A stretch of DNA of 64,000 bases from Candidatus Bathyarchaeota archaeon. GTDB lineage: Archaea; Thermoproteota; Bathyarchaeia; Bathyarchaeales; Bathycorpusculaceae. Of this stretch, positions 1-64,000 are shown piece after piece. Location: the NCBI GenBank assembly GCA_963777155.1, contig CAVZPM010000038.1:95537-159536 (forward strand), read 5' to 3'. The position numbers were made by a program, and so were the translations under genes. The notes beneath the pieces are model-generated. The model made no database searches and was not told the origin of the DNA. It worked only from the letters and a program-made list of their open reading frames with translations. Positions within the stretch are counted from its first letter, which is position 1. Every line of letters begins with the position of its first letter.

Positions 1-348
1 TCTAATCCAGAATTCGATCTAACCATATACCAGCTGCAGGCGGAAATTTCCAAAACCTTAGCCCACCCCCTGCGACTGGCGATCCTGCATAACCTAAAAG
101 GCGGAGAAAAAACAGTCAACCAACTAACCCAAACCATCGGCGCAAGCCAATCCAACATATCCCAGCACCTAGCGATTCTACGGCAACGACAAATCGTCAA
201 AACACGAAAAGATGGAACAAACATCTACTATCGCGTGGCAAGCCCCAAAATCAGCCAAGCCTGCGATATGGTGCGCGAAGTGCTCATAGAGCAACTTAAC
301 CAAAAACATGAATTAGCAAAAAACTATGCACAGGGAGTTGAGTTTTAG
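1..348 (+). CDS. ArsR/SmtB-family transcriptional regulator (5' partial)
   Basis: Manual translation of frame 1: ...KTLAHPLRLAILHNLKGGEKTVNQLTQTIGASQSNISQHLAILRQRQIVKTRKDGTNIYYRV..., TAG at 346-348; not in ORF track. Confidence 0.92.
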   Translation, partial: SNPEFDLTIYQLQAEISKTLAHPLRLAILHNLKGGEKTVNQLTQTIGASQSNISQHLAILRQRQIVKTRKDGTNIYYRVASPKISQACDMVREVLIEQLNQKHELAKNYAQGVEF

Positions 349-504
349 ATGTGTGGTTGTGGATGCGGCTGTGGTTCGGATTCCAGCTACGAACGAACAG
401 AAACAGCTCCAGAAGTTGAGATGAATCCCTGCAAGTACTGTGGGGCACTCTTCCAACAAACCGCTACGTTTTGCCCAAATTGCGGAGCCAAACGAACAGT
501 ATAA
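349..504 (+). CDS. 51-aa Cys-rich microprotein: (CG)4 N-terminus plus zinc ribbon
   Basis: MCGCGCGCGSDSSYERTETAPEVEMNPCKYCGALFQQTATFCPNCGAKRTV; ATG directly follows the ArsR stop; GGAG upstream. Confidence 0.8.
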   Translation: MCGCGCGCGSDSSYERTETAPEVEMNPCKYCGALFQQTATFCPNCGAKRTV

Positions 505-604
505 CACAAATTAGAAAACCCTAAAGACCACTTAGATTCAAAATTGAAGGAGATTCTTAAAAATACCCAATCTTAAAATTTTCTTAACAATCATTCTTTC
601 AGTA

Positions 605-1270
605 TTGTTTTTAGCAGTTTTAGTTTTTCCAGTTTTCGCAGTAACATATAGTGCTGGAGTAATGTCAGGTCAATATGTTAAATACGGCAATTTCGCCGAA
701 TTTGGCCCGGGATTTGAAGGGTTAGGCGACCAAGACTCGCTTACCCTACAAGTTACGAATGTTGCTGGAAGCCAGGTGACGCTGCTTTCAACGGGACAAT
801 TCAAGAACGGTTCCGCTGTTCCTGGTAACGGCACAGTTACTGTTTGGGATGTTGCAACTGGAACAGAAAATGGGGCACTAAGCACTCAAGGTCCCATAAT
901 TGCCGCCAACCTCAATGCGGGCAACCCGATTCCACCCTCAGATACTTACACCGTAAACAGCACAGAAAGCCGCCAGTACCTGGGTACCACCAGAAATGTC
1001 AATATCCTCAGCATCACAATATCTACGCCGGACTACAATTCAAGCTTAACTTACATTTACGATAAAACCTCAGGAATGCTGCTTGAATCCTCCTCTCAGA
1101 CGACCGCGCAAGGCGAATCTGGACCAGTCACATCCGAATATTCATACAGCATCACTCAAACAAACATTTTTGCACCAGCCCCATCCATACCTGAAACAAC
1201 ATTCACAGTTGCCGCGATAACAGCAGTTATTGTCATCGTTGTATTGGTGTTACTAAGGAAAAGAATCTAG
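605..1270 (+). CDS. Secreted, C-terminally membrane-anchored S/T-rich protein
   Basis: Signal-like N-terminus, S/T/G-rich body, C-terminal TM helix ending RKRI; true start may be TTG 544 with a 1-nt insertion. Confidence 0.8.
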   Translation: MFLAVLVFPVFAVTYSAGVMSGQYVKYGNFAEFGPGFEGLGDQDSLTLQVTNVAGSQVTLLSTGQFKNGSAVPGNGTVTVWDVATGTENGALSTQGPIIAANLNAGNPIPPSDTYTVNSTESRQYLGTTRNVNILSITISTPDYNSSLTYIYDKTSGMLLESSSQTTAQGESGPVTSEYSYSITQTNIFAPAPSIPETTFTVAAITAVIVIVVLVLLRKRI

Positions 1271-1317
1271 CAAACCTCTTAAGATTGTTCCATGCCTATC
1301 ATTTTTGTGGAATCGTT

Positions 1318-2346
1318 TTGGGCGTAAACTTCAAAGACCTCATACCAAAAACACCCGTGAAACTTGAAGATTTAGGCGGCAAAATCATAGCCATAGACGC
1401 ATACAACGCCATCTACCAGTTCCTCAGCATAATTCGCCAACCCGACGGCACGCCTCTAAAAGACAGCACTGGCAGAATCACCAGCCACCTAAGTGGGCTC
1501 TTTTACCGCACAAGCAACCTAATCGAAATGGGCATCAAACCCATCTATGTCTTTGATGGCGAATCCCCAACTTTGAAAGCCGCTGAAATTGAGCGTCGCA
1601 GACAAGTAAAAGTTGCAGCAACAATCCACTATGAGAAAGCCGCGGCAAAGGGCGATACAGAAAAAATGTTCACATACGCTCAAGCATCGACTAGTATGAA
1701 AGATTACATGTTGGGTGACAGCCAAAAACTCTTGGAACTCATGGGTTTGCCGTGGGTTCAAGCGCCGAGCGAGGGTGAAGCTCAAGCAGCATACATGAAC
1801 AAAAAAGGTGACGCAGACTACTGCGCGAGCCAAGACTACGATAGCCTCCTTTTTGGAGCATGTAAACTGCTTAGGAACGTGACTATTTCTGGGAGAAGGA
1901 GGAGAGGAAGAGTCATGATTGAGGTTGTGCCTGAAGTTGTTGAATTGCCTAAGACGCTTCATGAATGTGGTTTAACCCGTGAGCAGTTGATCGATGTTGG
2001 TATCTTGATTGGCACTGACTTTAACCCTGATGGTGTAAAAGGGATTGGACCAAAAACCGCTTTAAAACTCATAAAACAATACGGCACTTTGAAGAATGCA
2101 GTGCCGCATTTGGAAAATGTAACTTTCGTTGATAAAATAGAAGAAATACAGCAGATTTTCTTGCACCCAAAAGTAACCGACAACTACAAGATAGAATGGA
2201 AAGAACCCGATGAGAACGGTTTAATTGATTTCATGTGCCGCGAAAAAGAGTTCGGAGAGGAACGAATCAAAAAAGCCATAGAAAGGATGACTGCTGGAAG
2301 TAAGAAACAGAAGGGGAAAGTTTCGCTGGAAAAATGGTTCAGCTAA
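1318..2346 (+). CDS. fen: Flap endonuclease 1
   Basis: IDAYNAIYQFL, SHLSGLFYR, EGEAQAA, SQDYDSLLFG, GTDFN, C-terminal PIP-like SLEKWF; probable TTG start at 1318. Confidence 0.97.
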   Translation: MGVNFKDLIPKTPVKLEDLGGKIIAIDAYNAIYQFLSIIRQPDGTPLKDSTGRITSHLSGLFYRTSNLIEMGIKPIYVFDGESPTLKAAEIERRRQVKVAATIHYEKAAAKGDTEKMFTYAQASTSMKDYMLGDSQKLLELMGLPWVQAPSEGEAQAAYMNKKGDADYCASQDYDSLLFGACKLLRNVTISGRRRRGRVMIEVVPEVVELPKTLHECGLTREQLIDVGILIGTDFNPDGVKGIGPKTALKLIKQYGTLKNAVPHLENVTFVDKIEEIQQIFLHPKVTDNYKIEWKEPDENGLIDFMCREKEFGEERIKKAIERMTAGSKKQKGKVSLEKWFS

Positions 2347-2356
2347 GAAGATAAGG

Positions 2357-4187
2357 TTACTTTACCGTAACCGATTTTGCTAGGTTGCGGGGCATGTCGG
2401 GGTTAAATCCTTTCTCCAGAGCTACATAGTACGCCAACAGTTGTAGCGGCACCGCAAAGGGGATGGGCGAGAGTATGCTTGGTATGCCTTTTGGTACTTC
2501 GATATAATCGTCAGCTAAGGATTTGATTTCTTCATCTCCTTCCTCTATGACGGCGATTATGTTGGCGCCTCGGGCTTTCATCTCCATGATGTTGCCGATG
2601 ATGGTTCTATGGGTGTCATCTCTTGGACATATGAATACAACGGGGAAGCCGTCTTCAATTAGGCTGATTGGGCCGTGTTTGCTTTCGCCTGCAGGGAACG
2701 CAATTGATGGGATATAGGCGATTTCCATGAGTTTGAGTCTACCCTCGAAAGCAGTGGCTGTGCTTATGCCTCTGCCTAAGAAGAAGAACACTTTAGAAGC
2801 CGCGTATTTCTTGGCGATTTGCTTTACCTTTTTCTCCTGTGTTCTAACAATCGTTTCGACGTCGTCTGGCATCTTTTTAAGGTTCTCTTGCAAGCAGTCG
2901 ATTTCGTCCTGAGAAACCTTGCCGCGTTTCTTGGCAAGTTTGAGCGCAAGTTGAGCTAAAACCGAAAGTTGAGAAGTAAAAGTCTTGGTAGCTGCAACGC
3001 CGATTTCTGGACCTGCCTGTGTGCCGATATAAACTCTGGAAATACGCGTCATAGATGAACCGATGACGTTTGTTAGGCTTAGCACGGTTGCTGCCCTTTG
3101 CTGGGCACAGCTTACCGCAGCTATGGTGTCTGCGGTTTCGCCTGATTGACTCACAGCTAATAGTGTGCTGTCGATGTTAACGGATTTGCCACATTGCTCC
3201 AAAAACTCTGAGGCATACACGGGGTAGGTGGGCAAGAAACGCCAGTTTAGAGAACATATAGGAAGCTGCTAGGCAAGCATGGTAACTTGTTCCACATGCA
3301 ACCAAGAAAACTTCGTTGGCACGGTCAAGGAAAGTAGCAAGCAAATCCAAGTAGTGATCCTGAATACGCAAAGTGTTGCGAAGCGTTTCAGGTTGCTCAT
3401 GAATTTCCTTAATCATAAAATGTGGATATCCCTGCTTAACCGCCATCTCTGCAGTCCACTCTACGGTTATTGGTTCGCGCTCAATTGCACTGTTATCTGA
3501 AATTCTTCTGATTTCGTAACCATCGGCGGTGAGGATGACGAGTTCGCCGTTGTTTATCATAACGGCTTTGTTGGTAACCTCTAAAAACGCCGGAATATCA
3601 GAGGCGCAAAATACACCTTTGCCGTTGATTCCCAAGACGAGGGGGCTTTCGTTTCGGGCGCAGATTATCTTGTCGGGTTCACGTGTAGAAATTATGGCAA
3701 ATGCGTAGGAGCCTTCTATCCGTTTGAGGCTAGCCAAAACAGCTTGTTGGAGTGTGAGGTTAGGGCTTTGTTTTAGTGTTTCCTCGATCAGATGGGGCAT
3801 AACTTCGGTGTCTGTTTTTGAGACGAAGGTGTGACCGAGGTTTTGGAGTTCAGCTTTGAGTTCTATGAAGTTTTCGATGATACCATTGTGGACTACGACG
3901 ATTTCGCCTTTGCAGTCGACGTGGGGGTGAGAGTTAATTTTCAGGGGTGCACCGTGGGTTGCCCAACGCGTATGGCCGATGCCTATGCTGCCGGGCATAT
4001 CGTCCAGGTTTACTATTTTGTGTACCTCATCAATTTTTCCCGAGTCTTTTTTGATGAAGATTTTTCCGTCTGAAATGGTTGCTATTCCAACGGAGTCGTA
4101 CCCTCGGTATTCGAGCCGTTTTAGGGATGAATGGATTAGGGGTGCAGCGTTTCCTTCTTTTAAGATACAGCCAAATATTCCACACAT
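2357..4187 (-). CDS. glmS: Glutamine-fructose-6-phosphate aminotransferase (one frameshift near 3237)
   Basis: MCGIFG start, GHTRWATHG, SQSGETADT, PRNLAKSVTVK; two ORFs join on removing one T in GCGTTTCTTG. Confidence 0.95.
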
Positions 4188-4278
4188 ATCTTTCGTAGCC
4201 TTCAATAGATTATTACTGATTTGGAGTATGGATGAACTTAGTTTTGCTAATAAGCATTTTTAATACAAGAGTTTGACT

Positions 4279-4301
4279 ACTATAAAAATTCTTTTAGCAG
4301 T
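4279..4301. promoter_or_regulatory. Imperfect copy of the ACTATAAA-N7-TTTATAGT operator near glmS
   Basis: ACTATAAA AATTCTT TTAGCAGT; left arm exact, right arm 5/8. Confidence 0.4.
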
Positions 4302-4365
4302 TGTCTGTTTGCCACATGGATAAATGGAAGCAAGAGTTGCGCGTCCAAGCTAAAGTTGTTGGACC

Positions 4366-4388
4366 ACTATAAATAAATTTTTTATAGT
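4366..4388. promoter_or_regulatory. Perfect inverted repeat, candidate operator overlapping TATA-like sequence
   Basis: ACTATAAA TAAATTT TTTATAGT, 28 nt before the regulator ATG. Confidence 0.55.
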
Positions 4389-4416
4389 ACCTACAACCTA
4401 CACATTAAGACCAACC

Positions 4417-5379
4417 ATGCAGAAAAAACTGCTCATCCAAGAAAACGGCAACACCCAAGAAGCAAAAGAAATCAGCATTCTAACAGACTCCCAAAAACTA
4501 AAGACAATCTTAGGCAGCCTTAGCTGGGAAATCCTTACTCTGCTTTCCAAAAAGGAAATGTATCCACTAGAAATCGCCAAACAACTCGGCATGCATGAAC
4601 AAAAAATCTACTACCACATAAGGATACTCGCCAAAGCTGGAGCCATAGCTGTTGTTAGGGAGGAAAAAAAGAAGGGTGCCACCGCCAAATACTACAAAAC
4701 CACCTCCCCAGCGTTTGGAATAGAATTCCCTCAAGGTTACAAGCCAATCCAGAACATTTGTACTCTAAACCTCGATGAACCGCTGCAGAAATTTTTCAAA
4801 GAATTCGTCGATAAAGGAGTCTTTGACGGAAAGATAGTTGTTGGCAGTCCTCAACCACATGGACCATTCAAAACCAGCGCCCGAGACGGCCATTACGCAG
4901 CACACTTGGCACTCTTCCTCGGTCAATTCGCCAAGATGCCCACCGAGTTTGCAGTCAAACTAGACGTAGATGTTAAAGTAGAGAAGGAAGAAAAAAACAA
5001 CCTCATCCTCGTCGGCGGACCAGGCACAAACCTGCTAACACAAGAAGTTAATGACTATTTACCAATCAAATTCATAATGCAATCCTCCGGACAAGGGTTC
5101 TTGCTCGGTGGCTTATCGTCAGAGAGGACAGCTCAAATCTATACTTCGGATGTTTCAGGAGTTGTGGCGAAAATTGTGAACCCATGGGATAGTACTAAAC
5201 GCATTGTGGTTTTGGCTGGCAACAAAGCAGTCGGAACCAAAGCGTGCGTGTTGGCTTTGACTAATTTTTGGAAGAAAACGCTTGAAAAATACAAGGGTGA
5301 AGACACTTTCGCGGTGGCTATTCATGGGTTTGATTTGGATGGGGATGGCAAAGTAGATTCGATTGAGGTTAACGAATAA
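4417..5379 (+). CDS. ArsR-like wHTH regulator fused to a C-terminal alpha/beta domain
   Basis: EILTLLSKKEMYPLEIAKQLGMHEQKIYYHIRILAKAG HTH; NLILVGGPGTN; terminal DLDGDGKVD. Confidence 0.85.
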   Translation: MQKKLLIQENGNTQEAKEISILTDSQKLKTILGSLSWEILTLLSKKEMYPLEIAKQLGMHEQKIYYHIRILAKAGAIAVVREEKKKGATAKYYKTTSPAFGIEFPQGYKPIQNICTLNLDEPLQKFFKEFVDKGVFDGKIVVGSPQPHGPFKTSARDGHYAAHLALFLGQFAKMPTEFAVKLDVDVKVEKEEKNNLILVGGPGTNLLTQEVNDYLPIKFIMQSSGQGFLLGGLSSERTAQIYTSDVSGVVAKIVNPWDSTKRIVVLAGNKAVGTKACVLALTNFWKKTLEKYKGEDTFAVAIHGFDLDGDGKVDSIEVNE

Positions 5380-5814
5380 TTGAAGCCCAAGCAAACAACG
5401 GAAACATTCTATGCATTAGGGCATTCAAATATTCTAGCGATCCACCCCACGACACTGATGTTTACAAAAGATATTCATGTTTCGAAGAACGGTGATTGCA
5501 TAATAGCAATGACAGCTGACAAAGCTGTTGCAGATTTAAGCGTGCAATTCAAGCAGGAATTACGAAAGCCAAACGCTAAGGTAACCATCACTATCGAAGC
5601 AGGTGACTTAAAAGAAGAAATCAGAGCACTTGGCTCCCCTAAGCTTTGTTTATGTCACCAAACTGACATCGTAATAAGGAAGAGCGATTATATCTGCAAC
5701 AGAACGTTGGCGATTTGCTCGAACAAATCCTCAATTGATCTGCCAAGAGCGTTCGTGGAGAAACTCCAGAACCCCGAACAAAAAATCAAAGTAACCTTAA
5801 CGGTTGAAGCCTAA
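5380..5814 (+). CDS. DUF371 family protein
   Basis: GHSNILAIHPTT, GDCII, VIRKSDY motifs. Confidence 0.85.
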   Translation: MKPKQTTETFYALGHSNILAIHPTTLMFTKDIHVSKNGDCIIAMTADKAVADLSVQFKQELRKPNAKVTITIEAGDLKEEIRALGSPKLCLCHQTDIVIRKSDYICNRTLAICSNKSSIDLPRAFVEKLQNPEQKIKVTLTVEA

Positions 5815-6881
5815 ACTATTTTGGCATCCAAAACAACCTGCGATTCAAAAGGCGCGGTCTCACGAATGTTTTTGGCGTAAAGATATTTCTCAACCTGTCG
5901 CCCGTTCTTCTCCACTAACTCAGAAAAACGCTGCTTCAAGTTTTCTATGGAATCGGGCGCACGAACAAACCCATAAAAATGCACTATACCACCCTCCGGT
6001 TTAATTGCATTGCAAGCAGCATCTACGAAGTCTATGGCGGTTTCAGGCAAGTTCATTATTACTCGGTCTGCTTTTCCCTTTAGTTTTGTTCTTGTGATTT
6101 CTCGAGCATCGCCGAGGATTGGAAATACGCGGTCTTCAACCTTGTTAACTCGAACGTTCACTTTCAGTAGTTCAACTGCATCGGGATTTAGGTCAACAGC
6201 GTAGACCTTCACGGTTGGATTTCGCTTACCAATCATCACTGAAAAGGGTCCAACTCCAGCGAACAAGTCCGCTACTACTTCTTCATCCTGAACCTGTATA
6301 GCCACACGTTCATGTTCATGGGATAGCCGTGGGGAAAAGTAGGCTTTCGCTATGTCAACTTGGTATTGGCATCCGAATTCGCGGTGGACTGTTTGGGTTT
6401 TGTGTTCTCCAGCGATATAGTCGTAGTCGCGGACACGGAAGACGCCACTTATGTCGCTTGCTTTGGCAAGGACCGTTGTGACGTTTTTTTGGGTTTGCAG
6501 GATTGCTTCGGCTATCATGTTTTGGTAGGGTTTGAGTTGGGATGGGATGTCTATTACGACTATGTCGCCGATTATGTCGAATGCTTGAGGGACGCTGGGA
6601 AGCAATTCTTGGGGGAGTTTATCTTCGAGGGCTTGGGTCAGGGTTTCTGGAGGAAGCTCCTTTTCGCTAAAAACAGCGGTTAACAACGTAAACGTTGGGA
6701 CCTGAGTTTTAAGCGTCGTTAACTCTATGCCTTGGGGTTCCCTAACAAGTGGAATAAAAAGGAATTCTTCTTCGCGCTGAATAACCAATGATTTGTCGGC
6801 AAGCCCAAACTTCGTCAGTAATGTAATGGTTTTTTCGCCGCTTGTCTTTGGAACTTTGACGCATACAGATGGTCGAGGCAT
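5811..6881 (-). CDS. trm5: tRNA (guanine37-N1)-methyltransferase, Trm5/Met-10+ family
   Basis: YFSPRLSHE, DLFAGVGPF, DLNPDA, RVIMNLP. Confidence 0.9.
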   Translation of the reverse strand: MPRPSVCVKVPKTSGEKTITLLTKFGLADKSLVIQREEEFLFIPLVREPQGIELTTLKTQVPTFTLLTAVFSEKELPPETLTQALEDKLPQELLPSVPQAFDIIGDIVVIDIPSQLKPYQNMIAEAILQTQKNVTTVLAKASDISGVFRVRDYDYIAGEHKTQTVHREFGCQYQVDIAKAYFSPRLSHEHERVAIQVQDEEVVADLFAGVGPFSVMIGKRNPTVKVYAVDLNPDAVELLKVNVRVNKVEDRVFPILGDAREITRTKLKGKADRVIMNLPETAIDFVDAACNAIKPEGGIVHFYGFVRAPDSIENLKQRFSELVEKNGRQVEKYLYAKNIRETAPFESQVVLDAKIV

Positions 6882-6886
6882 AATAT

Positions 6887-7921
6887 TCAGCTTTTTTCTA
6901 TTCTGTAGAGGCTGTTATCTCGTTGGATGGTGAATTTAACGTTTAATATTTTTTCCATAAGCCAAATGTTTGATTCTATGTGTTCGGAAATGGTTCGGAC
7001 CATAAAGGATGACTTTCCTTGGGCTAGCGCCAAGTAAGGAATTAGCATATCCGCCAAGAAAATATCAACCGTCGGCTTGACTGATAGCTCGGACAGAAGT
7101 TTTTGGGCTGCTTCTTTGCCGACGGCCTCAGCCATTTTGCGCAGTTCCCCAATTGAGTCAGAGCCTACGATTACACCAGTATCGGTTTGTGCCCACAGTA
7201 CAATTGAGCTACCTTTCTGGATAGGGTTAGATTGATCATTTACGATTTGGATTTTGGGCATGTAGCCTTGCTGTGAAAGGCAATCGTTTGCTGCTTTCGC
7301 CTGTCTCTCCGCCACTTGCCTATCAGCGAGGAAGGTGCAAACAGAAAAACCCTTAATCTCTTCCAACCTTCCGAAAGATTCGATGCAAAAGGGTTTAAGG
7401 TAACGGTTAGGCTTAACGGTTAATGTTGCCTCGCCCATGCCCTTGGGGTAATAACCATACTTCTGAACAGAAATCTCCGCTTCAACACCCATCAGTTTCA
7501 AGGCTGGCAAAAACACGTTTCGGAGGTAGTTGATAGTTGGGGCGTGAATCGTGTCCGTTCCACCTTTAGCAACATGCACACGCACAGTGTTTTGAGCAAA
7601 TAGACAAATTGGCAACACTGCAGAAAACAACATGGGAATGCTGCCTGCTGTCTCGATTACTGCCTCAATGTTTCCGCCTCTAATTTCCTGTGGTTCAAAC
7701 CAGAGTTCTCTTGAACCTAATGTTGCTCCTCTCATTTTGGCATTGCAGAGTTTCGCTGCGGTCAAAACCGCTTCTAAATGTTGGTGCTTTAATCCTGGTT
7801 GAGGACGATTTTGTCGGATGTTTGTTATATGGAGTGGCTGTTTGGTGATGGCTGCCATGGCTATAGATAGGCGAAGGATTGTTCCACTTCCGCTCTTTTG
7901 GCTTCCATCGATTTCAATCAT
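6887..7921 (-). CDS. rtcA: RNA 3'-terminal phosphate cyclase
   Basis: EIDGSQKSGSGTILR, NIRQNRPQPGLKHQH, GYYPKG, SEHIESN. Confidence 0.95.
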   Translation of the reverse strand: MIEIDGSQKSGSGTILRLSIAMAAITKQPLHITNIRQNRPQPGLKHQHLEAVLTAAKLCNAKMRGATLGSRELWFEPQEIRGGNIEAVIETAGSIPMLFSAVLPICLFAQNTVRVHVAKGGTDTIHAPTINYLRNVFLPALKLMGVEAEISVQKYGYYPKGMGEATLTVKPNRYLKPFCIESFGRLEEIKGFSVCTFLADRQVAERQAKAANDCLSQQGYMPKIQIVNDQSNPIQKGSSIVLWAQTDTGVIVGSDSIGELRKMAEAVGKEAAQKLLSELSVKPTVDIFLADMLIPYLALAQGKSSFMVRTISEHIESNIWLMEKILNVKFTIQRDNSLYRIEKS

Positions 7922-8000
7922 ACAGGTTTTCCACTGTTTATGGCGTTTGCAAATAATTAATAAGCGTCAGGGGTTATTTAGGAGTTGAGAGGGAGCTTTT

Positions 8001-8435
8001 GTGAGCAGTGACAAGGAAAAACTAAATCAACTGTTGCAAAAAGTCGATGAGATAACGGTTTCTTTGAACAAGATTTCAGAAGAGTTGCGGTCTGTTTCGG
8101 CATCGCTCAAATCCCTTGCGGTTGGCCAAATCACGCAACCAGTAACCAAAGCATATACTGTAACGCCGACACCTGCACAGTCTCCAGCATCCGCATCCAC
8201 AGCATCGTCACCTTCAAAGCTGAGATCGCTAGATGATATCCGCATGTCCTTTCCAGAAGAACTCGAAGCCCGATTAAGCTTTGAAGAAAAAGGCGACTAC
8301 ATCATAATTAAACCCAAACAGTTCTTGGGATCAGAAAACTTTGCCAAGATTGCTTCAGCAGTACGCGGCATGGGTGGCGAATACATTAGCGCTGGGAAAG
8401 ATTCGCATTTTAGAGTGCCCAAGAAGAAAGCTTAG
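8001..8435 (+). CDS. Hypothetical protein: coiled coil, S/T/P linker, small alpha/beta domain
   Basis: ORF with upstream GAGGGAG; modular composition. Confidence 0.75.
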   Translation: MSSDKEKLNQLLQKVDEITVSLNKISEELRSVSASLKSLAVGQITQPVTKAYTVTPTPAQSPASASTASSPSKLRSLDDIRMSFPEELEARLSFEEKGDYIIIKPKQFLGSENFAKIASAVRGMGGEYISAGKDSHFRVPKKKA

Positions 8436-8440
8436 CGAAA

Positions 8441-8719
8441 TTAAAGCACGGTGAAATTTGAAAATTCGGCTTTGAAGGGTCCGTAACTGACTTCCAGATT
8501 ATTCACTCTTGCAGCAGGAGGACCCTGGCGGCAATAGTTAACGAGCGTTTTCACCGCGTGTTCTTCACCTTCAAAAACCGCTTCCACCCGCCCATCCATC
8601 AGATTTCGCACCCAACCGTTAACGCCTAAGTTTTGTGCCTCAAGCCGAGTGCTCTCTCTAAAATAAACGCCTTGAACTCTCCCAGAAACCAACAGGTGTG
8701 CTCTAACTTTCATACACAT
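8441..8719 (-). CDS. acyP: Acylphosphatase
   Basis: [22 protein letters not shown]. Confidence 0.95.
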
Positions 8720-8786
8720 TCTTCGAAGTAAAAAAATAAGATGAGGTTTAAAAATATAATTTTTACAAAAAAGAAAAAAGTGTTGT

Positions 8787-9245
8787 TTACCATGGCTCGA
8801 TTTTTTCGTCCACGGTGTACAAGAAAAGACTTGCTGAAGGTGGACCTAACCATTTGAATTTGTTAACTAAATCCTTAACAACGTTCACATAGTTATCGGA
8901 TTTATCAAGGCTGTCTAAGTATTTTTGAAATGAACCATATTGTTTCGTTATGGCTACAAAGTTTTGTGCGTTCTGTATGATTGCTTTAATCTTACCTTTG
9001 TTTCGAATTATACCCGGGTCTCTCATTAGTGTTTGAACATTGGTATCTGTGAAATTGGCGACTTCAGAGATATTGAAATCTACAAAAGCTTTCTTTGTTG
9101 TTAACCATTTGTTGTCGATTACATGCCAGTTTAAACCTGCTTGAAAAATAACTCGGCACATATTCTCGAAGTAAACACTGTCATTGGATGGCCTTTTGTC
9201 TCGGCACCACCAGTCAGGCATATGCCAGCTTTCATGTTCTTGCAT
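8787..9245 (-). CDS. DNA-3-methyladenine glycosylase I (Tag)-like protein
   Basis: [28 protein letters not shown]; start taken at ATG 9245. Confidence 0.85.
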
Positions 9246-9262
9246 AAAATTCAGACCTAAGT

Positions 9263-9688
9263 CTACTTCCATTCCCAGATCGTAACGTTCATTTCCATCC
9301 ACATTGGGTCAGCGGCTTCAAAAGTAACCAGAGCAATAGTGTCGTTAAGCCAGCCTAGTTTCTCAGACATTGTCATGAAATTCCATAAACCAACGCTTGA
9401 GGGTTTTGCTCCAGGAACCATCTTCATTAGGTCGTAGCCTTTTATTGTGCCCATATCACCGGTCATGGTCATAAGCATTCCTTGATCTGTTGATGCTGCT
9501 AAGCCTTTTGGAGGAGTCATGCTTACACCTGTGACGTTTAGGTTGCAGTCAACGCCCTTAGCTTTTCCCATGCCTTTCATTTGAGCAGTCCACGTGTACA
9601 TAGAAGTTACGCCTTCCATATTGATTGATTTTATGAAGCTTGCGCCACTCTTGCCTTTGCCTTCCCAAAGTTTTTCGCCAATAGCCAT
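9263..9688 (-). CDS. Met-rich predicted beta-barrel protein
   Basis: GAGGTGA SD upstream; 17 Met in 141 aa; alternating beta pattern; ends WEWK. Confidence 0.8.
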   Translation of the reverse strand: MAIGEKLWEGKGKSGASFIKSINMEGVTSMYTWTAQMKGMGKAKGVDCNLNVTGVSMTPPKGLAASTDQGMLMTMTGDMGTIKGYDLMKMVPGAKPSSVGLWNFMTMSEKLGWLNDTIALVTFEAADPMWMEMNVTIWEWK

Positions 9689-9738
9689 TTTATTTTCACC
9701 TCTACAGAGAAGAGGGCTTTTCTTGAGGATTTAAGTCG

Positions 9739-9764
9739 TTGTTGTTGCAATTGTACAACAACAA
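9739..9764. promoter_or_regulatory. Inverted repeat between divergent genes
   Basis: TTGTTGTTG CAATTGTA CAACAACAA (perfect 9-bp arms). Confidence 0.45.
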
Positions 9765-9859
9765 TCTTTGCCTAGAACAGGTTCACTTTCACTCATCCCT
9801 CCGCTCCCGGGAAGGGTCGTTGAGAGATTCGTTATAAAAGAGATTTTGCTGAAAAGAAG

Positions 9860-10210
9860 TTGATGATTAGCATGTTCAAAGGGAACTGTGGGAAACTGAT
9901 GGTTTATGCCTCAACCGGGGTTCCAAGTAGGAAGCGGTTGGATTCTGTCAGGACTGCAGCAAAAGATACTGCTAAACGTTTGAATTTAGATTTTGAGATA
10001 GTAAGGTTCGAAAGGGCATCATCGCCCATTTATGTCTACTACGAAGAAAATGATGATGAAGAGCCTATTCCACTGTATTGTGATGAAGGCAAAATATCTG
10101 GTTTAGAAGAAATTAGCAGTAAACTGCGAAGCATGATGTTTGTGCTATCTTTTCACCCGAAACATTCCGCGCTAAAAGAAATAAGGAAAGAGCTTCTCAA
10201 ACTTTCCTGA
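9860..10210 (+). CDS. Hypothetical protein
   Basis: 116-aa ORF filling the gap, protein-like composition. Confidence 0.7.
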   Translation: MMISMFKGNCGKLMVYASTGVPSRKRLDSVRTAAKDTAKRLNLDFEIVRFERASSPIYVYYEENDDEEPIPLYCDEGKISGLEEISSKLRSMMFVLSFHPKHSALKEIRKELLKLS

Positions 10211-10538
10211 AACGAATTGCCTGGTTTTCAAGAGTAACCTCGTAAACCTGGTTCACGTCGAAGGTTACACCGAAGCTGTCGTATTCTTGTTCGGTTAGAA
10301 ACAGGATTATTTTGGGTGTCGCCATCTGAGTGCGTTGTGGTAGAAAAGGCATCTGTGTTTGAAGCGCCTGCATTATGTCCTGTGCCATCTTGGCTTCGTC
10401 AGATTGAGGTCTTACAATGTAAGGATTAACTTCTCTTTCTTCTAGAAGTTCGATTCTTTTTCCAAGGTTACCGTCTAAGTCTCTGGTGGATTCGATTTTG
10501 TTAACTCTAACTCGGAACAAGTATTTCACACTCTCCAT
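10197..10538 (-). CDS. Arcadin-1 family protein
   Basis: KRIELLEER...PKIILFLTEQEYDSFG..FDVNQVYEVTLEN resembles Pyrobaculum arcadin-1 as recalled (KIDVVEEK...PRITLWLTEEE...IDVGDVIEINIEN). Confidence 0.75.
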   Translation of the reverse strand: MESVKYLFRVRVNKIESTRDLDGNLGKRIELLEEREVNPYIVRPQSDEAKMAQDIMQALQTQMPFLPQRTQMATPKIILFLTEQEYDSFGVTFDVNQVYEVTLENQAIRFRKV

Positions 10539-10586
10539 AAGGATAGACAGTCACAGATTTAATTGTTTACACGGTTGTCCTGAGCC

Positions 10587-11180
10587 CTAAGTCGGCGTTT
10601 GAGAAGAAGTGGGTTTTGCTTGTTTTTTGACTTCCGCTATTCGTTTATCGATTAGTCTTAGTTGTTCCTGACTTTTCTTAATCATTTCGCGAAGGTGTTT
10701 CTGCTCAAACTTTAAGTGGTTAAAGTTTTCTTCACTGTTTGATTTATCTTCAAGAAAGGCCGTGAAGGGTGAGGGCACACTTGGCATTGGTATAGTTGCT
10801 GTTTCAATGTTGAGGACATCTCGAGCGAATTCATGGAAAAGACTACTGATGTTGTTGAAGATTTGGGCTTGTTTTACAATGGCGTGTTTGAGGATTGCTT
10901 CGCCAGACTGGGTGATTTTGTATATCTTTAATCTTCTATTTTTCTGGGTCTCCCAATGACCTTTGATGTATCCTGATTTTTCTAGGTCGCGTAGGATGGG
11001 GTAGACACCACCGGCTGTGGGTTGCCAGAAGCCTTTGGTTCGGCTGTTGATTTCTTTCATAATTTCGTAGCCGTGGGAAGGGTTTTTGTTGAGCAGGATA
11101 AGGACGCCCATGCGTATGTAGCCTTTCTGGGCTTCTTTCATCCAGTTTGTTGTTGTCTTGTCTTCAGTTTCTGATGCCAT
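10587..11180 (-). CDS. PadR-family transcriptional regulator
   Basis: SHGYEIMKEI, GGVYPILRDLEKSG, YKITQSG. Confidence 0.93.
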   Translation of the reverse strand: MASETEDKTTTNWMKEAQKGYIRMGVLILLNKNPSHGYEIMKEINSRTKGFWQPTAGGVYPILRDLEKSGYIKGHWETQKNRRLKIYKITQSGEAILKHAIVKQAQIFNNISSLFHEFARDVLNIETATIPMPSVPSPFTAFLEDKSNSEENFNHLKFEQKHLREMIKKSQEQLRLIDKRIAEVKKQAKPTSSQTPT

Positions 11181-11239
11181 CGTGTTTCAAAACTATATTG
11201 TATGTGGGTAATACTTATATTTTACCGCTATATATTGCA

Positions 11240-11254
11240 CTGAATAATATTCAG
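11240..11254. promoter_or_regulatory. Palindrome, candidate PadR operator
   Basis: CTGAATA-A-TATTCAG between padR and the divergent ABC operon. Confidence 0.5.
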
Positions 11255-11271
11255 ATTAATGAGGAAGCAAA

Positions 11272-12291
11272 ATGGCAAATGAATCCATAATCGAGGTAGA
11301 TCATCTAACAAAGATGTTCAACAAGTTCACAGCCGTAGATGATATATCATTCGATGTTAAAAAAGGCGAAATCTTCGGGTTACTGGGTCCAAACGGAGCA
11401 GGTAAAAGCACCACACTACGTATGCTCTCCACCCTATCAAGACCTACAAAGGGGAAAGCAACTATTGGTGGATACGATACTGTAAAGAATGACATGGAAG
11501 TACGCAAACTCATCGGCATCGTCTCTGAAAAAATGATTATCTACAACCGCCTAACTGCTAAAGAAAACCTCTGGTTCTTCGGAAGCCTCTTCAACATCCC
11601 CAAAGACACACTAAACAAAAGAATCGATGAGTTACTCGAACTGGTACAACTTACCAAATGGAAGAATGCCCAAGTCGGCACGTTTTCAACTGGCATGCGG
11701 CAGAGAATGAACGTAGTACGCGCCCTACTCAACATGCCTCAGGTTCTATTCCTCGACGAACCCACGCTTGGTTTAGATCCCCAGTCATCAGTGGAAATTA
11801 GGGATTTCATAAAAAAGCTCAATCAGGAACAAGGAACCACAGTAATCATAACTACCCACATGATGGTTGACGCTGACCTGTTATGTGACCGGATAGCAAT
11901 CGTTGACCACGGAAAAATCATTGCACTCGACACTTCAACTAACCTTAAAAAAATAATTTCAGGAGGAGACACCATGATTATAAAACTTGAAATCGCAAAC
12001 CTAACACCTGACATGTTAAATGCTGTTAAAACACTCAAATGCGCCGACGCAGTAACCCAAGAAAACTCGACCAGACTGCACCTTATCGTTCACGGTGAAG
12101 AAGCCTTCGACAATATAATCGATGCAGTTAGACAGAAAAACGGAAAAATCACTTCCATGGAAAACCTGCAGCCTTCACTGGAAGACGTATTCTTACACAT
12201 TACAGGCCATGAAGTCAGGGATAGCGCGGACCAGAAAATCAAGCAGGAACATGGTCCAAGGTTTGGCGCAGCGCCAAAGAGAGTAAGGTGA
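11272..12291 (+). CDS. ABC exporter ATP-binding subunit (DrrA-like)
   Basis: GPNGAGKS, FSTGMRQR, LFLDEPT. Confidence 0.95.
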   Translation: MANESIIEVDHLTKMFNKFTAVDDISFDVKKGEIFGLLGPNGAGKSTTLRMLSTLSRPTKGKATIGGYDTVKNDMEVRKLIGIVSEKMIIYNRLTAKENLWFFGSLFNIPKDTLNKRIDELLELVQLTKWKNAQVGTFSTGMRQRMNVVRALLNMPQVLFLDEPTLGLDPQSSVEIRDFIKKLNQEQGTTVIITTHMMVDADLLCDRIAIVDHGKIIALDTSTNLKKIISGGDTMIIKLEIANLTPDMLNAVKTLKCADAVTQENSTRLHLIVHGEEAFDNIIDAVRQKNGKITSMENLQPSLEDVFLHITGHEVRDSADQKIKQEHGPRFGAAPKRVR

Positions 12292-13478
12292 TAGATATGA
12301 CTGCACTGACTGTAATGCAACATAGCTTCCGAATCGCTAAAAAAGACTTAACTGAACTGTTCCGAAACAGGCTCGGATTAGTGCTTCTAATCGTTATGCC
12401 TTTGTTCATGATGGTTATGGTTGGTTTTATTTATCCATCTAACGGTACAATTACCGACCTAAAAATTGGAATTGTAAACGAGGATTCAGGCTTTAACAAT
12501 GTTTTTGCGAGCCAAAGCTTCCTCTTGGGCTTACAAGGCATTAACAATCAAACCCACATGCTTATCATAACCAATGTATCAAGCACGGCAAACCTCAGGG
12601 ATACAGTGCAAAGAGGACAACTTCAAGGCGGCATAGTGATCCCAGAAAACTTCAGTCAAAGCCTCCTATCTGGGCAGCAAGGCACAATAATCATAGTTAG
12701 CGACGAATCTAATCCGCAGATATCAGCCACAATTCAAGCCGCATTATCTGGAGTCTTTAGCGCGATGGGGCAGCAGCTAGCCATACAAAATGTTCTTCCG
12801 TTGAATGCAACGAACCCGCTTGCAGTCATACAACCCTACAGCGTCAAAACTCAAGGCGTAGTTTCGGGTCACCCAAGCTATTTTGACTTCATCGCCCCAG
12901 GCATAATGGCTATGACTGTTATGATGAGCGTCATGACGGGTTTGCCAGTCGCAATCTCACAGGAGAAAGAAATTGGAACGATGGACGGCATGATGGTTGC
13001 ACCAGTTAATCGTCTATCGATTCTGCTTGGCAAAACTATGGCTCAAACTGGAAGAGGCTTGATCCAAGGACTCATAATCTTGGGGTTGGCAATCGGCATA
13101 TTTGGGGTCGCCATTCAGGGCAGTATCCTGCTAGTGTTTGCACTTTTGCTACTCGGAGTTTTTAGCTTCGTGGGCTTAGGCATAGTAATTACATCCTTCA
13201 CCAAAGACCAAGAAACTGCTCAAATGCTTATGATGACATTGATGTTCCCGATGATGTTCCTTAGCGGAGTGTTCTTCCCCATACAACAAATGCCATGGTA
13301 CATGCAGGACATAAGCAAAGTGCTTCCGTTAACATACGCAAGCGATGCTCTAAGAAAAGTCATGGTGCTAGGCGCAGGCATACCGCAGATAGCTAACGAA
13401 CTCATAATCTTGATCGTATTCGGAATAGTCATGATTGCAATCGCACTGCCTGTCTTCCGCAGAATGATGACACGATAG
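12288..13478 (+). CDS. ABC-2 type permease
   Basis: QEKEIGTMDG, FLSGVFFP, LPLTY; multiple TM helices. Confidence 0.93.
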   Translation: MIDMTALTVMQHSFRIAKKDLTELFRNRLGLVLLIVMPLFMMVMVGFIYPSNGTITDLKIGIVNEDSGFNNVFASQSFLLGLQGINNQTHMLIITNVSSTANLRDTVQRGQLQGGIVIPENFSQSLLSGQQGTIIIVSDESNPQISATIQAALSGVFSAMGQQLAIQNVLPLNATNPLAVIQPYSVKTQGVVSGHPSYFDFIAPGIMAMTVMMSVMTGLPVAISQEKEIGTMDGMMVAPVNRLSILLGKTMAQTGRGLIQGLIILGLAIGIFGVAIQGSILLVFALLLLGVFSFVGLGIVITSFTKDQETAQMLMMTLMFPMMFLSGVFFPIQQMPWYMQDISKVLPLTYASDALRKVMVLGAGIPQIANELIILIVFGIVMIAIALPVFRRMMTR

Positions 13479-13488
13479 GAGAACCAGC

Positions 13489-13644
13489 ATGAGCACACTC
13501 TGTTCCAAATGCCCCTTCTTTCAACTTGCCCCACTTTTGAGGCGCAAAAACGCACGTAAACGATGCCGCATCGAACCCCAAAGACAACTACGCATCTATG
13601 AATGCAAAGACTTCCCTGAAAAAAAGGGACTCTTCAAAAAATAA
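13489..13644 (+). CDS. 51-aa basic four-Cys microprotein
   Basis: MSTLCSKCPFFQLAPLLRRKNARKRCRIEPQRQLRIYECKDFPEKKGLFKK; AGGAG upstream; below ORF-track cutoff. Confidence 0.55.
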   Translation: MSTLCSKCPFFQLAPLLRRKNARKRCRIEPQRQLRIYECKDFPEKKGLFKK

Positions 13645-13798
13645 CTATATTCTTTTTCCAATATTACTTATGCGTGCCCTCACTTTATCTAGAGGATCTT
13701 AACTTTATCGACTTCAAAATACTTTGTTTTTATACTCAATTGGTATTTATAGCTTGCAAAACATACACATGGCTATATTTTCCTAATGGAGAAAGGTA

Positions 13799-15733
13799 AT
13801 GATTAAGCTGCCAAGCCAAGTCGCAGAATATTTCCCCTATGATAGCGTGCGACCCCACCAAGACGAATTCATCAGCACCGTCTACAATGCCGTAAGCAGC
13901 CGACGATCGGTTCTAATCGAAGGTAGCAACGGCTTGGGGAAAACAATATCTGCCCTCTCTGCTGTTTTGCCCATTGCCATTGAGAAAAAACTCAAAATAC
14001 TCTACGTTGCTCGAACACACCGCCAACATGACCGTGTTATCGAAGAACTGCGAGCGGTTTTCCGAAAACACCAAATCTCAGGGCTCTCTATCCGCGGACG
14101 CAACGAAATGTGTCTCAACGTCTTTGCCGCAAGGGGTGCTTTCGACTCGAAATCGCTCATGGAAGTCTGCGAACTCCTAAAAGCCAAGAATAGATGCCCA
14201 TATTTCACTAACGTTGACGAACGTACCTATGATTACCTACAGCTTCAGCAGCAAGTTGCCAGCCGCCCCTATATGGGCTCAGAAATCCAGCGGATATGCA
14301 AAAAAAAGGAAATCTGCCCCTACGAACTCGTAAAAAACGCTCTGTCAGACTGCAAAGTTATAGCCTTAAGCTATCTCTATGTGTTCGACCCAGTAATCCG
14401 CACACCTTTCCTTAAGAATCTTGAAACAGAACTTCAAAAAATCATATTAATCGTAGACGAAGCACACAATCTGCCTGAAACCGCCATAGACATCTCAGGC
14501 AGTAACCTCACATTATTTGTGATGAAAGCAGCAGAAAATGAAGCCAGCAAATTCGGCAACAAAGACATCGAGGAGTTCGCCCACTTCTTCAGAGTTGAAG
14601 TTGAAAAAATAACCGAAAAAATAAGCCGTGAACAAATAATTTCAGCAGATAGCGTCATCGAAATTATCCAGAAGCAAGGAAACATCACACGACCAAGAGA
14701 ATTCTTTGAGCATATGCATGAAATCGGCGGTTCAATTAAGAAGAACCTCTTAGCTGAGGGTAAAAACCCACGTTCCTACGTTCACTCTATGGCTGAATTT
14801 CTACTTAAATGGTATGATACGATGCATGATGACTCTTTTATCAACGTCGCAAGCCGATATTTCAACAAAGAAAACAGCAAAACTGCCAAACTCGAAATAG
14901 TTGCGCTTGACCCATCCAAAGTCACCCAGCCCGTTTTTTCCTCAACATACGCCAACGTGATCATGTCTGGGACACTTCAGCCATTGGAGGCTTTTGCACG
15001 AATAACACGATTACCCGAGAGCACCGTAAAGTTTCTCGTACCCTCACCTTTTCCAAAAGAACACGTCTTCTCGGCCGTCAGCTGCGGCGTCACAACATCC
15101 ATGGAGAAAAGAACCCCCGCAATGTACCAGACGATGATAGAACGGATAAACGAAGTCGTAAACAGCACCCCAACCAACACAGGAATCTTTACCGCATCGT
15201 TTGAAGTCCTAAACTCGCTACTTGTCGAAGGCTTAGAAAATACTCTTTTAAAACCGCTGTTTCATGAAAAGCGCGGTATGACTTCCAAAGCAAACGAGAA
15301 AATAGTCGGAGACTTTAAGGCGTGCGGGGACAAGGGAGGCGCCGTATTTTTGGGTGTTCAAGGCGGCAGAACTTCGGAGGGCGTGGATTTTCCGGGTAAT
15401 CAAATGAACTCAGTTGTAGTCGTGGGGGTACCATATGCTGAGCCAACTCCTAGAGTTAAGGCCCAGATTGAATACTATGACAAGTGTTTTCCTGGGCTTG
15501 GACGCGAATACGGCTACGTTTTGCCTGCTATGAAAAAAGCTTCGCAGGCTGCAGGAAGACCAATCAGAACATTGGAGGACAGAGGCGCCATCGTCTTCTT
15601 GGATTATCGCTTCTCAACAGCCTACTGCAAGAATTTCTTGCCATCATGGATAACCAGTGGCATGAAAGTATTGCCAGACAAAAAAGGCGTTCTAGGCGTT
15701 GAAGTTAGCAGTTTCTTTAGAGTTCAAGCCTGA
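13799..15733 (+). CDS. xpd: XPD/Rad3-family Fe-S DNA helicase
   Basis: GLGKT, Fe-S cysteines including CPY motifs, DEAHN, SGTL, SEGVDF, QAAGRPIR. Confidence 0.92.
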   Translation: MIKLPSQVAEYFPYDSVRPHQDEFISTVYNAVSSRRSVLIEGSNGLGKTISALSAVLPIAIEKKLKILYVARTHRQHDRVIEELRAVFRKHQISGLSIRGRNEMCLNVFAARGAFDSKSLMEVCELLKAKNRCPYFTNVDERTYDYLQLQQQVASRPYMGSEIQRICKKKEICPYELVKNALSDCKVIALSYLYVFDPVIRTPFLKNLETELQKIILIVDEAHNLPETAIDISGSNLTLFVMKAAENEASKFGNKDIEEFAHFFRVEVEKITEKISREQIISADSVIEIIQKQGNITRPREFFEHMHEIGGSIKKNLLAEGKNPRSYVHSMAEFLLKWYDTMHDDSFINVASRYFNKENSKTAKLEIVALDPSKVTQPVFSSTYANVIMSGTLQPLEAFARITRLPESTVKFLVPSPFPKEHVFSAVSCGVTTSMEKRTPAMYQTMIERINEVVNSTPTNTGIFTASFEVLNSLLVEGLENTLLKPLFHEKRGMTSKANEKIVGDFKACGDKGGAVFLGVQGGRTSEGVDFPGNQMNSVVVVGVPYAEPTPRVKAQIEYYDKCFPGLGREYGYVLPAMKKASQAAGRPIRTLEDRGAIVFLDYRFSTAYCKNFLPSWITSGMKVLPDKKGVLGVEVSSFFRVQA

Positions 15734-16809
15734 ACTTCTTGAAGTTTCTGGTCGACAACAACTTTTCCGATAACAATCCTAAACGGTTTCGGTAAAACCG
15801 AGGTTTGAATTTTCAATGTTTTCCTTTCTTGATTGACCTCACGAAGTACGCCTATACCTAAGAACTTTGTTCCTCGACCATATAAGCTGACGAGGATGCC
15901 TTTTTCTGGTTCTTGATTTTTTGGAATGGCACCTCTGGGTTCAATTGTTACTTGGCTTTTTGGATAGCATTGTAGCTTTGCTTTTCTAAGGTACCGAGTA
16001 TAGGTCATTTCGCGAAGAATTTTGCGTTTTTCTGGAGTACGCTGCTTAAGAGCAAAAGATGGCTCGACCACGACTAATGGCGTTTCCAAGTGTGCAATCA
16101 GGGTGGCAAGTTCATCCTGCGTTTGAAGAGCTACGACGACATCTGGCTTTAAAGCCTTAACCAAGTCAGCCTTGTATTGGACAGCGATCTCGCCGTTTAT
16201 GAATCCATCAGTATTAATGAGGACAAAATCAACTTGTCCCTGCAAAATCTCAGCTTCCATGGCAGATAAACCCTCAATAATCTTAGACGTGGCAGTTATC
16301 GGTGAGGTAGTGCCAATGAAAAATGCGTTCCTCAGCTTTAAGTCATAAAGCTCAGCGACACGCTTTGAAACTAGAGCGTAGCCAACTGTGGCTGAAGGGC
16401 CAATGTCAGATTGACCTACGTCGCCGTCCAAAACTGCAACTTTACATTTTCCATCTATTAGATTATTTAGCAAATAAGTGCATAAGCTACTTTTACCGCA
16501 GTCAGATCCCCCTAAAATCATGGCAACTACTGGGCGTTTCTGCAAACTTAAAATTGTTTCAACCGCTTTAGCCCATGAAAGCGGATTGGTGTTACCCACG
16601 GTTTCAGCTATTCCAGAGTTGACACCCAAGGAAACGTCGAATGTCGATTTCTCCATAACAAAGAAAGGCAGGCGTTTTCCGCCTCTTATTAGAACTCGCT
16701 GGGTTTCTTTCATGGGGTAACCGAATACTTCTGATTTTCCCGCGACAAGTCGCACGGACGCTGGACCATCAACAAGCATTGTTTTATTGGATTCGACTGT
16801 GTGCTGCAA
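15724..16809 (-). CDS. Clp1/Grc3-family polynucleotide 5'-OH kinase
   Basis: GGSDCGKSS, DGDVGQSDIGP, NTDG. Confidence 0.9.
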   Translation of the reverse strand: MQHTVESNKTMLVDGPASVRLVAGKSEVFGYPMKETQRVLIRGGKRLPFFVMEKSTFDVSLGVNSGIAETVGNTNPLSWAKAVETILSLQKRPVVAMILGGSDCGKSSLCTYLLNNLIDGKCKVAVLDGDVGQSDIGPSATVGYALVSKRVAELYDLKLRNAFFIGTTSPITATSKIIEGLSAMEAEILQGQVDFVLINTDGFINGEIAVQYKADLVKALKPDVVVALQTQDELATLIAHLETPLVVVEPSFALKQRTPEKRKILREMTYTRYLRKAKLQCYPKSQVTIEPRGAIPKNQEPEKGILVSLYGRGTKFLGIGVLREVNQERKTLKIQTSVLPKPFRIVIGKVVVDQKLQEVQA

Positions 16810-17440
16810 TTGTCTTTCTCCTTGAAATGATATTTCCGATTCTTCCAGCTATGCATGTAGCTGACGAAATATGCCTAACCCCCCTACTACGTTTGTTTTC
16901 TTTTAGAGGTTTATTTGTTCCTGCCTCATCCACAACTTCTATAGTGATCTGATGGGGCAATGCATTATCCAATTCTCCGAGCATCTCTTTGTAGATGGGA
17001 ACACCATTCCCAATCTTGACTGAAACTGAGGTTATAGCAAAATCAACGTTGCCCAATATTTTGATTATGCTGCAGATTACTTCTTCACTGCTAAAGCAGT
17101 TACCTTCCTCAATAACTTTTCCGTCAGCCACAGCAACCAATCCAGTTGCTACCCCCGGATCCAAGCCGAAAATTATTCTTGCGAAGGCTTCCTTTCCCAA
17201 AAGAGTTTTCTTTACTTCATCAATAAGACTGTCAAGTTTATCTTCACCCTGAAAAATGAGGATTTTTTCATGGCCAACCAAGTGCTTTTCTTCAGGAGTT
17301 GTTATAACTAACTTTATTTTTCCAGGCACAGATTGCCCTGGAAGTAAACTGACAAAGGCGATGTTTTTTTCATTTAATTTGTTAACGATAAGGAAGTATG
17401 CTTTGCCTTGTACTGTGGCAACCGCGACTTTTTCTTTCAT
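16784..17440 (-). CDS. Hypothetical protein with RNase H-like (YqgF/RuvC-like) domain
   Basis: IIFGLDPGVATG and EVVDEAGT motifs. Confidence 0.65.
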   Translation of the reverse strand: MKEKVAVATVQGKAYFLIVNKLNEKNIAFVSLLPGQSVPGKIKLVITTPEEKHLVGHEKILIFQGEDKLDSLIDEVKKTLLGKEAFARIIFGLDPGVATGLVAVADGKVIEEGNCFSSEEVICSIIKILGNVDFAITSVSVKIGNGVPIYKEMLGELDNALPHQITIEVVDEAGTNKPLKENKRSRGVRHISSATCIAGRIGNIISRRKTIAAHSRIQ

Positions 17441-17502
17441 AAACCAGCCTTAAAGGGTAGATTTAAGTGCAAAACACATTACTAGCTTCAGGTTAATAAT
17501 CC

Positions 17503-18213
17503 TTGACGTGTAAGAATATGGTTGTAATCCAGACAGGCATCAAATGCATCGACGGAGTCATCGGCGGAGGCATCTTGCCTGAATCAGTAACTCTGATTTA
17601 TGGTGAACCTGAAACTGGAAAAACTACGCTTGCCATACAATGCGCTGTTAACTGCGCCTTCAAGAACCTTAAAGTGCTTTATGTTGACTGTGACAATACC
17701 TTTTACACTAAAAGGTTATCACAGATAGCGAAAGACCGTTTTGATGAGGTAGCTGAACGCATTGTTCTAGTTAAGCCCAAGGATTTCAAGGAACAAACCG
17801 CCGTAATAGACCAAATTCAAGACTACACTGCAAACGTTGGATTAATAATAATAGACACGTTTACCTCGCTTTATGGTGCTAAAGTCTCTGAATCCTCGAA
17901 CAGAGCATTTAGTACTAACCGTGAGTTGAACCGACAGTTGGCTATTTTGGCACAAACGGTGAAAATCCGGAAAATCCCTGTTTTAATCACAAGCCAAGTC
18001 CGTAGCGTCATAAGCGACCAGACGGCAAGTGTTAGACCCGTAGCAACTCGAGTTTTAAAGTTCTGGGCTGATACAATAATTGCCCTTAAACCCACCCAAA
18101 ACCGACAAACTATCAAGGCGATGCTGGAGAAGACAAAAGAAACTGCTCATGATGCAACGTGTTATATACAAATAGGGGAAAGCGGAATACAAGATACACA
18201 ACTGCCCCAATGA
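17503..18213 (+). CDS. radB: RadB-like RecA-family ATPase
   Basis: GEPETGKTT, LIIIDT, ITSQVR; lacks the RadA N-terminal domain. Confidence 0.8.
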   Translation: MTCKNMVVIQTGIKCIDGVIGGGILPESVTLIYGEPETGKTTLAIQCAVNCAFKNLKVLYVDCDNTFYTKRLSQIAKDRFDEVAERIVLVKPKDFKEQTAVIDQIQDYTANVGLIIIDTFTSLYGAKVSESSNRAFSTNRELNRQLAILAQTVKIRKIPVLITSQVRSVISDQTASVRPVATRVLKFWADTIIALKPTQNRQTIKAMLEKTKETAHDATCYIQIGESGIQDTQLPQ

Positions 18214-18226
18214 TGGTTGAAAACTA

Positions 18227-18754
18227 ATGGATGTTGCCCTGCTAGTAGTTGAAGCATTGAAATTTATTTTCCCCGCCTACTGTGCTAACGCGACGCCGGT
18301 GCTTGCAGGAGGCGGAACACGAATGGATTTTGGCAGAAACTTTGTAGATGGTAAACGGATTTTTGGCAATAACAAAACGTTTAGGGGCTTTTTTTTCGGT
18401 TGGGGTGTCGGCATAATGGTTGGGTTGGTTGAAGGCTTGGTGTTTGGTTTTCAAAATTTTCCAGTTATTTTTAGTCTACTTATCCCCTTGGGGGCGCTCT
18501 TGGGCGATTTGACGGGTGCTTTCATTAAAAGAAGATTTGGCATTGCACCAGGCGGGCTTTTGCCAATTGTTGATCAGGTTGACTTTGTGATAGGCGCCGT
18601 CGTGTTTTCATTACCTTTATCGCTTCTAGGTTGGCAAACGGCATATACGCCTTTTTGGCAAGTAATAGTTGCAGCACTGTTGATTACGCCACCTATCCAC
18701 CTTTTCACTAACTTTTGTGCTTACAAGCTAAAGTTGAAAAAACATCCATGGTAA
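18227..18754 (+). CDS. carS: CDP-archaeol synthase
   Basis: PAYCANATP, NKTFRG, GDLTGAFIKRR, DQVDF. Confidence 0.93.
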   Translation: MDVALLVVEALKFIFPAYCANATPVLAGGGTRMDFGRNFVDGKRIFGNNKTFRGFFFGWGVGIMVGLVEGLVFGFQNFPVIFSLLIPLGALLGDLTGAFIKRRFGIAPGGLLPIVDQVDFVIGAVVFSLPLSLLGWQTAYTPFWQVIVAALLITPPIHLFTNFCAYKLKLKKHPW

Positions 18755-18790
18755 AGGAATAATAAAATAAGAAATGCTTTGCGGAAAAAA

Positions 18791-19228
18791 TTATTGTCCG
18801 CCGTTTATTTTGAACTGTATTGAACCTTCCAGGAACACATATGCTAGCAACAAGAATGTGACTCCTACAACAAGAAGCATGTATGCTTGCCTTGGTTTAT
18901 ACGCGCTTTTTGAACTCTGGTAAATAGCTAGCAGCCCTACAAAGCCCAGTCCGTAGAGAATGGCTGAGATTATGGTGTCAGAAATAAATTGGTGGCTAAT
19001 GTCTGGGTATAAGAAAAAGAAGCGCCCGTTAACGTATGCTGAAGGTTGATGAGCTGCTGCGTCAGGACCAATAAGAGTATACAAGCCTCCGCCCAACAGG
19101 AAAACTGCGTAGGCTAATCCAACTACCGTGATTATAAACGCTGTAGGTGCATTGGTCGTGATTTTGCGGAACCATCGACTAAGCGAAAATGAGAAGCCTT
19201 CAGAACTTTTCTTTATTTTTTGAGTCAT
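18791..19228 (-). CDS. 3-TM membrane protein resembling OSTC/DC2 (OST3/OST6 family)
   Basis: LLGGGLYTLI..PS...FLYPDISHQFISDTIISAILYGLGFVG parallels recalled DC2 ITGGIIYDVI..PPS...[27 protein letters not shown]. Confidence 0.65.
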   Translation of the reverse strand: MTQKIKKSSEGFSFSLSRWFRKITTNAPTAFIITVVGLAYAVFLLGGGLYTLIGPDAAAHQPSAYVNGRFFFLYPDISHQFISDTIISAILYGLGFVGLLAIYQSSKSAYKPRQAYMLLVVGVTFLLLAYVFLEGSIQFKINGGQ

Positions 19229-19442
19229 CTTTGTTCGCTTCCTCAATTAGGTACTTTAATACATCTTTAGCCCATACTCCAGTTAATGAATTTTTCTGAA
19301 TCTTGAACAGATATTGACTCCAAGAAACATCACACGCCCTCTGCCAAACCCCAAATTTCTCGCAAATATTCTTGTAAGCTTTCAAATGCAACATACAAAA
19401 GCCTTCATCTTTCACTTCGCGGCTACACACTTTGCACTTCAT
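19200..19442 (-). CDS. Small Zn-finger protein (CxxC...CxxH)
   Basis: MKCKVCSREVKDEGFCMLH...; ATG overlaps the topA TGA (ATGA). Confidence 0.75.
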   Translation of the reverse strand: MKCKVCSREVKDEGFCMLHLKAYKNICEKFGVWQRACDVSWSQYLFKIQKNSLTGVWAKDVLKYLIEEANKDDSKNKEKF

Positions 19443-21511
19443 TTGGAATGGTCTCCTTTGGATGGGCAACTGGGGTTCAAGCATTGACGCCAAGGTAGCC
19501 TACCCTTGTAATATACTACTATTGTGGGTGAACTACAGTTTTTACATAAAGTAGTCAATGGTTTAATGACGCCCGTTTGAGGAAGTGGATATGAGGTGTT
19601 GCATTTGTTGTCGAAATAGTTTGTGCAACCCACAAAACGTTTACCAGTTTTTCTAGAGCGCAAAATGACTAGTTGCCCATCTCGGCATTTTGGACACGCG
19701 CCAACGGCGCGTTCATCAAGCTTCACCTTCTGCAACGCCATACTTAACTGGGCACCGATGGTCGCTTCTTTGTCTTTAAGCTCAGAAACAACCACTTTCA
19801 ACGTTTCCGTTGCATCCTGAAGCACTTTTTGTTTGGTTTCCTGTCCCTGCTGGATTGCTTCCATTTCCTGCTCAAGCTTCTTCGTCATCTGGGGTGAAAC
19901 AATAGTTGGACAATATTTTGCGAGAACTTCAACTACCTCAAACCCTACTTCGCTAATAACTAAGCTGTCCTTGCCCTCTATGTACTTGCGGTCGTAGAGT
20001 GTTTGCATGGTTGCAGCTCGGGTGGCTTTAGTTCCTATTTCCTCTTTCTCCATCTTCAAAAGCAGACTACGAGGATTATATCGGGCTGGCGGCTTGGTGT
20101 AGTGGTCACTTAGAATTACCCGCTTAACTCTGACGCTTTTTCCTTCTGTTAGGGGTGGTAGAACACCTTCTTTGGTTTGGGCGTAGGGGGCGTAGAATCT
20201 TTGCCACCCCTCTGAAAGCGTCCGCGCAGCTTCAATATGGAAGAGGTTGCCATTGATACTTACGGTCACCTTAACGCGTTGCTGGATTGCAGGTTTCCCA
20301 AAAACCGCGAGAAACCGTTTAACTACCAAATCAAATATGTTGCGTTCGGCAGTGTCCAGGGATTTTTCAGGCAAATTTCCAGTTGGATAGATAGCTGGAT
20401 GTGCAGGGTCAAACTTTTTGCCCTCATTAGGCTTCAGGGACGACTTAGTAAGTAAATCGGTTGAGTGTTTAGTGTAGGCACCGTTTTTTGAGAGCTTTTC
20501 TAGGATCTTTTTGTAGCCGATTGACGGAGGCAGTTTTTGGCTGTTTGTACGCGGGTAAGAGATCAAAGCTGCCAAGTAGAGGTGTTGAAGTATGTTTGAG
20601 GTTCGCATGGGTGTGTATTTGAAAATTCGGTAAGCTTCACCCTGCAATGAGGTAAGGTCGAAGGGTACAGGAGGATTCTGTAAAAACTCTTCCACATTTA
20701 CGGTTTTTACATGCCCTTCTTTTGTTTTGCAAGATTCCAAAATAGCGGTTGCCTCGGACATGGTTTCAAGGGATTTTTCGTATTCAACTTCAACAGAAGT
20801 TTGGTCTATACTTATTTTCGCAGCTAAAGTCCAATACGGTGTGGGTACAAAACTTTTTATGGTTTTTTCTCGGGTTTCAATGAATCTTAGTGTTGGTCCC
20901 TGCACTCTGCCAGTGCTGAGGGTGGCATATTGCCCGCTGGATTTTTTGGCAGCTTGTGTCAAAGCCCGCGACAGGTTAATGCCGTAGAGCCAATCAACTT
21001 CATGGCGGGTTAACCCTGCTTCAATTATTGAATAATCTAAAGTTGGCAAGAGTTTGCCATAGGATTCTTGGAGTTCTTCCTTGGTGAGGGTAGAGTACTT
21101 CATTCTTTTAGCTGTTTTTTCTTTGCCACCACAGGCGTATTTTAGGATAGTATATCCGATGATGCTACCTTCAATGTCAAAGTCACAGGCATCTACAAAG
21201 TTTTCCGCATTCTCCGCGAGTTGAGTGATGACTTTCAGCCAAGTTCGAATACGCGAGGCTCCTCGTTCCGCTTGGTATCGTGGAACCCACTGATAATCAA
21301 AAACGGGGTAGCTATGCACCTTCTGTTTGCTCGTTATCGTGTATAGGTGTCCCAAGGCTGGAACAACCACTATATTCCCATTTCGATAGGCGTGGTAGTA
21401 TGGAACACCGTTGCTGACTGATTTTCTGGGTTTTCCATCCTCATCAAGCGCTATTGCTATTCTACTTGCGGCATCAGGCTTTTCTGTAACTATTAGCGTG
21501 TATTTTTCCAT
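19439..21511 (-). CDS. topA: DNA topoisomerase I (type IA)
   Basis: VTEKP, DFDIEG, STGRVQGP, ISYPRT, C-terminal Zn ribbons. Confidence 0.96.
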   Translation of the reverse strand: MEKYTLIVTEKPDAASRIAIALDEDGKPRKSVSNGVPYYHAYRNGNIVVVPALGHLYTITSKQKVHSYPVFDYQWVPRYQAERGASRIRTWLKVITQLAENAENFVDACDFDIEGSIIGYTILKYACGGKEKTAKRMKYSTLTKEELQESYGKLLPTLDYSIIEAGLTRHEVDWLYGINLSRALTQAAKKSSGQYATLSTGRVQGPTLRFIETREKTIKSFVPTPYWTLAAKISIDQTSVEVEYEKSLETMSEATAILESCKTKEGHVKTVNVEEFLQNPPVPFDLTSLQGEAYRIFKYTPMRTSNILQHLYLAALISYPRTNSQKLPPSIGYKKILEKLSKNGAYTKHSTDLLTKSSLKPNEGKKFDPAHPAIYPTGNLPEKSLDTAERNIFDLVVKRFLAVFGKPAIQQRVKVTVSINGNLFHIEAARTLSEGWQRFYAPYAQTKEGVLPPLTEGKSVRVKRVILSDHYTKPPARYNPRSLLLKMEKEEIGTKATRAATMQTLYDRKYIEGKDSLVISEVGFEVVEVLAKYCPTIVSPQMTKKLEQEMEAIQQGQETKQKVLQDATETLKVVVSELKDKEATIGAQLSMALQKVKLDERAVGACPKCRDGQLVILRSRKTGKRFVGCTNYFDNKCNTSYPLPQTGVIKPLTTLCKNCSSPTIVVYYKGRLPWRQCLNPSCPSKGDHSK

Positions 21512-21648
21512 GCGTGTTACTTCATTCTTAAATATTGCAGACAGCCTTGCTGTTAAAAGCTTTCCAGTTGTTCATAAAGGCAATTAGGTTTCATGGTTTT
21601 TAGCAATCAATAAATATTCCATACCCATGTAGATACTGGGGAATTTGG

Positions 21649-21819
21649 GTGCCACAACGCGTTATTTGTCATGGTTGTCGCCATATTTTATATGAAGGCA
21701 GTGAACTTAGGCCTCCAGACGAAATTATCTCGCAGCACGACGGGAAATGCCCGAAATGTGACAGAAAGCTGTCACTATTGCCCCTAGACGTAGAAGTTAA
21801 ACCTTTGAGCAAACGCTAA
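21649..21819 (+). CDS. 56-aa Zn-ribbon protein
   Basis: GTG start; MPQRVICHGCRHILYEGSELRPPDEIISQHDGKCPKCDRKLSLLPLDVEVKPLSKR. Confidence 0.75.
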   Translation: MPQRVICHGCRHILYEGSELRPPDEIISQHDGKCPKCDRKLSLLPLDVEVKPLSKR

Positions 21820-22027
21820 GAACAATTTACTTGCTTCGTATGTTAGAGTTGTTTGACAGAAAATTAGATTACGAAGGAAGTTAGGGTGCCACCTTTCTGT
21901 AATAATTCACTCAACTAAACCGTCCCAATCACCTGACACCCTCTGCTTGGTTTTGGAAAGCCATAAATAAATCGCCCATGTGTAAAATAGTACAATCGCA
22001 ATATACATTTGGAAGAGATGGCTTAAA

Positions 22028-24325
22028 GTGGGCGAAGGAATTAAGGAACGACTTGGTAATTTATCAATTCTTAACCGGCTGAGAATACAGGTAAGCCACG
22101 GCACAATCATTGCTTTTGCAGCATTAGTCATGATTCTCTTTGTTGCATTTACAGTTCGCATTTTGCCTTTACGCTGGGAAACCATGTCTCAGGGAACAGT
22201 TCTACTAAACGAATTTGACCCCTATTATCAGTTCAGCATAACCCAACATATGGTACAAAATGGTTTACTTTCACCCTATTGGCCAACCCACTGGATTAAC
22301 ACAATGAAATGGTATCCAGACGGGTTAGACATGTCTACTTCACTACCAGCCCTGCCCATGACAGCGGCTTCAGTTTACCAAATTATTTCAATATTTGGAG
22401 CAAAAATTGATTTGATGACGTTCTGCTCAATATTCCCAGCTCTTATAGCTGTAGTCTCATGTTTAATTCTCTACTTTGTAGGCAAAGACATGGGTGGAAA
22501 AGCGGTTGGTTTATTTGCAGCATTATTCCTCGCTTTGGCGCCATCATTCTTGCAGAGGAGTTCTTTGGGATTCTTCGATACTGAAGTGCCCGGTGTAATT
22601 GGGCTAGTTTTATTCATCTTTCTATTCCTAAGGTCACTTGACGCTAACAGATCCCTACGTGGATCATTATTGTACTCGTTAGGCGCGGCTGCAGCACTAG
22701 GTTACTTCATCGCAGGATGGGGAGCAGCATACTACCTAATCGGATTATCTGTTCTGTTTGTCTTTATCCTGGTCCTACTGAAGAGATACAGCCAAAGAAT
22801 GTTAATTAACTACAGCATAACCTTCGGCTTAGCATTGTTTATCGGAACCAAGGTGCCATATATCTCACAGAGCTACCTGGTTTCAGGTGCAGTCCTACCA
22901 GTTGTTGCAGTTTTCATTGTTCTCTTAGTCGCAGAGATTCTAAGAAACAACGTATCGATGAAAACTAAACTTTCATTGGCTGCAGGAGCTATTGTGGCAA
23001 TCGTAGGCGGTTTCGCTGTTCTGGCCCTAAGAGGGGACATCGGAAGCATAACAGGAAAATTCATCACTGTCATAGACCCATTTATCAGAGCTGCGTCACC
23101 TCTAGTTGACTCGGTTGCAGAACAAAGAATCTCAGCTTGGGGAAATCTCTACTTAGAATTCGGTATTGCAATACTATTCTTCATATTAGGTCTATATTTC
23201 GTGCTCAAAAACCCAACCAACAGAAACATCTTCTTACTATTGTTCGCAGTAACTGGACTCTACTTCTCAGCTTCAATGATACGGCTACTTGTCCTCTTTG
23301 CACCAGCATTCGCCATAATAGCAGGTATAGGGATCATCAGCATGCTAAAACCCTTCTTCACCCTGCTACGAGAAGCACCAAAAACTCTTGCCAAATCAAA
23401 ACGGAGATTACCACGTGTAAGCAAAGAATACAGCGGAGTAGCAGTCTTCCTGATCTTTATGATTTTGGCGACAAACATAGCGTTTTCACCACAAACTGGC
23501 GGAGTACCAAGAGCCATCTCTCAAGCCTACGTTCCAACAGCAATAAGTTCTTCAAGTCTCCCGATAGGAGGATCAAGTTTAACCGCGCCGGTAGGTGCCT
23601 GGCTTGAGGCTATCCATTGGATGCAGGGGAACATTAAGTCAACTGACGTTGTTGTTATGTGGTGGGATTATGGCAACTGGCTAAGTGATCTTGGAAACGT
23701 AACCAGCCTAGCAGATAATACGACAACAAACGCCACGCAGATACAGAATGTTGGCTTCATATTCATGGGTAACGAGAACCAATCGATGGCAATGCTCAAC
23801 TCCTATGGACAGAACCGCGTTAAATACATCGCTGTCTTTGAAGTTCTACAGATATCTCAAGCTTCTAGCGGGTCATCATCCTATGTTGCAAGTCCAGCAG
23901 GATACGGGGATGAAGGAAAATGGGTTTGGATGGCAAGAATTTCGGGACAAAATAAAGACGGTTTGATAAAAGCAGGCTACATGAACCCAGCAACTGCGTG
24001 GACAAACGAAACAACCTTCGGTTCCAGCAATCCAACAACAGGCAGATGGCAATGGAATGATCAAGGCTTAAACTGTACAGTATTCGAATTAATGAACTAT
24101 GCAGAAGTCGACTATGCCACCACCATGACCTCAGCATTAAGTTCACAAGGAATTACCGTCTCCCCAGACCAAACAACCACAGTACCAACATACTTCCAAA
24201 AAGCCTACACAGCTGGACTAAACACAGCACCAGGACAATACGGCGGCTTAATTCCACTTATTGCAATCTACAAGATTGACTGGGCAACATACGACGCTCA
24301 ACATGGCATAACACCCCCAGCCTAA
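22028..24325 (+). CDS. aglB: Oligosaccharyltransferase AglB/STT3
   Basis: EFDPYY, GFFDTE, SVAEQ, WWDYG; polytopic N-terminal half. Confidence 0.96.
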   Translation: MGEGIKERLGNLSILNRLRIQVSHGTIIAFAALVMILFVAFTVRILPLRWETMSQGTVLLNEFDPYYQFSITQHMVQNGLLSPYWPTHWINTMKWYPDGLDMSTSLPALPMTAASVYQIISIFGAKIDLMTFCSIFPALIAVVSCLILYFVGKDMGGKAVGLFAALFLALAPSFLQRSSLGFFDTEVPGVIGLVLFIFLFLRSLDANRSLRGSLLYSLGAAAALGYFIAGWGAAYYLIGLSVLFVFILVLLKRYSQRMLINYSITFGLALFIGTKVPYISQSYLVSGAVLPVVAVFIVLLVAEILRNNVSMKTKLSLAAGAIVAIVGGFAVLALRGDIGSITGKFITVIDPFIRAASPLVDSVAEQRISAWGNLYLEFGIAILFFILGLYFVLKNPTNRNIFLLLFAVTGLYFSASMIRLLVLFAPAFAIIAGIGIISMLKPFFTLLREAPKTLAKSKRRLPRVSKEYSGVAVFLIFMILATNIAFSPQTGGVPRAISQAYVPTAISSSSLPIGGSSLTAPVGAWLEAIHWMQGNIKSTDVVVMWWDYGNWLSDLGNVTSLADNTTTNATQIQNVGFIFMGNENQSMAMLNSYGQNRVKYIAVFEVLQISQASSGSSSYVASPAGYGDEGKWVWMARISGQNKDGLIKAGYMNPATAWTNETTFGSSNPTTGRWQWNDQGLNCTVFELMNYAEVDYATTMTSALSSQGITVSPDQTTTVPTYFQKAYTAGLNTAPGQYGGLIPLIAIYKIDWATYDAQHGITPPA

Positions 24326-24341
24326 GGAAGCATGAAGCAAC

Positions 24342-25226
24342 TTGGTGTTTCCAAAGGTCCCTGACCAACACAAAGTTGGTCGACCTTTAATCCCCAACGG
24401 TTTAGGCGTTCTTTTTGTCCTAACCACCACTGTCTATCTTTTCTCAATTTATTTTTCGAATAAGGTGTTCAGTTTAGGCGTAGACACCTCAGCAAATGGA
24501 GTTTCTGCCGCATTAACTTTAGCAGTTTGCATACTATTTGGCGGCTTCATGGGATTACTTGACGACTTTATGGATTTAAAATGGCGCTACAAAGCCTTCA
24601 TGCCCCTAATCGCTGCGTTACCACTAATGTACTATGCCCTCGAAAACCCTGCTCTTAGAACATCAATATCAATCCCGTTTGTTGGAACAATACAGTTCGG
24701 CGACGCATACATCTTCTTGATAATTCCAATAATCGTTATGATAGTAACCAACACCGTAAACCAGCTTGGTGGACTCAACGGATTAGAAACCGTATGCCCA
24801 GCAATAGTCATCTTAGGGTTAATGGCATTTTCGCCCTCTTACATCTTGATGATTGGACCCCTGTTTTTCTGGCTAATTCTAGCTTACCTCAACGTACGAG
24901 GTAAGATTTTCGTAGGTAATGCGGGATCATTTGCCATAGGAATTACGATCGCCTCGTTCGCAGTAATTTCCGACCTAAAAGTTGACCTCTTAATCTCCAT
25001 TTTACCCTTCATCTTTAACTCCTCAATCATACTGTTAGCCGTGTTCTTTACACGCAAAAGAGCCGGAGTAAAATTCGACGGCGCGAAACTTAGTTCCGAC
25101 GCCAGAAAAAGTTTAGTAACTGTGATAACTTACCACCGCCCCTTAACTGAACGCAAAGTAGTCATAATAATCTCCGCCATAGTTGCCCTATTCACATTGC
25201 TTGGGGCGATAATCCAACTTTTTTAA
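24342..25226 (+). CDS. MraY/GPT-family polyprenol-phosphate HexNAc-1-P transferase (AglH/Alg7-like)
   Basis: GLLDD, NTVNQLGGLNGLE, KIFVGNAGS. Confidence 0.87.
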   Translation: MVFPKVPDQHKVGRPLIPNGLGVLFVLTTTVYLFSIYFSNKVFSLGVDTSANGVSAALTLAVCILFGGFMGLLDDFMDLKWRYKAFMPLIAALPLMYYALENPALRTSISIPFVGTIQFGDAYIFLIIPIIVMIVTNTVNQLGGLNGLETVCPAIVILGLMAFSPSYILMIGPLFFWLILAYLNVRGKIFVGNAGSFAIGITIASFAVISDLKVDLLISILPFIFNSSIILLAVFFTRKRAGVKFDGAKLSSDARKSLVTVITYHRPLTERKVVIIISAIVALFTLLGAIIQLF

Positions 25227-25258
25227 AGAAAAAGCCTACTTAAGATGGGCGTTTTGGG

Positions 25259-28024
25259 TTAAGCCCCAAGGAAACTTTCAAGTCTAGTTAACCCGATTAT
25301 TTCGTCGAAGTTTAATCCCAATGCATCCAAAACTTGGTCAAAGGTACTATGTAGGTAAGCGATGTATTTTTCAACATCCACTTCGTTTCTTGATGTCAAC
25401 TCAACTGGCTTAACGCCGGCGTTAACATTAGGATCATCCGAAGAACTTCCTCGAGATGACGACTTGATAACTTTAACAAAACTAATCATGTCTCCCGCTC
25501 TCAACTCTTTGCCGCTCTTCTGTAGAATCTTAGCGGCTTTCACATGCTGAGGTGTCGTCTTAGTGTAACTTGCAACTTCATCGCCTAAAACCACGTGGAA
25601 TGCGAGGTCGTTCATATCACCCCATTCACGTCGCTTAAGGATGTTGTAGCGTTCGCGTACTATGTTTGCGATGTCTTTTCTGGCCTTCTCGAAATCTTCA
25701 GGGTTCTTAACTTTTGCAAGCCTATCTTTCATCATGTTAAAGGCGTCTTTAATGAAGGTAGGGATGTGTTTTTTCTTGCCTGTCAACCCCTTCACGTCAA
25801 CACTGCCGTCTTCCAGCACGCCGAGGTAGTTCTTTTTACGTGAACTAAAAACCGCATACCTGTACACTTTGTCAACATCAATGCCCATTCCTAACTCATG
25901 CTCTGTGTAGTGGACAACATCTTCAATCTGCTCTTTGGTGGGGTTTTTTAGGAATAAGCTGTCTGTGTCGCCATAGAGCACTTGGATGCCAACGGTTTCG
26001 GCGTGTTTGAGGATTTGGGTGATGCTGTAGCGTCCGATGGCTGCTGTGGCTTCTGCAACTGGCGGGCAATAGAGGTCAAAGCTGTCAGCGCCAAAGACTC
26101 CGTAACTCGCATTCAAGATGACTTTAAGCGCGCCTTGGGTGATGTTGTACCAGCTTCGTAGCTCTGGGGATAACGACTTGTCCTTGGCACGGCTTTTGTA
26201 CCAGCGCACACGCAAATCCCGAAGAGAACCAATCAGCAGACTCTCCAACGCCCGTTTTTCGATGCAGACCCAATGCTGGGTGTCAGGTATTGTGTGTCCT
26301 TTGCAGCCAGGGTGGTTGCAACATATGGATTGGTAGCCCAAGTTCCAGACCTTGATTATGGAGGGGTACAGGCTTGGAAAGTCCATCACGGCAACATTGA
26401 AATGCACACCTGGTGTGGGCTCAACAACGATGGCGCCCTTGTATTTCTTGCCCTTAATGACCGCTGTCGTCGAGGTTTTGCCTTTTTTGGTCAAGATATC
26501 CTCGGCGTTTGGGATAAGCCAATCTTTTTTGCGGTGTTCGCGGTGCATAAAGCTGCGTATCCAGCGGCTTACACCTTGGCGGCTAACATCCTCCATGGGC
26601 ATGCTGGAGATTCTCGTTAAAACCAGCATCAACTTCATGGCAGAATCGTTATCGTGGCTGGTTAGTTTATAGGTGATTTCTGAATCACGCATGCAGTAAG
26701 CTACGAGTTCGCTGTAGTTGAGGTCGCCAAAGCTTTTCTCCAAATGAATTTTTTCCATGCCCAACAATGCTTTGGCGACATCGTCTAAACTGACGTCTTT
26801 GTAGCGTCCGCCGTAAGCGTAGATTTGCACACTGCGGTTGAAGAAGAATTTGTATAGGTCAATGTGGATACCATATTTTACGGTGCAGACTCTTTTGCCT
26901 ATGTCGATTGGTATGTCTTTTTTGTTGAAGCCCAAGTTGTAAGCACGGTGCGCGAGGTATCTTAGGTCGAAGTCGTCACCGTTGAAAGTTAAAATAAAGG
27001 GATAATCCCACAATACGTCGAAGACTTTCTTGATGAGTGCCTCTTCTGATTCGCAGTATTCAACGTCGATGCCCTTAGTTATGGCTGCATCGCCTATTTC
27101 CATGCCCTCACGCCTAAGGACTAGGACGCGTTTTTCGCCGTCGCTGCTGTATATGGAACAGGCGATGACTGGGCATGCTCCTTCACGTGCGTCAGGCACT
27201 CTTGTGGATAATGGCGATAAGACTTCGATGTCTATGGCGGCTCGGCGGAAACTTGGTGCAGGATACTCAAGAAGCTTCGCCCACATCTCAGCGTACTCGG
27301 CATACTCGCGTTCTGCTTCCGTTTTGCAGTCAGCGAAAAGATCTTTGATTTTGTTAAGGTTCTCCGAAGCGGCATTATTTATGCTCTCGACAAGGTTGCC
27401 GTTCTTAACCTCGTAAATCATACCTGGTGATAACTGCCTGTCAAAAATGTAAGATTGATAATACTTGATTTTGGATTCCCAAATCTTGGTGTCGCTGTCC
27501 TGAATTTTGCAACCGAAAACTTCGGGGTAATCCGCTGGGATAATATCTCGGATGGTGTCGCCTGGTTTTCCTCCAATCGCTAATGGGTCTTTACAGACGA
27601 TTTTTGTGACATCAATGAATTTGTCATTTAGGGGATCAAATTTTTTGCTAAGTTGGAACTTTTCAAAGCCTGGGTGGCCGGTGACAGCGGTGAATCTAGC
27701 AAGTTCTTCGGGCTTTAGGTTCGTTACGCAGTACGGTAAATGGCCTGTGTTATCATACCAATAATAGAGGTTCCCCGACTCAGGCTCGTAGAGTTTAACT
27801 ACTGCCTTCCTTAGACGCCCATCATATGAGGCAGACACGAAGTATGAGGGCGGAAGGTTCTCCGGCGCAATGGGCGGGTAAGGTTGGCGCTCCCGTTTTT
27901 TGTGTTTAATTATCGCTTGTTCGGGCGTTTGGACTGCTGGGAACGGCGCTTGAGCTTTAGCCTCTATTTTAGCTGGAGGTTTAACTTGTTCTCTCATAAA
28001 GAAATCTAAAGTAGTACTCGCCAT
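25259..28024 (-). CDS. polB1: Family B DNA polymerase (PolB1 type)
   Basis: AIDIE, FNGDDFD, DFPSLYPSII, KVILNASYG, YGDTDS; no intein. Confidence 0.95.
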   Translation of the reverse strand: MASTTLDFFMREQVKPPAKIEAKAQAPFPAVQTPEQAIIKHKKRERQPYPPIAPENLPPSYFVSASYDGRLRKAVVKLYEPESGNLYYWYDNTGHLPYCVTNLKPEELARFTAVTGHPGFEKFQLSKKFDPLNDKFIDVTKIVCKDPLAIGGKPGDTIRDIIPADYPEVFGCKIQDSDTKIWESKIKYYQSYIFDRQLSPGMIYEVKNGNLVESINNAASENLNKIKDLFADCKTEAEREYAEYAEMWAKLLEYPAPSFRRAAIDIEVLSPLSTRVPDAREGACPVIACSIYSSDGEKRVLVLRREGMEIGDAAITKGIDVEYCESEEALIKKVFDVLWDYPFILTFNGDDFDLRYLAHRAYNLGFNKKDIPIDIGKRVCTVKYGIHIDLYKFFFNRSVQIYAYGGRYKDVSLDDVAKALLGMEKIHLEKSFGDLNYSELVAYCMRDSEITYKLTSHDNDSAMKLMLVLTRISSMPMEDVSRQGVSRWIRSFMHREHRKKDWLIPNAEDILTKKGKTSTTAVIKGKKYKGAIVVEPTPGVHFNVAVMDFPSLYPSIIKVWNLGYQSICCNHPGCKGHTIPDTQHWVCIEKRALESLLIGSLRDLRVRWYKSRAKDKSLSPELRSWYNITQGALKVILNASYGVFGADSFDLYCPPVAEATAAIGRYSITQILKHAETVGIQVLYGDTDSLFLKNPTKEQIEDVVHYTEHELGMGIDVDKVYRYAVFSSRKKNYLGVLEDGSVDVKGLTGKKKHIPTFIKDAFNMMKDRLAKVKNPEDFEKARKDIANIVRERYNILKRREWGDMNDLAFHVVLGDEVASYTKTTPQHVKAAKILQKSGKELRAGDMISFVKVIKSSSRGSSSDDPNVNAGVKPVELTSRNEVDVEKYIAYLHSTFDQVLDALGLNFDEIIGLTRLESFLGA

Positions 28025-28142
28025 CCCCAGTTAACCTCAGCCACACATAGGTACATGGCGATTAAAAGCTTTAGTGACTAAAAACACGCAGAATTGTCCA
28101 TGGTTTAAACGACAAGAAACACGATTGAAGGTTGTTTATTGA

Positions 28143-28271
28143 TTAATATGTTGGATTGATGCACAAACGCATGTGTTTTTCGACTTCTTTTTTGGTATCA
28201 AATACTTTGCCACAATCCTTGCACATGTATTGTCCAGCTCTGGTTTGAGGGGTACTTTTTCGTTTAACCAT
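28143..28271 (-). CDS. 42-aa C2H2/C2HC-type Zn-finger microprotein
   Basis: MVKRKSTPQTRAGQYMCKDCGKVFDTKKEVEKHMRLCINPTY fits Y-x-C-x2-C-x3-F-x8-H-x3-C. Confidence 0.6.
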   Translation of the reverse strand: MVKRKSTPQTRAGQYMCKDCGKVFDTKKEVEKHMRLCINPTY

Positions 28272-28576
28272 TTGACTCAATTCTAGCCATCTCTAAAACA
28301 GAAAAGACGAAAGAAGCATAAACTCATGTGTGCAGATATTCTGTTACACACTCTCATCTTTTCAAACCACACAAAGGAGGGTTCCAAATTATCTACTTGT
28401 TTTGTGTTTTTTTCCTTCTTTGCTAAGTGCATGGACATTGAAGATAGTTTTTGAACAGAGGGTTAGGCACCAAGAATTATTCATGAGGATATGTGGCTGT
28501 CCATATGAAGTAAGATGGCAGCTTGATTTGAATTCTTATTACCTTCGATTACATTGATAGGTTTGTGTGAAAAAAT

Positions 28577-29923
28577 TTGTTACGTGACGCTTGGACTGTA
28601 GCTATAGAGACTCTCAGCTGGATAGAAATGCGCAGACTCAACGAGAGAGCTGCCTTAATGCGGACAGTGAAGCAACTCGGAGTCAAGGACCCAAGCGCCA
28701 TACGTTTCGCTTACGGCTTAGTAGTTGAGACAGAACGCCGAAAAAACCTCATCGACAGATTAATCAATGAAGCTGTGGCACCCAAAAAAATCGGCGAATA
28801 CAACCTGGGCATCCAAGCATTTCTCCGTCTATACGTTCATCAAACCCGTGTGGTTAAGAACTGGGAAAAAATTAATTTAAAGGAAGCTGAAAACATCGCA
28901 AATATGGGCAGAGCCATCCTAGGCTGGCAAACCATGCGCGAAGTAGAACCATTCCTTGGATTTCTTCTAACTAAAAAACTGTCATCAATCATAGAAAAAG
29001 CCAACGAAGTTGAAAAAATCAGTCTTCAAACCTTCCATCCCACATGGTTTGTAGAATACTGCATCAAACTCTTCGGGCAAAACGAAGCCATCACATTTTT
29101 GAACGGAAGCATGAAAACGCCACCAACCTACATCCGCATCAACACATTAAAGGCAACAGAAGAATCAACCCTACAAAAGCTCAAAGAGGAAGGCGTGGAA
29201 CTACAAAAAACCGAGCCCTTAAAATGTACCTACAGGGTTCTGTCAACCAAAAAACCCTTAAACGCCCTTCCAGCGTACGCGGAAGGTTTATTCTATGTCC
29301 AAGACAAAGCAAGTTGCTTTGCCACCCAAGTCGCAAACCCACAACCCGGCAACACCGTTTTTGACGTTTGCGCTGCCCCGGGCGCCAAAACAACTTTCAT
29401 AGCTCAGCTAATGCAGAACCAAGGCAATATAATATCAGTGGATTTCTCTCCTAAACGCATGAAGACATGGCAAAAAGAAACCAAACGCATGGGAGCCCAA
29501 ATTGCTGATCCACTAGTTGCAGACATAAGTGTCTCTATGCCGCTATTAGGAGAAGCGGACCTTGTGGTTTTGGATCCCCCATGCACCAGCACAGGTGTAT
29601 TTGCTAAACAGCCCTCAGCTAAATGGCGTCTCAGCCCCAAATCGATCCAGAATATGTCAGGGCTTCAATGGCAGATGATTAACAATTGCGCCGAAAAAGT
29701 ATCCAAAGGCGGAGTCTTGGCTTATTCTACATGCAGTATAACCATGGAGGAAAACGAGGGCGTAATTGAACGGTTCCTAAAAGAACACCCAGACTTCACC
29801 TTAGCCGACATTGAGCCCAAAATCGGCATGCCAGGACTGAATGGCTTAACTAAATGCCAGCGACTCTATCCACACATCCACCAATGCAACGGATTCTTCA
29901 TAGCAAAACTACAAAAACAATGA
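28577..29923 (+). CDS. RsmB/NOL1/NOP2/Sun RNA m5C methyltransferase
   Basis: DVCAAPGAKT, LDPPCTSTG, YSTCS, EENE. Confidence 0.93.
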   Translation: MLRDAWTVAIETLSWIEMRRLNERAALMRTVKQLGVKDPSAIRFAYGLVVETERRKNLIDRLINEAVAPKKIGEYNLGIQAFLRLYVHQTRVVKNWEKINLKEAENIANMGRAILGWQTMREVEPFLGFLLTKKLSSIIEKANEVEKISLQTFHPTWFVEYCIKLFGQNEAITFLNGSMKTPPTYIRINTLKATEESTLQKLKEEGVELQKTEPLKCTYRVLSTKKPLNALPAYAEGLFYVQDKASCFATQVANPQPGNTVFDVCAAPGAKTTFIAQLMQNQGNIISVDFSPKRMKTWQKETKRMGAQIADPLVADISVSMPLLGEADLVVLDPPCTSTGVFAKQPSAKWRLSPKSIQNMSGLQWQMINNCAEKVSKGGVLAYSTCSITMEENEGVIERFLKEHPDFTLADIEPKIGMPGLNGLTKCQRLYPHIHQCNGFFIAKLQKQ

Positions 29924-29938
29924 GAAAAAATCGTAAAA

Positions 29939-30520
29939 TCAAGTGGTACCGAAATCGCCTAGAGTCCTTTGTGGGGTTTCTTTGGTGTATAGTGGGTAGG
30001 TTATTTTTGTTCCTTCTACGCGTGCAAACTCGGTGAGTTGATGATTAATGGTGCTGTCTTTGCTTATGATGTGTTCAACTTTTACATGCCGAGCCATAAG
30101 AGCGTCACTGATGAGACTTCGGTGGCAACGCCAAGGCAGTGCTTCCGCACACATCAACGTCAACCGGTTCTCCCGTGCTAAAGAGATGATTTTTAGAAGG
30201 CTATCGGTAAATTCTTGGGTTTGCATGTAGTCGGCGTAGCCTCGGAAACCGCTGTTTTTCCATGCCAGGTTGACCGAGTCGTGTTTTGGGTGTCTGAGTC
30301 CGCCGATTTCGGGCATGTGAATGTACCTTACGCCATAAGGTTTTAGGCTGCCTGGGAGGGTTTCTTTGTTGAATTGGGGATTATGCCTCGAACGCGGAAC
30401 TGTACGGACATCCACCAGCAAAGTCACTCCGTAAACGCCCAGTAACTCTACGAATTCCTCCAGCGTTCGAGTTGAGTGCCCAATCGTGAAGACCACTTTG
30501 GACTCGGATGCTTTAGCCAA
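29939..30520 (-). CDS. DUF488 family protein
   Basis: TIGHSTR, VDVRTVPRS, LMCAE, CHRSLI; probable TTG start at 30520. Confidence 0.9.
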   Translation of the reverse strand: MAKASESKVVFTIGHSTRTLEEFVELLGVYGVTLLVDVRTVPRSRHNPQFNKETLPGSLKPYGVRYIHMPEIGGLRHPKHDSVNLAWKNSGFRGYADYMQTQEFTDSLLKIISLARENRLTLMCAEALPWRCHRSLISDALMARHVKVEHIISKDSTINHQLTEFARVEGTKITYPLYTKETPQRTLGDFGTT

Positions 30521-30766
30521 ACTGCAAGCCTTCTTAGCACATAATATGGACGATAAAATATAAGAAGTCAAAGCAACTGCCGTTTGCAAGTAACCAAAGA
30601 AAACAAAGCAACCCAATCAAACGCTGCTATCTGTCGAATGCCTTTTAATGACCCTAGTCAACTCAATTCCCGTTCAAAGCAAGAATGACCTAAATGCTTC
30701 TTCTTTTGCAAAACAAAGGGGAACATTTTTACTCTCAAACGTAGACAAGCTAACAGGGAAATAGAC

Positions 30767-31102
30767 GTGGATGCATTCAAAGTAACGATAATTTTCACCG
30801 TAGTAGTGTCAGTCGGTATTTTAGCAGGAATTATGTTCATCGCCCAAGATATGATAAATAATGCAAAAATACCTGACGTTGAAAGAGACTTGGTAGCTTC
30901 AAAAGCCGCTATTTCAGACAGCCATCTTGCAAACTTCACCGTTAACCTCTCCGACGGGAAAACGCTCTACATCCAAAACAACGCCACTCTGTATCAAAGC
31001 ATCCTTGAAAACCAAACTTACGTCTTTACTTGCCGCATCGATTTTAGCAATAAAATGACCTTAATCGACCATGCCGACTTTGTTAATGCGACCACCCCCT
31101 AA
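30767..31102 (+). CDS. Hypothetical N-terminally anchored membrane protein
   Basis: N-terminal TM helix followed by a beta-rich domain. Confidence 0.65.
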   Translation: MDAFKVTIIFTVVVSVGILAGIMFIAQDMINNAKIPDVERDLVASKAAISDSHLANFTVNLSDGKTLYIQNNATLYQSILENQTYVFTCRIDFSNKMTLIDHADFVNATTP

Positions 31103-31223
31103 AAGACAAAGATATGAAATTCTTGTTCAAATAATCTCCACATTGGTATTCCCTTAATTAAACCGCCTAACTGCAAAAATTTATTAATCCAACTTATACT
31201 GCATAAGTTAAGGCGAAGAATCT

Positions 31224-31571
31224 GTGTCCCTAGCAACTAAACTGAAAACATTTAAGCCCTTCGAACTGGCATCCTTTGCTTTCTATGCTGTTACAGGTAT
31301 GATTCTACTGATTTTTCTGCCCCTAACAGGTTATCCACCGCATGTTGCTTTTTTAGGAATCATTAGCCTAATAACTGGCTACAGTCTCTTTGCGAAAAGA
31401 GTCTGGGCACCATGGCTCGTCGCAGCCCTGGTCATTGTTAACACGGTTTTTGCGCTTGATGTGCTCTTCTCAATTGCTTTTAGCAACGTACTGGTTGCGT
31501 TGAGCATGCTGGGTTACGCTGTTTTAACATGGCTGTTTACGGCATACCTTTTGCTCAAGAGAAAAGACTAA
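31224..31571 (+). CDS. Hypothetical 4-TM membrane protein
   Basis: Four hydrophobic segments, basic C-terminus. Confidence 0.75.
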   Translation: MSLATKLKTFKPFELASFAFYAVTGMILLIFLPLTGYPPHVAFLGIISLITGYSLFAKRVWAPWLVAALVIVNTVFALDVLFSIAFSNVLVALSMLGYAVLTWLFTAYLLLKRKD

Positions 31572-32818
31572 ACCTTAGCGGCTAATCCGCGAAACAGCAC
31601 AACTGCCACTTCCTGGTCTACGTCAATGAACTGCTCGTTTTCCGCAATCTCAACAAACCCATCGGCGTTCGCCAACGTGGTTATTGCGCCTGAAGCACCA
31701 GTCTCCACCGGCGTTGCAATCAAACGGCAAGTCTCATCGAACTCTAATTTTACCATCACAAAGGTTCGTCTGCCTTTTGCACTAAACATTCTTGCGCCAG
31801 CAACAGCCCTAACCATCTTCATAGGTGTTACAGGTCGACCAGCTAAACGCAGAATTAGCGGTCTTGCAAGTAGATAGAAAAGCAGTAAAGCAGATGTAGG
31901 GTTACCTGGAAGCGAAAACACCGGCTTGTCACCGACAAAACCGACGGTAGTTGGTTTACCTGGCTTCACCGCTATTCCGTAAACGACGATTCCTGGCTTG
32001 CCCAAAGAATCCACGATTTGTGGCGTGTAATCGCGTGGACCCACCGAAACCCCGCCCGAAGTAATCACCATATCCGCTGAAGCTACAGCAGTTTGCATAG
32101 CCTTACTTAGTGCTGCTTTGTCGTCGGGAACCACCCCCAAATACACGGGTTTTGCACCGCTTTCAATGACTGCTGTACTAATGGTATAAGCGTTGATATC
32201 GTAGATTTTTCCCGCCTGCAATTCTCTACCAAGCTCAGTGACTTCTCCGCCTGTGGAGAGAACTGCGACAACGGGGATTTTTTGGACTTTAACGCTTTTT
32301 AAACCTAAAGCAGCTAAGACGCCGATTTCACTGGAACCCAACACTTGCCCTTTCTTAAGGACAACAGCGTCTTTTTTGATGTCAGAGCCTTTCTTCATCA
32401 CGTTCTCGTTGGAGGTGACAGCGGTATAAACGTGGAGTTCGCTATCTTCATGTTCAGTGTCTTCAACCATGACAACTGCGTCTGCTCCTTCAGGCATGGG
32501 TGCTCCAGTGACAGTTTCAACTGCTTCTCCCGTCTCAACTTTGATTTGGGGTTGTTCACCGATGTTTAAGGCACCTGTAACTTTGAGGGTTACCGGCTGG
32601 TTTTCATCTGCTCCGACGGTGTCTTGGGCTTTTACTGCGTATCCATCCATGGTTGAACGGTTAAATCCAGGAATATCCAAAGCTGAAACAATGTCTTCGC
32701 TTAGTACTCGATTGTAAGCTTCTAAAAGCACAGCTTCTTCGTCACCTAAGAACGCTGGTTTAAAGTATTCGTCGATGGCTTTTTTTGCTTCCTCAAGGGT
32801 CATGAGTTTACGAAACAT
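31568..32818 (-). CDS. moeA: Molybdopterin molybdotransferase (paralog 2)
   Basis: STMDGYAV, STGGE, SGGVSVG, KPGKP, LPGNP. Confidence 0.95.
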   Translation of the reverse strand: MFRKLMTLEEAKKAIDEYFKPAFLGDEEAVLLEAYNRVLSEDIVSALDIPGFNRSTMDGYAVKAQDTVGADENQPVTLKVTGALNIGEQPQIKVETGEAVETVTGAPMPEGADAVVMVEDTEHEDSELHVYTAVTSNENVMKKGSDIKKDAVVLKKGQVLGSSEIGVLAALGLKSVKVQKIPVVAVLSTGGEVTELGRELQAGKIYDINAYTISTAVIESGAKPVYLGVVPDDKAALSKAMQTAVASADMVITSGGVSVGPRDYTPQIVDSLGKPGIVVYGIAVKPGKPTTVGFVGDKPVFSLPGNPTSALLLFYLLARPLILRLAGRPVTPMKMVRAVAGARMFSAKGRRTFVMVKLEFDETCRLIATPVETGASGAITTLANADGFVEIAENEQFIDVDQEVAVVLFRGLAAKV

Positions 32819-32820
32819 GC

Positions 32821-34059
32821 TCAGGCAACCTCCAAAACTCCAAACATGTGGATAGTGACGGTTTCGCCTTCTGTTACGCCTTCACGGTTTTCTGGAACGA
32901 TGAGGTAACCGTTGCTCATGGTCATTGTGGATATTGAACCTGAACCCTTCGCGCTTACTGGTTCGGCGACGAGTTCGCCATTTTTTTGGGTGACGTGGAC
33001 TCGCACGTAGGTTTTTCTTCCCAAAACACTGGTGACTCGTTTGGCCAGTTTTGCTATGACGATTGGTCTAGGTTCTTCTTTTGGCATACCAAGCATCTTG
33101 CAAACGAGGGGTCTGCCAAAAACTTCAAACCCGATGACCGCAGCAACAGGGTTACCTGACAAAATCAGAACGGGTTTGCCCTCTAAAACTGCAACGGCTG
33201 TGGGCATCGCAGGACGCAAAGCAACACCATGAACAACAACACCGGGCTTTCCAAGCCCGTTAACAGCATCGGGAACCAAATCCAATCCGCCAACGCTTGT
33301 TCCGCCCGTGGTGATTACTGCATCGGATGTTTTTAGGGCGCTTTTGATTTTTTGGGCGATTTCGTCAGTGTTGTCTTTTGCCAAGCCTAGGTCAATTGTT
33401 TCGGCGCCAAGTTCTTGGCACATCGCGGACACCATGACTTTGTTTGAATCGTAAATCTGGTTTGCAGCACGTTTGGTGCCTACTTCTGTTATTTCGTTGC
33501 CTGTGGGCAAGATGGCAATTTTGGGTTTCTCGGAGACTTTCAACTCTGTATAGCCTAAAGCAGCCGCTAAACCGATATGGTAAGGATTCAAGCGTGTGCC
33601 AGGTTTAGCGACAAGAACACCTTTTTTGATGTCTTCGCCAACCTCAGAGACATTAGCCCCTGGCGTTAGCTGGTTCCAAACCTCCAATTCGTCTCCATGC
33701 TTCTGGGTGTTCTCAAGCATTACTACAGCATCTGCGCCTTCTGGAATGGGGTTTCCTGTCCAAATCTGCTTAGCCTGCTTTGAGGTTATGTAATCTGTTT
33801 GGGTTAGCTGCAGAACCATGGGTTTGGATTGGGAGGCACCTATCAAATCCGAGGACTTCACAGCGTAACCATCCATAGCTGACTTGGCAAAACGCGGCAA
33901 ATCCTCCAAAGCAACCAAGTTTTCGGCTAAAACACGACCTAACGCATCCTGTAAACTTACCGAAACAATCTTGGGTTTGCCAAGTTGCAATGTATTAAAC
34001 CAAGTTTGCAATGCTTGGTCAGTTAATGTAAGTTTTTGAAATCCCTTAAGCTTCACCAA
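32821..34059 (-). CDS. moeA: Molybdopterin molybdotransferase (paralog 1)
   Basis: SAMDGYAV, TGNE, TGGTSVG, LSGNPV. Confidence 0.93.
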   Translation of the reverse strand: MVKLKGFQKLTLTDQALQTWFNTLQLGKPKIVSVSLQDALGRVLAENLVALEDLPRFAKSAMDGYAVKSSDLIGASQSKPMVLQLTQTDYITSKQAKQIWTGNPIPEGADAVVMLENTQKHGDELEVWNQLTPGANVSEVGEDIKKGVLVAKPGTRLNPYHIGLAAALGYTELKVSEKPKIAILPTGNEITEVGTKRAANQIYDSNKVMVSAMCQELGAETIDLGLAKDNTDEIAQKIKSALKTSDAVITTGGTSVGGLDLVPDAVNGLGKPGVVVHGVALRPAMPTAVAVLEGKPVLILSGNPVAAVIGFEVFGRPLVCKMLGMPKEEPRPIVIAKLAKRVTSVLGRKTYVRVHVTQKNGELVAEPVSAKGSGSISTMTMSNGYLIVPENREGVTEGETVTIHMFGVLEVA

Positions 34060-34208
34060 AATGGTCCCATTTATGCACTAGCGATTAACCGTAAAAAACA
34101 TATCGAACCAAAAACCCAAACACCAATCAAACTTCAATAAATAGGCAATGCTCTTATGCATTGGAAACTATGAAAGACAAAAATTGCGGAAAAGACATGT
34201 GTTTTGGT

Positions 34209-34727
34209 TTACTGCTTGACTGCGGCTTCTTTGGTCATTTTTTTGATGAATTCTTTTATGTTATCATGCTGACCATAAACTACAAGTTTTCCATCTTTTT
34301 GAGGTTTAATTTCAAGCTTAAGCGCACAGGCAATTTGCCCCATCCGATCAATTGAAAGACTATTGATGGGTTCTACTCTGACCCATTTTTGGTCTTTAGG
34401 AACACCCGTGACAAACTTGTTTTCGGCTACTGGGTCTTCGCAGACTTCGGCGTTAGCTTCCTCCAGCTGCCTTAGCCATAGATCGACCTTCTCTGAACCC
34501 AAAAGCTTCTGTCCTTCAGTCACAAGGTAAGCCTCAACATTAGCCGTTAACTCTTCAGCCTTTTGTATAACGTCGCCTGCTCCTATAGCTTGGGTGCAAT
34601 GGAGTTTTATCATGGATTTAGCTGATCTCAAGTCACCAAGAATATTTTCTGGTATAGCTACATCTTTCTTCTTCAATTCAATTGTCATTTTTTCGAGAAG
34701 TTTCCAATACGCCATGTTGTGACCCAT
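34209..34727 (-). CDS. DUF2096-like protein
   Basis: WKLLEKMTIELKK..DLRSAKSMI pattern; FVTGVPKDQKWVRV. Confidence 0.65.
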   Translation of the reverse strand: MGHNMAYWKLLEKMTIELKKKDVAIPENILGDLRSAKSMIKLHCTQAIGAGDVIQKAEELTANVEAYLVTEGQKLLGSEKVDLWLRQLEEANAEVCEDPVAENKFVTGVPKDQKWVRVEPINSLSIDRMGQIACALKLEIKPQKDGKLVVYGQHDNIKEFIKKMTKEAAVKQ

Positions 34728-34900
34728 AAACTCGCCTTGTTATGTTAGGGCTTTGCGCTATAAAGGGGTTATCAGGCTTTTGGTTTTGGAAAGAAATAAA
34801 TCATTTGATTATTTTGTAATTAGTTGCAGAGGTTTGTTTTTGCTGCGGAAAAAATCGGACGACAACCTCGTCAGAGTTCACGGATTTTGTTGGGATAAAA

Positions 34901-36279
34901 ATGAAGATAAAAACTATCAAATCTGAAGGCTTAGCCCACAACAGCTATATCCTCTTTGACCAAGACGAAGCGGCTGTAATTGACCCGCGCCGCGACTGCG
35001 AAATCTATACCGAGCTAGCCAAGGAAGAATGCTCCAAAATTAAATATATTCTAGAGACCCATCGAAACGAAGACTTTGTGATTGGCTCGTTGGAACTTCA
35101 GAAAATGACATCAGCTGAAATCGGTCACAGCAACGCCTTGCCGTTTAAGTATGGAGAACACAATTTGGCTGACAATGAAACCCTAAGCCTCGGCGGCGTC
35201 AAAATCAAAACTTTGTATACTCCTGGGCACACAAATGAATCCCTCTGTTACGAAATTTACCCATCTCAAAGCAATGAATCAACGTTGGTTTTCACTGGCG
35301 ACACCCTCTTCGCAGGCTCTGTGGGACGAACCGACCTCTACGGTAAAACAAGCCAGCCAACCCAAGCCGACAAACTCTTCAGCAGCCTCCACGACAAACT
35401 TCTGCCTATTGGCGACCACGTCCTTGTTTATCCTGCACATGGCGCCGGCAGCGTATGCGGTCACGGCTATAAGCGGTATGGAACCAACCACAATTGGCTA
35501 CGAAAAGAAAACAAATCCTTACCTTCAATTGAGTAAAGAAGATTTCGTCAGAAAAGTAAGCAGCGAAGCACTAGTCGTGCCCCATTATTTCAAGCGGATG
35601 GAAGAATACAACCTCAACGGTCCACCGCTACTAAGCGAATTAGCCTATCCTAAACCTCTATCTCTTACTAGAGTTTGAGGAAGAAATGGCTGAGCAAAAC
35701 ATGATAGTCATCGACACACGCTTACCATATGCTTTTGCTGGCTCACACATTCCAAATTCGCAGAGTCTATGGCTTGGCGGAACCAGTGTTTACCCTGGCT
35801 GGCTACTCGACATCAACCAATACATCGTGTTCGTGCTTGAACGCCCCCAAGACATCGACACGGTGGCACCTCGGTTTCGCAGGTTGGGTTTTGATAACTT
35901 GTGCGGTTTTCTCTGCGGTGGCATGAATGAATGGCAAGAAGCAGGTAAACCAATCCGCAGCTTCGGCACTATGTCGGCAATTGAGCTTAAGGACAAATTG
36001 GGTAGAGGGGAGGTTTTGCTTTTGGATGTGCGGGACCCACCTGAATGGGTAGAAGATGGCTACGTTGAAGGTGCAACAAGGTTATTCTTCGCTGATTTAC
36101 CCGAAAAGGCCGATTCATTGCCCAAAGATAAGCCGATTGCAGTCACGTGTTCAGTTGGCAACCGTTCCAGTATAGCATCAAGCATCCTTGAAAGAAAAGG
36201 TTACCGAAACATCATTAACGTACTTGGCGGGATGACTGCTTGGGCAAACCTTGGCTACCCAACAAAAAAAGAAGCTTAG
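34901..36279 (+). CDS. MBL-fold hydrolase fused to two rhodanese domains (two frameshifts)
   Basis: ETHRNED, TPGHT, FTGDTLF, PAHGAGSVCG; rhodanese CSVGNRS; three ORFs rejoin on removing single bases near 35466 and 35665. Confidence 0.88.
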
Positions 36280-37005
36280 CTTTCTTCTTTTTCTTCTCAG
36301 AGTCTTGGCTAATCGGGCGCCTTTGCCACTATCTTTGGGTTCCAAAAGTTCCCTAACAAAGTTGTATTGGCGTTGGTAGATATGGCAATTTTTTGAGTGG
36401 AAAATTAACTTGCCAGTTTTCAGTGACATATTGCTGCGTTCATTTATTTCGTTAACGAAGGCTTCATTGAAAAGTTGCAGTCCAGCGATATTAGCTGGCA
36501 AACCGCCAAATGCATCCCAGCTTCGAAAGTAGCAAGTAAGATGCATTCGATTTTCAAGAATTTCTGTGTCAATTAGGCTTAAACAAGGCGGTTCACTTTT
36601 TTTGTGGTTGTCACCGTATTTTTTTATGTCGTTTGGAAGCCTGATAACCATTGTAACTTGTCGGTCATTTTGCTCTTCTATGTATCTTTTTATTGCTTCT
36701 TCAACTTGGTTAACTGGATAATTAAGACGACTTCCATAGGTGTAAGTTTCATCTTCTTGTTTTTCTCCACACCATAAGTACTCCAATGCGTAACCTTGGA
36801 CGTACTTGAAATCGCATGGAGCTTTTTCGCTGACAAGTGGTCGATTTTCTGGGTTTGTAATTTCGATGGAAAGATTCAGCTTCTTGGTTTCAGTTTCTTC
36901 TGAGCCAAATCCTACCCGGAAAACGTCGCCATTGCTCCATATGTTGCTTAACGTTTTGAACCATGCGTCAGGGCAGTCGAACGCTGATATCTTTACATGC
37001 TTCAA
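36276..37005 (-). CDS. thyA: Archaeal-type thymidylate synthase
   Basis: YTYGSRL, PPCL, FRSWD, ANI, HIY; probable true stop at 36276-36278 after a late 1-nt insertion. Confidence 0.8.
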
Positions 37006-37143
37006 ATGCAGGAATCTCCAAGATACCTAATACTGTTTAGATAATCTGAATATAAGTTTACCACTAAAAAGAACTATAACCAAAACAGATCAAGATAACA
37101 ATAATTCTCTTTAAAAATTAAAAAGGGAAAGAAAATTTTGGGT

Positions 37144-38832
37144 TTAGTAGGGCATTCCGCCCATGCCGCCGCCCATTCCACCCATGCCTCCCATACCGCC
37201 CATTCCTCCTGGGGGCATCGGGGGCATCTTGCTGCCGCCTTTAATGCTGATGAGGTCGTCGATTTTTAGTATCATGTTTGTGGCTTCGGTCGCGGACTTT
37301 ATGACTTGCTGCTTTACGCGGAGTGGTTCTATGACCATCTTTGTGCACATGTCGACGATTTTGCCTGTTGTAACGTCTATGCCGAATGTTTCGCTCTTTG
37401 GTTTCTCATGTTGTGCACGTAGTGCGACCATGATGTCGATTGGGTCTAAGCCTGCGTTCTCTGCGAGTGTGAGCGGTATTTCTTCGACTGCTTCAGCGAA
37501 AGCTTCAACGGCAAGTTGCTCTCGACCGCCAACTTTGACTGCGAATGCACGTAGGTTTTTGGCTAATTCTGCTTCGGGTGCGCCGCCGCCTGCAACGATT
37601 TTTCCGTCTTCAATTGCGTTGCGGACTACACATAAACCGTCGTGTAGACTGCGTTCAGCTTCATCAATAACGTGGTTTGATGCTCCTCGGATAACGATTG
37701 TTACTGCTTTGGGGTTCTTGCAGTCACGGATGTAGATTAGTTTGTCATCGCCGATTTTGACTTCTTCAACACGTTTGGCTTTGCCAAGTGAGTCTGGAGT
37801 TAAGTCTTTTACGCTTGCACCGATACTGCCGCCTGTGGCGCGGGAGAGTTTTTCCATGTCGCTGCTGCTTACGCTCTTAACAGCTAAAACACCTGCTTTG
37901 CCCAAGAAGTGTAGAACCATGTCGTCGATGCCTTTCTCGCAGAAGATAACGTTTGCACCTGACTTGGTGATTGTGGTAACCATTTCTTTTAGCATTCGTT
38001 CTTCTTCGTCAAGGAACATCTTCATTTGATCGGGGCTTTCAATGTTTATTTTTGCGTCGAACTCGGTCTTCTCAATTTCAAGTTTAGCGTTTAAGAGAGC
38101 GATCTTTGCGCCGTCGATGAGTTTTGGCATACCTGAGCTTGCAACTTCTTTGTCAAGAACCATTCCTTTAACAAGTTCAGTTTCATCGAGACCCTGACCG
38201 TGTTTCTTAACGACTTTAATCAAGTCGATATCTGCAACATATTTCTTATCAACTTTTTCGGAGACCTGCTTCACGGCTTCAACGATTATTTTTGCAAAGT
38301 GGTCTTCTGCAACGTTGATGCTTTTGCTTGATATTGATGTGATTGCTATATTCCGCAGAGTTTTTTCATCCTCAAAGGTAACGGGGATGGCGATTTTATC
38401 CAAGATTTCTTGGGCTTTCTCGCTTGCTTTCTTGTAACCCTCAATGATGACTGTCGGGTGGATGTTTTTGTCAAGTAAGCTTTCGGCTTTTGCTAGTAGT
38501 TCACCTGCTAAAATGACTGCTGTGGTTGTTCCGTCGCCGACTTCGTTGTCTTGGGCTTTTGCAACTTCAACGAGCATCTTTGCTGCTGGATGCTGAACGT
38601 CGAGTTCCTTCATGATGGTTGCGCCGTCGTTTGTGATTGCAACGTCGCCCATGCTGCTAACGAGCATTTTATCCATGCCGCATGGACCGAGTGTTGATTT
38701 GACTGATTCAGCCACTATCTTTGCAGCCATGATGTTGTTTTTCTGTGCTTCGCGGCCAGTTGAGCGGCCGGTGCCTTCTTTTAATACTAGAATTGGGATG
38801 TTTCCTCCACCTTGAGACATATTTTTCACCAA
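37144..38832 (-). CDS. ths: Thermosome (group II chaperonin) subunit
   Basis: [31 protein letters not shown]-terminal GGM repeats. Confidence 0.97.
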
Positions 38833-39012
38833 ATAGTTTCCTTTTTGAGTATAGATTCTAGACGGAACAATAAATCATTCAGATATAAATTTTTCTAAGA
38901 GCTGACGGTTAAAAACAGCCAAGATAACATAAACAAACTTGGAAAAAAGGAGTTTTCTGTTTCACCGATTAAGACAACCCTGAACAGGTGCTTTATCGCT
39001 CAAAAGAGCAAT

Positions 39013-40073
39013 CTATTCTGCTTTGACTATGTGGTATCCTGATGCTTTTCTGAGCCTATTCATCACCGCTAAACCTAGCCCCTCAGAAGAAACACCCTCA
39101 GCAATTATAACATCTACACCTTCAGCATCAACTTCCCGAAGAAGACGAAAGAGACTTTGCGCGACAGTTGCCAAATCAGAGCGGCTACCCAACGATTTAA
39201 CAACTTCCGCTCGGTAGGCAGTTTGGGTTTCGTCGGTGGCGAGGATGCCAACTTTTTCACCTTTAAGTCTATAAGATTCGGCTAATTGCTTTGACTTTGG
39301 CAATAACATCTGGAACATTTCCTTCAACAAGAATTACTTCAGCTTTTGGCGCGTAATGCTTATGTTTCATTCCAGGCGACCGAATCTGTTGAAGCGGCAA
39401 CTCTTGTTCCGCCTCAACGAAAGGATGAAGCCTCAGGTCGCCAAGAACTATCTTTAACGCTTCAAAAGGTGTTCCCCCTGGGCGCAGAAGCATTGGTGGG
39501 TCAACGCTTAAGTCAACAACCGTTGATTCGACACCGATGTTTGTTGCTCCTCCGTCTATGATTGCGTCAATTCTTCCGTTCAGATCTTCGTAGACGTGTT
39601 GCGCGGTGGTTGGGCTGGGTTTGCCGGCGAGGTTTGCGCTTGGAGCCGCGATGGGACAGCGGCTTTGCCGAATTAATTCGAGGGCTACTTTGTGTTTGGG
39701 CATGCGGATAGCAACGGTATCTAAGCCCGCAACCGTTACCTTTGGTACAAGGTTTGAGCGCTTAAAAATCAGCGTTAACGGTCCAGGCCAAAACTTCTCC
39801 ATCAACAACTCGGCTTTCTTTGGCACCTCAACAACTAACCTGCTAACTTCCGCTGGATCTGCCACATGCACGATTGGCGGATTATCCAGTGGACGCTGTC
39901 TTTGCCTCAAAAAGCGCCAATACAGCCTCAGAGTTTAGTGCATCTGCACCTAAACCATAGACTGTCTCAGTGGGAAATGCAACTAACCCGCCCCTCTGAA
40001 TTATCTCTGCTGCCAACCGGATTTTCGCTGGGTCAGGATTTTCGGGGTTAACTTTTAAGAGGAGTGTCTTCAT
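39013..40073 (-). CDS. sua5: Threonylcarbamoyl-AMP synthase Sua5 (two frameshifts)
   Basis: [53 protein letters not shown] spread over three frames. Confidence 0.92.
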
Positions 40074-40573
40074 GGCGTTTGCCTTTTAGCTCAAGTACTA
40101 TTGATGTTTCAACTTGCCGCTTAGGAATATTCCAGTATTTCTTGAGCAGTTTATTTGTTTCCTCTCGGGAAAGCAGTTCAAACCCATGTTTCTGGTAGAA
40201 TTTTATCGCCCAAGGCGCAGCTTCCCAAGTGCCAACCAGAATCCTGTTAGTTTTTGCCAACCTTAAAAGATAGTTAAGAAGTTGCTCGCCTAAACCTTTC
40301 CGCTGATGACTTGTCAGCGTGTAGGCATGCCTGATTAATGTGACATCGTTGACAAGTTGGATGCCCATAACCGCGATTAAGGCGTTGTTTTCTGTGTAGC
40401 CATAAGAATTGGACGCCGCTTTGGATTTCTTCTTTTAACTCTTCTAGGGGCATATAGGGTTCTTTCCAGCAGTCAGCAGGAATTTTGCCCTTGTATGCAA
40501 CTGCAGCGTCGTTGACGACGGCAAGGATTGTTTGGAAGTCAGCGTCGTCAAGTTTACGGATCATATAGCTCAC
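40048..40573 (-). CDS. GNAT N-acetyltransferase (one frameshift)
   Basis: [17 protein letters not shown]; two ORFs join near 40405. Confidence 0.85.
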
Positions 40574-40582
40574 AAAGAACTA

Positions 40583-40969
40583 CTAGATCGCTTCAGGTTC
40601 TTTTTTAGCGTCCGCCTTCAGAACCTTCTCTATTAGGTGCATAAAGAATTCTTGCGCATGAATCTCGCTTACATGTTCCAAATAGACGGAGACCATGGCT
40701 ATTTTGCCCTTCTTAGACGCCACATACTCCGCAAACATCCGCGCAGAAATCATGTTTTTATCGCCTAAAAGCACTGACGAAGTCACTGACCCCAACAGAT
40801 CTTTGGGTTTAGGAACAGCGATAGCCATTGTGCCAAGCTTGTCTTCCTTTTCGCTGAGCATAATCATGATGGAGTTTTTAGCTTCCACATACACCGCTAA
40901 GAAATTGACGCCTTGCTGCTGGAGTTCTTCCTTTACGACTTTGGCACGTTCCACTCGAATTCGCTCCAA
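40583..40969 (-). CDS. Proteasome assembly chaperone 4 (PAC4/PSMG4)-like protein
   Basis: LGTMAIAVP...SSVLLGD....ARMFAEYVASKKGKIAMVS parallels recalled PSMG4 LRNLAVAM...STSLLGD.....LAQRLARKTNKQVFVS. Confidence 0.65.
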   Translation of the reverse strand: MERIRVERAKVVKEELQQQGVNFLAVYVEAKNSIMIMLSEKEDKLGTMAIAVPKPKDLLGSVTSSVLLGDKNMISARMFAEYVASKKGKIAMVSVYLEHVSEIHAQEFFMHLIEKVLKADAKKEPEAI

Positions 40970-41120
40970 TGTGCTTTAGTGCTCTGGATGCTTAAAAAGA
41001 CTTCACAACCTTTTTTAGCGCTAAAAAGAGTTAATTCTGCAGTTTTGTCGTGCAAGTATGTTAGGGAAAGTTTTGGGGCAAAGCATTAAGGCAAGAACAA
41101 TTCCACATGTATCGTAAGGC

Positions 41121-42416
41121 TTGAGGATGAGTAGTTCCAGAAGAAGTAGAAAATTTCTGATTCCAGCCTTCTTGATAGCGATTTTAGCGGTTTCGATGTT
41201 GGCAGTCTACATGTCGCAGTTGAACAGTACAGGCCAAACTAAAGTTGACCCTAATGTTTATGTGGGCATTGCTTTTGGAGGAAACACCACGCAACAGGCC
41301 GAAGCTCTCATCGACAAAGTAAAGGGCTACACTAACCTGTTCATTTTGGATGTTGGTAGAAACCCAATTAGTGAAAACCAAACCAAAGTAGAGGAAATCT
41401 GTGACTATGCTGTTTCTCAAAATTTGAGCGTGATAATAAATTTGGGAATCAAGGATGCAGGCAACTCTTCATCTTGGGGTTGGTTCTGGAATCAACCGTC
41501 ACTTGACGGCATCAAGCAGCGTTGGACCGATATGTGGGGAACCAAATTCTTAGGCATCTATTACAACGATGAACCAGGCGGAATCCAACTTGACGCCTCG
41601 TGGAGACGTTTCTATGAATACGTTGGGGAAAACCTGACTAAAGTTGACTTTCCCGCGGCTAAATCGCTCGAGGAAATTCGTCTGAAACTACTTGATTACA
41701 TCCAAAACGGAACTAAACCAGATGATTACGATTTAGAAGCCGATTTCTTCATACAAGAAGTCATTATGGGAGATCCCGGAATCGAAAACCTGACTGCGGC
41801 AAATATTACCTCTTTCACGTCGGATTACGGCTTGTACTGGTGGGATTACATGGGAGGCTACAACGTAATGTTTGCTGAGTTAGGTTGGAATGTGAGTGTA
41901 GCTGAACAGATAGCGCTGGTTAGGGGTGCGGCGAGGCTGCAGAACAAAGAGTGGGGCACCATGATCACTTGGAAATACGATGACCCTCCATACCTTGACG
42001 GCGGAGACCAAATCTACAGCCAAATGCTACAGTCGTATCAAGCGGGAGCAAAATACATCGCCGTATTCAACTACCCCTACAATGTCAGCGGCGCCTACGG
42101 CACTCTAACGGACGAACACTTTGAAGCGCTAGAAAAATTCTGGAACACCATAACCACTAAAAAACCTGTCGATCTTAGTAGCCCGCTTGCAGCTTTGGTG
42201 TTGCCTAAAAACTTCGGGTGGGGCTTACGCAATCCCAACGACACCATCTGGGGTTTTTGGACATCCGACAATCGAACAGAGCAGACCGCATACGTCACAG
42301 CTAGACTTTTAACGTACTACGACATCAGGCTCGATATAGTCTACGATGACCCCCTCTTCCCCATAGAACACGCCAACTACCAACACATCTACTACTGGAA
42401 CTCAACAACCCCCTAA
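41121..42416 (+). CDS. Secreted/anchored aromatic-rich protein, possibly glycoside-hydrolase-like barrel
   Basis: Signal anchor; GIYYNDEPGG, MFAELGWN; many W/Y and N-x-S/T sequons. Confidence 0.75.
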   Translation: MRMSSSRRSRKFLIPAFLIAILAVSMLAVYMSQLNSTGQTKVDPNVYVGIAFGGNTTQQAEALIDKVKGYTNLFILDVGRNPISENQTKVEEICDYAVSQNLSVIINLGIKDAGNSSSWGWFWNQPSLDGIKQRWTDMWGTKFLGIYYNDEPGGIQLDASWRRFYEYVGENLTKVDFPAAKSLEEIRLKLLDYIQNGTKPDDYDLEADFFIQEVIMGDPGIENLTAANITSFTSDYGLYWWDYMGGYNVMFAELGWNVSVAEQIALVRGAARLQNKEWGTMITWKYDDPPYLDGGDQIYSQMLQSYQAGAKYIAVFNYPYNVSGAYGTLTDEHFEALEKFWNTITTKKPVDLSSPLAALVLPKNFGWGLRNPNDTIWGFWTSDNRTEQTAYVTARLLTYYDIRLDIVYDDPLFPIEHANYQHIYYWNSTTP

Positions 42417-42474
42417 AACAAACATAAGTTCCTCCAAACAATAGTCTTTTTAGACGACCCGCAGATCTCTATTT

Positions 42475-42496
42475 ACGTTTTCTGAAAACGTTTTTT
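42475..42496 (+). terminator. Inverted repeat followed by T-run after the secreted protein gene
   Basis: ACGTTTTC-T-GAAAACGT then TTTTT. Confidence 0.35.
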
Positions 42497-42871
42497 CACC
42501 TATTATCTTAGGTTCACTATGACGGGTTAGATCAGAATCTCAGGCGCTTATCAGGATAGAGTGATTACGATAGAGAAAACACTTAAGATTCGAGTTATGA
42601 TCATTAAGGGTTTGCTGAGGCTCTGGAACCGAAATAGGAGAAAAGAGGAAATGCAAATAACCTCAATCGCTATCATCGCAGCTTTAAATGCACAATTAAT
42701 ATCCAGAGCCCTCTCAGCGCCATCATTTCTTCCTGAAATTTGACTATAAAAATGGAAAGAGGATGGTTATTCGGCATTCTATAGTCTTTTTCTAAGAAAT
42801 ACAATATCCAGTTTAAGGTTGGAAATGCTTAATTAAGAGCGCTTCTCATTTCTGGTACGGAAGGAATAAAC

Positions 42872-43246
42872 ATGAGTGACGAAATTTCGAAGTTACCGCC
42901 TAACGTTCAAGAAAGGCTTCTAAGATTACAACAACTCCAGCAGACTCTGCAGACAATTTTAGCTCAGAAACAGCAGGTTGAAATGGAGAAAACTGAAGTC
43001 GACCAAACCCTAGCTGAGCTGCAGAAAACAACAGACGACTCAGTCATCTACAAGGCAATCGGTTCACTGTTGGTTAAAGCAGAGAAACCAAAGGTAACTG
43101 AGGAACTTAACGAGCGCAAGTCGCTTCTGGACACAAGAAGCACAGTGATGGCACGCCAAGAAGAACGCATACGAAGCCAAGTCAAAGAAGCACAGACCAA
43201 ACTGCAAGAAGACCTAAGTCCAGTCTCTGGTCAACCCCTATCCTAA
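42872..43246 (+). CDS. pfdB: Prefoldin beta subunit
   Basis: Coiled coil - IYKAIGSLLVK hairpin - coiled coil. Confidence 0.95.
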   Translation: MSDEISKLPPNVQERLLRLQQLQQTLQTILAQKQQVEMEKTEVDQTLAELQKTTDDSVIYKAIGSLLVKAEKPKVTEELNERKSLLDTRSTVMARQEERIRSQVKEAQTKLQEDLSPVSGQPLS

Positions 43247-43260
43247 AAGGGGACTGATGC

Positions 43261-43551
43261 TTGATGGGTGAGCTCGGATTTCCAGAGCTAACCACCGAGC
43301 AAATTGAACTTTTATGTCAAACCGCTGAAGACGCAGCCAGAAAACATGTTCTATCCAAGGTCTCCAGCAAAGAAGTCGACCGCCTAGATATTAGCGTCGA
43401 AGCCGAAGGAACAAAACCGGTAAGCGTAACAGTTGAAATTAACCTTGCCCTGTCGCCCCAAACAAAAAACGTCGACGCACAAGCCCTAGTCAAAGAAGCA
43501 GCAAGCGAGGGGCAGAAGGCTGCTGAAAACTTTTTGAGAAAGATAAAATGA
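43261..43551 (+). CDS. DUF3194-like protein
   Basis: Position after pfdB; AEDAARKHVLSKVSSKEVDRLDISV. Confidence 0.7.
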   Translation: MMGELGFPELTTEQIELLCQTAEDAARKHVLSKVSSKEVDRLDISVEAEGTKPVSVTVEINLALSPQTKNVDAQALVKEAASEGQKAAENFLRKIK

Positions 43552-44543
43552 GCTTCAAAGAACTAATCCAGATTTTAGAGGAAAAGCAAGCATCGTTTGT
43601 TTTGTTGCTGTGCCATCGTAGCGCAGATGCGGATGCTATTTGTTCAGCTTACGCGTTGCAGGGTTTGCTTAAACGGTTTTTGCCAAACACTGTTTTTGAG
43701 ATTGGCTGTCCACAGGGCGTCAACAAACCCGCCAAACTCCTCTTTGAACATTTACCCATAACTGTTAACCTTAAACCCAACATCGAATCAGCCGAAGCCA
43801 TAGTGCTCCTGGACATGAACACTGTCGACCAACTAGACGAAGTTGCGGACACAATAAGAAAGTCACCTTCGCCGAAAATAATCATCGACCACCATGCACC
43901 AAGCCCAGAAACCTTGCAAACCTGCAAAGTCTGCTTGGTAGATGAGAAAGCAGCCGCTAACTGCGAACTAGTCTATCGGCTCTTTAGCCAAGCAGAAGTC
44001 GAGCCTAACCTCAACGAGGCAAAAGCACTGTTTGTCGGCATAGCCTTTGATACAAGGCATTTTGCACTAGCTAACTCGCCAACTTTTGAGATCCTTGCTA
44101 AACTGGTCGTTAAGGGAATAGATGCACAGAAGACACTAGCACTGTTTGCCCTACCAATTGACCCGTCCGAGCGAATGGCGAAGTTGAAGGCTTGCAAACG
44201 GGCAAAAGTCGTAAAGGTTGAAGGCTGGATCGTTGCGCTTTCCCATGTAAGTGCTTATCAGGCACCTGCGGCAAAAGCGCTGGTTGATTTAGGGGCACAT
44301 ATGTCAGTAGTTGCAGGCAAAAAGGAAGGAAAAGTAGAGTTAAGCCTCCGGTGCACGCGACAATTCAATGAGATTGCTGGAGTTCATTTGGGAGTAGACA
44401 TCGCAGCGCCGCTAGGCGAATATCTGCAAGGAGTCGGCGGAGGACACGCAATGGCTTCTGGCGTCAGCGGCAAAGGCGAAATCCAAGATGCACTCAAACA
44501 GTGCCTTGTGCTTTTGAAACAAAAGATAGCCAAAAATGCGTAG
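43548..44543 (+). CDS. DHH/DHHA1 phosphoesterase
   Basis: HRSADAD, IIDHH, GGGHAMASG. Confidence 0.92.
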   Translation: MSFKELIQILEEKQASFVLLLCHRSADADAICSAYALQGLLKRFLPNTVFEIGCPQGVNKPAKLLFEHLPITVNLKPNIESAEAIVLLDMNTVDQLDEVADTIRKSPSPKIIIDHHAPSPETLQTCKVCLVDEKAAANCELVYRLFSQAEVEPNLNEAKALFVGIAFDTRHFALANSPTFEILAKLVVKGIDAQKTLALFALPIDPSERMAKLKACKRAKVVKVEGWIVALSHVSAYQAPAAKALVDLGAHMSVVAGKKEGKVELSLRCTRQFNEIAGVHLGVDIAAPLGEYLQGVGGGHAMASGVSGKGEIQDALKQCLVLLKQKIAKNA

Positions 44544-44593
44544 CTACGCTTAAATGAGCAAACTGTAACGCTTAAGGTGAGCAGGCACAAAAA

Positions 44594-45439
44594 ATGGCTA
44601 TAATTGAAACAAAAAACCTCACTTACACCTATCCGGGCGCCACAAAACCGTCCATTGTGGATGTCTCCATTAAGGTGGAGAAGGGAGAATTTGTTTTAAT
44701 TACAGGCCCAAGCGGCTGCGGAAAAACAACTCTGTGCCGAACCTTCAATGGACTGGTCCCACATTTCTACCAAGGTGAATTGAAAGGTGAAATATCGGTC
44801 TCTGGAATCGACACACTCAAACACCACACATACGAGATGGCAAAACACGTAGGCCTAGTTTTCCAAAACCCAGAAAACCAGCTTTTCGCCCTATCCATCG
44901 AAAAAGACGTTGCGTTCGGCTTGGAAAACGTTGGAGTGCCCCGAGAAGAAATGCGAAGAAAAGTCGATTGGGCACTAAACCAAACAGGCATCTACGATAT
45001 ACGTGAACGCTCACCCCACGAAATCTCAGGCGGACAACAGCAGCGAGTGGCAATTGCGGCTGTTTTAGCAATGGAACCAGAAATAATCGTTTTAGATGAA
45101 CCAACATCATTTCTTGACCCGTTGAGCGCTGAAAAAATTTTTGAAGTGATCTACAAGTTAAACAAGGAGCAGGGAATCACTGTCATCCTTGTCGAGCACA
45201 GGTTGGATTTGACAGCCAAGTATGCTAATCACCTTATTGTTATGGATCGAGGCATGGTTCGTTATGAAGGTGACCCAAGACAAATCCTAAGCAACGAAGA
45301 AACGCGCCTAATTGGGGTTGGAATTCCAAAGGCAACGTTGCTCTATCAGATGCTTAAAAAAGAAGGTCTAAACCTGGGTGACAGAATCCCCCTGTCTTCT
45401 GAGGAACTAGCTGACCAACTGCTGGAGGCGCTGGGGTAG
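44594..45439 (+). CDS. ecfA1: ECF transporter ATPase A
   Basis: GPSGCGKTT, FQNPENQ, ISGGQQQR, LDEPT. Confidence 0.92.
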   Translation: MAIIETKNLTYTYPGATKPSIVDVSIKVEKGEFVLITGPSGCGKTTLCRTFNGLVPHFYQGELKGEISVSGIDTLKHHTYEMAKHVGLVFQNPENQLFALSIEKDVAFGLENVGVPREEMRRKVDWALNQTGIYDIRERSPHEISGGQQQRVAIAAVLAMEPEIIVLDEPTSFLDPLSAEKIFEVIYKLNKEQGITVILVEHRLDLTAKYANHLIVMDRGMVRYEGDPRQILSNEETRLIGVGIPKATLLYQMLKKEGLNLGDRIPLSSEELADQLLEALG

Positions 45440-45441
45440 CA

Positions 45442-46264
45442 ATGATTGAAGCAAAGGACATTCGCTATTCATACATTAACAAGGTTGAAGCCCTAAAAGG
45501 CGTCTCACTCAACTATAGACGACGGCGAATTCGTCGCCATCATGGGTCAGAACGGAGCAGGAAAATCAACCCTAGTTAAACACTTCAACGGTCTCCTCAA
45601 GCCATCCAAAGGGTCCGTGCTTGTGGACGGAGTCGAAACGACCAAGTCAAGCGTTGCAGCCCTAGCACGAAACGTAGGCTTCGTCTTCCAGAACCCCGAC
45701 CACCAACTCTTCAGCGAAACCGTCGAGGAAGAAATCGCTTTTGCCCTCAAAAACTTCGGTTTTACCCAAGAAGTCATCGAGCAACGAGTCACATGGGCAC
45801 TTAACCTTCTGTCGTTAACTCAGTACCGCAAAACCTCTCCTTTCCTGCTTAGTGGCGGCGAACGAAAAAGGGTGGCACTAGCTTCGGTTCTGGCTTGGGA
45901 CCCCAAAACACTGGTCTTAGATGAGCCAACAATTGGGCAGGACCATGAGCAGAAAGAGATCCTGCGTCAATTCATAATGCAGATGCAGACCCAGAAGAAA
46001 ACCGTGGTTATAGTCACGCATGATGTGGAGTTTGTGGCTGAATGTAACCCGCGTGTAGTTTTGATGAAGGACGGCAAAATTGTTGCTGATGGGGAGGGAA
46101 AAGAGATTCTTACCGACCCTGCAATGCTTGAGTTGTCATCTATTGTTTTGCCGCAGATAGCTCAGGTTTTCACCAAGCTTGCACCACTGGGTTTTCCCAA
46201 GGACGTAATTGATATTTACGAAGCCAAACAAATAATCCTAAAAGCCAAGGAGAGAGCTCGCTGA
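45442..46264 (+). CDS. ecfA2: ECF transporter ATPase A' (frameshift near 45511)
   Basis: MIEAKDIRYSY..., then GQNGAGKST, FQNPDHQ, LSGGERKR. Confidence 0.9.
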
Positions 46265-46265
46265 C

Positions 46266-47048
46266 ATGAGCATTTTTGACGGGTTAAGGTTCCGCAAAGT
46301 TTACTCTCCAATCCATAACCTAGACCCTAGAATCAAATTCGCATACGTCATCGGCATATTCGTAGTTGCAATTCTTTTCTACCAGATTATCCCCCTACTG
46401 ATTCTGTTCTTAATGCAGATTCCCTTCGTTTTGCTGGCACGTGTACAGAGGCAGTGGCTACGTTCTCTACGGGGAGCGGCGTTTCTGGCTACATTCATCT
46501 TTGTCGTTAACGTTGCAACGACCTATTTCACATCAGGCTACCATTTAACAGCCCTAAACGTGGAGAATGCAGGTGCAATGACCCTGCGGTTTGTTGTACT
46601 GGTTGAGTCATTCTCAGTCTTCTTCCTGACCACTTCACCAGATCACCTTGGCTTGGCACTGGAAGAGTCACGCGTCCCCTACGAGTTTGCCTTCGCGTTT
46701 ACGACTGCAGTTCGCTTCGTCCCAGTTTTGGCAGAAGAAGCCCAAACCATTATGGATGCACAGAAAGCAAGAGGCTTAGAGTTGGAGAAGGGCGGCTTGC
46801 TTAAACGCATCAGGAATTATGTGCCTGTGCTTATCCCATTGATAGTTAGCGCCATCCGCAGAAGTCTTGAGTTGGCCGAGGCAATGGAGTCACGCGCATG
46901 GGGAGCAACAAAGAAGCGCACCAACCTCTATGCATTAAAGCTGCATCGGGGAGACTTCGCTCTGCTGGGAATTACTGTCGGAATAATAGTTGCAGCCATC
47001 TACATCCACTTCTTTGTACATATACCAACCATAGCTCAGTTCTTCTGA
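46266..47048 (+). CDS. ecfT: ECF transporter T component
   Basis: LDPRIK, AQKARG, AMESRA. Confidence 0.93.
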   Translation: MSIFDGLRFRKVYSPIHNLDPRIKFAYVIGIFVVAILFYQIIPLLILFLMQIPFVLLARVQRQWLRSLRGAAFLATFIFVVNVATTYFTSGYHLTALNVENAGAMTLRFVVLVESFSVFFLTTSPDHLGLALEESRVPYEFAFAFTTAVRFVPVLAEEAQTIMDAQKARGLELEKGGLLKRIRNYVPVLIPLIVSAIRRSLELAEAMESRAWGATKKRTNLYALKLHRGDFALLGITVGIIVAAIYIHFFVHIPTIAQFF

Positions 47049-47148
47049 GAAGCAACCTCCCGCATCTGATGTGGAAGATAAGGAACATTAGTGGTAGAAA
47101 TTGTAATATATTTATGAATACTACATCACACAGTAACGGTGACTGAGT

Positions 47149-47347
47149 ATGGAAGGGTATGTGGACAGGATAATGAATAGACCGAGAAATTTTGGGCGGT
47201 AAACCAGTCATTAGAGGAACACGAATCCCCGTATACCTCATCATCGAACTTCTTGGCAACGGCTTGAAAGAAAAGGAAGTCCTGATGGAATATCCCACTC
47301 TTTGCGGAGAGGACATAAAAGCAGCGCTTCTTTACGCCTCAAAGTAA
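47149..47347 (+). CDS. DUF433 family putative antitoxin (one frameshift)
   Basis: ILGGKPVIRGTRIPVYLIIELLGNG...EYPTL..EDIKAALLY. Confidence 0.8.
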
Positions 47348-47442
47348 AAAGCAAGTTATTGATCGTTTCAAAGAACAAGATACGAATAATTACTTAATTT
47401 TGGAAAAAATGATGCACCAAACTAAAGGAGTAAACAGATTTT

Positions 47443-48318
47443 ATGACTGAGCGTACACGTTTTGGTCCTGCTGGCGTTCCGCCAATGTTTCGGTTAATGG
47501 GCGCAACTACGTCGGATGTGCCAAAGCTTCTGCATGAAGAGGGGCTTGACGCTTTTGAGTACCAAGCCTCACGTTGGGGAGCTAAACCGCAGATAAAACT
47601 GCAAGATGCCCAAAAACTAGGCGAAGAAGCCAGAAAAAACGATGTCAAACTCAGCATGCATGGCTCCTACTTCGTAAACCTGTCAGGCAAAAAAGAGGTT
47701 GTAGAAGCCAGCAAACAACGCCTAATCGCCTGCGCAACCGCCGCTGACTGGATGGGCGCCTACGTCGTGGTCTTCCACACGGGCTTCTACGGCAAATTCG
47801 AAAAAGACTACGCCTTTAAAACCTGCCTCACCGCCCTAAAAGAAATCAGCGCTGAAATCAAAAGTCTAGGCTTAAAAGTTAAGCTTGGACCCGAAACCAT
47901 GGGAAGAAAATTCCAAGTCGGCACATTAGAAGAAATCATCACAATTAACCAAGAGGTCGAAGGCACCCAACTTGTCATCGACTGGGGACATCTCCACGCC
48001 CTGCACCAGGGCACGCTAAAAAAAGTTGAAGACTTTCGAGCGATTGCTGAGAAAGTTGAGGAAAAATTGGGCACTCAAACTCTTCGAAGTATGCATTGCC
48101 ACTTCTCAAAAATCGAGTTTTCAAGCCAAGGCGAAAAACGCCACCATACCCTCGATGAAGAAAAGTACGGTCCAGAGTTTCGCATGTTAGCTGAGGTAAT
48201 TGTCGATTTTGGCTTGCATCCCACGATTATATGCGAAACGCCAATCCTTGATGTGGATGCAAGAAAAATGCAGGCGACACTAAAAGAGGTCTTGAGCTGC
48301 CAAGCAACCGAAAGCTGA
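47443..48318 (+). CDS. nfo: Endonuclease IV-like TIM-barrel nuclease
   Basis: SMHGSYFVNL, VFHTG, GPETMG, DWGH, HCHFS, ICETP. Confidence 0.88.
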   Translation: MTERTRFGPAGVPPMFRLMGATTSDVPKLLHEEGLDAFEYQASRWGAKPQIKLQDAQKLGEEARKNDVKLSMHGSYFVNLSGKKEVVEASKQRLIACATAADWMGAYVVVFHTGFYGKFEKDYAFKTCLTALKEISAEIKSLGLKVKLGPETMGRKFQVGTLEEIITINQEVEGTQLVIDWGHLHALHQGTLKKVEDFRAIAEKVEEKLGTQTLRSMHCHFSKIEFSSQGEKRHHTLDEEKYGPEFRMLAEVIVDFGLHPTIICETPILDVDARKMQATLKEVLSCQATES

Positions 48319-48327
48319 ACTGTAAAG

Positions 48328-48694
48328 TCAATCTTCACTTTGGTCTTCTTTGACTCGGAACTTCACGATTTCCTTGATAAGCCCAATTGGCATTGGTTTG
48401 TCCAGAGGAAACCTGATTGTGCCTTTGCTTGTTTGGTAGCCGGACGAGTTGTTCTTTGAAGGCTTCCATGGCTGAGACTTTGGGGAAGAACCCAATGTGG
48501 TTCTTGAATGCTGCAAACCAAACCAAGATGCCTTTTTGTTTGAAGGCGGGCATGCTGTAGCTGATGACCTCTTGGGCTTGTGGCGCAACGTCTTTAATGG
48601 CTTGCCTTACCTGTTGTAAAGTAGCTTGAATGTTTTGTGGAAAAGAGGCGATGTACTCGTCTGTTGTTTTGAACCCTTTCTTGGGAGGTGTCAT
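48328..48694 (-). CDS. DUF1801/YdhG-like protein (one frameshift)
   Basis: DEYIASFP, EVISYSMPAF, FAAFKNHIGFFP, SKGTIRFPLDKPMP. Confidence 0.85.
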
Positions 48695-48816
48695 AACCTT
48701 CCTTGAGTTGTTAGCTACTTATTTTGGTTGCGTATAAGTAGAGTTAACTGAAATAAACGAATTTTTGACATCCACAAGTACAGTCTAAAATTGCTACAAC
48801 CAGTTGGTTCTTGGTT

Positions 48817-49428
48817 CTAAGGTTTCTTAGACAGCAATCGTTCTGCTAGTTGCAACTCTGGCACTGTGTTGATGTTTACTGCGAGTTCTTGGTGGTTTAA
48901 TAGGTAGATGTCTTGGTCGAGCCATTCGTCGCCGTACCGTTTGCTGCCGTCGATGACGTTTATGCCCACTGGAACCACATCAATATCGCCGAGCTTGAAA
49001 GAGTATTCAATGCACATTCCCAACTTTGTCTTGGTTTCCACCGGAACCGCCACAGTCAAAGCGGGTTTGCCACAGCGCTCATACCGTTCCACTACAGCAT
49101 CTATCATTTCGCCCTTCACCAGCGGAAGGTCAGCTGCAATAGCTAAGAAAACACCGAGTTTGAGGGTTTGGACAACGTATCCCATGTCGGAAACGTAGTC
49201 TTTGCCTGGAGTTTCGATGACTTCAACGCCGAGTTGATGCATTAGACTTGTGGTTTTGGGAGTGCAATTGCTTGTGGCAACGATTACTCGGTCGATTTTC
49301 TTGGCGTCTCTGAGCGCTAAGAGCACATATTGAATGACGGGTTTGCCGCAGACTTCAACGAGGGGCTTTTCCTGCGCCAGCTTCATACGCGTACCCTTTC
49401 CGCCAGCCATAACAAGTGCCACTACCAT
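48817..49428 (-). CDS. cobY: Adenosylcobinamide-phosphate guanylyltransferase
   Basis: ALVMAGGKGTRM, EKPL, ADLPL, NINT; start overlaps the cobS stop. Confidence 0.88.
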   Translation of the reverse strand: MVVALVMAGGKGTRMKLAQEKPLVEVCGKPVIQYVLLALRDAKKIDRVIVATSNCTPKTTSLMHQLGVEVIETPGKDYVSDMGYVVQTLKLGVFLAIAADLPLVKGEMIDAVVERYERCGKPALTVAVPVETKTKLGMCIEYSFKLGDIDVVPVGINVIDGSKRYGDEWLDQDIYLLNHQELAVNINTVPELQLAERLLSKKP

Positions 49429-50202
49429 CAAATCACCGCCAACAAAACAACCACACAAACCAGCCTTGTCAGCTCGTTTGTGGCGCCGAACACGTCGCCC
49501 GTGACGCCGTTGAAGTGCTTGTGGGCAACGGCAACCATGACTAAACCTGTGATTAAACCTGCCACCACTACGAAGATACCAGTCAAACCGAGTAGCGGTA
49601 CAGCAATTGCAAAAGAGATTACTAACGCTACAGCCAATCGGAGGTTGCCTTCTGTTCCATGCATGGCTTCCAGAAACGGCGAGTTCATGCCTTGATGCAC
49701 TGATTTGCCTGCCCAAGCAGCCACAACCATCGACAACTTCGCGCACAACTCGACTACGATCAAGGCAGGAACAACCAAGGGAACAGCAAAATTCCCGAAA
49801 GACACATTCCTTCCGAGTTCACCAAAAGCTAAAGCTGTAACTAAATAAGTTATCAAAACCAAGCCGATAGCCCCTGCACCCGTGAACCGGTCATGCATTA
49901 CCTCAATTTTACGTTCAAACGTACCGTGTGCCATGACTCCGTCGCCGAAATCCAGCAACCCATCCATGTGATGCAGACCAGTCATCCACAAAAGTACAGC
50001 CAGAACCAAAGCGCCTGCCACGATGCCAGGCAGAAAATGGTAAGTCACCCAACCAAACAACCCCGCCAACAAACCAAGTAATGCACCGATGAGAGGGAAA
50101 AGCCCACATGTTGCGGGCGCAATCAGTAAGCAAGTCCTTGTCCATAGGAACTGGGAAAACGGTTAAGAAAGAAAGAAGGTTTTTTAGCTGTTTAACGACC
50201 AA
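49428..50202 (-). CDS. cobS: Cobalamin synthase (one frameshift near 50095)
   Basis: LSFLTVFP, TGLHHMDGLLDFGDG, MHD..TGAG, GVTGDVFGA. Confidence 0.9.
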
Positions 50203-50209
50203 GCGCGCT

Positions 50210-51298
50210 TCACTTTATGTTCATCAGTGAAGCATAGTTACGCTCTATTTCCTTAAGAAGTATATCCTTGGTAACTGCGCCACCCGTCTTAGCCATCGCC
50301 GCAATCGAGGCTCCGCCTGCACCAACGCCTTCTTTGACAAGCCCAGTTTCATAGATCCGCAAGCCAGGATACTTTGAGGAACCAAAATCCAAGTCAGCCG
50401 CTATCACGGGCACTTGACAGAACTGTTTAACAATACCGCAGATGTCGGACTTGACGTCCTTTGCAACCCATCTGGTAGTGCCCACTGCAACGTTACAAAG
50501 TGATTCAGGGTTAAGGGCATTAATCACCGCCAAAACCGCAGTCATCTGGGTTCCGCCAGCCATCAAAACAGGTCCCTGCCTGGCGCCACCGATAACTAAC
50601 CCCGCCATAGCCGCCATCATTGGGTCACCCACACAAGAGACAGCTTTAAGGGGGTTGCCTTTTAGGCTACCGAATTTTTCGCCTGCCGCCTTCAATCCAG
50701 CTGCAACCACTTCTGCCTTCAAACTATGAGGATTCTCAGGCAGAGTGCTACTAACTTTGCCCTGAGCGTTAATGCCTAAAGCCGACAGAACACCGAGGGC
50801 TGTTGTGGTTCCGCCTGGAATGCTCTCACCTATAACAAGATAATCGGCCACTTTCGCTAGTTGTTCACCTAAAACCTTGCCACGCTCGATAACTTCCTCA
50901 ACATTGTCAACAGAGTTGCCGGTACGGATGTCGCGTCCAGAGTTACCACCTAAGTCAACGTAAGGAATCTGGGGCTTAACCTTCACGCCGCCGTTGACAA
51001 CCAACACTGGTATGTCGGCTAAATGCAATGCCGAGGTGGTTATCAAGCCTGGTGTCGGAATGCCGTCAGGAGTAATGGGGACCCCTTGTATGGATTTGCA
51101 CTTGCCCAACAGCAACAGTTCCGCGTCTGCTGGAGGAGTGAAATCGGTAAAATCTGGGTTTGCACCAGCGGCCGACAAACCGGGGATTTTCCCAGTTTCA
51201 GTTGTGGCAATTGTGCAGATGAAAAGAGGATTTTTGGCCTCTATCTCGTCTAGGAATGCTTTTGCTTTCAACTCGTTATTCGCAATTAGGACATCCAT
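50210..51298 (-). CDS. cobT: Archaeal nicotinate-nucleotide:DMB phosphoribosyltransferase
   Basis: GESIPGGTTTA, MAGGTQM, VKEGVGAGG. Confidence 0.92.
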   Translation of the reverse strand: MDVLIANNELKAKAFLDEIEAKNPLFICTIATTETGKIPGLSAAGANPDFTDFTPPADAELLLLGKCKSIQGVPITPDGIPTPGLITTSALHLADIPVLVVNGGVKVKPQIPYVDLGGNSGRDIRTGNSVDNVEEVIERGKVLGEQLAKVADYLVIGESIPGGTTTALGVLSALGINAQGKVSSTLPENPHSLKAEVVAAGLKAAGEKFGSLKGNPLKAVSCVGDPMMAAMAGLVIGGARQGPVLMAGGTQMTAVLAVINALNPESLCNVAVGTTRWVAKDVKSDICGIVKQFCQVPVIAADLDFGSSKYPGLRIYETGLVKEGVGAGGASIAAMAKTGGAVTKDILLKEIERNYASLMNIK

Positions 51299-51309
51299 CT
51301 TAGTTCCCT

Positions 51310-51981
51310 TTACTTGGGCACAACTTTGAACTTCTTGATTTCCAAGTGTCCAAAGCCACCCTCAAGCTTATGTTTCTGCGTTTCTTGGATTTCAATCTTG
51401 TTCTTGAAGGTGGGACCATCCGTTATGACGGTGTGGTATTCGCCACCTTCTCCGCATGCGTCCACGTTGCCAAGTTTTAGAATATCGTCATAGAACTTTC
51501 GATCTAATGTTCTACCCAGCCATTCTACGCCTAAAAGGTCCAGTTTTGTTCGGACAACGGTTGCTTTAAAGCCTGTCTTTAAGTAATCAAGATAAATCTT
51601 TTTAGTGTCACCCATCCAAAGCGGTTTTACGGCTGTTAAGCCGACTTCTTTGCATATCCGGCCCAACCAACCTTCCTCATGCCCAGCGACTTCATAGATA
51701 TCGCCCGTAACTAAGCCCTGTGCACCCTTTGCCTTGCATTCAAACAGCACTGCCTTGAAGTCCTTCTCATAGGTCGCTGCGGATGTAGTTTTCTTTATAA
51801 GTGGTATTCCTATGGCTTCTGCCTGTGCGTCTAGAATGCCTGCTGGTATCATGTGGAAATTTGATTTGGTTTCGCTCATCATCATAGTTAACAGGTTGAT
51901 TACTTGGTGACCCTGTTGGGTAGCCAATAGGTATGCGTAGGCGCTATCTTTGCCGCCACTCCATGAAGCAACAACTTTCAT
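51310..51981 (-). CDS. DUF71/Dph6-like PP-loop ATPase heading the cob operon
   Basis: SWSGGKDS, TGDI, PLW, DACGEGGEYHT; AGGAGG SD before ATG 51981. Confidence 0.85.
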   Translation of the reverse strand: MKVVASWSGGKDSAYAYLLATQQGHQVINLLTMMMSETKSNFHMIPAGILDAQAEAIGIPLIKKTTSAATYEKDFKAVLFECKAKGAQGLVTGDIYEVAGHEEGWLGRICKEVGLTAVKPLWMGDTKKIYLDYLKTGFKATVVRTKLDLLGVEWLGRTLDRKFYDDILKLGNVDACGEGGEYHTVITDGPTFKNKIEIQETQKHKLEGGFGHLEIKKFKVVPK

Positions 51982-51993
51982 ATTCAGTTTTTT

Positions 51994-52134
51994 CCTCCTT
52001 TTCATATGGGAACGTTCAAACAGACAAATAGGGCTTTGCTGGTCAAACATTCAGATAACTTGCCACAAAGTAAAACTTTGAACGATATGAGCAAGGTTTT
52101 CTTTATGTTTAACGAGTTTTCTCCCCTCTGTCTG
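51994..52134 (-). ncRNA. Candidate structured 5' leader / cis-regulatory RNA
   Basis: Four nested helices with G-U wobbles on the minus strand plus an alternative helix reaching the SD; folded by eye only. Confidence 0.45.
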
Positions 52135-52150
52135 GTTGGTTTATCCAACC
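52134..52150. promoter_or_regulatory. Palindrome just downstream of a minus-strand TATA-like box
   Basis: GGTTGG-TTTAT-CCAACC; minus-strand TTATAT at 52156-52161. Confidence 0.45.
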
Positions 52151-52229
52151 TTTTCATATAAGTATATCGGCAATTGCTGTTCACAACACTTAAAACAGTC
52201 ACCGCGACTAAAAATTAAGGTTAAACTGT

Positions 52230-52712
52230 ATGACGAAACAAACCCCGCCCCTGCTGACCTACCTTGAAGAGAGAGGCATCACACTTCAAAGCCTAATCGA
52301 AAGCGCGCTTGAAATGTATGTACCTCATCCAGGAGTAGAAACCCCTGAGAAAGCCACAAAGCTGCTTGAAGAAGAGTTTCTCGACATTCTAGAAGACGTA
52401 AACGTCTCCACGTTAATCGTTGCTGCTTTTCACGCCCAAGAAGAAGCAGAGAACGGACGGATTCCAGGGTTAACCAAAGAACGGTTTCTGGGTAGACCGG
52501 GTTTAGTTGCAGACGAACTTATCGGGATAGCCGTTGCCACCTACATCGGTGGATCCAGAGGCATGTTCGAATTTGTTCGCTTTGACCAAGCAAAACCAGG
52601 AATCCTAAAGCAGTTGCCACCCCTAACTAATGACGCGATTGGCGCTTTGGTTGCTGGCGCATCCTCGAACGTCTACACAAATGCTCTCAAGACCACAGAA
52701 GCAAAACCGTAA
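52230..52712 (+). CDS. cobZ: Alpha-ribazole phosphatase (PgpA-like CobZ)
   Basis: DVNVSTL, LVADELIG, FEFVRFDQAKPGIL; cob gene context. Confidence 0.8.
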   Translation: MTKQTPPLLTYLEERGITLQSLIESALEMYVPHPGVETPEKATKLLEEEFLDILEDVNVSTLIVAAFHAQEEAENGRIPGLTKERFLGRPGLVADELIGIAVATYIGGSRGMFEFVRFDQAKPGILKQLPPLTNDAIGALVAGASSNVYTNALKTTEAKP

Positions 52713-52803
52713 AACTTTCAAGATTAGACCAATCCTGAGCTTTTCCGGGTTTACCATAAGATTATAATAGGTTGCCGATTGAGGAGTTACCCGTTGGGCG
52801 TCC

Positions 52804-53961
52804 ATGGCTAAAAATCGGCTCTGCATTGTTACACACACTTTCTTGCCGCATGTTGGCGGAATCGAGAAGGTGGTCAATGAACAAAGCAAGCGATTGCGAA
52901 CAAGTAATTTTTCGCCCCTAATTGTGACCAACAGGATAGATACGCCTAAACGCTATGTGGTCGACGGGGTGCCTGTCCAATGCTATGAATCACTCAACAC
53001 TGGGTTCCGCCTCGGCATTCCCTATTCGATTCCGACAGTGCCTAGTTTTCCCATTTTTTTGAAAGCGGTGAAATCAAGCAAAATAGTCCATGCCCACGGG
53101 CACCCGTATTTAACCTCGCTTATTGCGTCTAAACTGTCTAAACTATACGAAAAACCGTTCGTACTCACCCAACACAACACTTTCATTGATTACAACAATG
53201 TCTTTGACCATGTTGAACGCTTAAACGATTTAACTGTAGGAAAACAAAATCTCAACGGCGCCGACAAAATCATTGCGATAAGCAATGCCACTAAAGAGTA
53301 TGTGTTAAGGTTAGGTGCAAAACCGAGCAAAGTTAAAGTTGTCTACAACGGTGTTGATTTAGCAAGGTTTCGACCAATCGCGGGAAAACGCGAAGAAATG
53401 CGCAAGAAACTTGGGATTTCCCAAAATGCAATCGTCGTCCTAACGGTGAGGCGACTGGTTTACAAGAACGGCATTGACACACTAATAGACACCGCAAGCA
53501 TAGCAGTCAAAAAAAACCCGAGAATCGTGTTTTTGGTTGTTGGGAAGGGTCCAGACCTGGGAAACGTTAAGTTGCAGGTTGCACAGTTGGGAATTGAAGC
53601 TAACTTCAGACTTACAGGCTTTGTCAGCGATGAAGATTTGCCTTCGTACTACAATGTTGCTGACTTGTTTGTTTTGCCTTCTAAATCTGGTGAAGGATTA
53701 CCGTTGGTAGCGCTTGAAGGCATGGCGTGTGGACTCCCAGTTATAGCCACAGATGTTGGTGGAATAAGAGAAATCCTGAGGGAAGATTATGGGAAGTTGG
53801 TCGCGCCTAACCAGCCTGAGCTGCTAGCGGAAGCAGTTTTGGATTTTGCAACGGTTGATTTCTCCTCACGCAGTGAGGAGCTTAGAGTTATGGTTGAGAA
53901 ACGGTTCAGCTGGGATGCAAACGTTAAAAGACTTGTCGAAATATACGAAGAGCTTATTTAA
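52804..53961 (+). CDS. Family 4 glycosyltransferase
   Basis: PHVGGIE, VYNGVD, EGLPLVALEGMACG. Confidence 0.93.
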   Translation: MAKNRLCIVTHTFLPHVGGIEKVVNEQSKRLRTSNFSPLIVTNRIDTPKRYVVDGVPVQCYESLNTGFRLGIPYSIPTVPSFPIFLKAVKSSKIVHAHGHPYLTSLIASKLSKLYEKPFVLTQHNTFIDYNNVFDHVERLNDLTVGKQNLNGADKIIAISNATKEYVLRLGAKPSKVKVVYNGVDLARFRPIAGKREEMRKKLGISQNAIVVLTVRRLVYKNGIDTLIDTASIAVKKNPRIVFLVVGKGPDLGNVKLQVAQLGIEANFRLTGFVSDEDLPSYYNVADLFVLPSKSGEGLPLVALEGMACGLPVIATDVGGIREILREDYGKLVAPNQPELLAEAVLDFATVDFSSRSEELRVMVEKRFSWDANVKRLVEIYEELI

Positions 53962-54000
53962 CCAAGTGACGGAAACATAATAGCCCTTTGAAATGGAAGA

Positions 54001-54741
54001 GTGCCGATGACGTCAAAAGTTGAAATGGTTTCAGTGGTAATTCCAACACTCAACGAAGCAGGAAACATTCTGGAAGCCGTCTCTACAATTCACAATGATT
54101 TGTCTTATCCTAAGGAAATCATCGTCGTTGACGGAAACTCTACGGATGGCACCAAAGAAATAGTTCAAGGCTTAGGCTACTGCAGGCTCATAGTTGAACC
54201 TAGACGCGGCTATGGCTTAGCGCTTATGACAGGCATGAAGAACGCCAAAGGCAACATCATAGTTATGGTTGACGGCGACGGAACCTACGAGGTACGCCAC
54301 ATTCACAGAATGATAAATAAGATGATTGAGAAAGACGCCGACATGGTACTAGCCACCCGCATGTATGACCCCAACAAAGCCATGGGACTCATGAATTTCA
54401 TCGGCAACAAAGTCATCACAACATTTTACGATTTCTTCTTCAGCCAATTCCTCAGCGACACCCAATCCGGTTTTAGGGCAATCTCCCACGAAGCCATCAA
54501 CAATGTGGAACTCAAAGCATACGACATGGCTTACGCCACGGAGATGCTCATACAATTCGCCAAAGAAGGCTTCAGCATGATTGAAGTTCCCACAACCTAC
54601 AAAGCCCGAAAGTATGGTCGCCCCAAGCTGAGAAGGTTTAAGTCTGGAATTGAGATATTTAGCACTATATTTAGGGGATTTCTGGATGCGGATACATTTA
54701 GAAAGTGCCAAGAGAATTGGAAACAGAATCGGTTTAAATGA
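54001..54741 (+). CDS. Family 2 glycosyltransferase (DPM1-like)
   Basis: VIPTLNE, VVDGNSTDGT, DGDGTY, DTQSGFR. Confidence 0.92.
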   Translation: MPMTSKVEMVSVVIPTLNEAGNILEAVSTIHNDLSYPKEIIVVDGNSTDGTKEIVQGLGYCRLIVEPRRGYGLALMTGMKNAKGNIIVMVDGDGTYEVRHIHRMINKMIEKDADMVLATRMYDPNKAMGLMNFIGNKVITTFYDFFFSQFLSDTQSGFRAISHEAINNVELKAYDMAYATEMLIQFAKEGFSMIEVPTTYKARKYGRPKLRRFKSGIEIFSTIFRGFLDADTFRKCQENWKQNRFK

Positions 54742-55216
54742 GGAAAAAGGCTTTGCAATCGGTATTTTTCTTGCATTGATAATTGTTATCGCTGTGATTG
54801 CAGGCTTCTTTGCCTATAGTGCACTTACCGCAAAGCCAGTGGGCTACAACACGATTTACTTGCTTGACGCAAACAAAAAAGCAGTCGATTACCCCCAAAC
54901 CTTAGTTGCTAATCAGAATAGCACCTTTAGCGTTTATGTCGACGTGGAAAACCACATGAGAGACACCGCAGTCTACCAGGTGAAGGTAAAAATTGCACAG
55001 AGCCTTACCACGTTTCCAATTGACGCCCCGCCAAATCAAACCATAGATATGGGCAGCATAACGAATGATGGGAAACCCTTGGAGAAAACAGTGACCATCA
55101 CCCAGAACGTTTTGGGGGACTACTCGTTTGTTTTTGAACTCTGGCAACAAGGCAGTGACGGCTCACTCATCTTTACTCAGAACTACTGCGTCCTAAAAAT
55201 CCAAGTCACTAACTAA
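54686..55216 (+). CDS. Membrane-anchored Ig-like (DUF1616-like) protein
   Basis: TM helix, then IYLLD....DYP, VENH, FVFELW; start uncertain. Confidence 0.65.
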   Translation: MRIHLESAKRIGNRIGLNEEKGFAIGIFLALIIVIAVIAGFFAYSALTAKPVGYNTIYLLDANKKAVDYPQTLVANQNSTFSVYVDVENHMRDTAVYQVKVKIAQSLTTFPIDAPPNQTIDMGSITNDGKPLEKTVTITQNVLGDYSFVFELWQQGSDGSLIFTQNYCVLKIQVTN

Positions 55217-55290
55217 ACCAGCATTTTTTGCAAAAAAGCGTAACAATTCCTAATAAATTGGTTTTTAAGGATTGTTTGACAGGTTCTTAG

Positions 55291-56772
55291 TTAGTTTTCG
55301 ACAGTCAGGCTTTTCTTGTGTCTAGCCGCATATTCTTTTTCTATCGCAACCCGATGAACGTTGTTGTATGCGCAAAACGGAATAATCTTTAGATCAGGTG
55401 TTATATAGTGTACGACGCATCGCCTTACGCGGTTAACGTCGAAGTTGTAGGAGTCCATAAATGCCATGCAACCCAACAGGAAGATTCTTCTCCGGATTTT
55501 ACCAAGCGACTGATAAGACGGCGAAAGATGCATTCGCATGATTGACTTCATCAGTGTTGGCATACCAACTTCTTTTGTAACTAAGAACATATCCATCGAA
55601 AGCATCGAAGCCATGAAAAGAGACGAAAGCAAAGACAGTTTACCTTTGGACTCAGCTGACTCAGCCGTTTTGCGAATGCTGTTAAAGAACCTGTCGAAGT
55701 TTACGAAGCGATTAATTGGAAACATTTTTCCGCTCTTTGAAACGTAAACCCAGTTGACAATTCCGCATTGTGGACTGCAGGAGAACAGCGGCCAAGGTTT
55801 CTGCATGAATTTGCGCATAATTTTAATGGGTGAAGTCATCACCGACATCGGATAAAGATCCGTCGATTTTATTGCGCCGTTTGTTTGTTTTTCGACGTCT
55901 TCGGCAAAGCTCCATTCCCGGAAGTTTTCGCGGAAGGGATTCTCCGTCGCTCTGCCAGTGAAGGCAATAGGTTGGAAGATTAAGCCTCGGACAATGTCAG
56001 TGTTTTTGGCGGCGAAGCGGATCATATCGCCGACTTCCTTATCGTTGAGGCTCTTCATTAAAGTGTTGACGAGGATGATTTCCATATCGTGGGCGCGGCA
56101 AACATCAATTGCCTTAAGCTTCATATCTAAAAGCTCTCGACCCCTAATCTTCCTATTGAAGTCTTCATGAAAGCTATCAAACGATAAATAAACAATGTTT
56201 AAGCCGTTATCTTTAAGCTTCTTCGCCAACCCAGGAGTATCAACCAAATGTGTTCCATTAGTTGCCAGAATAGTCATAAACTTAAGTCTGTGAGCAGCAG
56301 CAATGATTTCAGGCATATCTTCCCGCTCAAGAGGTTCTCCGCCTGAGAACAGAATTGCGGGGGGTTTAGGGTTAGCTTTAGCCGCGAACTCGAGCATGTT
56401 TATGAGGGCTTCTTTGGTAGGTTCATAATCTGCTTCTTGATCAGGAAAAGTGGAGAAGCAAACCGCACACCTGAAGTTGCAGCGTTTAGTTACATCAATT
56501 ACGCCGATAACTGTGCCTGAAGCGTGTTTGTCGCAGGTTTCACATTTGTATGGGCACCCGTCGGGGTTTTTGGGCGCGTTGAGGTCGCCGAGATACTGGA
56601 ACTGGTCGTATTTTTGCATGTGATTGTATATTGGTGTGCTTTGCCAGTGGGTAGCTTTGAAATCGCCATGCTCGGGACATTGTTTTGTGATTTGGATTTT
56701 GCCGTTTGCTTCCCGTAGTTGAGCGTCTATTTTCTTTTGGCATTCGGGACAGATGCTTTTGGTTTCGCTCAT
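55291..56772 (-). CDS. Radical SAM enzyme of the tetraether synthase (Tes/GDGT-MAS, MJ0619) family
   Basis: CPEC...CPEHG, CPYKCETCDKH, CNFRCAVC, FQPIAFTGR, CMAFMDSYNFD..RVRRCVVHY..PD..IIPFCAYN. Confidence 0.88.
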   Translation of the reverse strand: MSETKSICPECQKKIDAQLREANGKIQITKQCPEHGDFKATHWQSTPIYNHMQKYDQFQYLGDLNAPKNPDGCPYKCETCDKHASGTVIGVIDVTKRCNFRCAVCFSTFPDQEADYEPTKEALINMLEFAAKANPKPPAILFSGGEPLEREDMPEIIAAAHRLKFMTILATNGTHLVDTPGLAKKLKDNGLNIVYLSFDSFHEDFNRKIRGRELLDMKLKAIDVCRAHDMEIILVNTLMKSLNDKEVGDMIRFAAKNTDIVRGLIFQPIAFTGRATENPFRENFREWSFAEDVEKQTNGAIKSTDLYPMSVMTSPIKIMRKFMQKPWPLFSCSPQCGIVNWVYVSKSGKMFPINRFVNFDRFFNSIRKTAESAESKGKLSLLSSLFMASMLSMDMFLVTKEVGMPTLMKSIMRMHLSPSYQSLGKIRRRIFLLGCMAFMDSYNFDVNRVRRCVVHYITPDLKIIPFCAYNNVHRVAIEKEYAARHKKSLTVEN

Positions 56773-57649
56773 AGTAACCATCCAAGGATTGCCTCAACGA
56801 TGAGTGCAAGTGGCAACAGCATCATTGACATCGTTACCAACCGCTCATACTTCCGTATATTCTGTATGGTTGAACTTGAGGTAAATAACCGAGCAGACGA
56901 ATAAATTAAGAGAGCACTCCAGATCAGAATCAACGGAAGATAATAAATTGTGAAGTGGCCTAAAAAGGAAGGCAATGGCGCAAGTAACCCTGTAATAAGG
57001 AAGAATATTCCGCCGATTTTAGCTGCGCTGACCGTGCCGATTTTCTGTGGCAGCGTGGGGTAACCAACTTTGGAGTCACCTTCAATACTGAATATGTCTC
57101 GGAGCACGTTGCCGCCTATGGTACCAAAAGCAATGGGATAAAGACTTAGCGAGATCAAGGTTTATTGTGCCCATTGACGGTTGCTTGCCCGATAAACGAA
57201 TGCAGTGCCCGTCAGGATGCCCACCAAAACGTTTGCCGCAAAACCAGACTTTCGTTTTACCAAATAGGAGTAAATCAGAAGCAGACAGCGAATCAGCAGC
57301 GATTATTGCGAAGCTTAACCAGTTTATGAAGCAGCCATAACTAAGCCAAGGGCGAAAAACACTGCCGAAACAGCCACGACTTGTTTTAGTGATAGTGCAC
57401 CAGCAGGTATAGGACGTTTGGGTTTTATGACTGCGTCGCTTTCACGGTCAAAATAATCGTTTATGGCAAATCCAGCTGATGTGATGAATGCCATGGAGAA
57501 GAAAATCAAGAGAGCAGTTTGTATGTTCATGACTTATAGGGTCTTTTAAGATGGCAAATGCTGTTAAGAGCTGCTAAGCCGCCAGTCATTAGCCAGTAGG
57601 GAAGTCGTAGTAGCGCGATTAAGCCTCTGGCTGGCGTTGGATGGCTCAT
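56769..57649 (-). CDS. UbiA-family prenyltransferase, DGGGP-synthase-like (several frameshifts)
   Basis: NDYFDRESDAVIKPKRPIPAG; RDIFSIEGDSKVGYPTLP; ATGA overlaps with both neighbours. Confidence 0.8.
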
Positions 57650-58581
57650 ATGCTGATTTTCCTGTCAGCGATAACTTCCTTTATGCTGTCTTCCAAGGTT
57701 ACTTTTGGAGTCCATTTGAGTTCTTTTTTGGCTTTGGAGATGTCAAACCAGATTTTGGTTACATCGCCCTGCCAGGAGACACCCGTGGTTGTAATGACGG
57801 TTTTGTTTTGGAGGTTAAGGATAGTTAGCATAATTTTGGCTAATTCAAGTATGGATACGGTTTTGCCGAGACCTAAGTTGTAGACTTCACCGTTAGCTGA
57901 GTCTTTTGAACCAACCATAGTTAAGGCCTCCACGACGTCGGAAACGTGGACAAAGTCGCGGCATTGCTGACCTGTACCGATGATTACTAGTTTGTTTGGA
58001 TCTTTAGCTATCTTGTCTAGGAAATCATGGATGACTCCGTGACAGCGCAGTCCATAAACGTTAGCGAACCTTGTGATGACTATGTCTAAGCCGTATTGTT
58101 CACGGTACATTTGGCAGTATTCTTCGCCGACTACTTTGGATAAACCATAGCATGAGAATGGGTGAAAACCATATGCTTCAGGAGTTGGAAAGACAGTTGG
58201 GTTACCATATACTGCAGCGCTGGAAGCAAATACTACTTTAGCATCGTCCTTACGTGCTTTTTCTAGAACATGGAGGGTGCCTTTGGCGTTTGTTTCAAAA
58301 TCAACAAGCGGATTCTCCATCGAGTACCCGACAACAACTTGCGCTGCTAAATGATAAATCAAATCAGCCTTCGCTTGACTACACAACGTTTTGAGGTCTA
58401 AGATGTCGCCTTTGACAAATTTGGCGTTTGGAACATCTTGGACGTTCTTCATGGTGCCGCTTGACAAGTTATCAAAAATGGTCAAGTTATCGGTTAATTT
58501 TGCAAGTTTGCTACATAAGTGGTAGCCTATGAATCCTGCTCCACCAGTAACTAGCACTTTTTTCCCTTTCAAGTCAGCCAT
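57646..58581 (-). CDS. NAD-dependent NDP-sugar epimerase/dehydratase
   Basis: TGGAGFIG, HLAAQ, SSAAVYG, YGLSK, RDFVHV. Confidence 0.93.
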   Translation of the reverse strand: MADLKGKKVLVTGGAGFIGYHLCSKLAKLTDNLTIFDNLSSGTMKNVQDVPNAKFVKGDILDLKTLCSQAKADLIYHLAAQVVVGYSMENPLVDFETNAKGTLHVLEKARKDDAKVVFASSAAVYGNPTVFPTPEAYGFHPFSCYGLSKVVGEEYCQMYREQYGLDIVITRFANVYGLRCHGVIHDFLDKIAKDPNKLVIIGTGQQCRDFVHVSDVVEALTMVGSKDSANGEVYNLGLGKTVSILELAKIMLTILNLQNKTVITTTGVSWQGDVTKIWFDISKAKKELKWTPKVTLEDSIKEVIADRKISI

Positions 58582-58629
58582 CCAAATCACGACAAAACCT
58601 ATATTCCCTATCTGTAAGGTTGTAAGTAT

Positions 58630-59488
58630 ATGTCGCCTGTGAAAACTATAAAAACTTTTAGGGATTTGCTGTCTTTCCTCACCATTATTCCAGTCGGAGG
58701 AAAAGAAGACTTCATTTTCACAACGGCAGAGAACATGTGGCTTTTTCCACTCATCGGCGGCTTCATCGGTTTGCTTGGCGCAGCTTACTTTGTCGGCTCA
58801 AGCATCATCGTTGCGTTTCTTTTGGGTTTAGCTAATAGCTTTGTAGCTTTACCCGTTGGGCTTTTGGGAACCCTGATTCCCGCAGCCATGACTATAGCTT
58901 TCCTAAGCGTAATAACTGGACTGCAGCATTTCGACGGCTTAATCGATTTGGGAAACGCTGTTGGCTTAAGAAATGTTCAGGACCGAAAAATGAAGGCGCA
59001 TGCATGGACAGTTACAAGTGCTGGTGCAGTACTGGCGTTAGTCGTTGAGTTTTTGGCGTTTGCAGGTTTATTCTTAACTAACTGGCTAACACTGAACATA
59101 ACGACGAATTTGTTGTCTTGTTTTTTCAGTAATATTTTTGGCTGAGGTTTCAGCTAAGCTTTCAATGGTGACAATTGTTTGGGTTGGCAAACCCTCACAT
59201 AAAGGGTTAGGCTCGATTTTTCTTGCGAAAGCCAAAAAGAAACTCAACTTCGTAGCCTACTTAATGTCTCCCTTGATTGTTTACCCAGTTTTCTACTTTT
59301 CAGGTTACCCAATAGCTGGTCTAGCCGCAATTGCCTTAGTGTTTGCTAGCATTCCAGTGGCATACGTGATGAACAAGGTTTCCAACAGCGTCTTCGGCGG
59401 CGTTTCGGGCGACATGATTGGAGCAACCAACGAGGTTGCAAGGGCAGTTGTGCTGGTTTTGTTTGCGGTGGTGCTGATTCTAATATGA
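58630..59488 (+). CDS. Second, divergent CobS-family protein (frameshift near 59100-59140)
   Basis: LSFLTIIP, TGLQHFDGLIDLGN, GGVSGDMIGATNE. Confidence 0.82.
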
Positions 59489-60108
59489 AGGTTCCTGCAC
59501 TTGTGATGGCTGGCGGAAAAGGTTCAAGGATGGGTTTGTCAACGGAGAAGCCGTTGTTGCCGTTTCTGGGTAAACCGCTGATTGATTGGGTAGCAGAAGC
59601 AATCTTGGACGCAAAGAAGGTTTCCGAGTTCTACGTCATAACGAGTGCGAACGCAACACAAACTGAACAACACTGCCAAAGCAAAGGGTGGAAGGTCCTG
59701 CATACAGACGCTAAAGGCTACCACAACGACCTAAAACAAGCCGTTTCGATGGCAAATCTGACTGGACCAGTGCTCACCATGCCTTCAGATGTCCCAGCCA
59801 TAACGGGACAGGTGCTTGACAAAATCGTCGATGCCTTTGAGGTCTGCGGAAAAGATTTCTTAGCGGTTTTTGTCCCTATCAAAGCAAGGCAGGATTTGGG
59901 CTTATCGATTTCCTCCACCGACGAATACAAGGGAGTATGGTACGCTGTTTCAGGAGTCAACATCATAAACGGCACCAAAATCCTCGGCGAAGGCAAAATC
60001 GAAACAAGCGCCATAATCACAGACGAAACCGAGGTTCTGCTAAACATCAATACAACCAAAGATCTGGAAATAGCCCAAAACATTATGCTGAAAACAAAGA
60101 AGCACTAA
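59485..60108 (+). CDS. Second CobY/MobA-like nucleotidyltransferase
   Basis: ALVMAGGKGSRM, EKPL, SDVP, NINT. Confidence 0.85.
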   Translation: MKVPALVMAGGKGSRMGLSTEKPLLPFLGKPLIDWVAEAILDAKKVSEFYVITSANATQTEQHCQSKGWKVLHTDAKGYHNDLKQAVSMANLTGPVLTMPSDVPAITGQVLDKIVDAFEVCGKDFLAVFVPIKARQDLGLSISSTDEYKGVWYAVSGVNIINGTKILGEGKIETSAIITDETEVLLNINTTKDLEIAQNIMLKTKKH

Positions 60109-60112
60109 AGCG

Positions 60113-61454
60113 CTATGAATATGCTGTTAACTGAAGATCTGACGCCACAAACACCATGTTACCTGACAGCACTGGCGCCAGAAGGTAATGGTCGAAACGC
60201 TGATTTCTGGCCACACCACCGTTTGAAGCGCTAAGAACCCAAAGAGCACTGTTCTCGTTGAGATATACAGTATCCTTGTTAACAACTAAACCAGCAGAAA
60301 AACCAAAGAAGACTCCGCTGTCTTCTAATTGTCTATTCCATAACAGCTTTCCACTTGATAAGTCAAGACTGCATACAACTCCAGCATAACGGTCATGTTT
60401 GTTTTCACTTGATGTTCCAAGTTGCTGGGTTACGCCAAAACTCCAGTACACCCGATTATTTTGGACTTGGATAGGATATGCAGTAAGGGTTATGTTGCCG
60501 TTGTTGACTGTGGACATGAGTTTTTGGCTGTCGACACTAGTTTTCCACTGGATCAATCCGTTTGAGAGGTTTAACCCGTAGAAGTAGCCATCTGAAGCGC
60601 CAAATAACAAAAGGTTATTGTTGGCTGTTGGTGGGTATATCGATGCACCGAGGTCGTTGTGCCAAAGGTACTCGCCGGAGCTTTGGTTGAGGCTTAAGAT
60701 TTGGGTGCCGCTCTCTACGACAACTTGCCCTTTATAGGTTGTCAGAACGCTCGGAATGCCAGCGAAAGAAGTAAGGTTACTACGCCATATTATGCTGCCG
60801 TTATCGGTGTTTAACTTGAAAATATTTGCGTTTGACTCGTTGCCTCCCAAAGCATAGACCAAATTGCCTTCAAATGGGTCTCCTCCCAGAGGATAGCCAG
60901 CTACCCACCAGGTTTTAGAGTCAGAGATGTTCCCAAAAATGTCGAAACGGTAGGGCGTTTGCCAGAGAATCTGCCCGGTGGAAGCATTAAGGGCTGCAAC
61001 GCCTGCTGCGGGACCTTCTGAAACCACAAACAAACGACCATCCTTGACGATCAGGCTATCAGGTGCTTGATTAACGCCAGCAGTATTCATGTGGCTCCAC
61101 TGAAACTGCCCTGTTGCCTCATCCAAACAGCCCACTGAGGCGTAATGGAACCCGCCATAGACCCTACCCTCACCAACAGTAAGACCCTCCGCGAAGTAGC
61201 CGCCGACGCTGCTGCCGTTCCAGATGGATGCGCCAGTTTGCTGGTTGTAGCAGTTTACGTTGCCAGAAATATCCATAGTGAAGACTTTGCCGTCGTCAGT
61301 GGATAAAGCGGTGGCGAAGTTTGGGATATCGCGTTGCCAAACCTCATGGGAGCCCTCGGGGTTTAGGACGCTGTTAGCGTAGATTACCATCGAGGAAACA
61401 ACTATGATTGCAGACCAAGCCTATTGCAATAATCAGTATATTGCGTCTTTTCAA
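60113..61454 (-). CDS. Secreted PQQ-like/BamB-type beta-propeller protein (signal peptide frameshifted)
   Basis: Repeated (A/C)L(N/D)xxxG..xW blades; MKRRNILIIAI signal from TTG 61454. Confidence 0.85.
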
Positions 61455-61627
61455 GTTCTTCCCTTGAAACCCGTTTAAGATGCCCAATCATATATCGTTT
61501 TGCGAATTTAGCTAATTCGTCCAGTCACTTGCCTTTTTGCAGCTTTTTGAATCTGAATCTCGATTAGAGAAATATTTAACATCCCAACCATCCAATTAAC
61601 TACCAAAGCCGCAATGGAGAAACCGCA

Positions 61628-63052
61628 ATGAGCATCCTTAGCCACGACACATTCTGGAACGCAGTCATCTCCCTGCCAATGACTAAGAAGATGCTCCAAC
61701 TCTCGCTAAAAAAATGCGGCAAATGTGGCAGAACAGTCCTTGAAGCAGCTTTGGATGATTACGGCGGCAAAACCGACCGCAAATGCGACAAATGCAGCGG
61801 TTTGTACTCTCAGATTATCGGTTTCTGGATAGAGTTCCTCCGAAAAGGCCTCGGATTTAAGCGTGAGAAAGCCGAGAAACTCTTAACTGACCGATATGCA
61901 CGAGCAGCGGTTATAAATTTGGTTCAATCATTTGATTATTTTGGCATCAAAAAACCCATTTCGCTGACTGCGCCGTTTCTGGTGGTTTGGGATTTCACTC
62001 ACAAATGCAACTTACAGTGCAAACACTGCTACAGTAACAGCGGCGCTGTGGAGGAAGAGGAGTTGTCCACTAAGCAGGCTTTGGCGGTTGTCGATCAATT
62101 AGCCGATGCACACGTGACGGCTCTGGCTTTCTCGGGAGGAGAACCTCTCACGCGCAAAGACTTCTTTCAAGTTGCGCGACATGCCTCCGACCGCGGACTC
62201 TACGTTTCGCTGGCTTCCAACGGCACGCTCCTCACCAAAGAAAACGTAGCTAAAATTAAAGAAGCCAAAGTCAACTACATCGACGTCAGCATCGACGGCG
62301 CCTGTGCTAAAACCCACGATGACTTCCGCGGGGTTCCAGGCACCTTTGACAAAGCTATTGCAGGACTCAAAAACTGCGTTGAAGCGGATCTTTGCGTCTG
62401 CATCGCGACTACTGTTGGTAAGAACAACATGGCTGAGCTGCCTGCCATTATCGATTTAGCCGAGAAAATCCATGCGGAACGCTTCACCTACTTCAATTTT
62501 ATCCCGACTGGACGCGGCAAAGCCCACTTCGACCAAGACCTCTCACCGCAGGAACGCGAGGACGTTATGCGTTATCTGCTGAATCGGATGTCAGCGGGCT
62601 GCAAAACAACCATCCTAGCCACGGCGCCCCAATTAGCTCGCGTCGCCTTGCAATGTCAGGGTCCAGCGGGAACAGACGAAGTCACCATGTCAATGGCTCA
62701 CATGCAAACCGTCAAAGTCACAAAAAAAGCCGTCCCCCTTGGCGAATTCATCGGCGGATGCGGCGCAGGAAGACTCTACTGCTCAATCTCACCACAGGGC
62801 GATGTCCACCCGTGTGTATTTTTGCCCGTGAACGTCGGGAACCTGAAGACAGAAAAGTTCCAGGACATCTGGCTAAACGCGCCGCTGTTCAAATCCTTCC
62901 GCAACCGAGCAAACCTTAAGGGTACCTGCGGCAAATGCACCTACAAATTCATCTGCGGCGGCTGCCGAGCACGTTCCGCAGCATACCACAGTGGAGACAT
63001 GTTAAACGGCGACCCCGGATGCCTCCAAGGAGTGAAGTCAAAACATGCCTAA
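61628..63052 (+). CDS. Radical SAM/SPASM protein with N-terminal CxxC...CxxC
   Basis: CNLQCKHC, SGGEPL, CGAG..C..PC...CGKC....CGGCRA...DPGC. Confidence 0.92.
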   Translation: MSILSHDTFWNAVISLPMTKKMLQLSLKKCGKCGRTVLEAALDDYGGKTDRKCDKCSGLYSQIIGFWIEFLRKGLGFKREKAEKLLTDRYARAAVINLVQSFDYFGIKKPISLTAPFLVVWDFTHKCNLQCKHCYSNSGAVEEEELSTKQALAVVDQLADAHVTALAFSGGEPLTRKDFFQVARHASDRGLYVSLASNGTLLTKENVAKIKEAKVNYIDVSIDGACAKTHDDFRGVPGTFDKAIAGLKNCVEADLCVCIATTVGKNNMAELPAIIDLAEKIHAERFTYFNFIPTGRGKAHFDQDLSPQEREDVMRYLLNRMSAGCKTTILATAPQLARVALQCQGPAGTDEVTMSMAHMQTVKVTKKAVPLGEFIGGCGAGRLYCSISPQGDVHPCVFLPVNVGNLKTEKFQDIWLNAPLFKSFRNRANLKGTCGKCTYKFICGGCRARSAAYHSGDMLNGDPGCLQGVKSKHA

Positions 63053-64000
63053 CCCACACAAAGTCACGATTTACCGTGCAGGAGACGACGTAAGCAGCAT
63101 CGTCGCCCAAGCCGTCGCCGACTCAGGGTTACATGGCAAAAGAAAGATTTTCATAAAGCCAAACCTTAGCCACCCCGAATACTTGCCAGGCGTAGTAACA
63201 AGCCCACAGGTTATGCATCAACTCGTCGGGCTATTAAGGGACGGCAACAGCGAAGTTGTCGTAGGCGAATCCAACGGCTTTAACTATCCCTGCTGGACCG
63301 CGTTTGACAAAACAGGCATGCAGAAAGCCGTGGAATCCGCAGGCGGCAAAGCCATCAACCTCTCCGAAGACAAAGTGGTCGAAGTCAAATTCCCAGACGG
63401 CTGCCCCCTCAAACGGCTGTTTCTACCAAAAACTGTGCTGGACGCCGATGCCGTAGTCGATTTACCCTTGATGAAGACGCATGAGTTTATGGCTTACAGC
63501 GGCGCCATCAAAAACCTCTTCGGCTGCGTACCCAGCAACAAACGCATCTACCTTCACCCCTACCTGCCTGAAGTCATGTACCGACTCTACTCGCTTTTCA
63601 AGCCGCAACTAACCATAATGGATGCACGAATCGGCATTGAGGGCAACGGACCCACCAAAGGCAAACCTGTCAAGATGGATTTGATGCTTACCGGCAATGA
63701 CGCTTTAGCGGTGGACATAGTCGCCGCAAAAGTAATGATGTTGGACTGGAAAAAAACCTACCTTGGCTACATCGCCAACAAGACTGGCATGCGCGAGGAA
63801 GACATCGGCATCGATGGCTTGCAGGTGGCGGAGGTTGCACGCAAATTTGAGCCACCCAGAATCGATTTGCCCGTGAAGGCACAGATGATGATTTACCAAC
63901 ATGAATACCTAACAAAAGCGCTTTTCTGCTCACTAGACATAGTAAAGCTGTTTCAAAAGGTCACAATGGCTTATCGAGGTACACCTGTCGAAATTGGGTA
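63045..64000 (+). CDS. DUF362 family protein (runs to window edge)
   Basis: IKPNL, GES, LPLMKTH, AIKNLFG, EGNGP, ALAVD; start overlaps the rSAM stop. Confidence 0.88.
   Translation, partial: MPNPHKVTIYRAGDDVSSIVAQAVADSGLHGKRKIFIKPNLSHPEYLPGVVTSPQVMHQLVGLLRDGNSEVVVGESNGFNYPCWTAFDKTGMQKAVESAGGKAINLSEDKVVEVKFPDGCPLKRLFLPKTVLDADAVVDLPLMKTHEFMAYSGAIKNLFGCVPSNKRIYLHPYLPEVMYRLYSLFKPQLTIMDARIGIEGNGPTKGKPVKMDLMLTGNDALAVDIVAAKVMMLDWKKTYLGYIANKTGMREEDIGIDGLQVAEVARKFEPPRIDLPVKAQMMIYQHEYLTKALFCSLDIVKLFQKVTMAYRGTPVEIG

Follow-up and report, generated by a model that had tools for sequence, protein, structure and literature searches.

A candidate operator and a putatively translated leader open reading frame at the head of an archaeal corrinoid-salvage operon

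Little is known, as far as we are aware, of how archaea control the uptake and salvage of cobalamin, and the region upstream of a set of cobalamin genes in a Bathyarchaeota genome raises the question of which kind of control, if any, is written into it. In the window, by which we mean the whole 64,000-nucleotide stretch of DNA that was analysed, this region was originally predicted to be an undescribed translational riboswitch, that is, a structured RNA leader in which a competing helix would cover the start of the Shine-Dalgarno (SD) sequence AAGGAGG of the first gene of the operon. The literature matches listed included no paper on a cobalamin riboswitch in archaea. The features of the locus are collected in Table 1.

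The TATA-like box, the helices of the proposed fold including the inner ones and the two ATATGAAAAGG repeats are present on the minus strand as had been described. The box and the transcription start placed near 52134 also fit a promoter that is conserved throughout the genus; the start is itself predicted, positioned by the spacing that is usual between archaeal TATA boxes and transcription starts. The operon had been called a cobalamin operon, and cob genes are indeed present, but the gene immediately behind the leader (start ATG 51981-51979) encodes a Dph6-like ATPase of the PF01902 family, and the cob genes proper come after it. Since this gene scores under the Dph6 cut-off (TIGR03679, 141.6 bits against 197.3), it is probably a Dph6 paralogue. 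The CobS ORF matches positions 51-240 of TIGR00317, the N-terminal part of the profile being uncovered, and the CobY-like gene reaches 114 bits against the CobY model NF045495, under its cut-off of 250. As we read the locus, the operon would run from a leader ORF through the Dph6-like ATPase, cobT and cobS to the cobY-like gene, with cobZ divergent.

Table 1. Features of the leader region and of the neighbouring genes, in window positions.
Feature	Position	Strand	Basis or remark
TATA box TTATAT, operon promoter	52161-52156	minus	seen in sequence
17-bp palindrome GGTTGGATAAACCAACC, candidate repressor operator	52134..52150	none	between TATA box and predicted transcription start
Transcription start, predicted	~52133	minus	inferred from the usual archaeal TATA-to-start distance
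Outer helix, 5' arm CAGACAGAGGGG	52134-52123	minus	covers 5' UTR and leader-ORF SD
Outer helix, 3' arm CCCUAUUUGUCUG	52033-52021	minus	within leader ORF, codons L-F-V-C
Second helix, 5' arm GUUAAACAU	52113-52105	minus	covers start-codon position and leader-ORF codons 2-3
Second helix, 3' arm AUGUUUGAC	52050-52042	minus	within leader ORF
SD-like GAGGGGAG of leader ORF	52121..52128	minus	pairing with genus 16S 3' end
TCG where relatives have the leader-ORF start TTG	52113..52115	minus	start lost in window
Leader-ORF frame, 37 sense codons + TGA (52004-52002)	52002..52115	minus	
Repeat ATATGAAAAGG, 11 nt, two copies	52159-52149 and 52007-51997	minus	seen in sequence
SD AAGGAGG of PF01902 gene	51994..52000	minus	seen in sequence
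First enzyme gene, PP-loop ATP pyrophosphatase, Dph6 family	51310..51981	minus	PF01902, E 6.8e-50
CobT, archaeal-type	50210..51298	minus	TIGR00303, 403.6 bits, cut-off 240
CobS	49428..50072	minus	TIGR00317, 121.6 bits, cut-off 110; PF02654 match too
CobY-like nucleotidyltransferase	48817..49431	minus	NTP_transf_3 match
CobZ-like alpha-ribazole phosphatase, divergent	52230..52712	plus	TIGR03161, 137.9 bits, slightly under cut-off 152.5

For comparison, 79 orthologous leaders from one genus were aligned; they are related, and their effective sequence number is about 10. Of 36 genomes of the same genus, 24 gave leader DNA matches in front of the orthologue, and the promoter block CTTATATGAAAAGG is retained in 81 of the 105 orthologous upstream regions examined. 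The leader element was found at a single locus in each genome and in this one genus; 110 genomes representing 54 further genera of the order yielded none. A check for genome-wide copies, suggested with the original prediction, yielded a single one: BLAST returned seven matches at E <= 10, all short apart from the locus itself, and a covariance model gave one hit in the genome. These searches bear on the reading of the region as a MITE or other mobile insertion with an 11-bp target duplication, which is favoured by the ATATGAAAAGG copies flanking a long imperfect hairpin on both sides. However, orthologous copies of the element occupy this locus throughout the genus, and the first ATATGAAAAGG copy is the conserved promoter. 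The second copy (51997..52007), which contains the leader-ORF TGA and the beginning of the SD, is window-specific and absent in the two closest relatives (L064 and L065); ATATGAAAAGG has no additional copies in the genome. Single copy number and genus-wide orthology effectively refute a mobile insertion, to which we give almost no credence.

The nested fold was reproduced by RNAfold for the window RNA (166 nt, -42.7 kcal/mol, z -3.95), and none of 200 shuffles was as stable. Since the opposite strand reaches only z -2.81 (-41.1 kcal/mol), the window fold exceeds chance and slightly favours the mRNA strand, as had been argued from the G-U positions, but it did not turn out to be a property of the family. 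Across the 79 leaders, the mean fold z is -1.05 in sense and -0.62 in antisense orientation, and z <= -2 is reached in only 16; with -4.8 on the same segment, the window is an outlier. RNAalifold found no consensus structure in 25 leaders and, in all 79, only an A-A' helix (9-10 bp) plus a 4-bp stem. The unusually stable nested fold is mostly window- or lineage-specific.

The individual pairings were then compared among the relatives. In the helix GAUAAUUUGC/GCAAAUUAUC with its extension, 77.6% of the cells are paired, against 75.7 +/- 0.5 in shuffles (0 of 500 reach the observed value) and 27-46% in slid controls; double-change counts in the helix are similar to those in the slid controls. 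G-U exceeds A-C in this helix by 73 to 32. It is kept in 40 of the 79 leaders, the alternative pairing UUGCUAAACAU/AUGUUUGGCAA in 17 and both in 2 (r = -0.35). The second helix, in its 11-bp version, is conserved with no covariation, its 73.2% of paired cells in the 79 leaders equalling the 73.3% of the shuffles. For the outer helix, the 15 relatives that have the same 3' block gave -9.17 kcal/mol for their own arms against -7.33 for cross-species combinations (median rank 0.27), which suggests modest covariation in this subgroup; own-versus-cross duplex tests of the other pairings were near neutral on all 79 leaders and modest in the 15-member subgroup. Taken together, the alignments point to weak covariation of the helices. 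The pairing probability of the leader ORF's ribosome site is 0.72, against 0.63 when the downstream leader is shuffled, and is higher in 64 of the 79. As judged from the aligned sequences, the pairing that recurs is between downstream codons and the ribosome site of the leader ORF itself. The competing helix proposed to cover the SD of the enzyme gene did not hold up in the same kind of comparison, pairing as well with the SD of other species (-8.70 kcal/mol) as with its own (-8.74 kcal/mol; median rank 0.48). What remains of the proposed structured leader is a conserved cis-regulatory leader on the operon strand in which the site masked would be the one serving the leader ORF rather than that of the enzyme gene. 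Masking of a ribosome site by RNA pairing is still plausible, but the anti-SD helix shows no covariation and the fold is mostly that of the window.

Could the region nevertheless be a new metabolite-binding riboswitch, in which the conserved blocks form an aptamer and a corrinoid or lower ligand switches the ribosome-site pairing? Nucleotide blocks in the leader are conserved at all three codon positions, which points to a function at the RNA or DNA level; several conserved blocks (AAGAAAA, UCAAAG, AGUAAAAC, a U run and GUUUC) are not accounted for by the two-layer control proposed below, and count against it. A riboswitch would also agree with the conserved pairing of the ribosome site and its excess of G-U over A-C, with the alternative partners of one segment, with the cobalamin operon setting and with the good fold of the window RNA. 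Against this, the whole window has no Rfam match at the gathering threshold, in line with the absence of canonical cobalamin-riboswitch motifs noted earlier; under relaxed thresholds, the interval 51900-52300 (401 nt) gave a microRNA model at E 0.42 as its best match plus noise, and no cobalamin model up to E 10. Fold stability in the 79 relatives is ordinary, the RNAalifold consensus is almost nil, and the anti-SD helix lacks covariation. The putative aptamer is, moreover, kept open for translation in 65-68 of the 79 relatives and confined to one locus in one genus, and the btuFCD-cbiZ operon shares with it a palindrome, not an RNA. We therefore consider an undescribed translational riboswitch, the core of the original prediction, very unlikely.

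An in-frame TTG start is present in 73 of the 79 orthologues, often as the sole candidate, and in 65 of the 79 the leader ORF extends for at least 36 codons from this TTG. The first 36 codons are free of stops in 68/79 in the leader frame, as compared with 0/79 and 5/79 in the other two frames, and the mean number of stops over this length is 0.24 as compared with 3.01 and 2.22. An ATG within the TATA box (52157-52155) was tried as an alternative start and discarded: only 21/79 leaders have it in frame, close to the third expected by chance.

These counts can also be read in another way, with the leader as an untranslated 5' UTR whose blocks bind a protein or a small RNA, or are DNA operators, the open frame being a by-product of composition and ancestry. 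Pseudo-sequences resampled by alignment column are open in 57%, and the leaders are related, so that the open-frame statistics overstate their independence. An intact ORF is missing in the window and in some relatives, and the leader carries repeated boxes (AAACAU, AUGUUU) as well as GATAAT/ATTATC, which by eye resembles the core of the operator. But 93% of the 70 rows used for the resampling are open, well above the 57% expected, and the other frames contain 2-3 stops per sequence. Among the 53 long leaders, the variable-length extension has no stop in 37; the other two frames give 6 and 1. An SD at the right distance from TTG and the clustering of the stops at the ribosome site or start of the next gene, both detailed below, also speak for translation. 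An untranslated leader thus appears unlikely to us, and we infer that the ORF is translated in most relatives.

The SD was assessed with the 16S 3' end from three complete genomes of the genus, the 16S gene not having been found in the window's own assembly. This end is GGATCACCTCCT in all three, with the pairing tail GGAUCACCUCCU. In 58 of the 79 leaders the 15 nt before TTG pair with it at <= -5 kcal/mol, compared with 5.8% of 2148 control windows; the SD-like site of the window pairs at -7.2 kcal/mol. Ahead of the enzyme-gene start, pairing with the 16S tail reaches <= -5 kcal/mol in 76/79 orthologues, and because the enzyme gene thus has a strong SD of its own, coupling to the leader ORF is not required for its translation.

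At its other end, the leader ORF stops between -16 and +4 of the first enzyme gene in 52 of the 79 leaders. The stop lies at +4, in an ATGA overlap, in 15, at +1 in 2, at -1 to -5 in 7, and at -12 to -16, inside the SD, in 28; that of the window ends at -20. Early stops occur in 12/79 relatives and the frame reads through into the enzyme gene in 3; together with the missing TTG of the window, they indicate that the ORF is dispensable in some lineages. In archaea, translational coupling by termination-reinitiation is on record (PMC6728339, PMC10666635), and it requires overlaps or very short distances, as the title of one of these papers has it (PMC10666635). The 28 stops located 12-16 nt upstream of the next start count against coupling.

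If the frame is translated, its product could itself be what is selected, namely a genuine small protein (43-70 aa) that evolves fast and takes part in corrinoid salvage, its gene being the first of the operon. This would suit the open frame, the SD and the conserved start, and gene callers on metagenomes report a hypothetical protein here (6 clusters, 64-67 aa). A profile search gave 50 representatives, 44-90 aa long except one, with the near-invariant columns L2, N3, L24, K27 and V35 and the recurrent motifs FHVHLKP and VEGEVT. The invariant residues, however, are invariant in their nucleotides too, third positions included. Codon periodicity, clear in the neighbouring gene (entropy by codon position 0.36/0.20/0.78), is absent from the leader frame (0.94/0.92/0.93), whose dN/dS of 0.76 is like that of the wrong frames (0.68 and 0.78). 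The short forms lack the C-terminal half, and neither the window nor 12/79 relatives have the frame intact. AlphaFold returned a low-confidence model of the leader peptide (pLDDT 57, pTM 0.23). Nine versions of the peptide had no match in Pfam, and in NCBIfam one of the nine had a single sub-threshold hit, to an L10 model at 13.7 bits against a cut-off of 381. A functional small protein is therefore improbable, if very slightly less so than an untranslated leader; it is translation, not the peptide, that appears from the codon statistics to be under selection.

A second element of the region acts, if our reading is correct, at the level of DNA. The palindrome GGTTGGATAAACCAACC has three good sites in the genome, each directly after a TATA-like box, and the promoter of the cob operon carries it in 81 of 105 upstream regions. 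The same palindrome occurs as GGnTGGATAATCCAnCC at the promoter of a BtuF-like gene, in 25 of 30 genus loci and 3-6 nt after the TATA box. Its consensus is loopless, and arm position 3 varies without compensation. The leader of the btuFCD-DUF2284-cbiZ operon measures 17-29 nt (55 nt at one locus); the palindrome is common to the two operons, the leader RNA is not. From this recurrence, the palindrome is probably the operator of a corrinoid regulon.

We propose, with a probability of roughly 0.6, that the stretch comprises the promoter and the translated leader ORF of a corrinoid-salvage operon and provides two layers of control. In the first layer, a BRE/TATA promoter would be followed by the 17-bp palindrome, which ends at the predicted transcription start and is read as the operator of a putative dimeric repressor with a small corrinoid regulon that includes the btuFCD-DUF2284-cbiZ uptake operon. 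In the second, a 5' UTR of ~20 nt with an SD would lead into the TTG-initiated leader ORF of 43-70 codons, whose stop coincides with the first enzyme gene's ribosome site or start codon or precedes it by a few bases, and ribosomes finishing the leader would be passed on to that gene by translational coupling. Conserved blocks pairing with the leader ORF's ribosome site and start codon would restrict or gate initiation there; the binding of the repressor, the coupling and the signal sensed are all suppositions drawn from the arrangement of these elements. In the window itself the leader ORF may be inactive, because TTG is changed to TCG and the frame stops 20 nt upstream of the ATG of the next gene.

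A more elaborate version of the proposed two-layer control would have a sensor RNA, responsive to a ligand or a protein, within the translated leader, which gates initiation at TTG so that coupling sets the expression of corrinoid salvage on top of the repressor. This is a long shot, only a shade less doubtful than the plain riboswitch; if true, it would represent an attenuation-like device in archaea, with a sensor embedded in a translated leader, atop a new repressor of a B12 regulon.

The proposed arrangement shares features with several known systems. Like the cobalamin (AdoCbl) riboswitch RF00174, it is a leader before cobalamin-related genes in which RNA pairing may mask a ribosome site; it differs in having no Rfam match and no block like the B12 box visible by eye, and in being an open reading frame in the relatives, at one locus of one archaeal genus. 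In bacteria, leader ORFs such as trpL, mgtL in the mgtA leader and ermCL control downstream genes. The similarity to them lies in a short ORF at the head of an operon whose translation rather than product seems to matter, in a stop that overlaps or abuts the next start (as in the ATGA cases) and in alternative leader pairings. Here, however, the host is archaeal, the ORF with its 43-70 codons is longer than leader peptides usually are, the following gene carries an SD of its own, and neither a diagnostic codon run nor a terminator hairpin was found in the leader. Leader-ORF control without conservation of the peptide is well known in bacteria and hardly documented in archaea.

Masking of a start site over a long range, opened by translation, is known from the coat and replicase genes of the RNA phage MS2. 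Here, too, a ribosome site pairs with a downstream coding segment and a passing ribosome would open the pairing, but the masked site belongs to the same ORF as the masking segment. That the leader start is masked at all is suggested by conservation, the covariation being weak. At the DNA level, archaeal repressors that bind close to the promoter include MDR1, NrpR, TrmB and Phr, and Rodionov et al. 2003 reportedly predicted a 'CBL-box' for a hypothetical archaeal B12 regulator. The candidate operator resembles these in being a palindrome directly after the TATA box that overlaps the start site and is common to corrinoid uptake and salvage operons; the resemblance is one of position and gene context.

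The bacterial answer to B12 control, the riboswitch, does not apply at this locus, which instead offers two testable handles in a widespread genus, the operator palindrome and the leader ORF. The candidate operator would link the uptake operon btuFCD-cbiZ with the operon for nucleotide-loop assembly, cobT-cobS-cobY. For RNA-motif searches the locus holds a caution, in that a nested fold convincing in a single genome was mostly lineage-specific and lay over a frame with a non-ATG start.

In two metatranscriptomes, the RNA contigs were limited to 51305-51981, the enzyme gene. Of two public DNA runs, one gave a 98%-identical contig that has TCG here as well and may stem from the source sample. 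According to their labels, the public DNA runs containing the stretch come from wetland, peat and soil.

The element lies in a divergent intergenic region of 250 bp, between a cob operon and a gene for a CobZ-like alpha-ribazole phosphatase. The operon encodes a Dph6-family PP-loop ATPase (PF01902; its gene is called the enzyme gene below), which scores under the Dph6 equivalog cut-off, followed by an archaeal CobT (TIGR00303), CobS and a CobY-like nucleotidyltransferase. The window belongs to contig C38 of an archaeal assembly of 2.29 Mb in 39 contigs, and the public DNA runs with this stretch carry the labels wetland, peat and soil metagenomes. Judged from comparison with relatives, the locus is a conserved promoter with a candidate operator, followed by a leader that is predicted to be translated. 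This would be a bacterial-style device in an archaeon, together with a candidate B12-regulon operator.

The original prediction had taken the leader, the stretch between promoter and ATG, for a riboswitch with a nested fold and a competing helix onto the Shine-Dalgarno (SD) sequence of the enzyme gene. All the sequence elements that it listed were found in place, and the nested fold was reproduced by RNAfold (-42.7 kcal/mol, z -3.95; opposite strand of the same stretch, z -2.81). It had noted an absence of canonical cobalamin-riboswitch motifs, and the element has no match to an Rfam family at the curated or a relaxed threshold. The element is present in a single copy in its genome according to both BLAST and a covariance model, and the scenario of a MITE insertion was therefore rejected.

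To place the leader among relatives, 120 species genomes of the genus were considered, 108 of which have an orthologue of the enzyme gene, and 105 usable upstream regions were collected. The block CTTATATGAAAAGGTTGGATAAACCAACC was present in 81 of them, which is a lower bound because the motif filter missed the leader in a few of the remaining 24; the rest have a different promoter without this leader. The alignment was built from the 79 of the 81 whose leader is 140 nt or longer. When the covariance model was run on 10 genomes sampled within the genus, 4 had the leader, one copy each; it gave no match in 110 genomes that represent 54 other genera of the order. Ten leaderless loci of the genus (L027, L033, L035, L036, L094, L095, L105, L111, L124 and L125) have another promoter motif in common, AAAACATTAAnCTTTAAAT ... 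TTAATGTTAAC, an inverted repeat around a TATA-like box. Across the relatives, z values showed that the long nested fold of the window as a whole is not common to them, its innermost hairpins are not conserved, and the competing helix displays no covariation. The sequence observation itself was real, but the riboswitch reading was not upheld, and a small-molecule-binding RNA at this leader is very improbable.

The aligned core of ~113 nt is almost indel-free though much of its sequence varies freely, and it contains a frame starting with TTG, the leader ORF. TTG is the in-frame start in 73 of the 79 leaders; in several, a stop one or two codons before it leaves no other candidate start. The 16S rRNA 3' end is GGATCACCTCCT in three complete genomes of the genus, and in 58/79 leaders the 15 nt before TTG (typically GGTGAT) reach -5 kcal/mol or better when paired with this tail, compared with 5.8% of control windows inside leaders (n=2148). 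Read from TTG, the frame is 36 codons or longer in 65/79. Within the first 36 codons, 68/79 leaders have zero stops (other two frames, 0/79 and 5/79), with a mean of 0.24 stops versus 3.01 and 2.22. Pseudo-sequences drawn column by column were open in 57%, versus 93% of 70 real rows (the leaders without unusual indels), and in 53 long leaders the extra length-variable part is stop-free in 37, the corresponding counts in the other frames being 6 and 1.

Coordinates of the features at the locus and of further palindrome copies, and stop-end positions of the leader ORF counted from the enzyme gene's ATG in all 79 leaders
Feature	Position	Remark
cob operon start	ATG 51981-51979	minus strand
CobZ-like alpha-ribazole phosphatase	start 52230	plus strand
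17-bp palindrome GGTTGGATAAACCAACC	52150-52134	5 nt after TTATAT
Two further palindrome copies in the window's own genome (G000)	C34:22585-22601 (locus L139:2586-2602) and C9:158393-158409 (locus L140)	TATA-plus-palindrome promoters
Second helix, 3' arm	52050-52042	minus strand
Leader ORF frame context		GAT AAT TTG CTG AAC
Stop end	+4 (ATGA overlap)	15 leaders
Stop end	+1	2 leaders
Stop end	-1 to -5	7 leaders
Stop end	-12 to -16, inside the enzyme gene's SD CTTAGGGAGG	28 leaders
Stop end	-20 to -31	6 leaders
Stop end	-40 to -58	6 leaders
Stop end	earlier than -75	12 leaders
No stop	frame continues into enzyme gene	3 leaders

A start preceded by an SD, a frame kept free of stops and a stop codon at the ribosome site of the following gene are together hallmarks of a translated ORF that is coupled to that gene. 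We estimate the probability that the leader ORF is selected to stay open at about 0.85; that ribosomes also translate it, with coupling to the first enzyme gene, is moderately probable. Translational coupling is on record for archaea (PMC6728339, PMC10666635). The three stopless leaders, which run in-frame into the enzyme gene, are those of L030, L098 and L114; this read-through could be a fusion or plain stop loss.

The leader frame has equal entropy across codon positions (0.94, 0.92, 0.93), and its dN/dS of 0.76 is not lower than that of the wrong frames (0.68, 0.78). The enzyme gene next to it, taken from the same species, has entropies of 0.36, 0.20 and 0.78. Near-invariant residues of the peptide are also invariant in nucleotides, third positions included. 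AlphaFold on a 60-row alignment of the peptide gave low confidence (pLDDT 57, pTM 0.23); among nine leader peptides Pfam returned no match and NCBIfam one sub-threshold match, to one peptide only. In metagenomes, gene callers have annotated the ORF as a hypothetical protein (6 clusters), and a profile search of 1.84 billion representatives gave 50 matches, all but one of 44-90 aa, many extended upstream to an ATG that lies in the TATA box and is in frame by chance. From these comparisons we conclude that selection probably targets translation of the leader together with RNA- or DNA-level signals inside it, rather than the peptide.

The strongest common helix pairs GAUAAUUUGC, which spans the SD end, the spacer and TTG, with GCAAAUUAUC, ~55 nt downstream at codons G-K-L-S, and is often extended by CAAACAU/AUGUUUG. 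Across the alignment of 79 leaders, 77.6% of the helix's cells are paired, compared with 75.7 +/- 0.5 in shuffles (0/500 reach it) and 27-46% in slid controls; G-U outnumbers A-C (73 vs 32), and double changes are no better than in slid controls. A second group of leaders, the window included, is without a GCAAAUUAUC-type partner and pairs UUGCUAAACAU with AUGUUUGGCAA, and also the SD region with codons around F-x-C; this second helix shows no covariation past conservation in the 79 leaders. The first helix is kept in 40/79, the second in 17/79, both in 2 and neither strongly in 24 (r = -0.35). For the outer helix in 15 leaders, own pairing was modestly preferred to cross pairing (-9.17 vs -7.33 kcal/mol). 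The pairing probability of the leader ORF ribosome site is 0.72, and 0.63 with the downstream leader shuffled. These results on the ribosome site therefore indicate, with moderate confidence, that masking of the leader ORF start is a recurring structural theme; a regulatory role for it is proposed tentatively. Other conserved blocks are AAGAAAA, UCAAAG, AGUAAAAC, a U run and GUUUC. Long forms have a conserved hairpin UUCACCU...AGGGUGAA before the SD, for example ~60-20 nt before the enzyme gene in L016, L017 and L020, within the leader ORF (codons FHVHLKP ... VEGEVT). Compensatory changes in it are seen by eye, such as AACC/GGUU to AAUC/GAUU in L083, and its 3' arm is similar to the SD after it.

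The window's own copy has TCG at 52115-52113 in place of TTG, retains the SD-like GAGGGGAG, and ends its frame with TGA at 52004-52002, 20 nt upstream of ATG. The two closest relatives (enzyme 96% identical) keep TTG and a 43-codon ORF ending 2 nt before ATG. In a public DNA run, a contig of 1221 nt that is 98% identical to the window, and possibly from its source sample, has the TCG unchanged. The second ATATGAAAAGG copy is limited to the window's lineage. The leader ORF of this copy may thus be inactivated, and its RNA may have drifted to a more stable hairpin.

Upstream, the originally estimated transcription start near 52134 agrees with the end of the palindrome, where an archaeal start site is expected. 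Two further good copies occur in the window's genome, each directly behind a TATA-like box: one upstream of an operon for a BtuF-like binding protein, a FecCD permease, an ABC ATPase, DUF2284 and CbiZ, the other upstream of a gene for a secreted PQQ-type beta-propeller, with AIR-synthase-family genes after it. Of 30 orthologous BtuF-like loci in the genus, 25 have the palindrome (GGnTGGATAATCCAnCC) 3-6 nt after the TATA box, with 17-32 nt to the start codon in 24 of the 25 and 55 nt in one. The consensus palindrome is complete, leaving no space for a hairpin loop; its arm position 3 varies without compensation and its core TGGATAATCCA is fixed. We infer that it is the operator of a putative dimeric repressor with a small regulon of corrinoid uptake and salvage, and operator-mediated repression of both corrinoid operons is likely. 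A 2003 study reportedly proposed a 'CBL-box' for a B12 regulator, itself hypothetical, in archaea.

Elsewhere in the same genome, three near-identical ~70-nt copies containing GTTGATAAACCAACCAGAGCC (C22:22324-22354, C28:9745-9759, C17:27412-27426) have 15 nt in common with the palindrome region, each near a PF01902 paralogue; these repeats may be coding. Within the window, the CobS ORF (49428-50202 region) matches only positions 51-240 of the TIGR00317 profile, and an overlapping ORF just after cobT (49915-50202) has no Pfam match; possible reasons are a frameshift, an error in the assembly or an unusual N-terminus. An ECF or cobalt-type transporter module, made up of two genes for ABC ATPases and one for a CbiQ-family transmembrane protein, lies at 44594-47048, on the strand opposite to the cob operon and 5 kb away from it. 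Between the divergent genes, a block conserved genus-wide at 52178-52197 (GTTTGTTTTAAGTGTTGTGA on the minus strand) reads CACTTAAAACA on the plus strand, and is likely the TATA region of the cobZ-like gene.

Follow-up and report, generated by a model that had tools for sequence, protein, structure and literature searches.

The window analysed here, a stretch of 64,000 nucleotides from a Candidatus Bathyarchaeota archaeon, contains a minus-strand operon of three genes (55291-58590, read directly in the sequence) in the order GalE-like epimerase, UbiA/DGGGPS-like prenyltransferase (UbiA2) and Tes-like radical SAM protein (Tes2). UbiA2 and Tes2 are diverged paralogues of DGGGP synthase (DGGGPS) and tetraether synthase (Tes); they co-occur, and both the operon and its neighbours are conserved. 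With about even confidence we regard the locus as a second module for ether-lipid cores that is specific to certain lineages and probably serves the synthesis of a glycosylated lipid spanning the membrane. The observations behind this reading are the paralogy, the separate clades, the co-occurrence, the operon and its neighbours, the catalytic motifs and one invariant change in the active site of UbiA2.

In soils and sediments Bathyarchaeia rank with the most abundant archaea, yet little of the genetics behind their membrane lipids has been worked out. DGGGP synthase attaches a second isoprenoid chain to geranylgeranylglyceryl phosphate (GGGP); tetraether synthase, a radical SAM enzyme, links two isoprenoid chains end to end via a C-C bond. 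The co-inherited second pair of these enzymes spans soil and peat lineages as well as a genus of subgroup 8 to which the cultivated Bathyarchaeum tardum belongs, and it forms a discrete operon that could be expressed in Methanosarcina or Thermococcus, the systems employed so far for Tes, Gms, Ted and Hgs. Should the pair make a distinctive core lipid, this would provide a sedimentary biomarker tied to a gene and show a diversification of both Tes-type radical chemistry and UbiA-type prenyl transfer; should it only duplicate GDGT synthesis, it would be an ordinary paralogue pair.

Organization of the locus and the interrupted UbiA2 frame

The first gene of the operon encodes a GalE-like NAD-dependent sugar-nucleotide 4-epimerase of the SDR type (57646..58590, minus strand; 314 aa when counted from a GTG, an ATG at 58578 being the likelier start). 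Its stop codon overlaps the start of UbiA2 (56769..57649, minus strand) in an ATGA at 57649-57646, and a second ATGA at 56772-56769 joins the stop of UbiA2 to the start of Tes2 (55291..56772, minus strand). Both overlaps, which the initial annotation had reported for three minus-strand genes, can be read in the sequence. An alternative in-frame ATG of Tes2 lies upstream at 56781 and would give 496 aa; since the orthologues begin with MSETKS, we place the start at 56772 within the ATGA overlap (493 aa). Plus-strand genes converge on the operon: a GT4 glycosyltransferase (52804..53961; Pfam Glycos_transf_1 141.9 bits, Glyco_transf_4 76.4 bits), a GT2 of the polyprenyl-phosphate hexose transferase type (54001..54741; Pfam Glycos_transf_2 97.9 bits) and, between GT2 and Tes2, a DUF1616-type single-pass membrane protein (54650..55216; Pfam DUF1616 35.7 bits). 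Divergent from the operon lies a plus-strand CobS-like gene, which is split here (58630-59145 and 59138-59488) with Pfam CobS matching both halves, together with a CobY-like nucleotidyltransferase (59485-60108, plus strand; Pfam NTP_transf_3).

The epimerase belongs to the extended SDRs and has the GxxGxxG and YxxxK motifs (Pfam Epimerase 189.7 bits, GDP_Man_Dehyd 200.8 bits). Its best NCBIfam match, GalE (TIGR01179), gives 174.5 bits and stays under the cut-off of 262.3; the best solved relatives are the archaeal or thermophile UDP-glucose 4-epimerase-like proteins 3ICP, 3EHE and 4ZRM (E 7e-54 to 5e-50). For the GT2, NCBIfam AglJ (153 bits) and Dol-P hexose transferase (98.5 bits) are likewise both under cut-off. 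The sugar genes therefore resemble archaeal GalE-type UDP-hexose 4-epimerases (3ICP, 3EHE), AglJ/Dol-P-hexose GT2 and GT4 enzymes at the family level and have the usual cofactor motifs; they differ in falling below the equivalog cut-offs and in being linked to lipid-core enzymes instead of an oligosaccharyltransferase. GT2, GT4 and DUF1616 genes are typical also of protein and cell-surface glycosylation clusters, and this, together with AglJ as the best GT2 model, is a point against a role in lipid-core synthesis.

The UbiA2 frame is interrupted in this assembly: the first ~37 codons lie in another frame, and the remainder contains four in-frame TAA codons that result from short out-of-frame stretches. 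That UbiA2 is not an open frame in this genome has to be counted against a second lipid core. Of 53 related loci, 51 have an open UbiA2. A comparison with two congeners shows 6 of ~40 nearby genes, both CobS genes included, to be split in this assembly; we therefore infer that the breaks are likely assembly errors. Were UbiA2 a true pseudogene, Tes2 and the epimerase alone would stay intact in this genome. Such decay, which we consider rather unlikely, is suggested by the clustering of one net frame change and four TAA codons in 880 bp next to flanking genes of 1.5 kb and 0.95 kb without any, by our estimate more breaks than the local split-gene rate predicts for a single gene. The split neighbours however point to a general indel problem, and the many intact relatives speak against decay as well. 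Moreover, the UbiA2 DNA of this genome shares 79% identity with its nearest orthologue, inside the range of 75-92% among the intact ones, at which level (75-80%) pairwise gap counts are too noisy to count indels. In a metagenome contig of 152 bases, which has 12 mismatches, the two extra bases at 57532 and 57571 are absent. Four DNA runs from soil, wetland and peat yielded short contigs of relatives only, with the UbiA stretch barely covered.

Motifs and active sites of Tes2 and UbiA2

Tes2 passes the NCBIfam cut-off for Tes marginally (NF045702, 464.4 bits, cut-off 450), compared with 668.4 bits for the other copy in the genome, and aligns collinearly over its full length with PDB 7TOL (E 1.7e-111). 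The sites of GDGT-MAS have been defined as CX2C..CX2H, CX3CX2C plus His, a further CX3CX2C and a C-terminal cluster with a labile Met (Lloyd 2022). The window protein has all four metallocofactor sites, and they do not vary across an alignment of 16 Tes2 sequences: the rubredoxin CxxC..CxxH, the N-terminal CxxxCxxC with its His, the SAM CxxxCxxC, and the C-terminal Cys with the equivalent of Met439. Tes2 also retains the equivalent of Tyr459 and, in the SAM-binding loop, the Gln/Arg. In agreement with the initial annotation, which had listed the Tes/GDGT-MAS motifs as kept, we found CPEC..CPEH, CPYKCETC, CNFRCAVC, GCMAFMDSYNFD, RCVVHY and PFC in the 496-aa protein. The MJ0619 motifs it had given are correct according to the 7TOL alignment (HQHCG vs SPQCG, RCCIHY vs RCVVHY). 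As a distinguishing mark RCVVHY has to be dropped, since canonical Bathyarchaeia Tes also have RCG or RCV. Differences to the canonical proteins are SPQCG in place of HxHCG and MAFMD in place of MHFMD.

Tes2 thus shares the four cofactor sites and the SAM-binding loop with known Tes/GDGT-MAS enzymes (MJ0619, 7TOL/7TOM; MA_1486; Saci_0703). It differs in being ~40% identical to the canonical copy of the same genome, in belonging to a long-stemmed clade of two families and in its translational coupling to UbiA. The formation of biphytanyl C-C bonds, in a GDGT or a macrocyclic archaeol, is its putative activity. A protein atlas search returned Tes-like clusters alone and no structure model, and the prediction of a complex of Tes2 and UbiA2 from alignments scored 0.00, which is no call either way. 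A comparison of head-group residues between Tes2 and GDGT-MAS was ruled out, GDGT-MAS having no direct head-group contacts. According to the structure paper head groups are bound non-specifically, and canonical Tes could therefore already handle varied lipids, which counts against a separate lipid-core module. Methanosarcina acetivorans likewise carries an extra Tes-family copy, MA_1114, beside a functional Tes. According to Zeng 2022, two Tes copies occur in 22 of 322 methanogen genomes, and MA_1114 yielded only traces of macrocyclic archaeol and no GDGT; the portions of the source used here mention no UbiA partner. We found no described Tes paralogue with a UbiA partner in the literature, the supplementary tables of Zeng 2022, Hou 2023 (table S3) and Dong 2025 lying outside this scope.

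When read through the four TAA codons UbiA2 matches Pfam UbiA with 101.5 bits, and the separate pieces match as well. For the intact orthologue of genome G001 (300 aa) all scores are under the NCBIfam DGGGPS cut-offs: 173.8 bits for PRK12884 (cut-off 269), 162.4 for PRK12882 (cut-off 296) and 108.1 for the remaining model of PRK12882/12883/12884 (cut-off 353). The same holds for the presumed canonical DGGGPS of the genome (230.8 vs 269). The best PDB match of the G001 protein is MjDGGGPS (6M31, E 7.5e-32), and among the listed matches of a homologue search with UbiA2 there were close relatives only.

Aligned to MjDGGGPS, motif 1 (NDxxDxxxD, N-D-x2-D-x3-D) and motif 2 (Y..K) are shared and invariant in alignments of 17 and 51 UbiA2 sequences. 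In addition to its low scores, UbiA2 differs from MjDGGGPS in motif 3, which reads DxxSxxxD and not DxxDxxxD (Mj D180, D183, D187); the RDIFSIEGD noted earlier as the second Asp motif is indeed found in the window's gene. Ser occupies the D183 position in 51/51 intact UbiA2 copies and in 14/14 of a second set, in contrast to 16/16 canonical DGGGPS-like proteins of Thermoproteota examined, in which the Asp is kept. Ala mutants of the motif-3 Asp residues of MjDGGGPS, including D183A, are strongly reduced in activity (review PMC9385802). Because all 51 intact copies carry this Ser, UbiA2 may possibly be no DGGGP synthase at all, and the Ser is a further point against the lipid-core assignment. 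The equivalents of N62 and Y125, an Asn and a Tyr placed near the glycerol of GGGP (review PMC9385802), are invariant in UbiA2. With these residues kept, and no result pointing to a sugar- or polyol-derived backbone, this part of the initial annotation is not supported.

Copy number, distribution and conserved neighbourhood

The genome has two Tes-family genes, the canonical one at C1:34413-35834 (668 bits) and Tes2 (464 bits), and three UbiA genes, namely a DGGGPS-like gene at C8 (231 bits, PRK12884), a MenA-like gene at C7 and UbiA2. GGGPS and CarS are present once each. Tes2 proteins form a clade (9 rows, SH-aLRT 100, stem 0.85) that excludes the canonical Bathyarchaeia Tes, and UbiA2 proteins form one of their own (14 rows, SH-aLRT 99, stem 1.98). 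Within both clades the copies of families f1 and f7 are reciprocally monophyletic. Tes2 has no orthology to functionally proven Tes, as it groups apart from the canonical copy of its own lineage; a common origin of the two within the class was not rejected (p-AU 0.093). Together with the canonical copies elsewhere in the genome and the conserved synteny, these separate clades bear out the idea of a dedicated paralogous module. Two conditions under which the initial annotation would have fallen, sole copies of Tes and DGGGPS that group with canonical orthologues and a lack of conserved synteny, were checked and do not apply.

Tes2 occurs in 76 of 401 Bathyarchaeia genomes, with 65/103 in f1 and 10/18 in f7, all ten of the latter belonging to genus g16; the other Bathyarchaeia families sampled among these 401 genomes gave no match. 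In 301 Thermoproteota genomes, matches at the level of UbiA2 (at least 47% identity) were found only in f1 and g16, the next best reaching 36%. Where f1 genomes were sampled for both genes (n = 16), 11 contained Tes2 as well as UbiA2 and 5 neither. In these samples the pair is restricted to two families of one Bathyarchaeia order. Only one full-length protein among 1.84 billion cluster representatives is >40% identical to Tes2.

UbiA is the direct neighbour of Tes2 in all 22 congeneric loci compared, in L035 and also in a second family. Stop and start of UbiA2 and Tes2 share a 4-nt NTGA in 45 of 51 loci. At canonical Tes, neither UbiA nor an epimerase lies within 1.5 kb (6/6 loci). The UbiA2-Tes2 arrangement is far beyond chance. 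GT4, DUF1616, UbiA2 and Tes2 are common to both families despite an inversion of the gene order, and the proposed link to GT4/GT2 holds also in f7, in which all genes are codirectional. In ten loci of 18 kb we found GT4 copies (45-66% identical) beside the module in nine and DUF1616 in all ten (the match in L076 is not displayed). DUF1616 travels with the module in both families, the B. tardum copy scoring 57.1 bits, and GT2 beside GT4 is conserved in f1 loci and L071. The proposed coupling to a sugar-nucleotide epimerase stands only in part: the genes are joined by overlap here, but the epimerase is missing in two of the ten loci (L069, L074) and is therefore not obligatory. This absence is another point against the lipid-core reading. 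A CobS/CobY-like pair lies at or near the module in 10/10 of these loci as a putative member; the intact CobS of G001 scores 110.8 bits (TIGR00317, cut-off 110). Since cobamide genes surround the module (CobT, two CobS, CobZ and CobY), the conserved neighbourhood may partly reflect linkage, not function. No B12 radical SAM gene was found in the 18 kb surrounding the Bathyarchaeum copy, and the contig of the window stops shortly after DUF362.

Proposed function and alternative readings

In the reading that we prefer, UbiA2 and Tes2 would be made together through the overlapping stop and start codons and would most likely act on a lipid pool apart from the housekeeping archaeol/GDGT pool of canonical DGGGPS and Tes. 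As the genome has a single copy each of GGGPS and CarS, the branch point of the pathway is probably GGGP. The GalE-like epimerase, the Dol-P-hexose-transferase-like GT2 and the GT4 would probably supply and attach hexose head groups, resulting in a glycosylated membrane-spanning lipid, either tetraether or macrocyclic. The substrates, the product and the roles of the glycosyltransferases we infer.

A simpler explanation would be an isofunctional spare set, which makes the same DGGGP and GDGT or macrocyclic archaeol under other conditions or regulation, the glycosyltransferases being ordinary glycolipid or glycoprotein genes. Tes2 is above the Tes cut-off, aligns end to end with 7TOL and keeps every cofactor motif, the best families and solved relative of UbiA2 are DGGGPS, and a duplication inside the lineage was not rejected. 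We nevertheless consider a spare set unlikely: the stems of both clades are very long, UbiA2 misses all DGGGPS cut-offs and has the invariant Asp-to-Ser change, and no GDGT was obtained with the second Tes homologue of M. acetivorans (Zeng 2022). Nearly all 24 congeners retain the canonical and the second copy of each enzyme together, which speaks against redundancy. The missing D183 equivalent and the low scores would also suit six genes that build a cell-surface glycoconjugate or its lipid anchor or carrier, such as a lipoglycan anchor or prenylated sugar, and not a bulk membrane lipid. UbiA2 would then prenylate an acceptor other than GGGP and Tes2 cross-link the product. UbiA-family members group by acceptor, not by donor (review PMC9385802), and UbiA2 is a separate clade; in addition, the GT2 is matched best by the AglJ and dolichyl-phosphate hexose transferase models, and GT4, GalE-like epimerase and DUF1616 genes are typical of glycan clusters. 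The families and structure nearest to UbiA2 are still DGGGPS, however, the residues near the glycerol of GGGP are invariant, and in the literature examined characterised Tes-type enzymes act on membrane lipids, making a glycoconjugate quite improbable.

Apart from the preferred second core module, we considered butanetriol and pentanetriol tetraethers (BDGT/PDGT). That the UbiA2-Tes2 pair and the sugar genes are the genetic basis of an unconventional Bathyarchaeia tetraether, with BDGT/PDGT as the leading candidate, UbiA2 as a DGGGPS variant for an altered backbone and Tes2 giving an asymmetric tetraether, appears decidedly unlikely. Very doubtful is the stricter version, by which the module determines backbone-modified BDGT/PDGT, with UbiA2 taking a methylated glycerol backbone and Tes2 coupling it to a normal diether or modifying the backbone itself. 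An asymmetric lipid would explain why a dedicated enzyme for the second ether bond is paired with a dedicated coupling enzyme. Against it, the module is far commoner in the soil and peat family f1 and so is not specific to the BDGT genus. Methanomassiliicoccus luminyensis is the other known BDGT producer, and no member of the Tes2 clade with >40% identity was found outside these lineages among the cluster representatives. To our knowledge no methyl-transfer activity has been described for Tes-type enzymes. BDGT formation has been ascribed to enzymatic methylation of the backbone (Coffinet 2022; 2025 preprint), and an old methylase annotation was rejected in the GDGT-MAS structure paper. In favour of BDGT, the one lineage besides f1 that has the module is genus g16, whose record titles read Candidatus Bathyarchaeum, a genus given as GTDB BIN-L-1 and former subgroup 8. 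Subgroup 8 corresponds to Baizosediminiarchaeum (Hou 2023), which would make the two names one genus, and BDGT is described as a lineage-specific biomarker of subgroup 8 (Dong 2025, cited in PMC12694404 and PMC13003381). With subgroup 8 as the reported producer, BDGT is a candidate product of the module, though one of low probability.

Gene layout and reading frames

The initial annotation had described three minus-strand genes coupled by ATGA overlaps, with GT4 and GT2 genes converging on them. Reading the window sequence directly bore out this arrangement: A GalE-like SDR epimerase gene (57646-58590, 314 aa; Pfam Epimerase/GDP_Man_Dehyd), the UbiA-family gene UbiA2 (56769-57649; Pfam UbiA matches to its pieces) and the radical SAM gene Tes2 (55291-56772/56781, 493/496 aa; Radical_SAM, HMPTM zinc ribbon and NF045702) lie on the minus strand, and ATGA is found at 57649-57646 and 56772-56769, so that the stop of each gene overlaps the start of the next. 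GT4 (52804-53961), GT2 (54001-54741) and a gene for a DUF1616 membrane protein (54650-55216) are located on the plus strand and head toward the 3' end of Tes2.

The first ~37 codons of UbiA2 are in one frame and the remainder in another, the latter with four in-frame TAA stops that stem from short out-of-frame stretches. An intact UbiA2 frame of 265-332 codons is present in 51 of 53 related loci (52 genomes). Altogether 6 of ~40 genes in the window (34898-36273, 39016-40085, 40084-40564, 49464-50214, UbiA2 itself at 56772-57649, and 58618-59443) are split into 2-3 frames each in comparison to their counterparts in the congeneric genomes G001 and G012, which are single open frames. This suggests an indel-prone assembly. 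At the DNA level UbiA2 shares 79% identity with its closest orthologue, against 75-92% for the intact orthologues and theirs; its divergence does not exceed what is usual for a fast-evolving gene. Furthermore, a soil-metagenome contig aligned over 152 bases with 12 mismatches lacks the extra base that UbiA2 carries at each of positions 57532 and 57571. Several observations therefore point to assembly error. Since the 880 bp of UbiA2 hold more breaks than expected from the local rate, true decay of the module in the species is conceivable, but in view of the other split genes, the ordinary divergence and the metagenome contig we consider it rather unlikely. The question is orthogonal to the function of the module.

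Paralogues, distribution and synteny

A dedicated paralogous module had been proposed, and the count of Tes and UbiA homologues in the genome agrees with this. A second Tes (C1:34413-35834; 668 bits) is ~40% identical to Tes2. Three UbiA genes are present: a DGGGPS-like gene at C8 (230.8 bits on PRK12884), a MenA-like gene at C7 and UbiA2. Polyprenyl synthase homologues number four. GGGPS and CarS each occur as a single copy, the latter at 18242-18751, ~37 kb from the module; thus only the enzymes for the second ether bond and for chain coupling are duplicated. Tes2 and UbiA2 are a paralogous pair distinct from the housekeeping genes.

A quick maximum-likelihood analysis of 73 Tes-family proteins gave a tree with an unresolved backbone, in which Tes2 forms a clade of 9 rows (SH-aLRT 100, stem 0.85) comprising the window protein with its congeners, a group of ~70% identity and a group of ~46% identity; canonical Bathyarchaeia Tes is placed outside. 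UbiA2 likewise forms its own clade (14 rows, SH-aLRT 99, stem 1.98), within which the copies of two Bathyarchaeia families, f1 and f7, are reciprocally monophyletic. Both genes are separated from the canonical orthologues in the trees. Constraining Tes2 to group with canonical Bathyarchaeia Tes cost 25.2 log-likelihood units (AU test, p-AU 0.093, for a group chosen after inspection of the tree), and by these sequences a duplication inside Bathyarchaeia as the origin of Tes2 is not rejected.

Among 1.84 billion cluster representatives one full-length protein is more than 40% identical to Tes2 (46%), the rest at most 37%. A Tes2-level match was found in 76 of 401 Bathyarchaeia genomes: 65 of 103 in f1, 10 of 18 in f7, plus the genome of the window, and none in any other family sampled. 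All 10 carriers in f7 belong to one genus, g16. UbiA2 follows the same pattern, with matches of at least 47% identity in f1 and g16 only and a next best of 36% (301 Thermoproteota genomes). Of the 16 f1 genomes sampled for both genes, 11 have both and 5 neither. The g16-type copies belong to Candidatus Bathyarchaeum, including the complete genome of B. tardum M17C-01; this genus is listed as GTDB BIN-L-1, family BA1, order B26-1, former subgroup 8 (PMC10477458). Some near-identical Tes2/UbiA2 proteins (P0018, P0340, P0363, P0364) and the locus L094 come from contigs assigned to bacterial MAGs (Acidoferrales, Ignavibacteria, Bacillota); the simplest explanation is that these contigs are from Bathyarchaeia and were mis-binned.

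All 22 congeneric loci have UbiA next to Tes2, as does the Bathyarchaeum locus. An epimerase gene accompanies the pair in 21 of the 22; the single exception stops short of where that gene would lie. Within 1.5 kb of canonical Tes, UbiA and epimerase were absent in 6 of 6 loci. Synteny across Bathyarchaeia holds for two families: ten 18-kb loci, drawn from both, share the gene set GT4-(GT2)-DUF1616 / Tes2-UbiA2-(epimerase), and two of them (L069, L074) lack the epimerase. In the f1 loci the GT genes are convergent with the operon, and the Bathyarchaeum loci have all genes closely packed in a single direction. A 4-base overlap (NTGA) between the UbiA2 stop and the Tes2 start occurs in 45 of 51 loci. 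Second Tes copies as such are already known in methanogens: Zeng 2022 gives two copies in 22 of 322 methanogen genomes, and reports that the second homologue MA_1114 yielded no GDGT. In the literature, supplementary files aside, no report of coupling between a Tes paralogue and a DGGGPS paralogue was found.

Catalytic motifs and candidate pathway

With the NCBIfam Tes model NF045702 (cut-off 450) Tes2 reaches 464.4 bits, and it aligns end to end with the GDGT-MAS structure 7TOL (E 1.7e-111). Invariant in 16 Tes2 sequences are the rubredoxin-type CX2C..CX2H, the N-terminal CX3CX2C with its His, the SAM CX3CX2C, the Met439 equivalent in CM, the Q..R SAM loop and the Tyr459 equivalent. Thus every metal, SAM-loop, Met439 and Tyr459 element defined in the parts consulted of the GDGT-MAS structure paper (Lloyd 2022) is retained. 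The differences from MJ0619 given in the initial annotation (HQHCG versus SPQCG; RCCIHY versus RCVVHY) match the 7TOL alignment. As marks of the clade they fared unequally: SPQCG in place of HxHCG is clade-specific, as is MAFMD in place of MHFMD, whereas RCV was rejected because canonical Bathyarchaeia Tes also reads RCG or RCV.

The best solved relative of UbiA2 is MjDGGGPS (E 7.5e-32). Like it, UbiA2 keeps NDxxDxxxD and the Y..K motif, as well as the Asn and Tyr placed near the GGGP glycerol in the portion consulted of a review (PMC9385802). In contrast, the central Asp of motif 3 (D183 in MjDGGGPS) is Ser in all 51 copies, whereas Asp is kept in 16 of 16 canonical DGGGPS-like proteins examined; D183A strongly reduces activity of MjDGGGPS according to the same review. 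Archaeal UDP-glucose 4-epimerase-like structures are the closest matches of the epimerase, and AglJ/Dol-P-hexose transferase models those of GT2. UbiA2, the epimerase and GT2 all score below equivalog cut-offs.

We consider it an even prospect that this second lipid module leads to a glycosylated membrane-spanning lipid apart from the housekeeping pool. GGGP would be the branch point, UbiA2 may attach the second chain or work on a modified acceptor or donor, and Tes2 would couple the chain termini of its product. The epimerase would supply UDP-hexose, which GT2 and GT4 could then transfer. Two other readings remain: UbiA2 and Tes2 as an isofunctional spare set, and the module as a pathway for a cell-surface glycoconjugate or anchor.

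That the module determines butanetriol or pentanetriol tetraethers (BDGT/PDGT) seems improbable to us. Outside f1 only the subgroup-8 genus Bathyarchaeum has it, and BDGTs are described as a biomarker of the subgroup-8 genus Baizosediminiarchaeum (Dong 2025 as cited in PMC12694404 and PMC13003381). Methanomassiliicoccus is the other known producer of BDGTs. We infer that the two genera are one lineage, since both are subgroup 8 and both have genomes from lignin enrichments. However, the module occurs far more widely in the soil family f1. Moreover, BDGTs reportedly arise by backbone methylation, going by the title of Coffinet's 2022 study, and to our knowledge methylation is known for no Tes-type enzyme. 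Backbone methylation is also given in one sentence of a 2025 preprint.

Cobamide genes and further neighbors

A cobamide nucleotide-loop gene set flanks the lipid module on both sides (49428-52712 and 58630-60108): CobS2 (49428-50214), CobT/DBI_PRT (50210-51298) and CobZ (52230-52712) on one, a second CobS paralogue (58630-59488) and CobY (59485-60108) on the other. Both CobS paralogues are frameshifted in this assembly, and the locus L068 has two CobY-like genes besides two CobS paralogues. The CobS-like/CobY-like pair always adjoins or lies near the module. Cobalamin synthesis in Bathyarchaeia is described as specific to subgroup-6/5bb and subgroup-8 genera (Hou 2023), plausibly the same two lineages as the module carriers; the shared distribution may therefore partly reflect physical linkage to the cobamide genes.

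In B. tardum (L072, 6689-8119) a pyridine nucleotide-disulfide oxidoreductase gene is located on the opposite strand between Tes2 and CobS/CobY; no counterpart was seen at that place in f1. At 61628-63998 lie a radical SAM/SPASM gene (AhbD/NirJ-like, below cut-offs) and, after it, DUF362, within which the contig terminates. Both are kept downstream of CobY in f1 loci (L069, L070, L073, L074) and not in Bathyarchaeum loci. A PQQ-like beta-propeller gene (60113-61390, minus strand) separates CobY from the radical SAM/SPASM gene; it is absent at the corresponding place in L070 and L073 and looks like a genus-level insertion.
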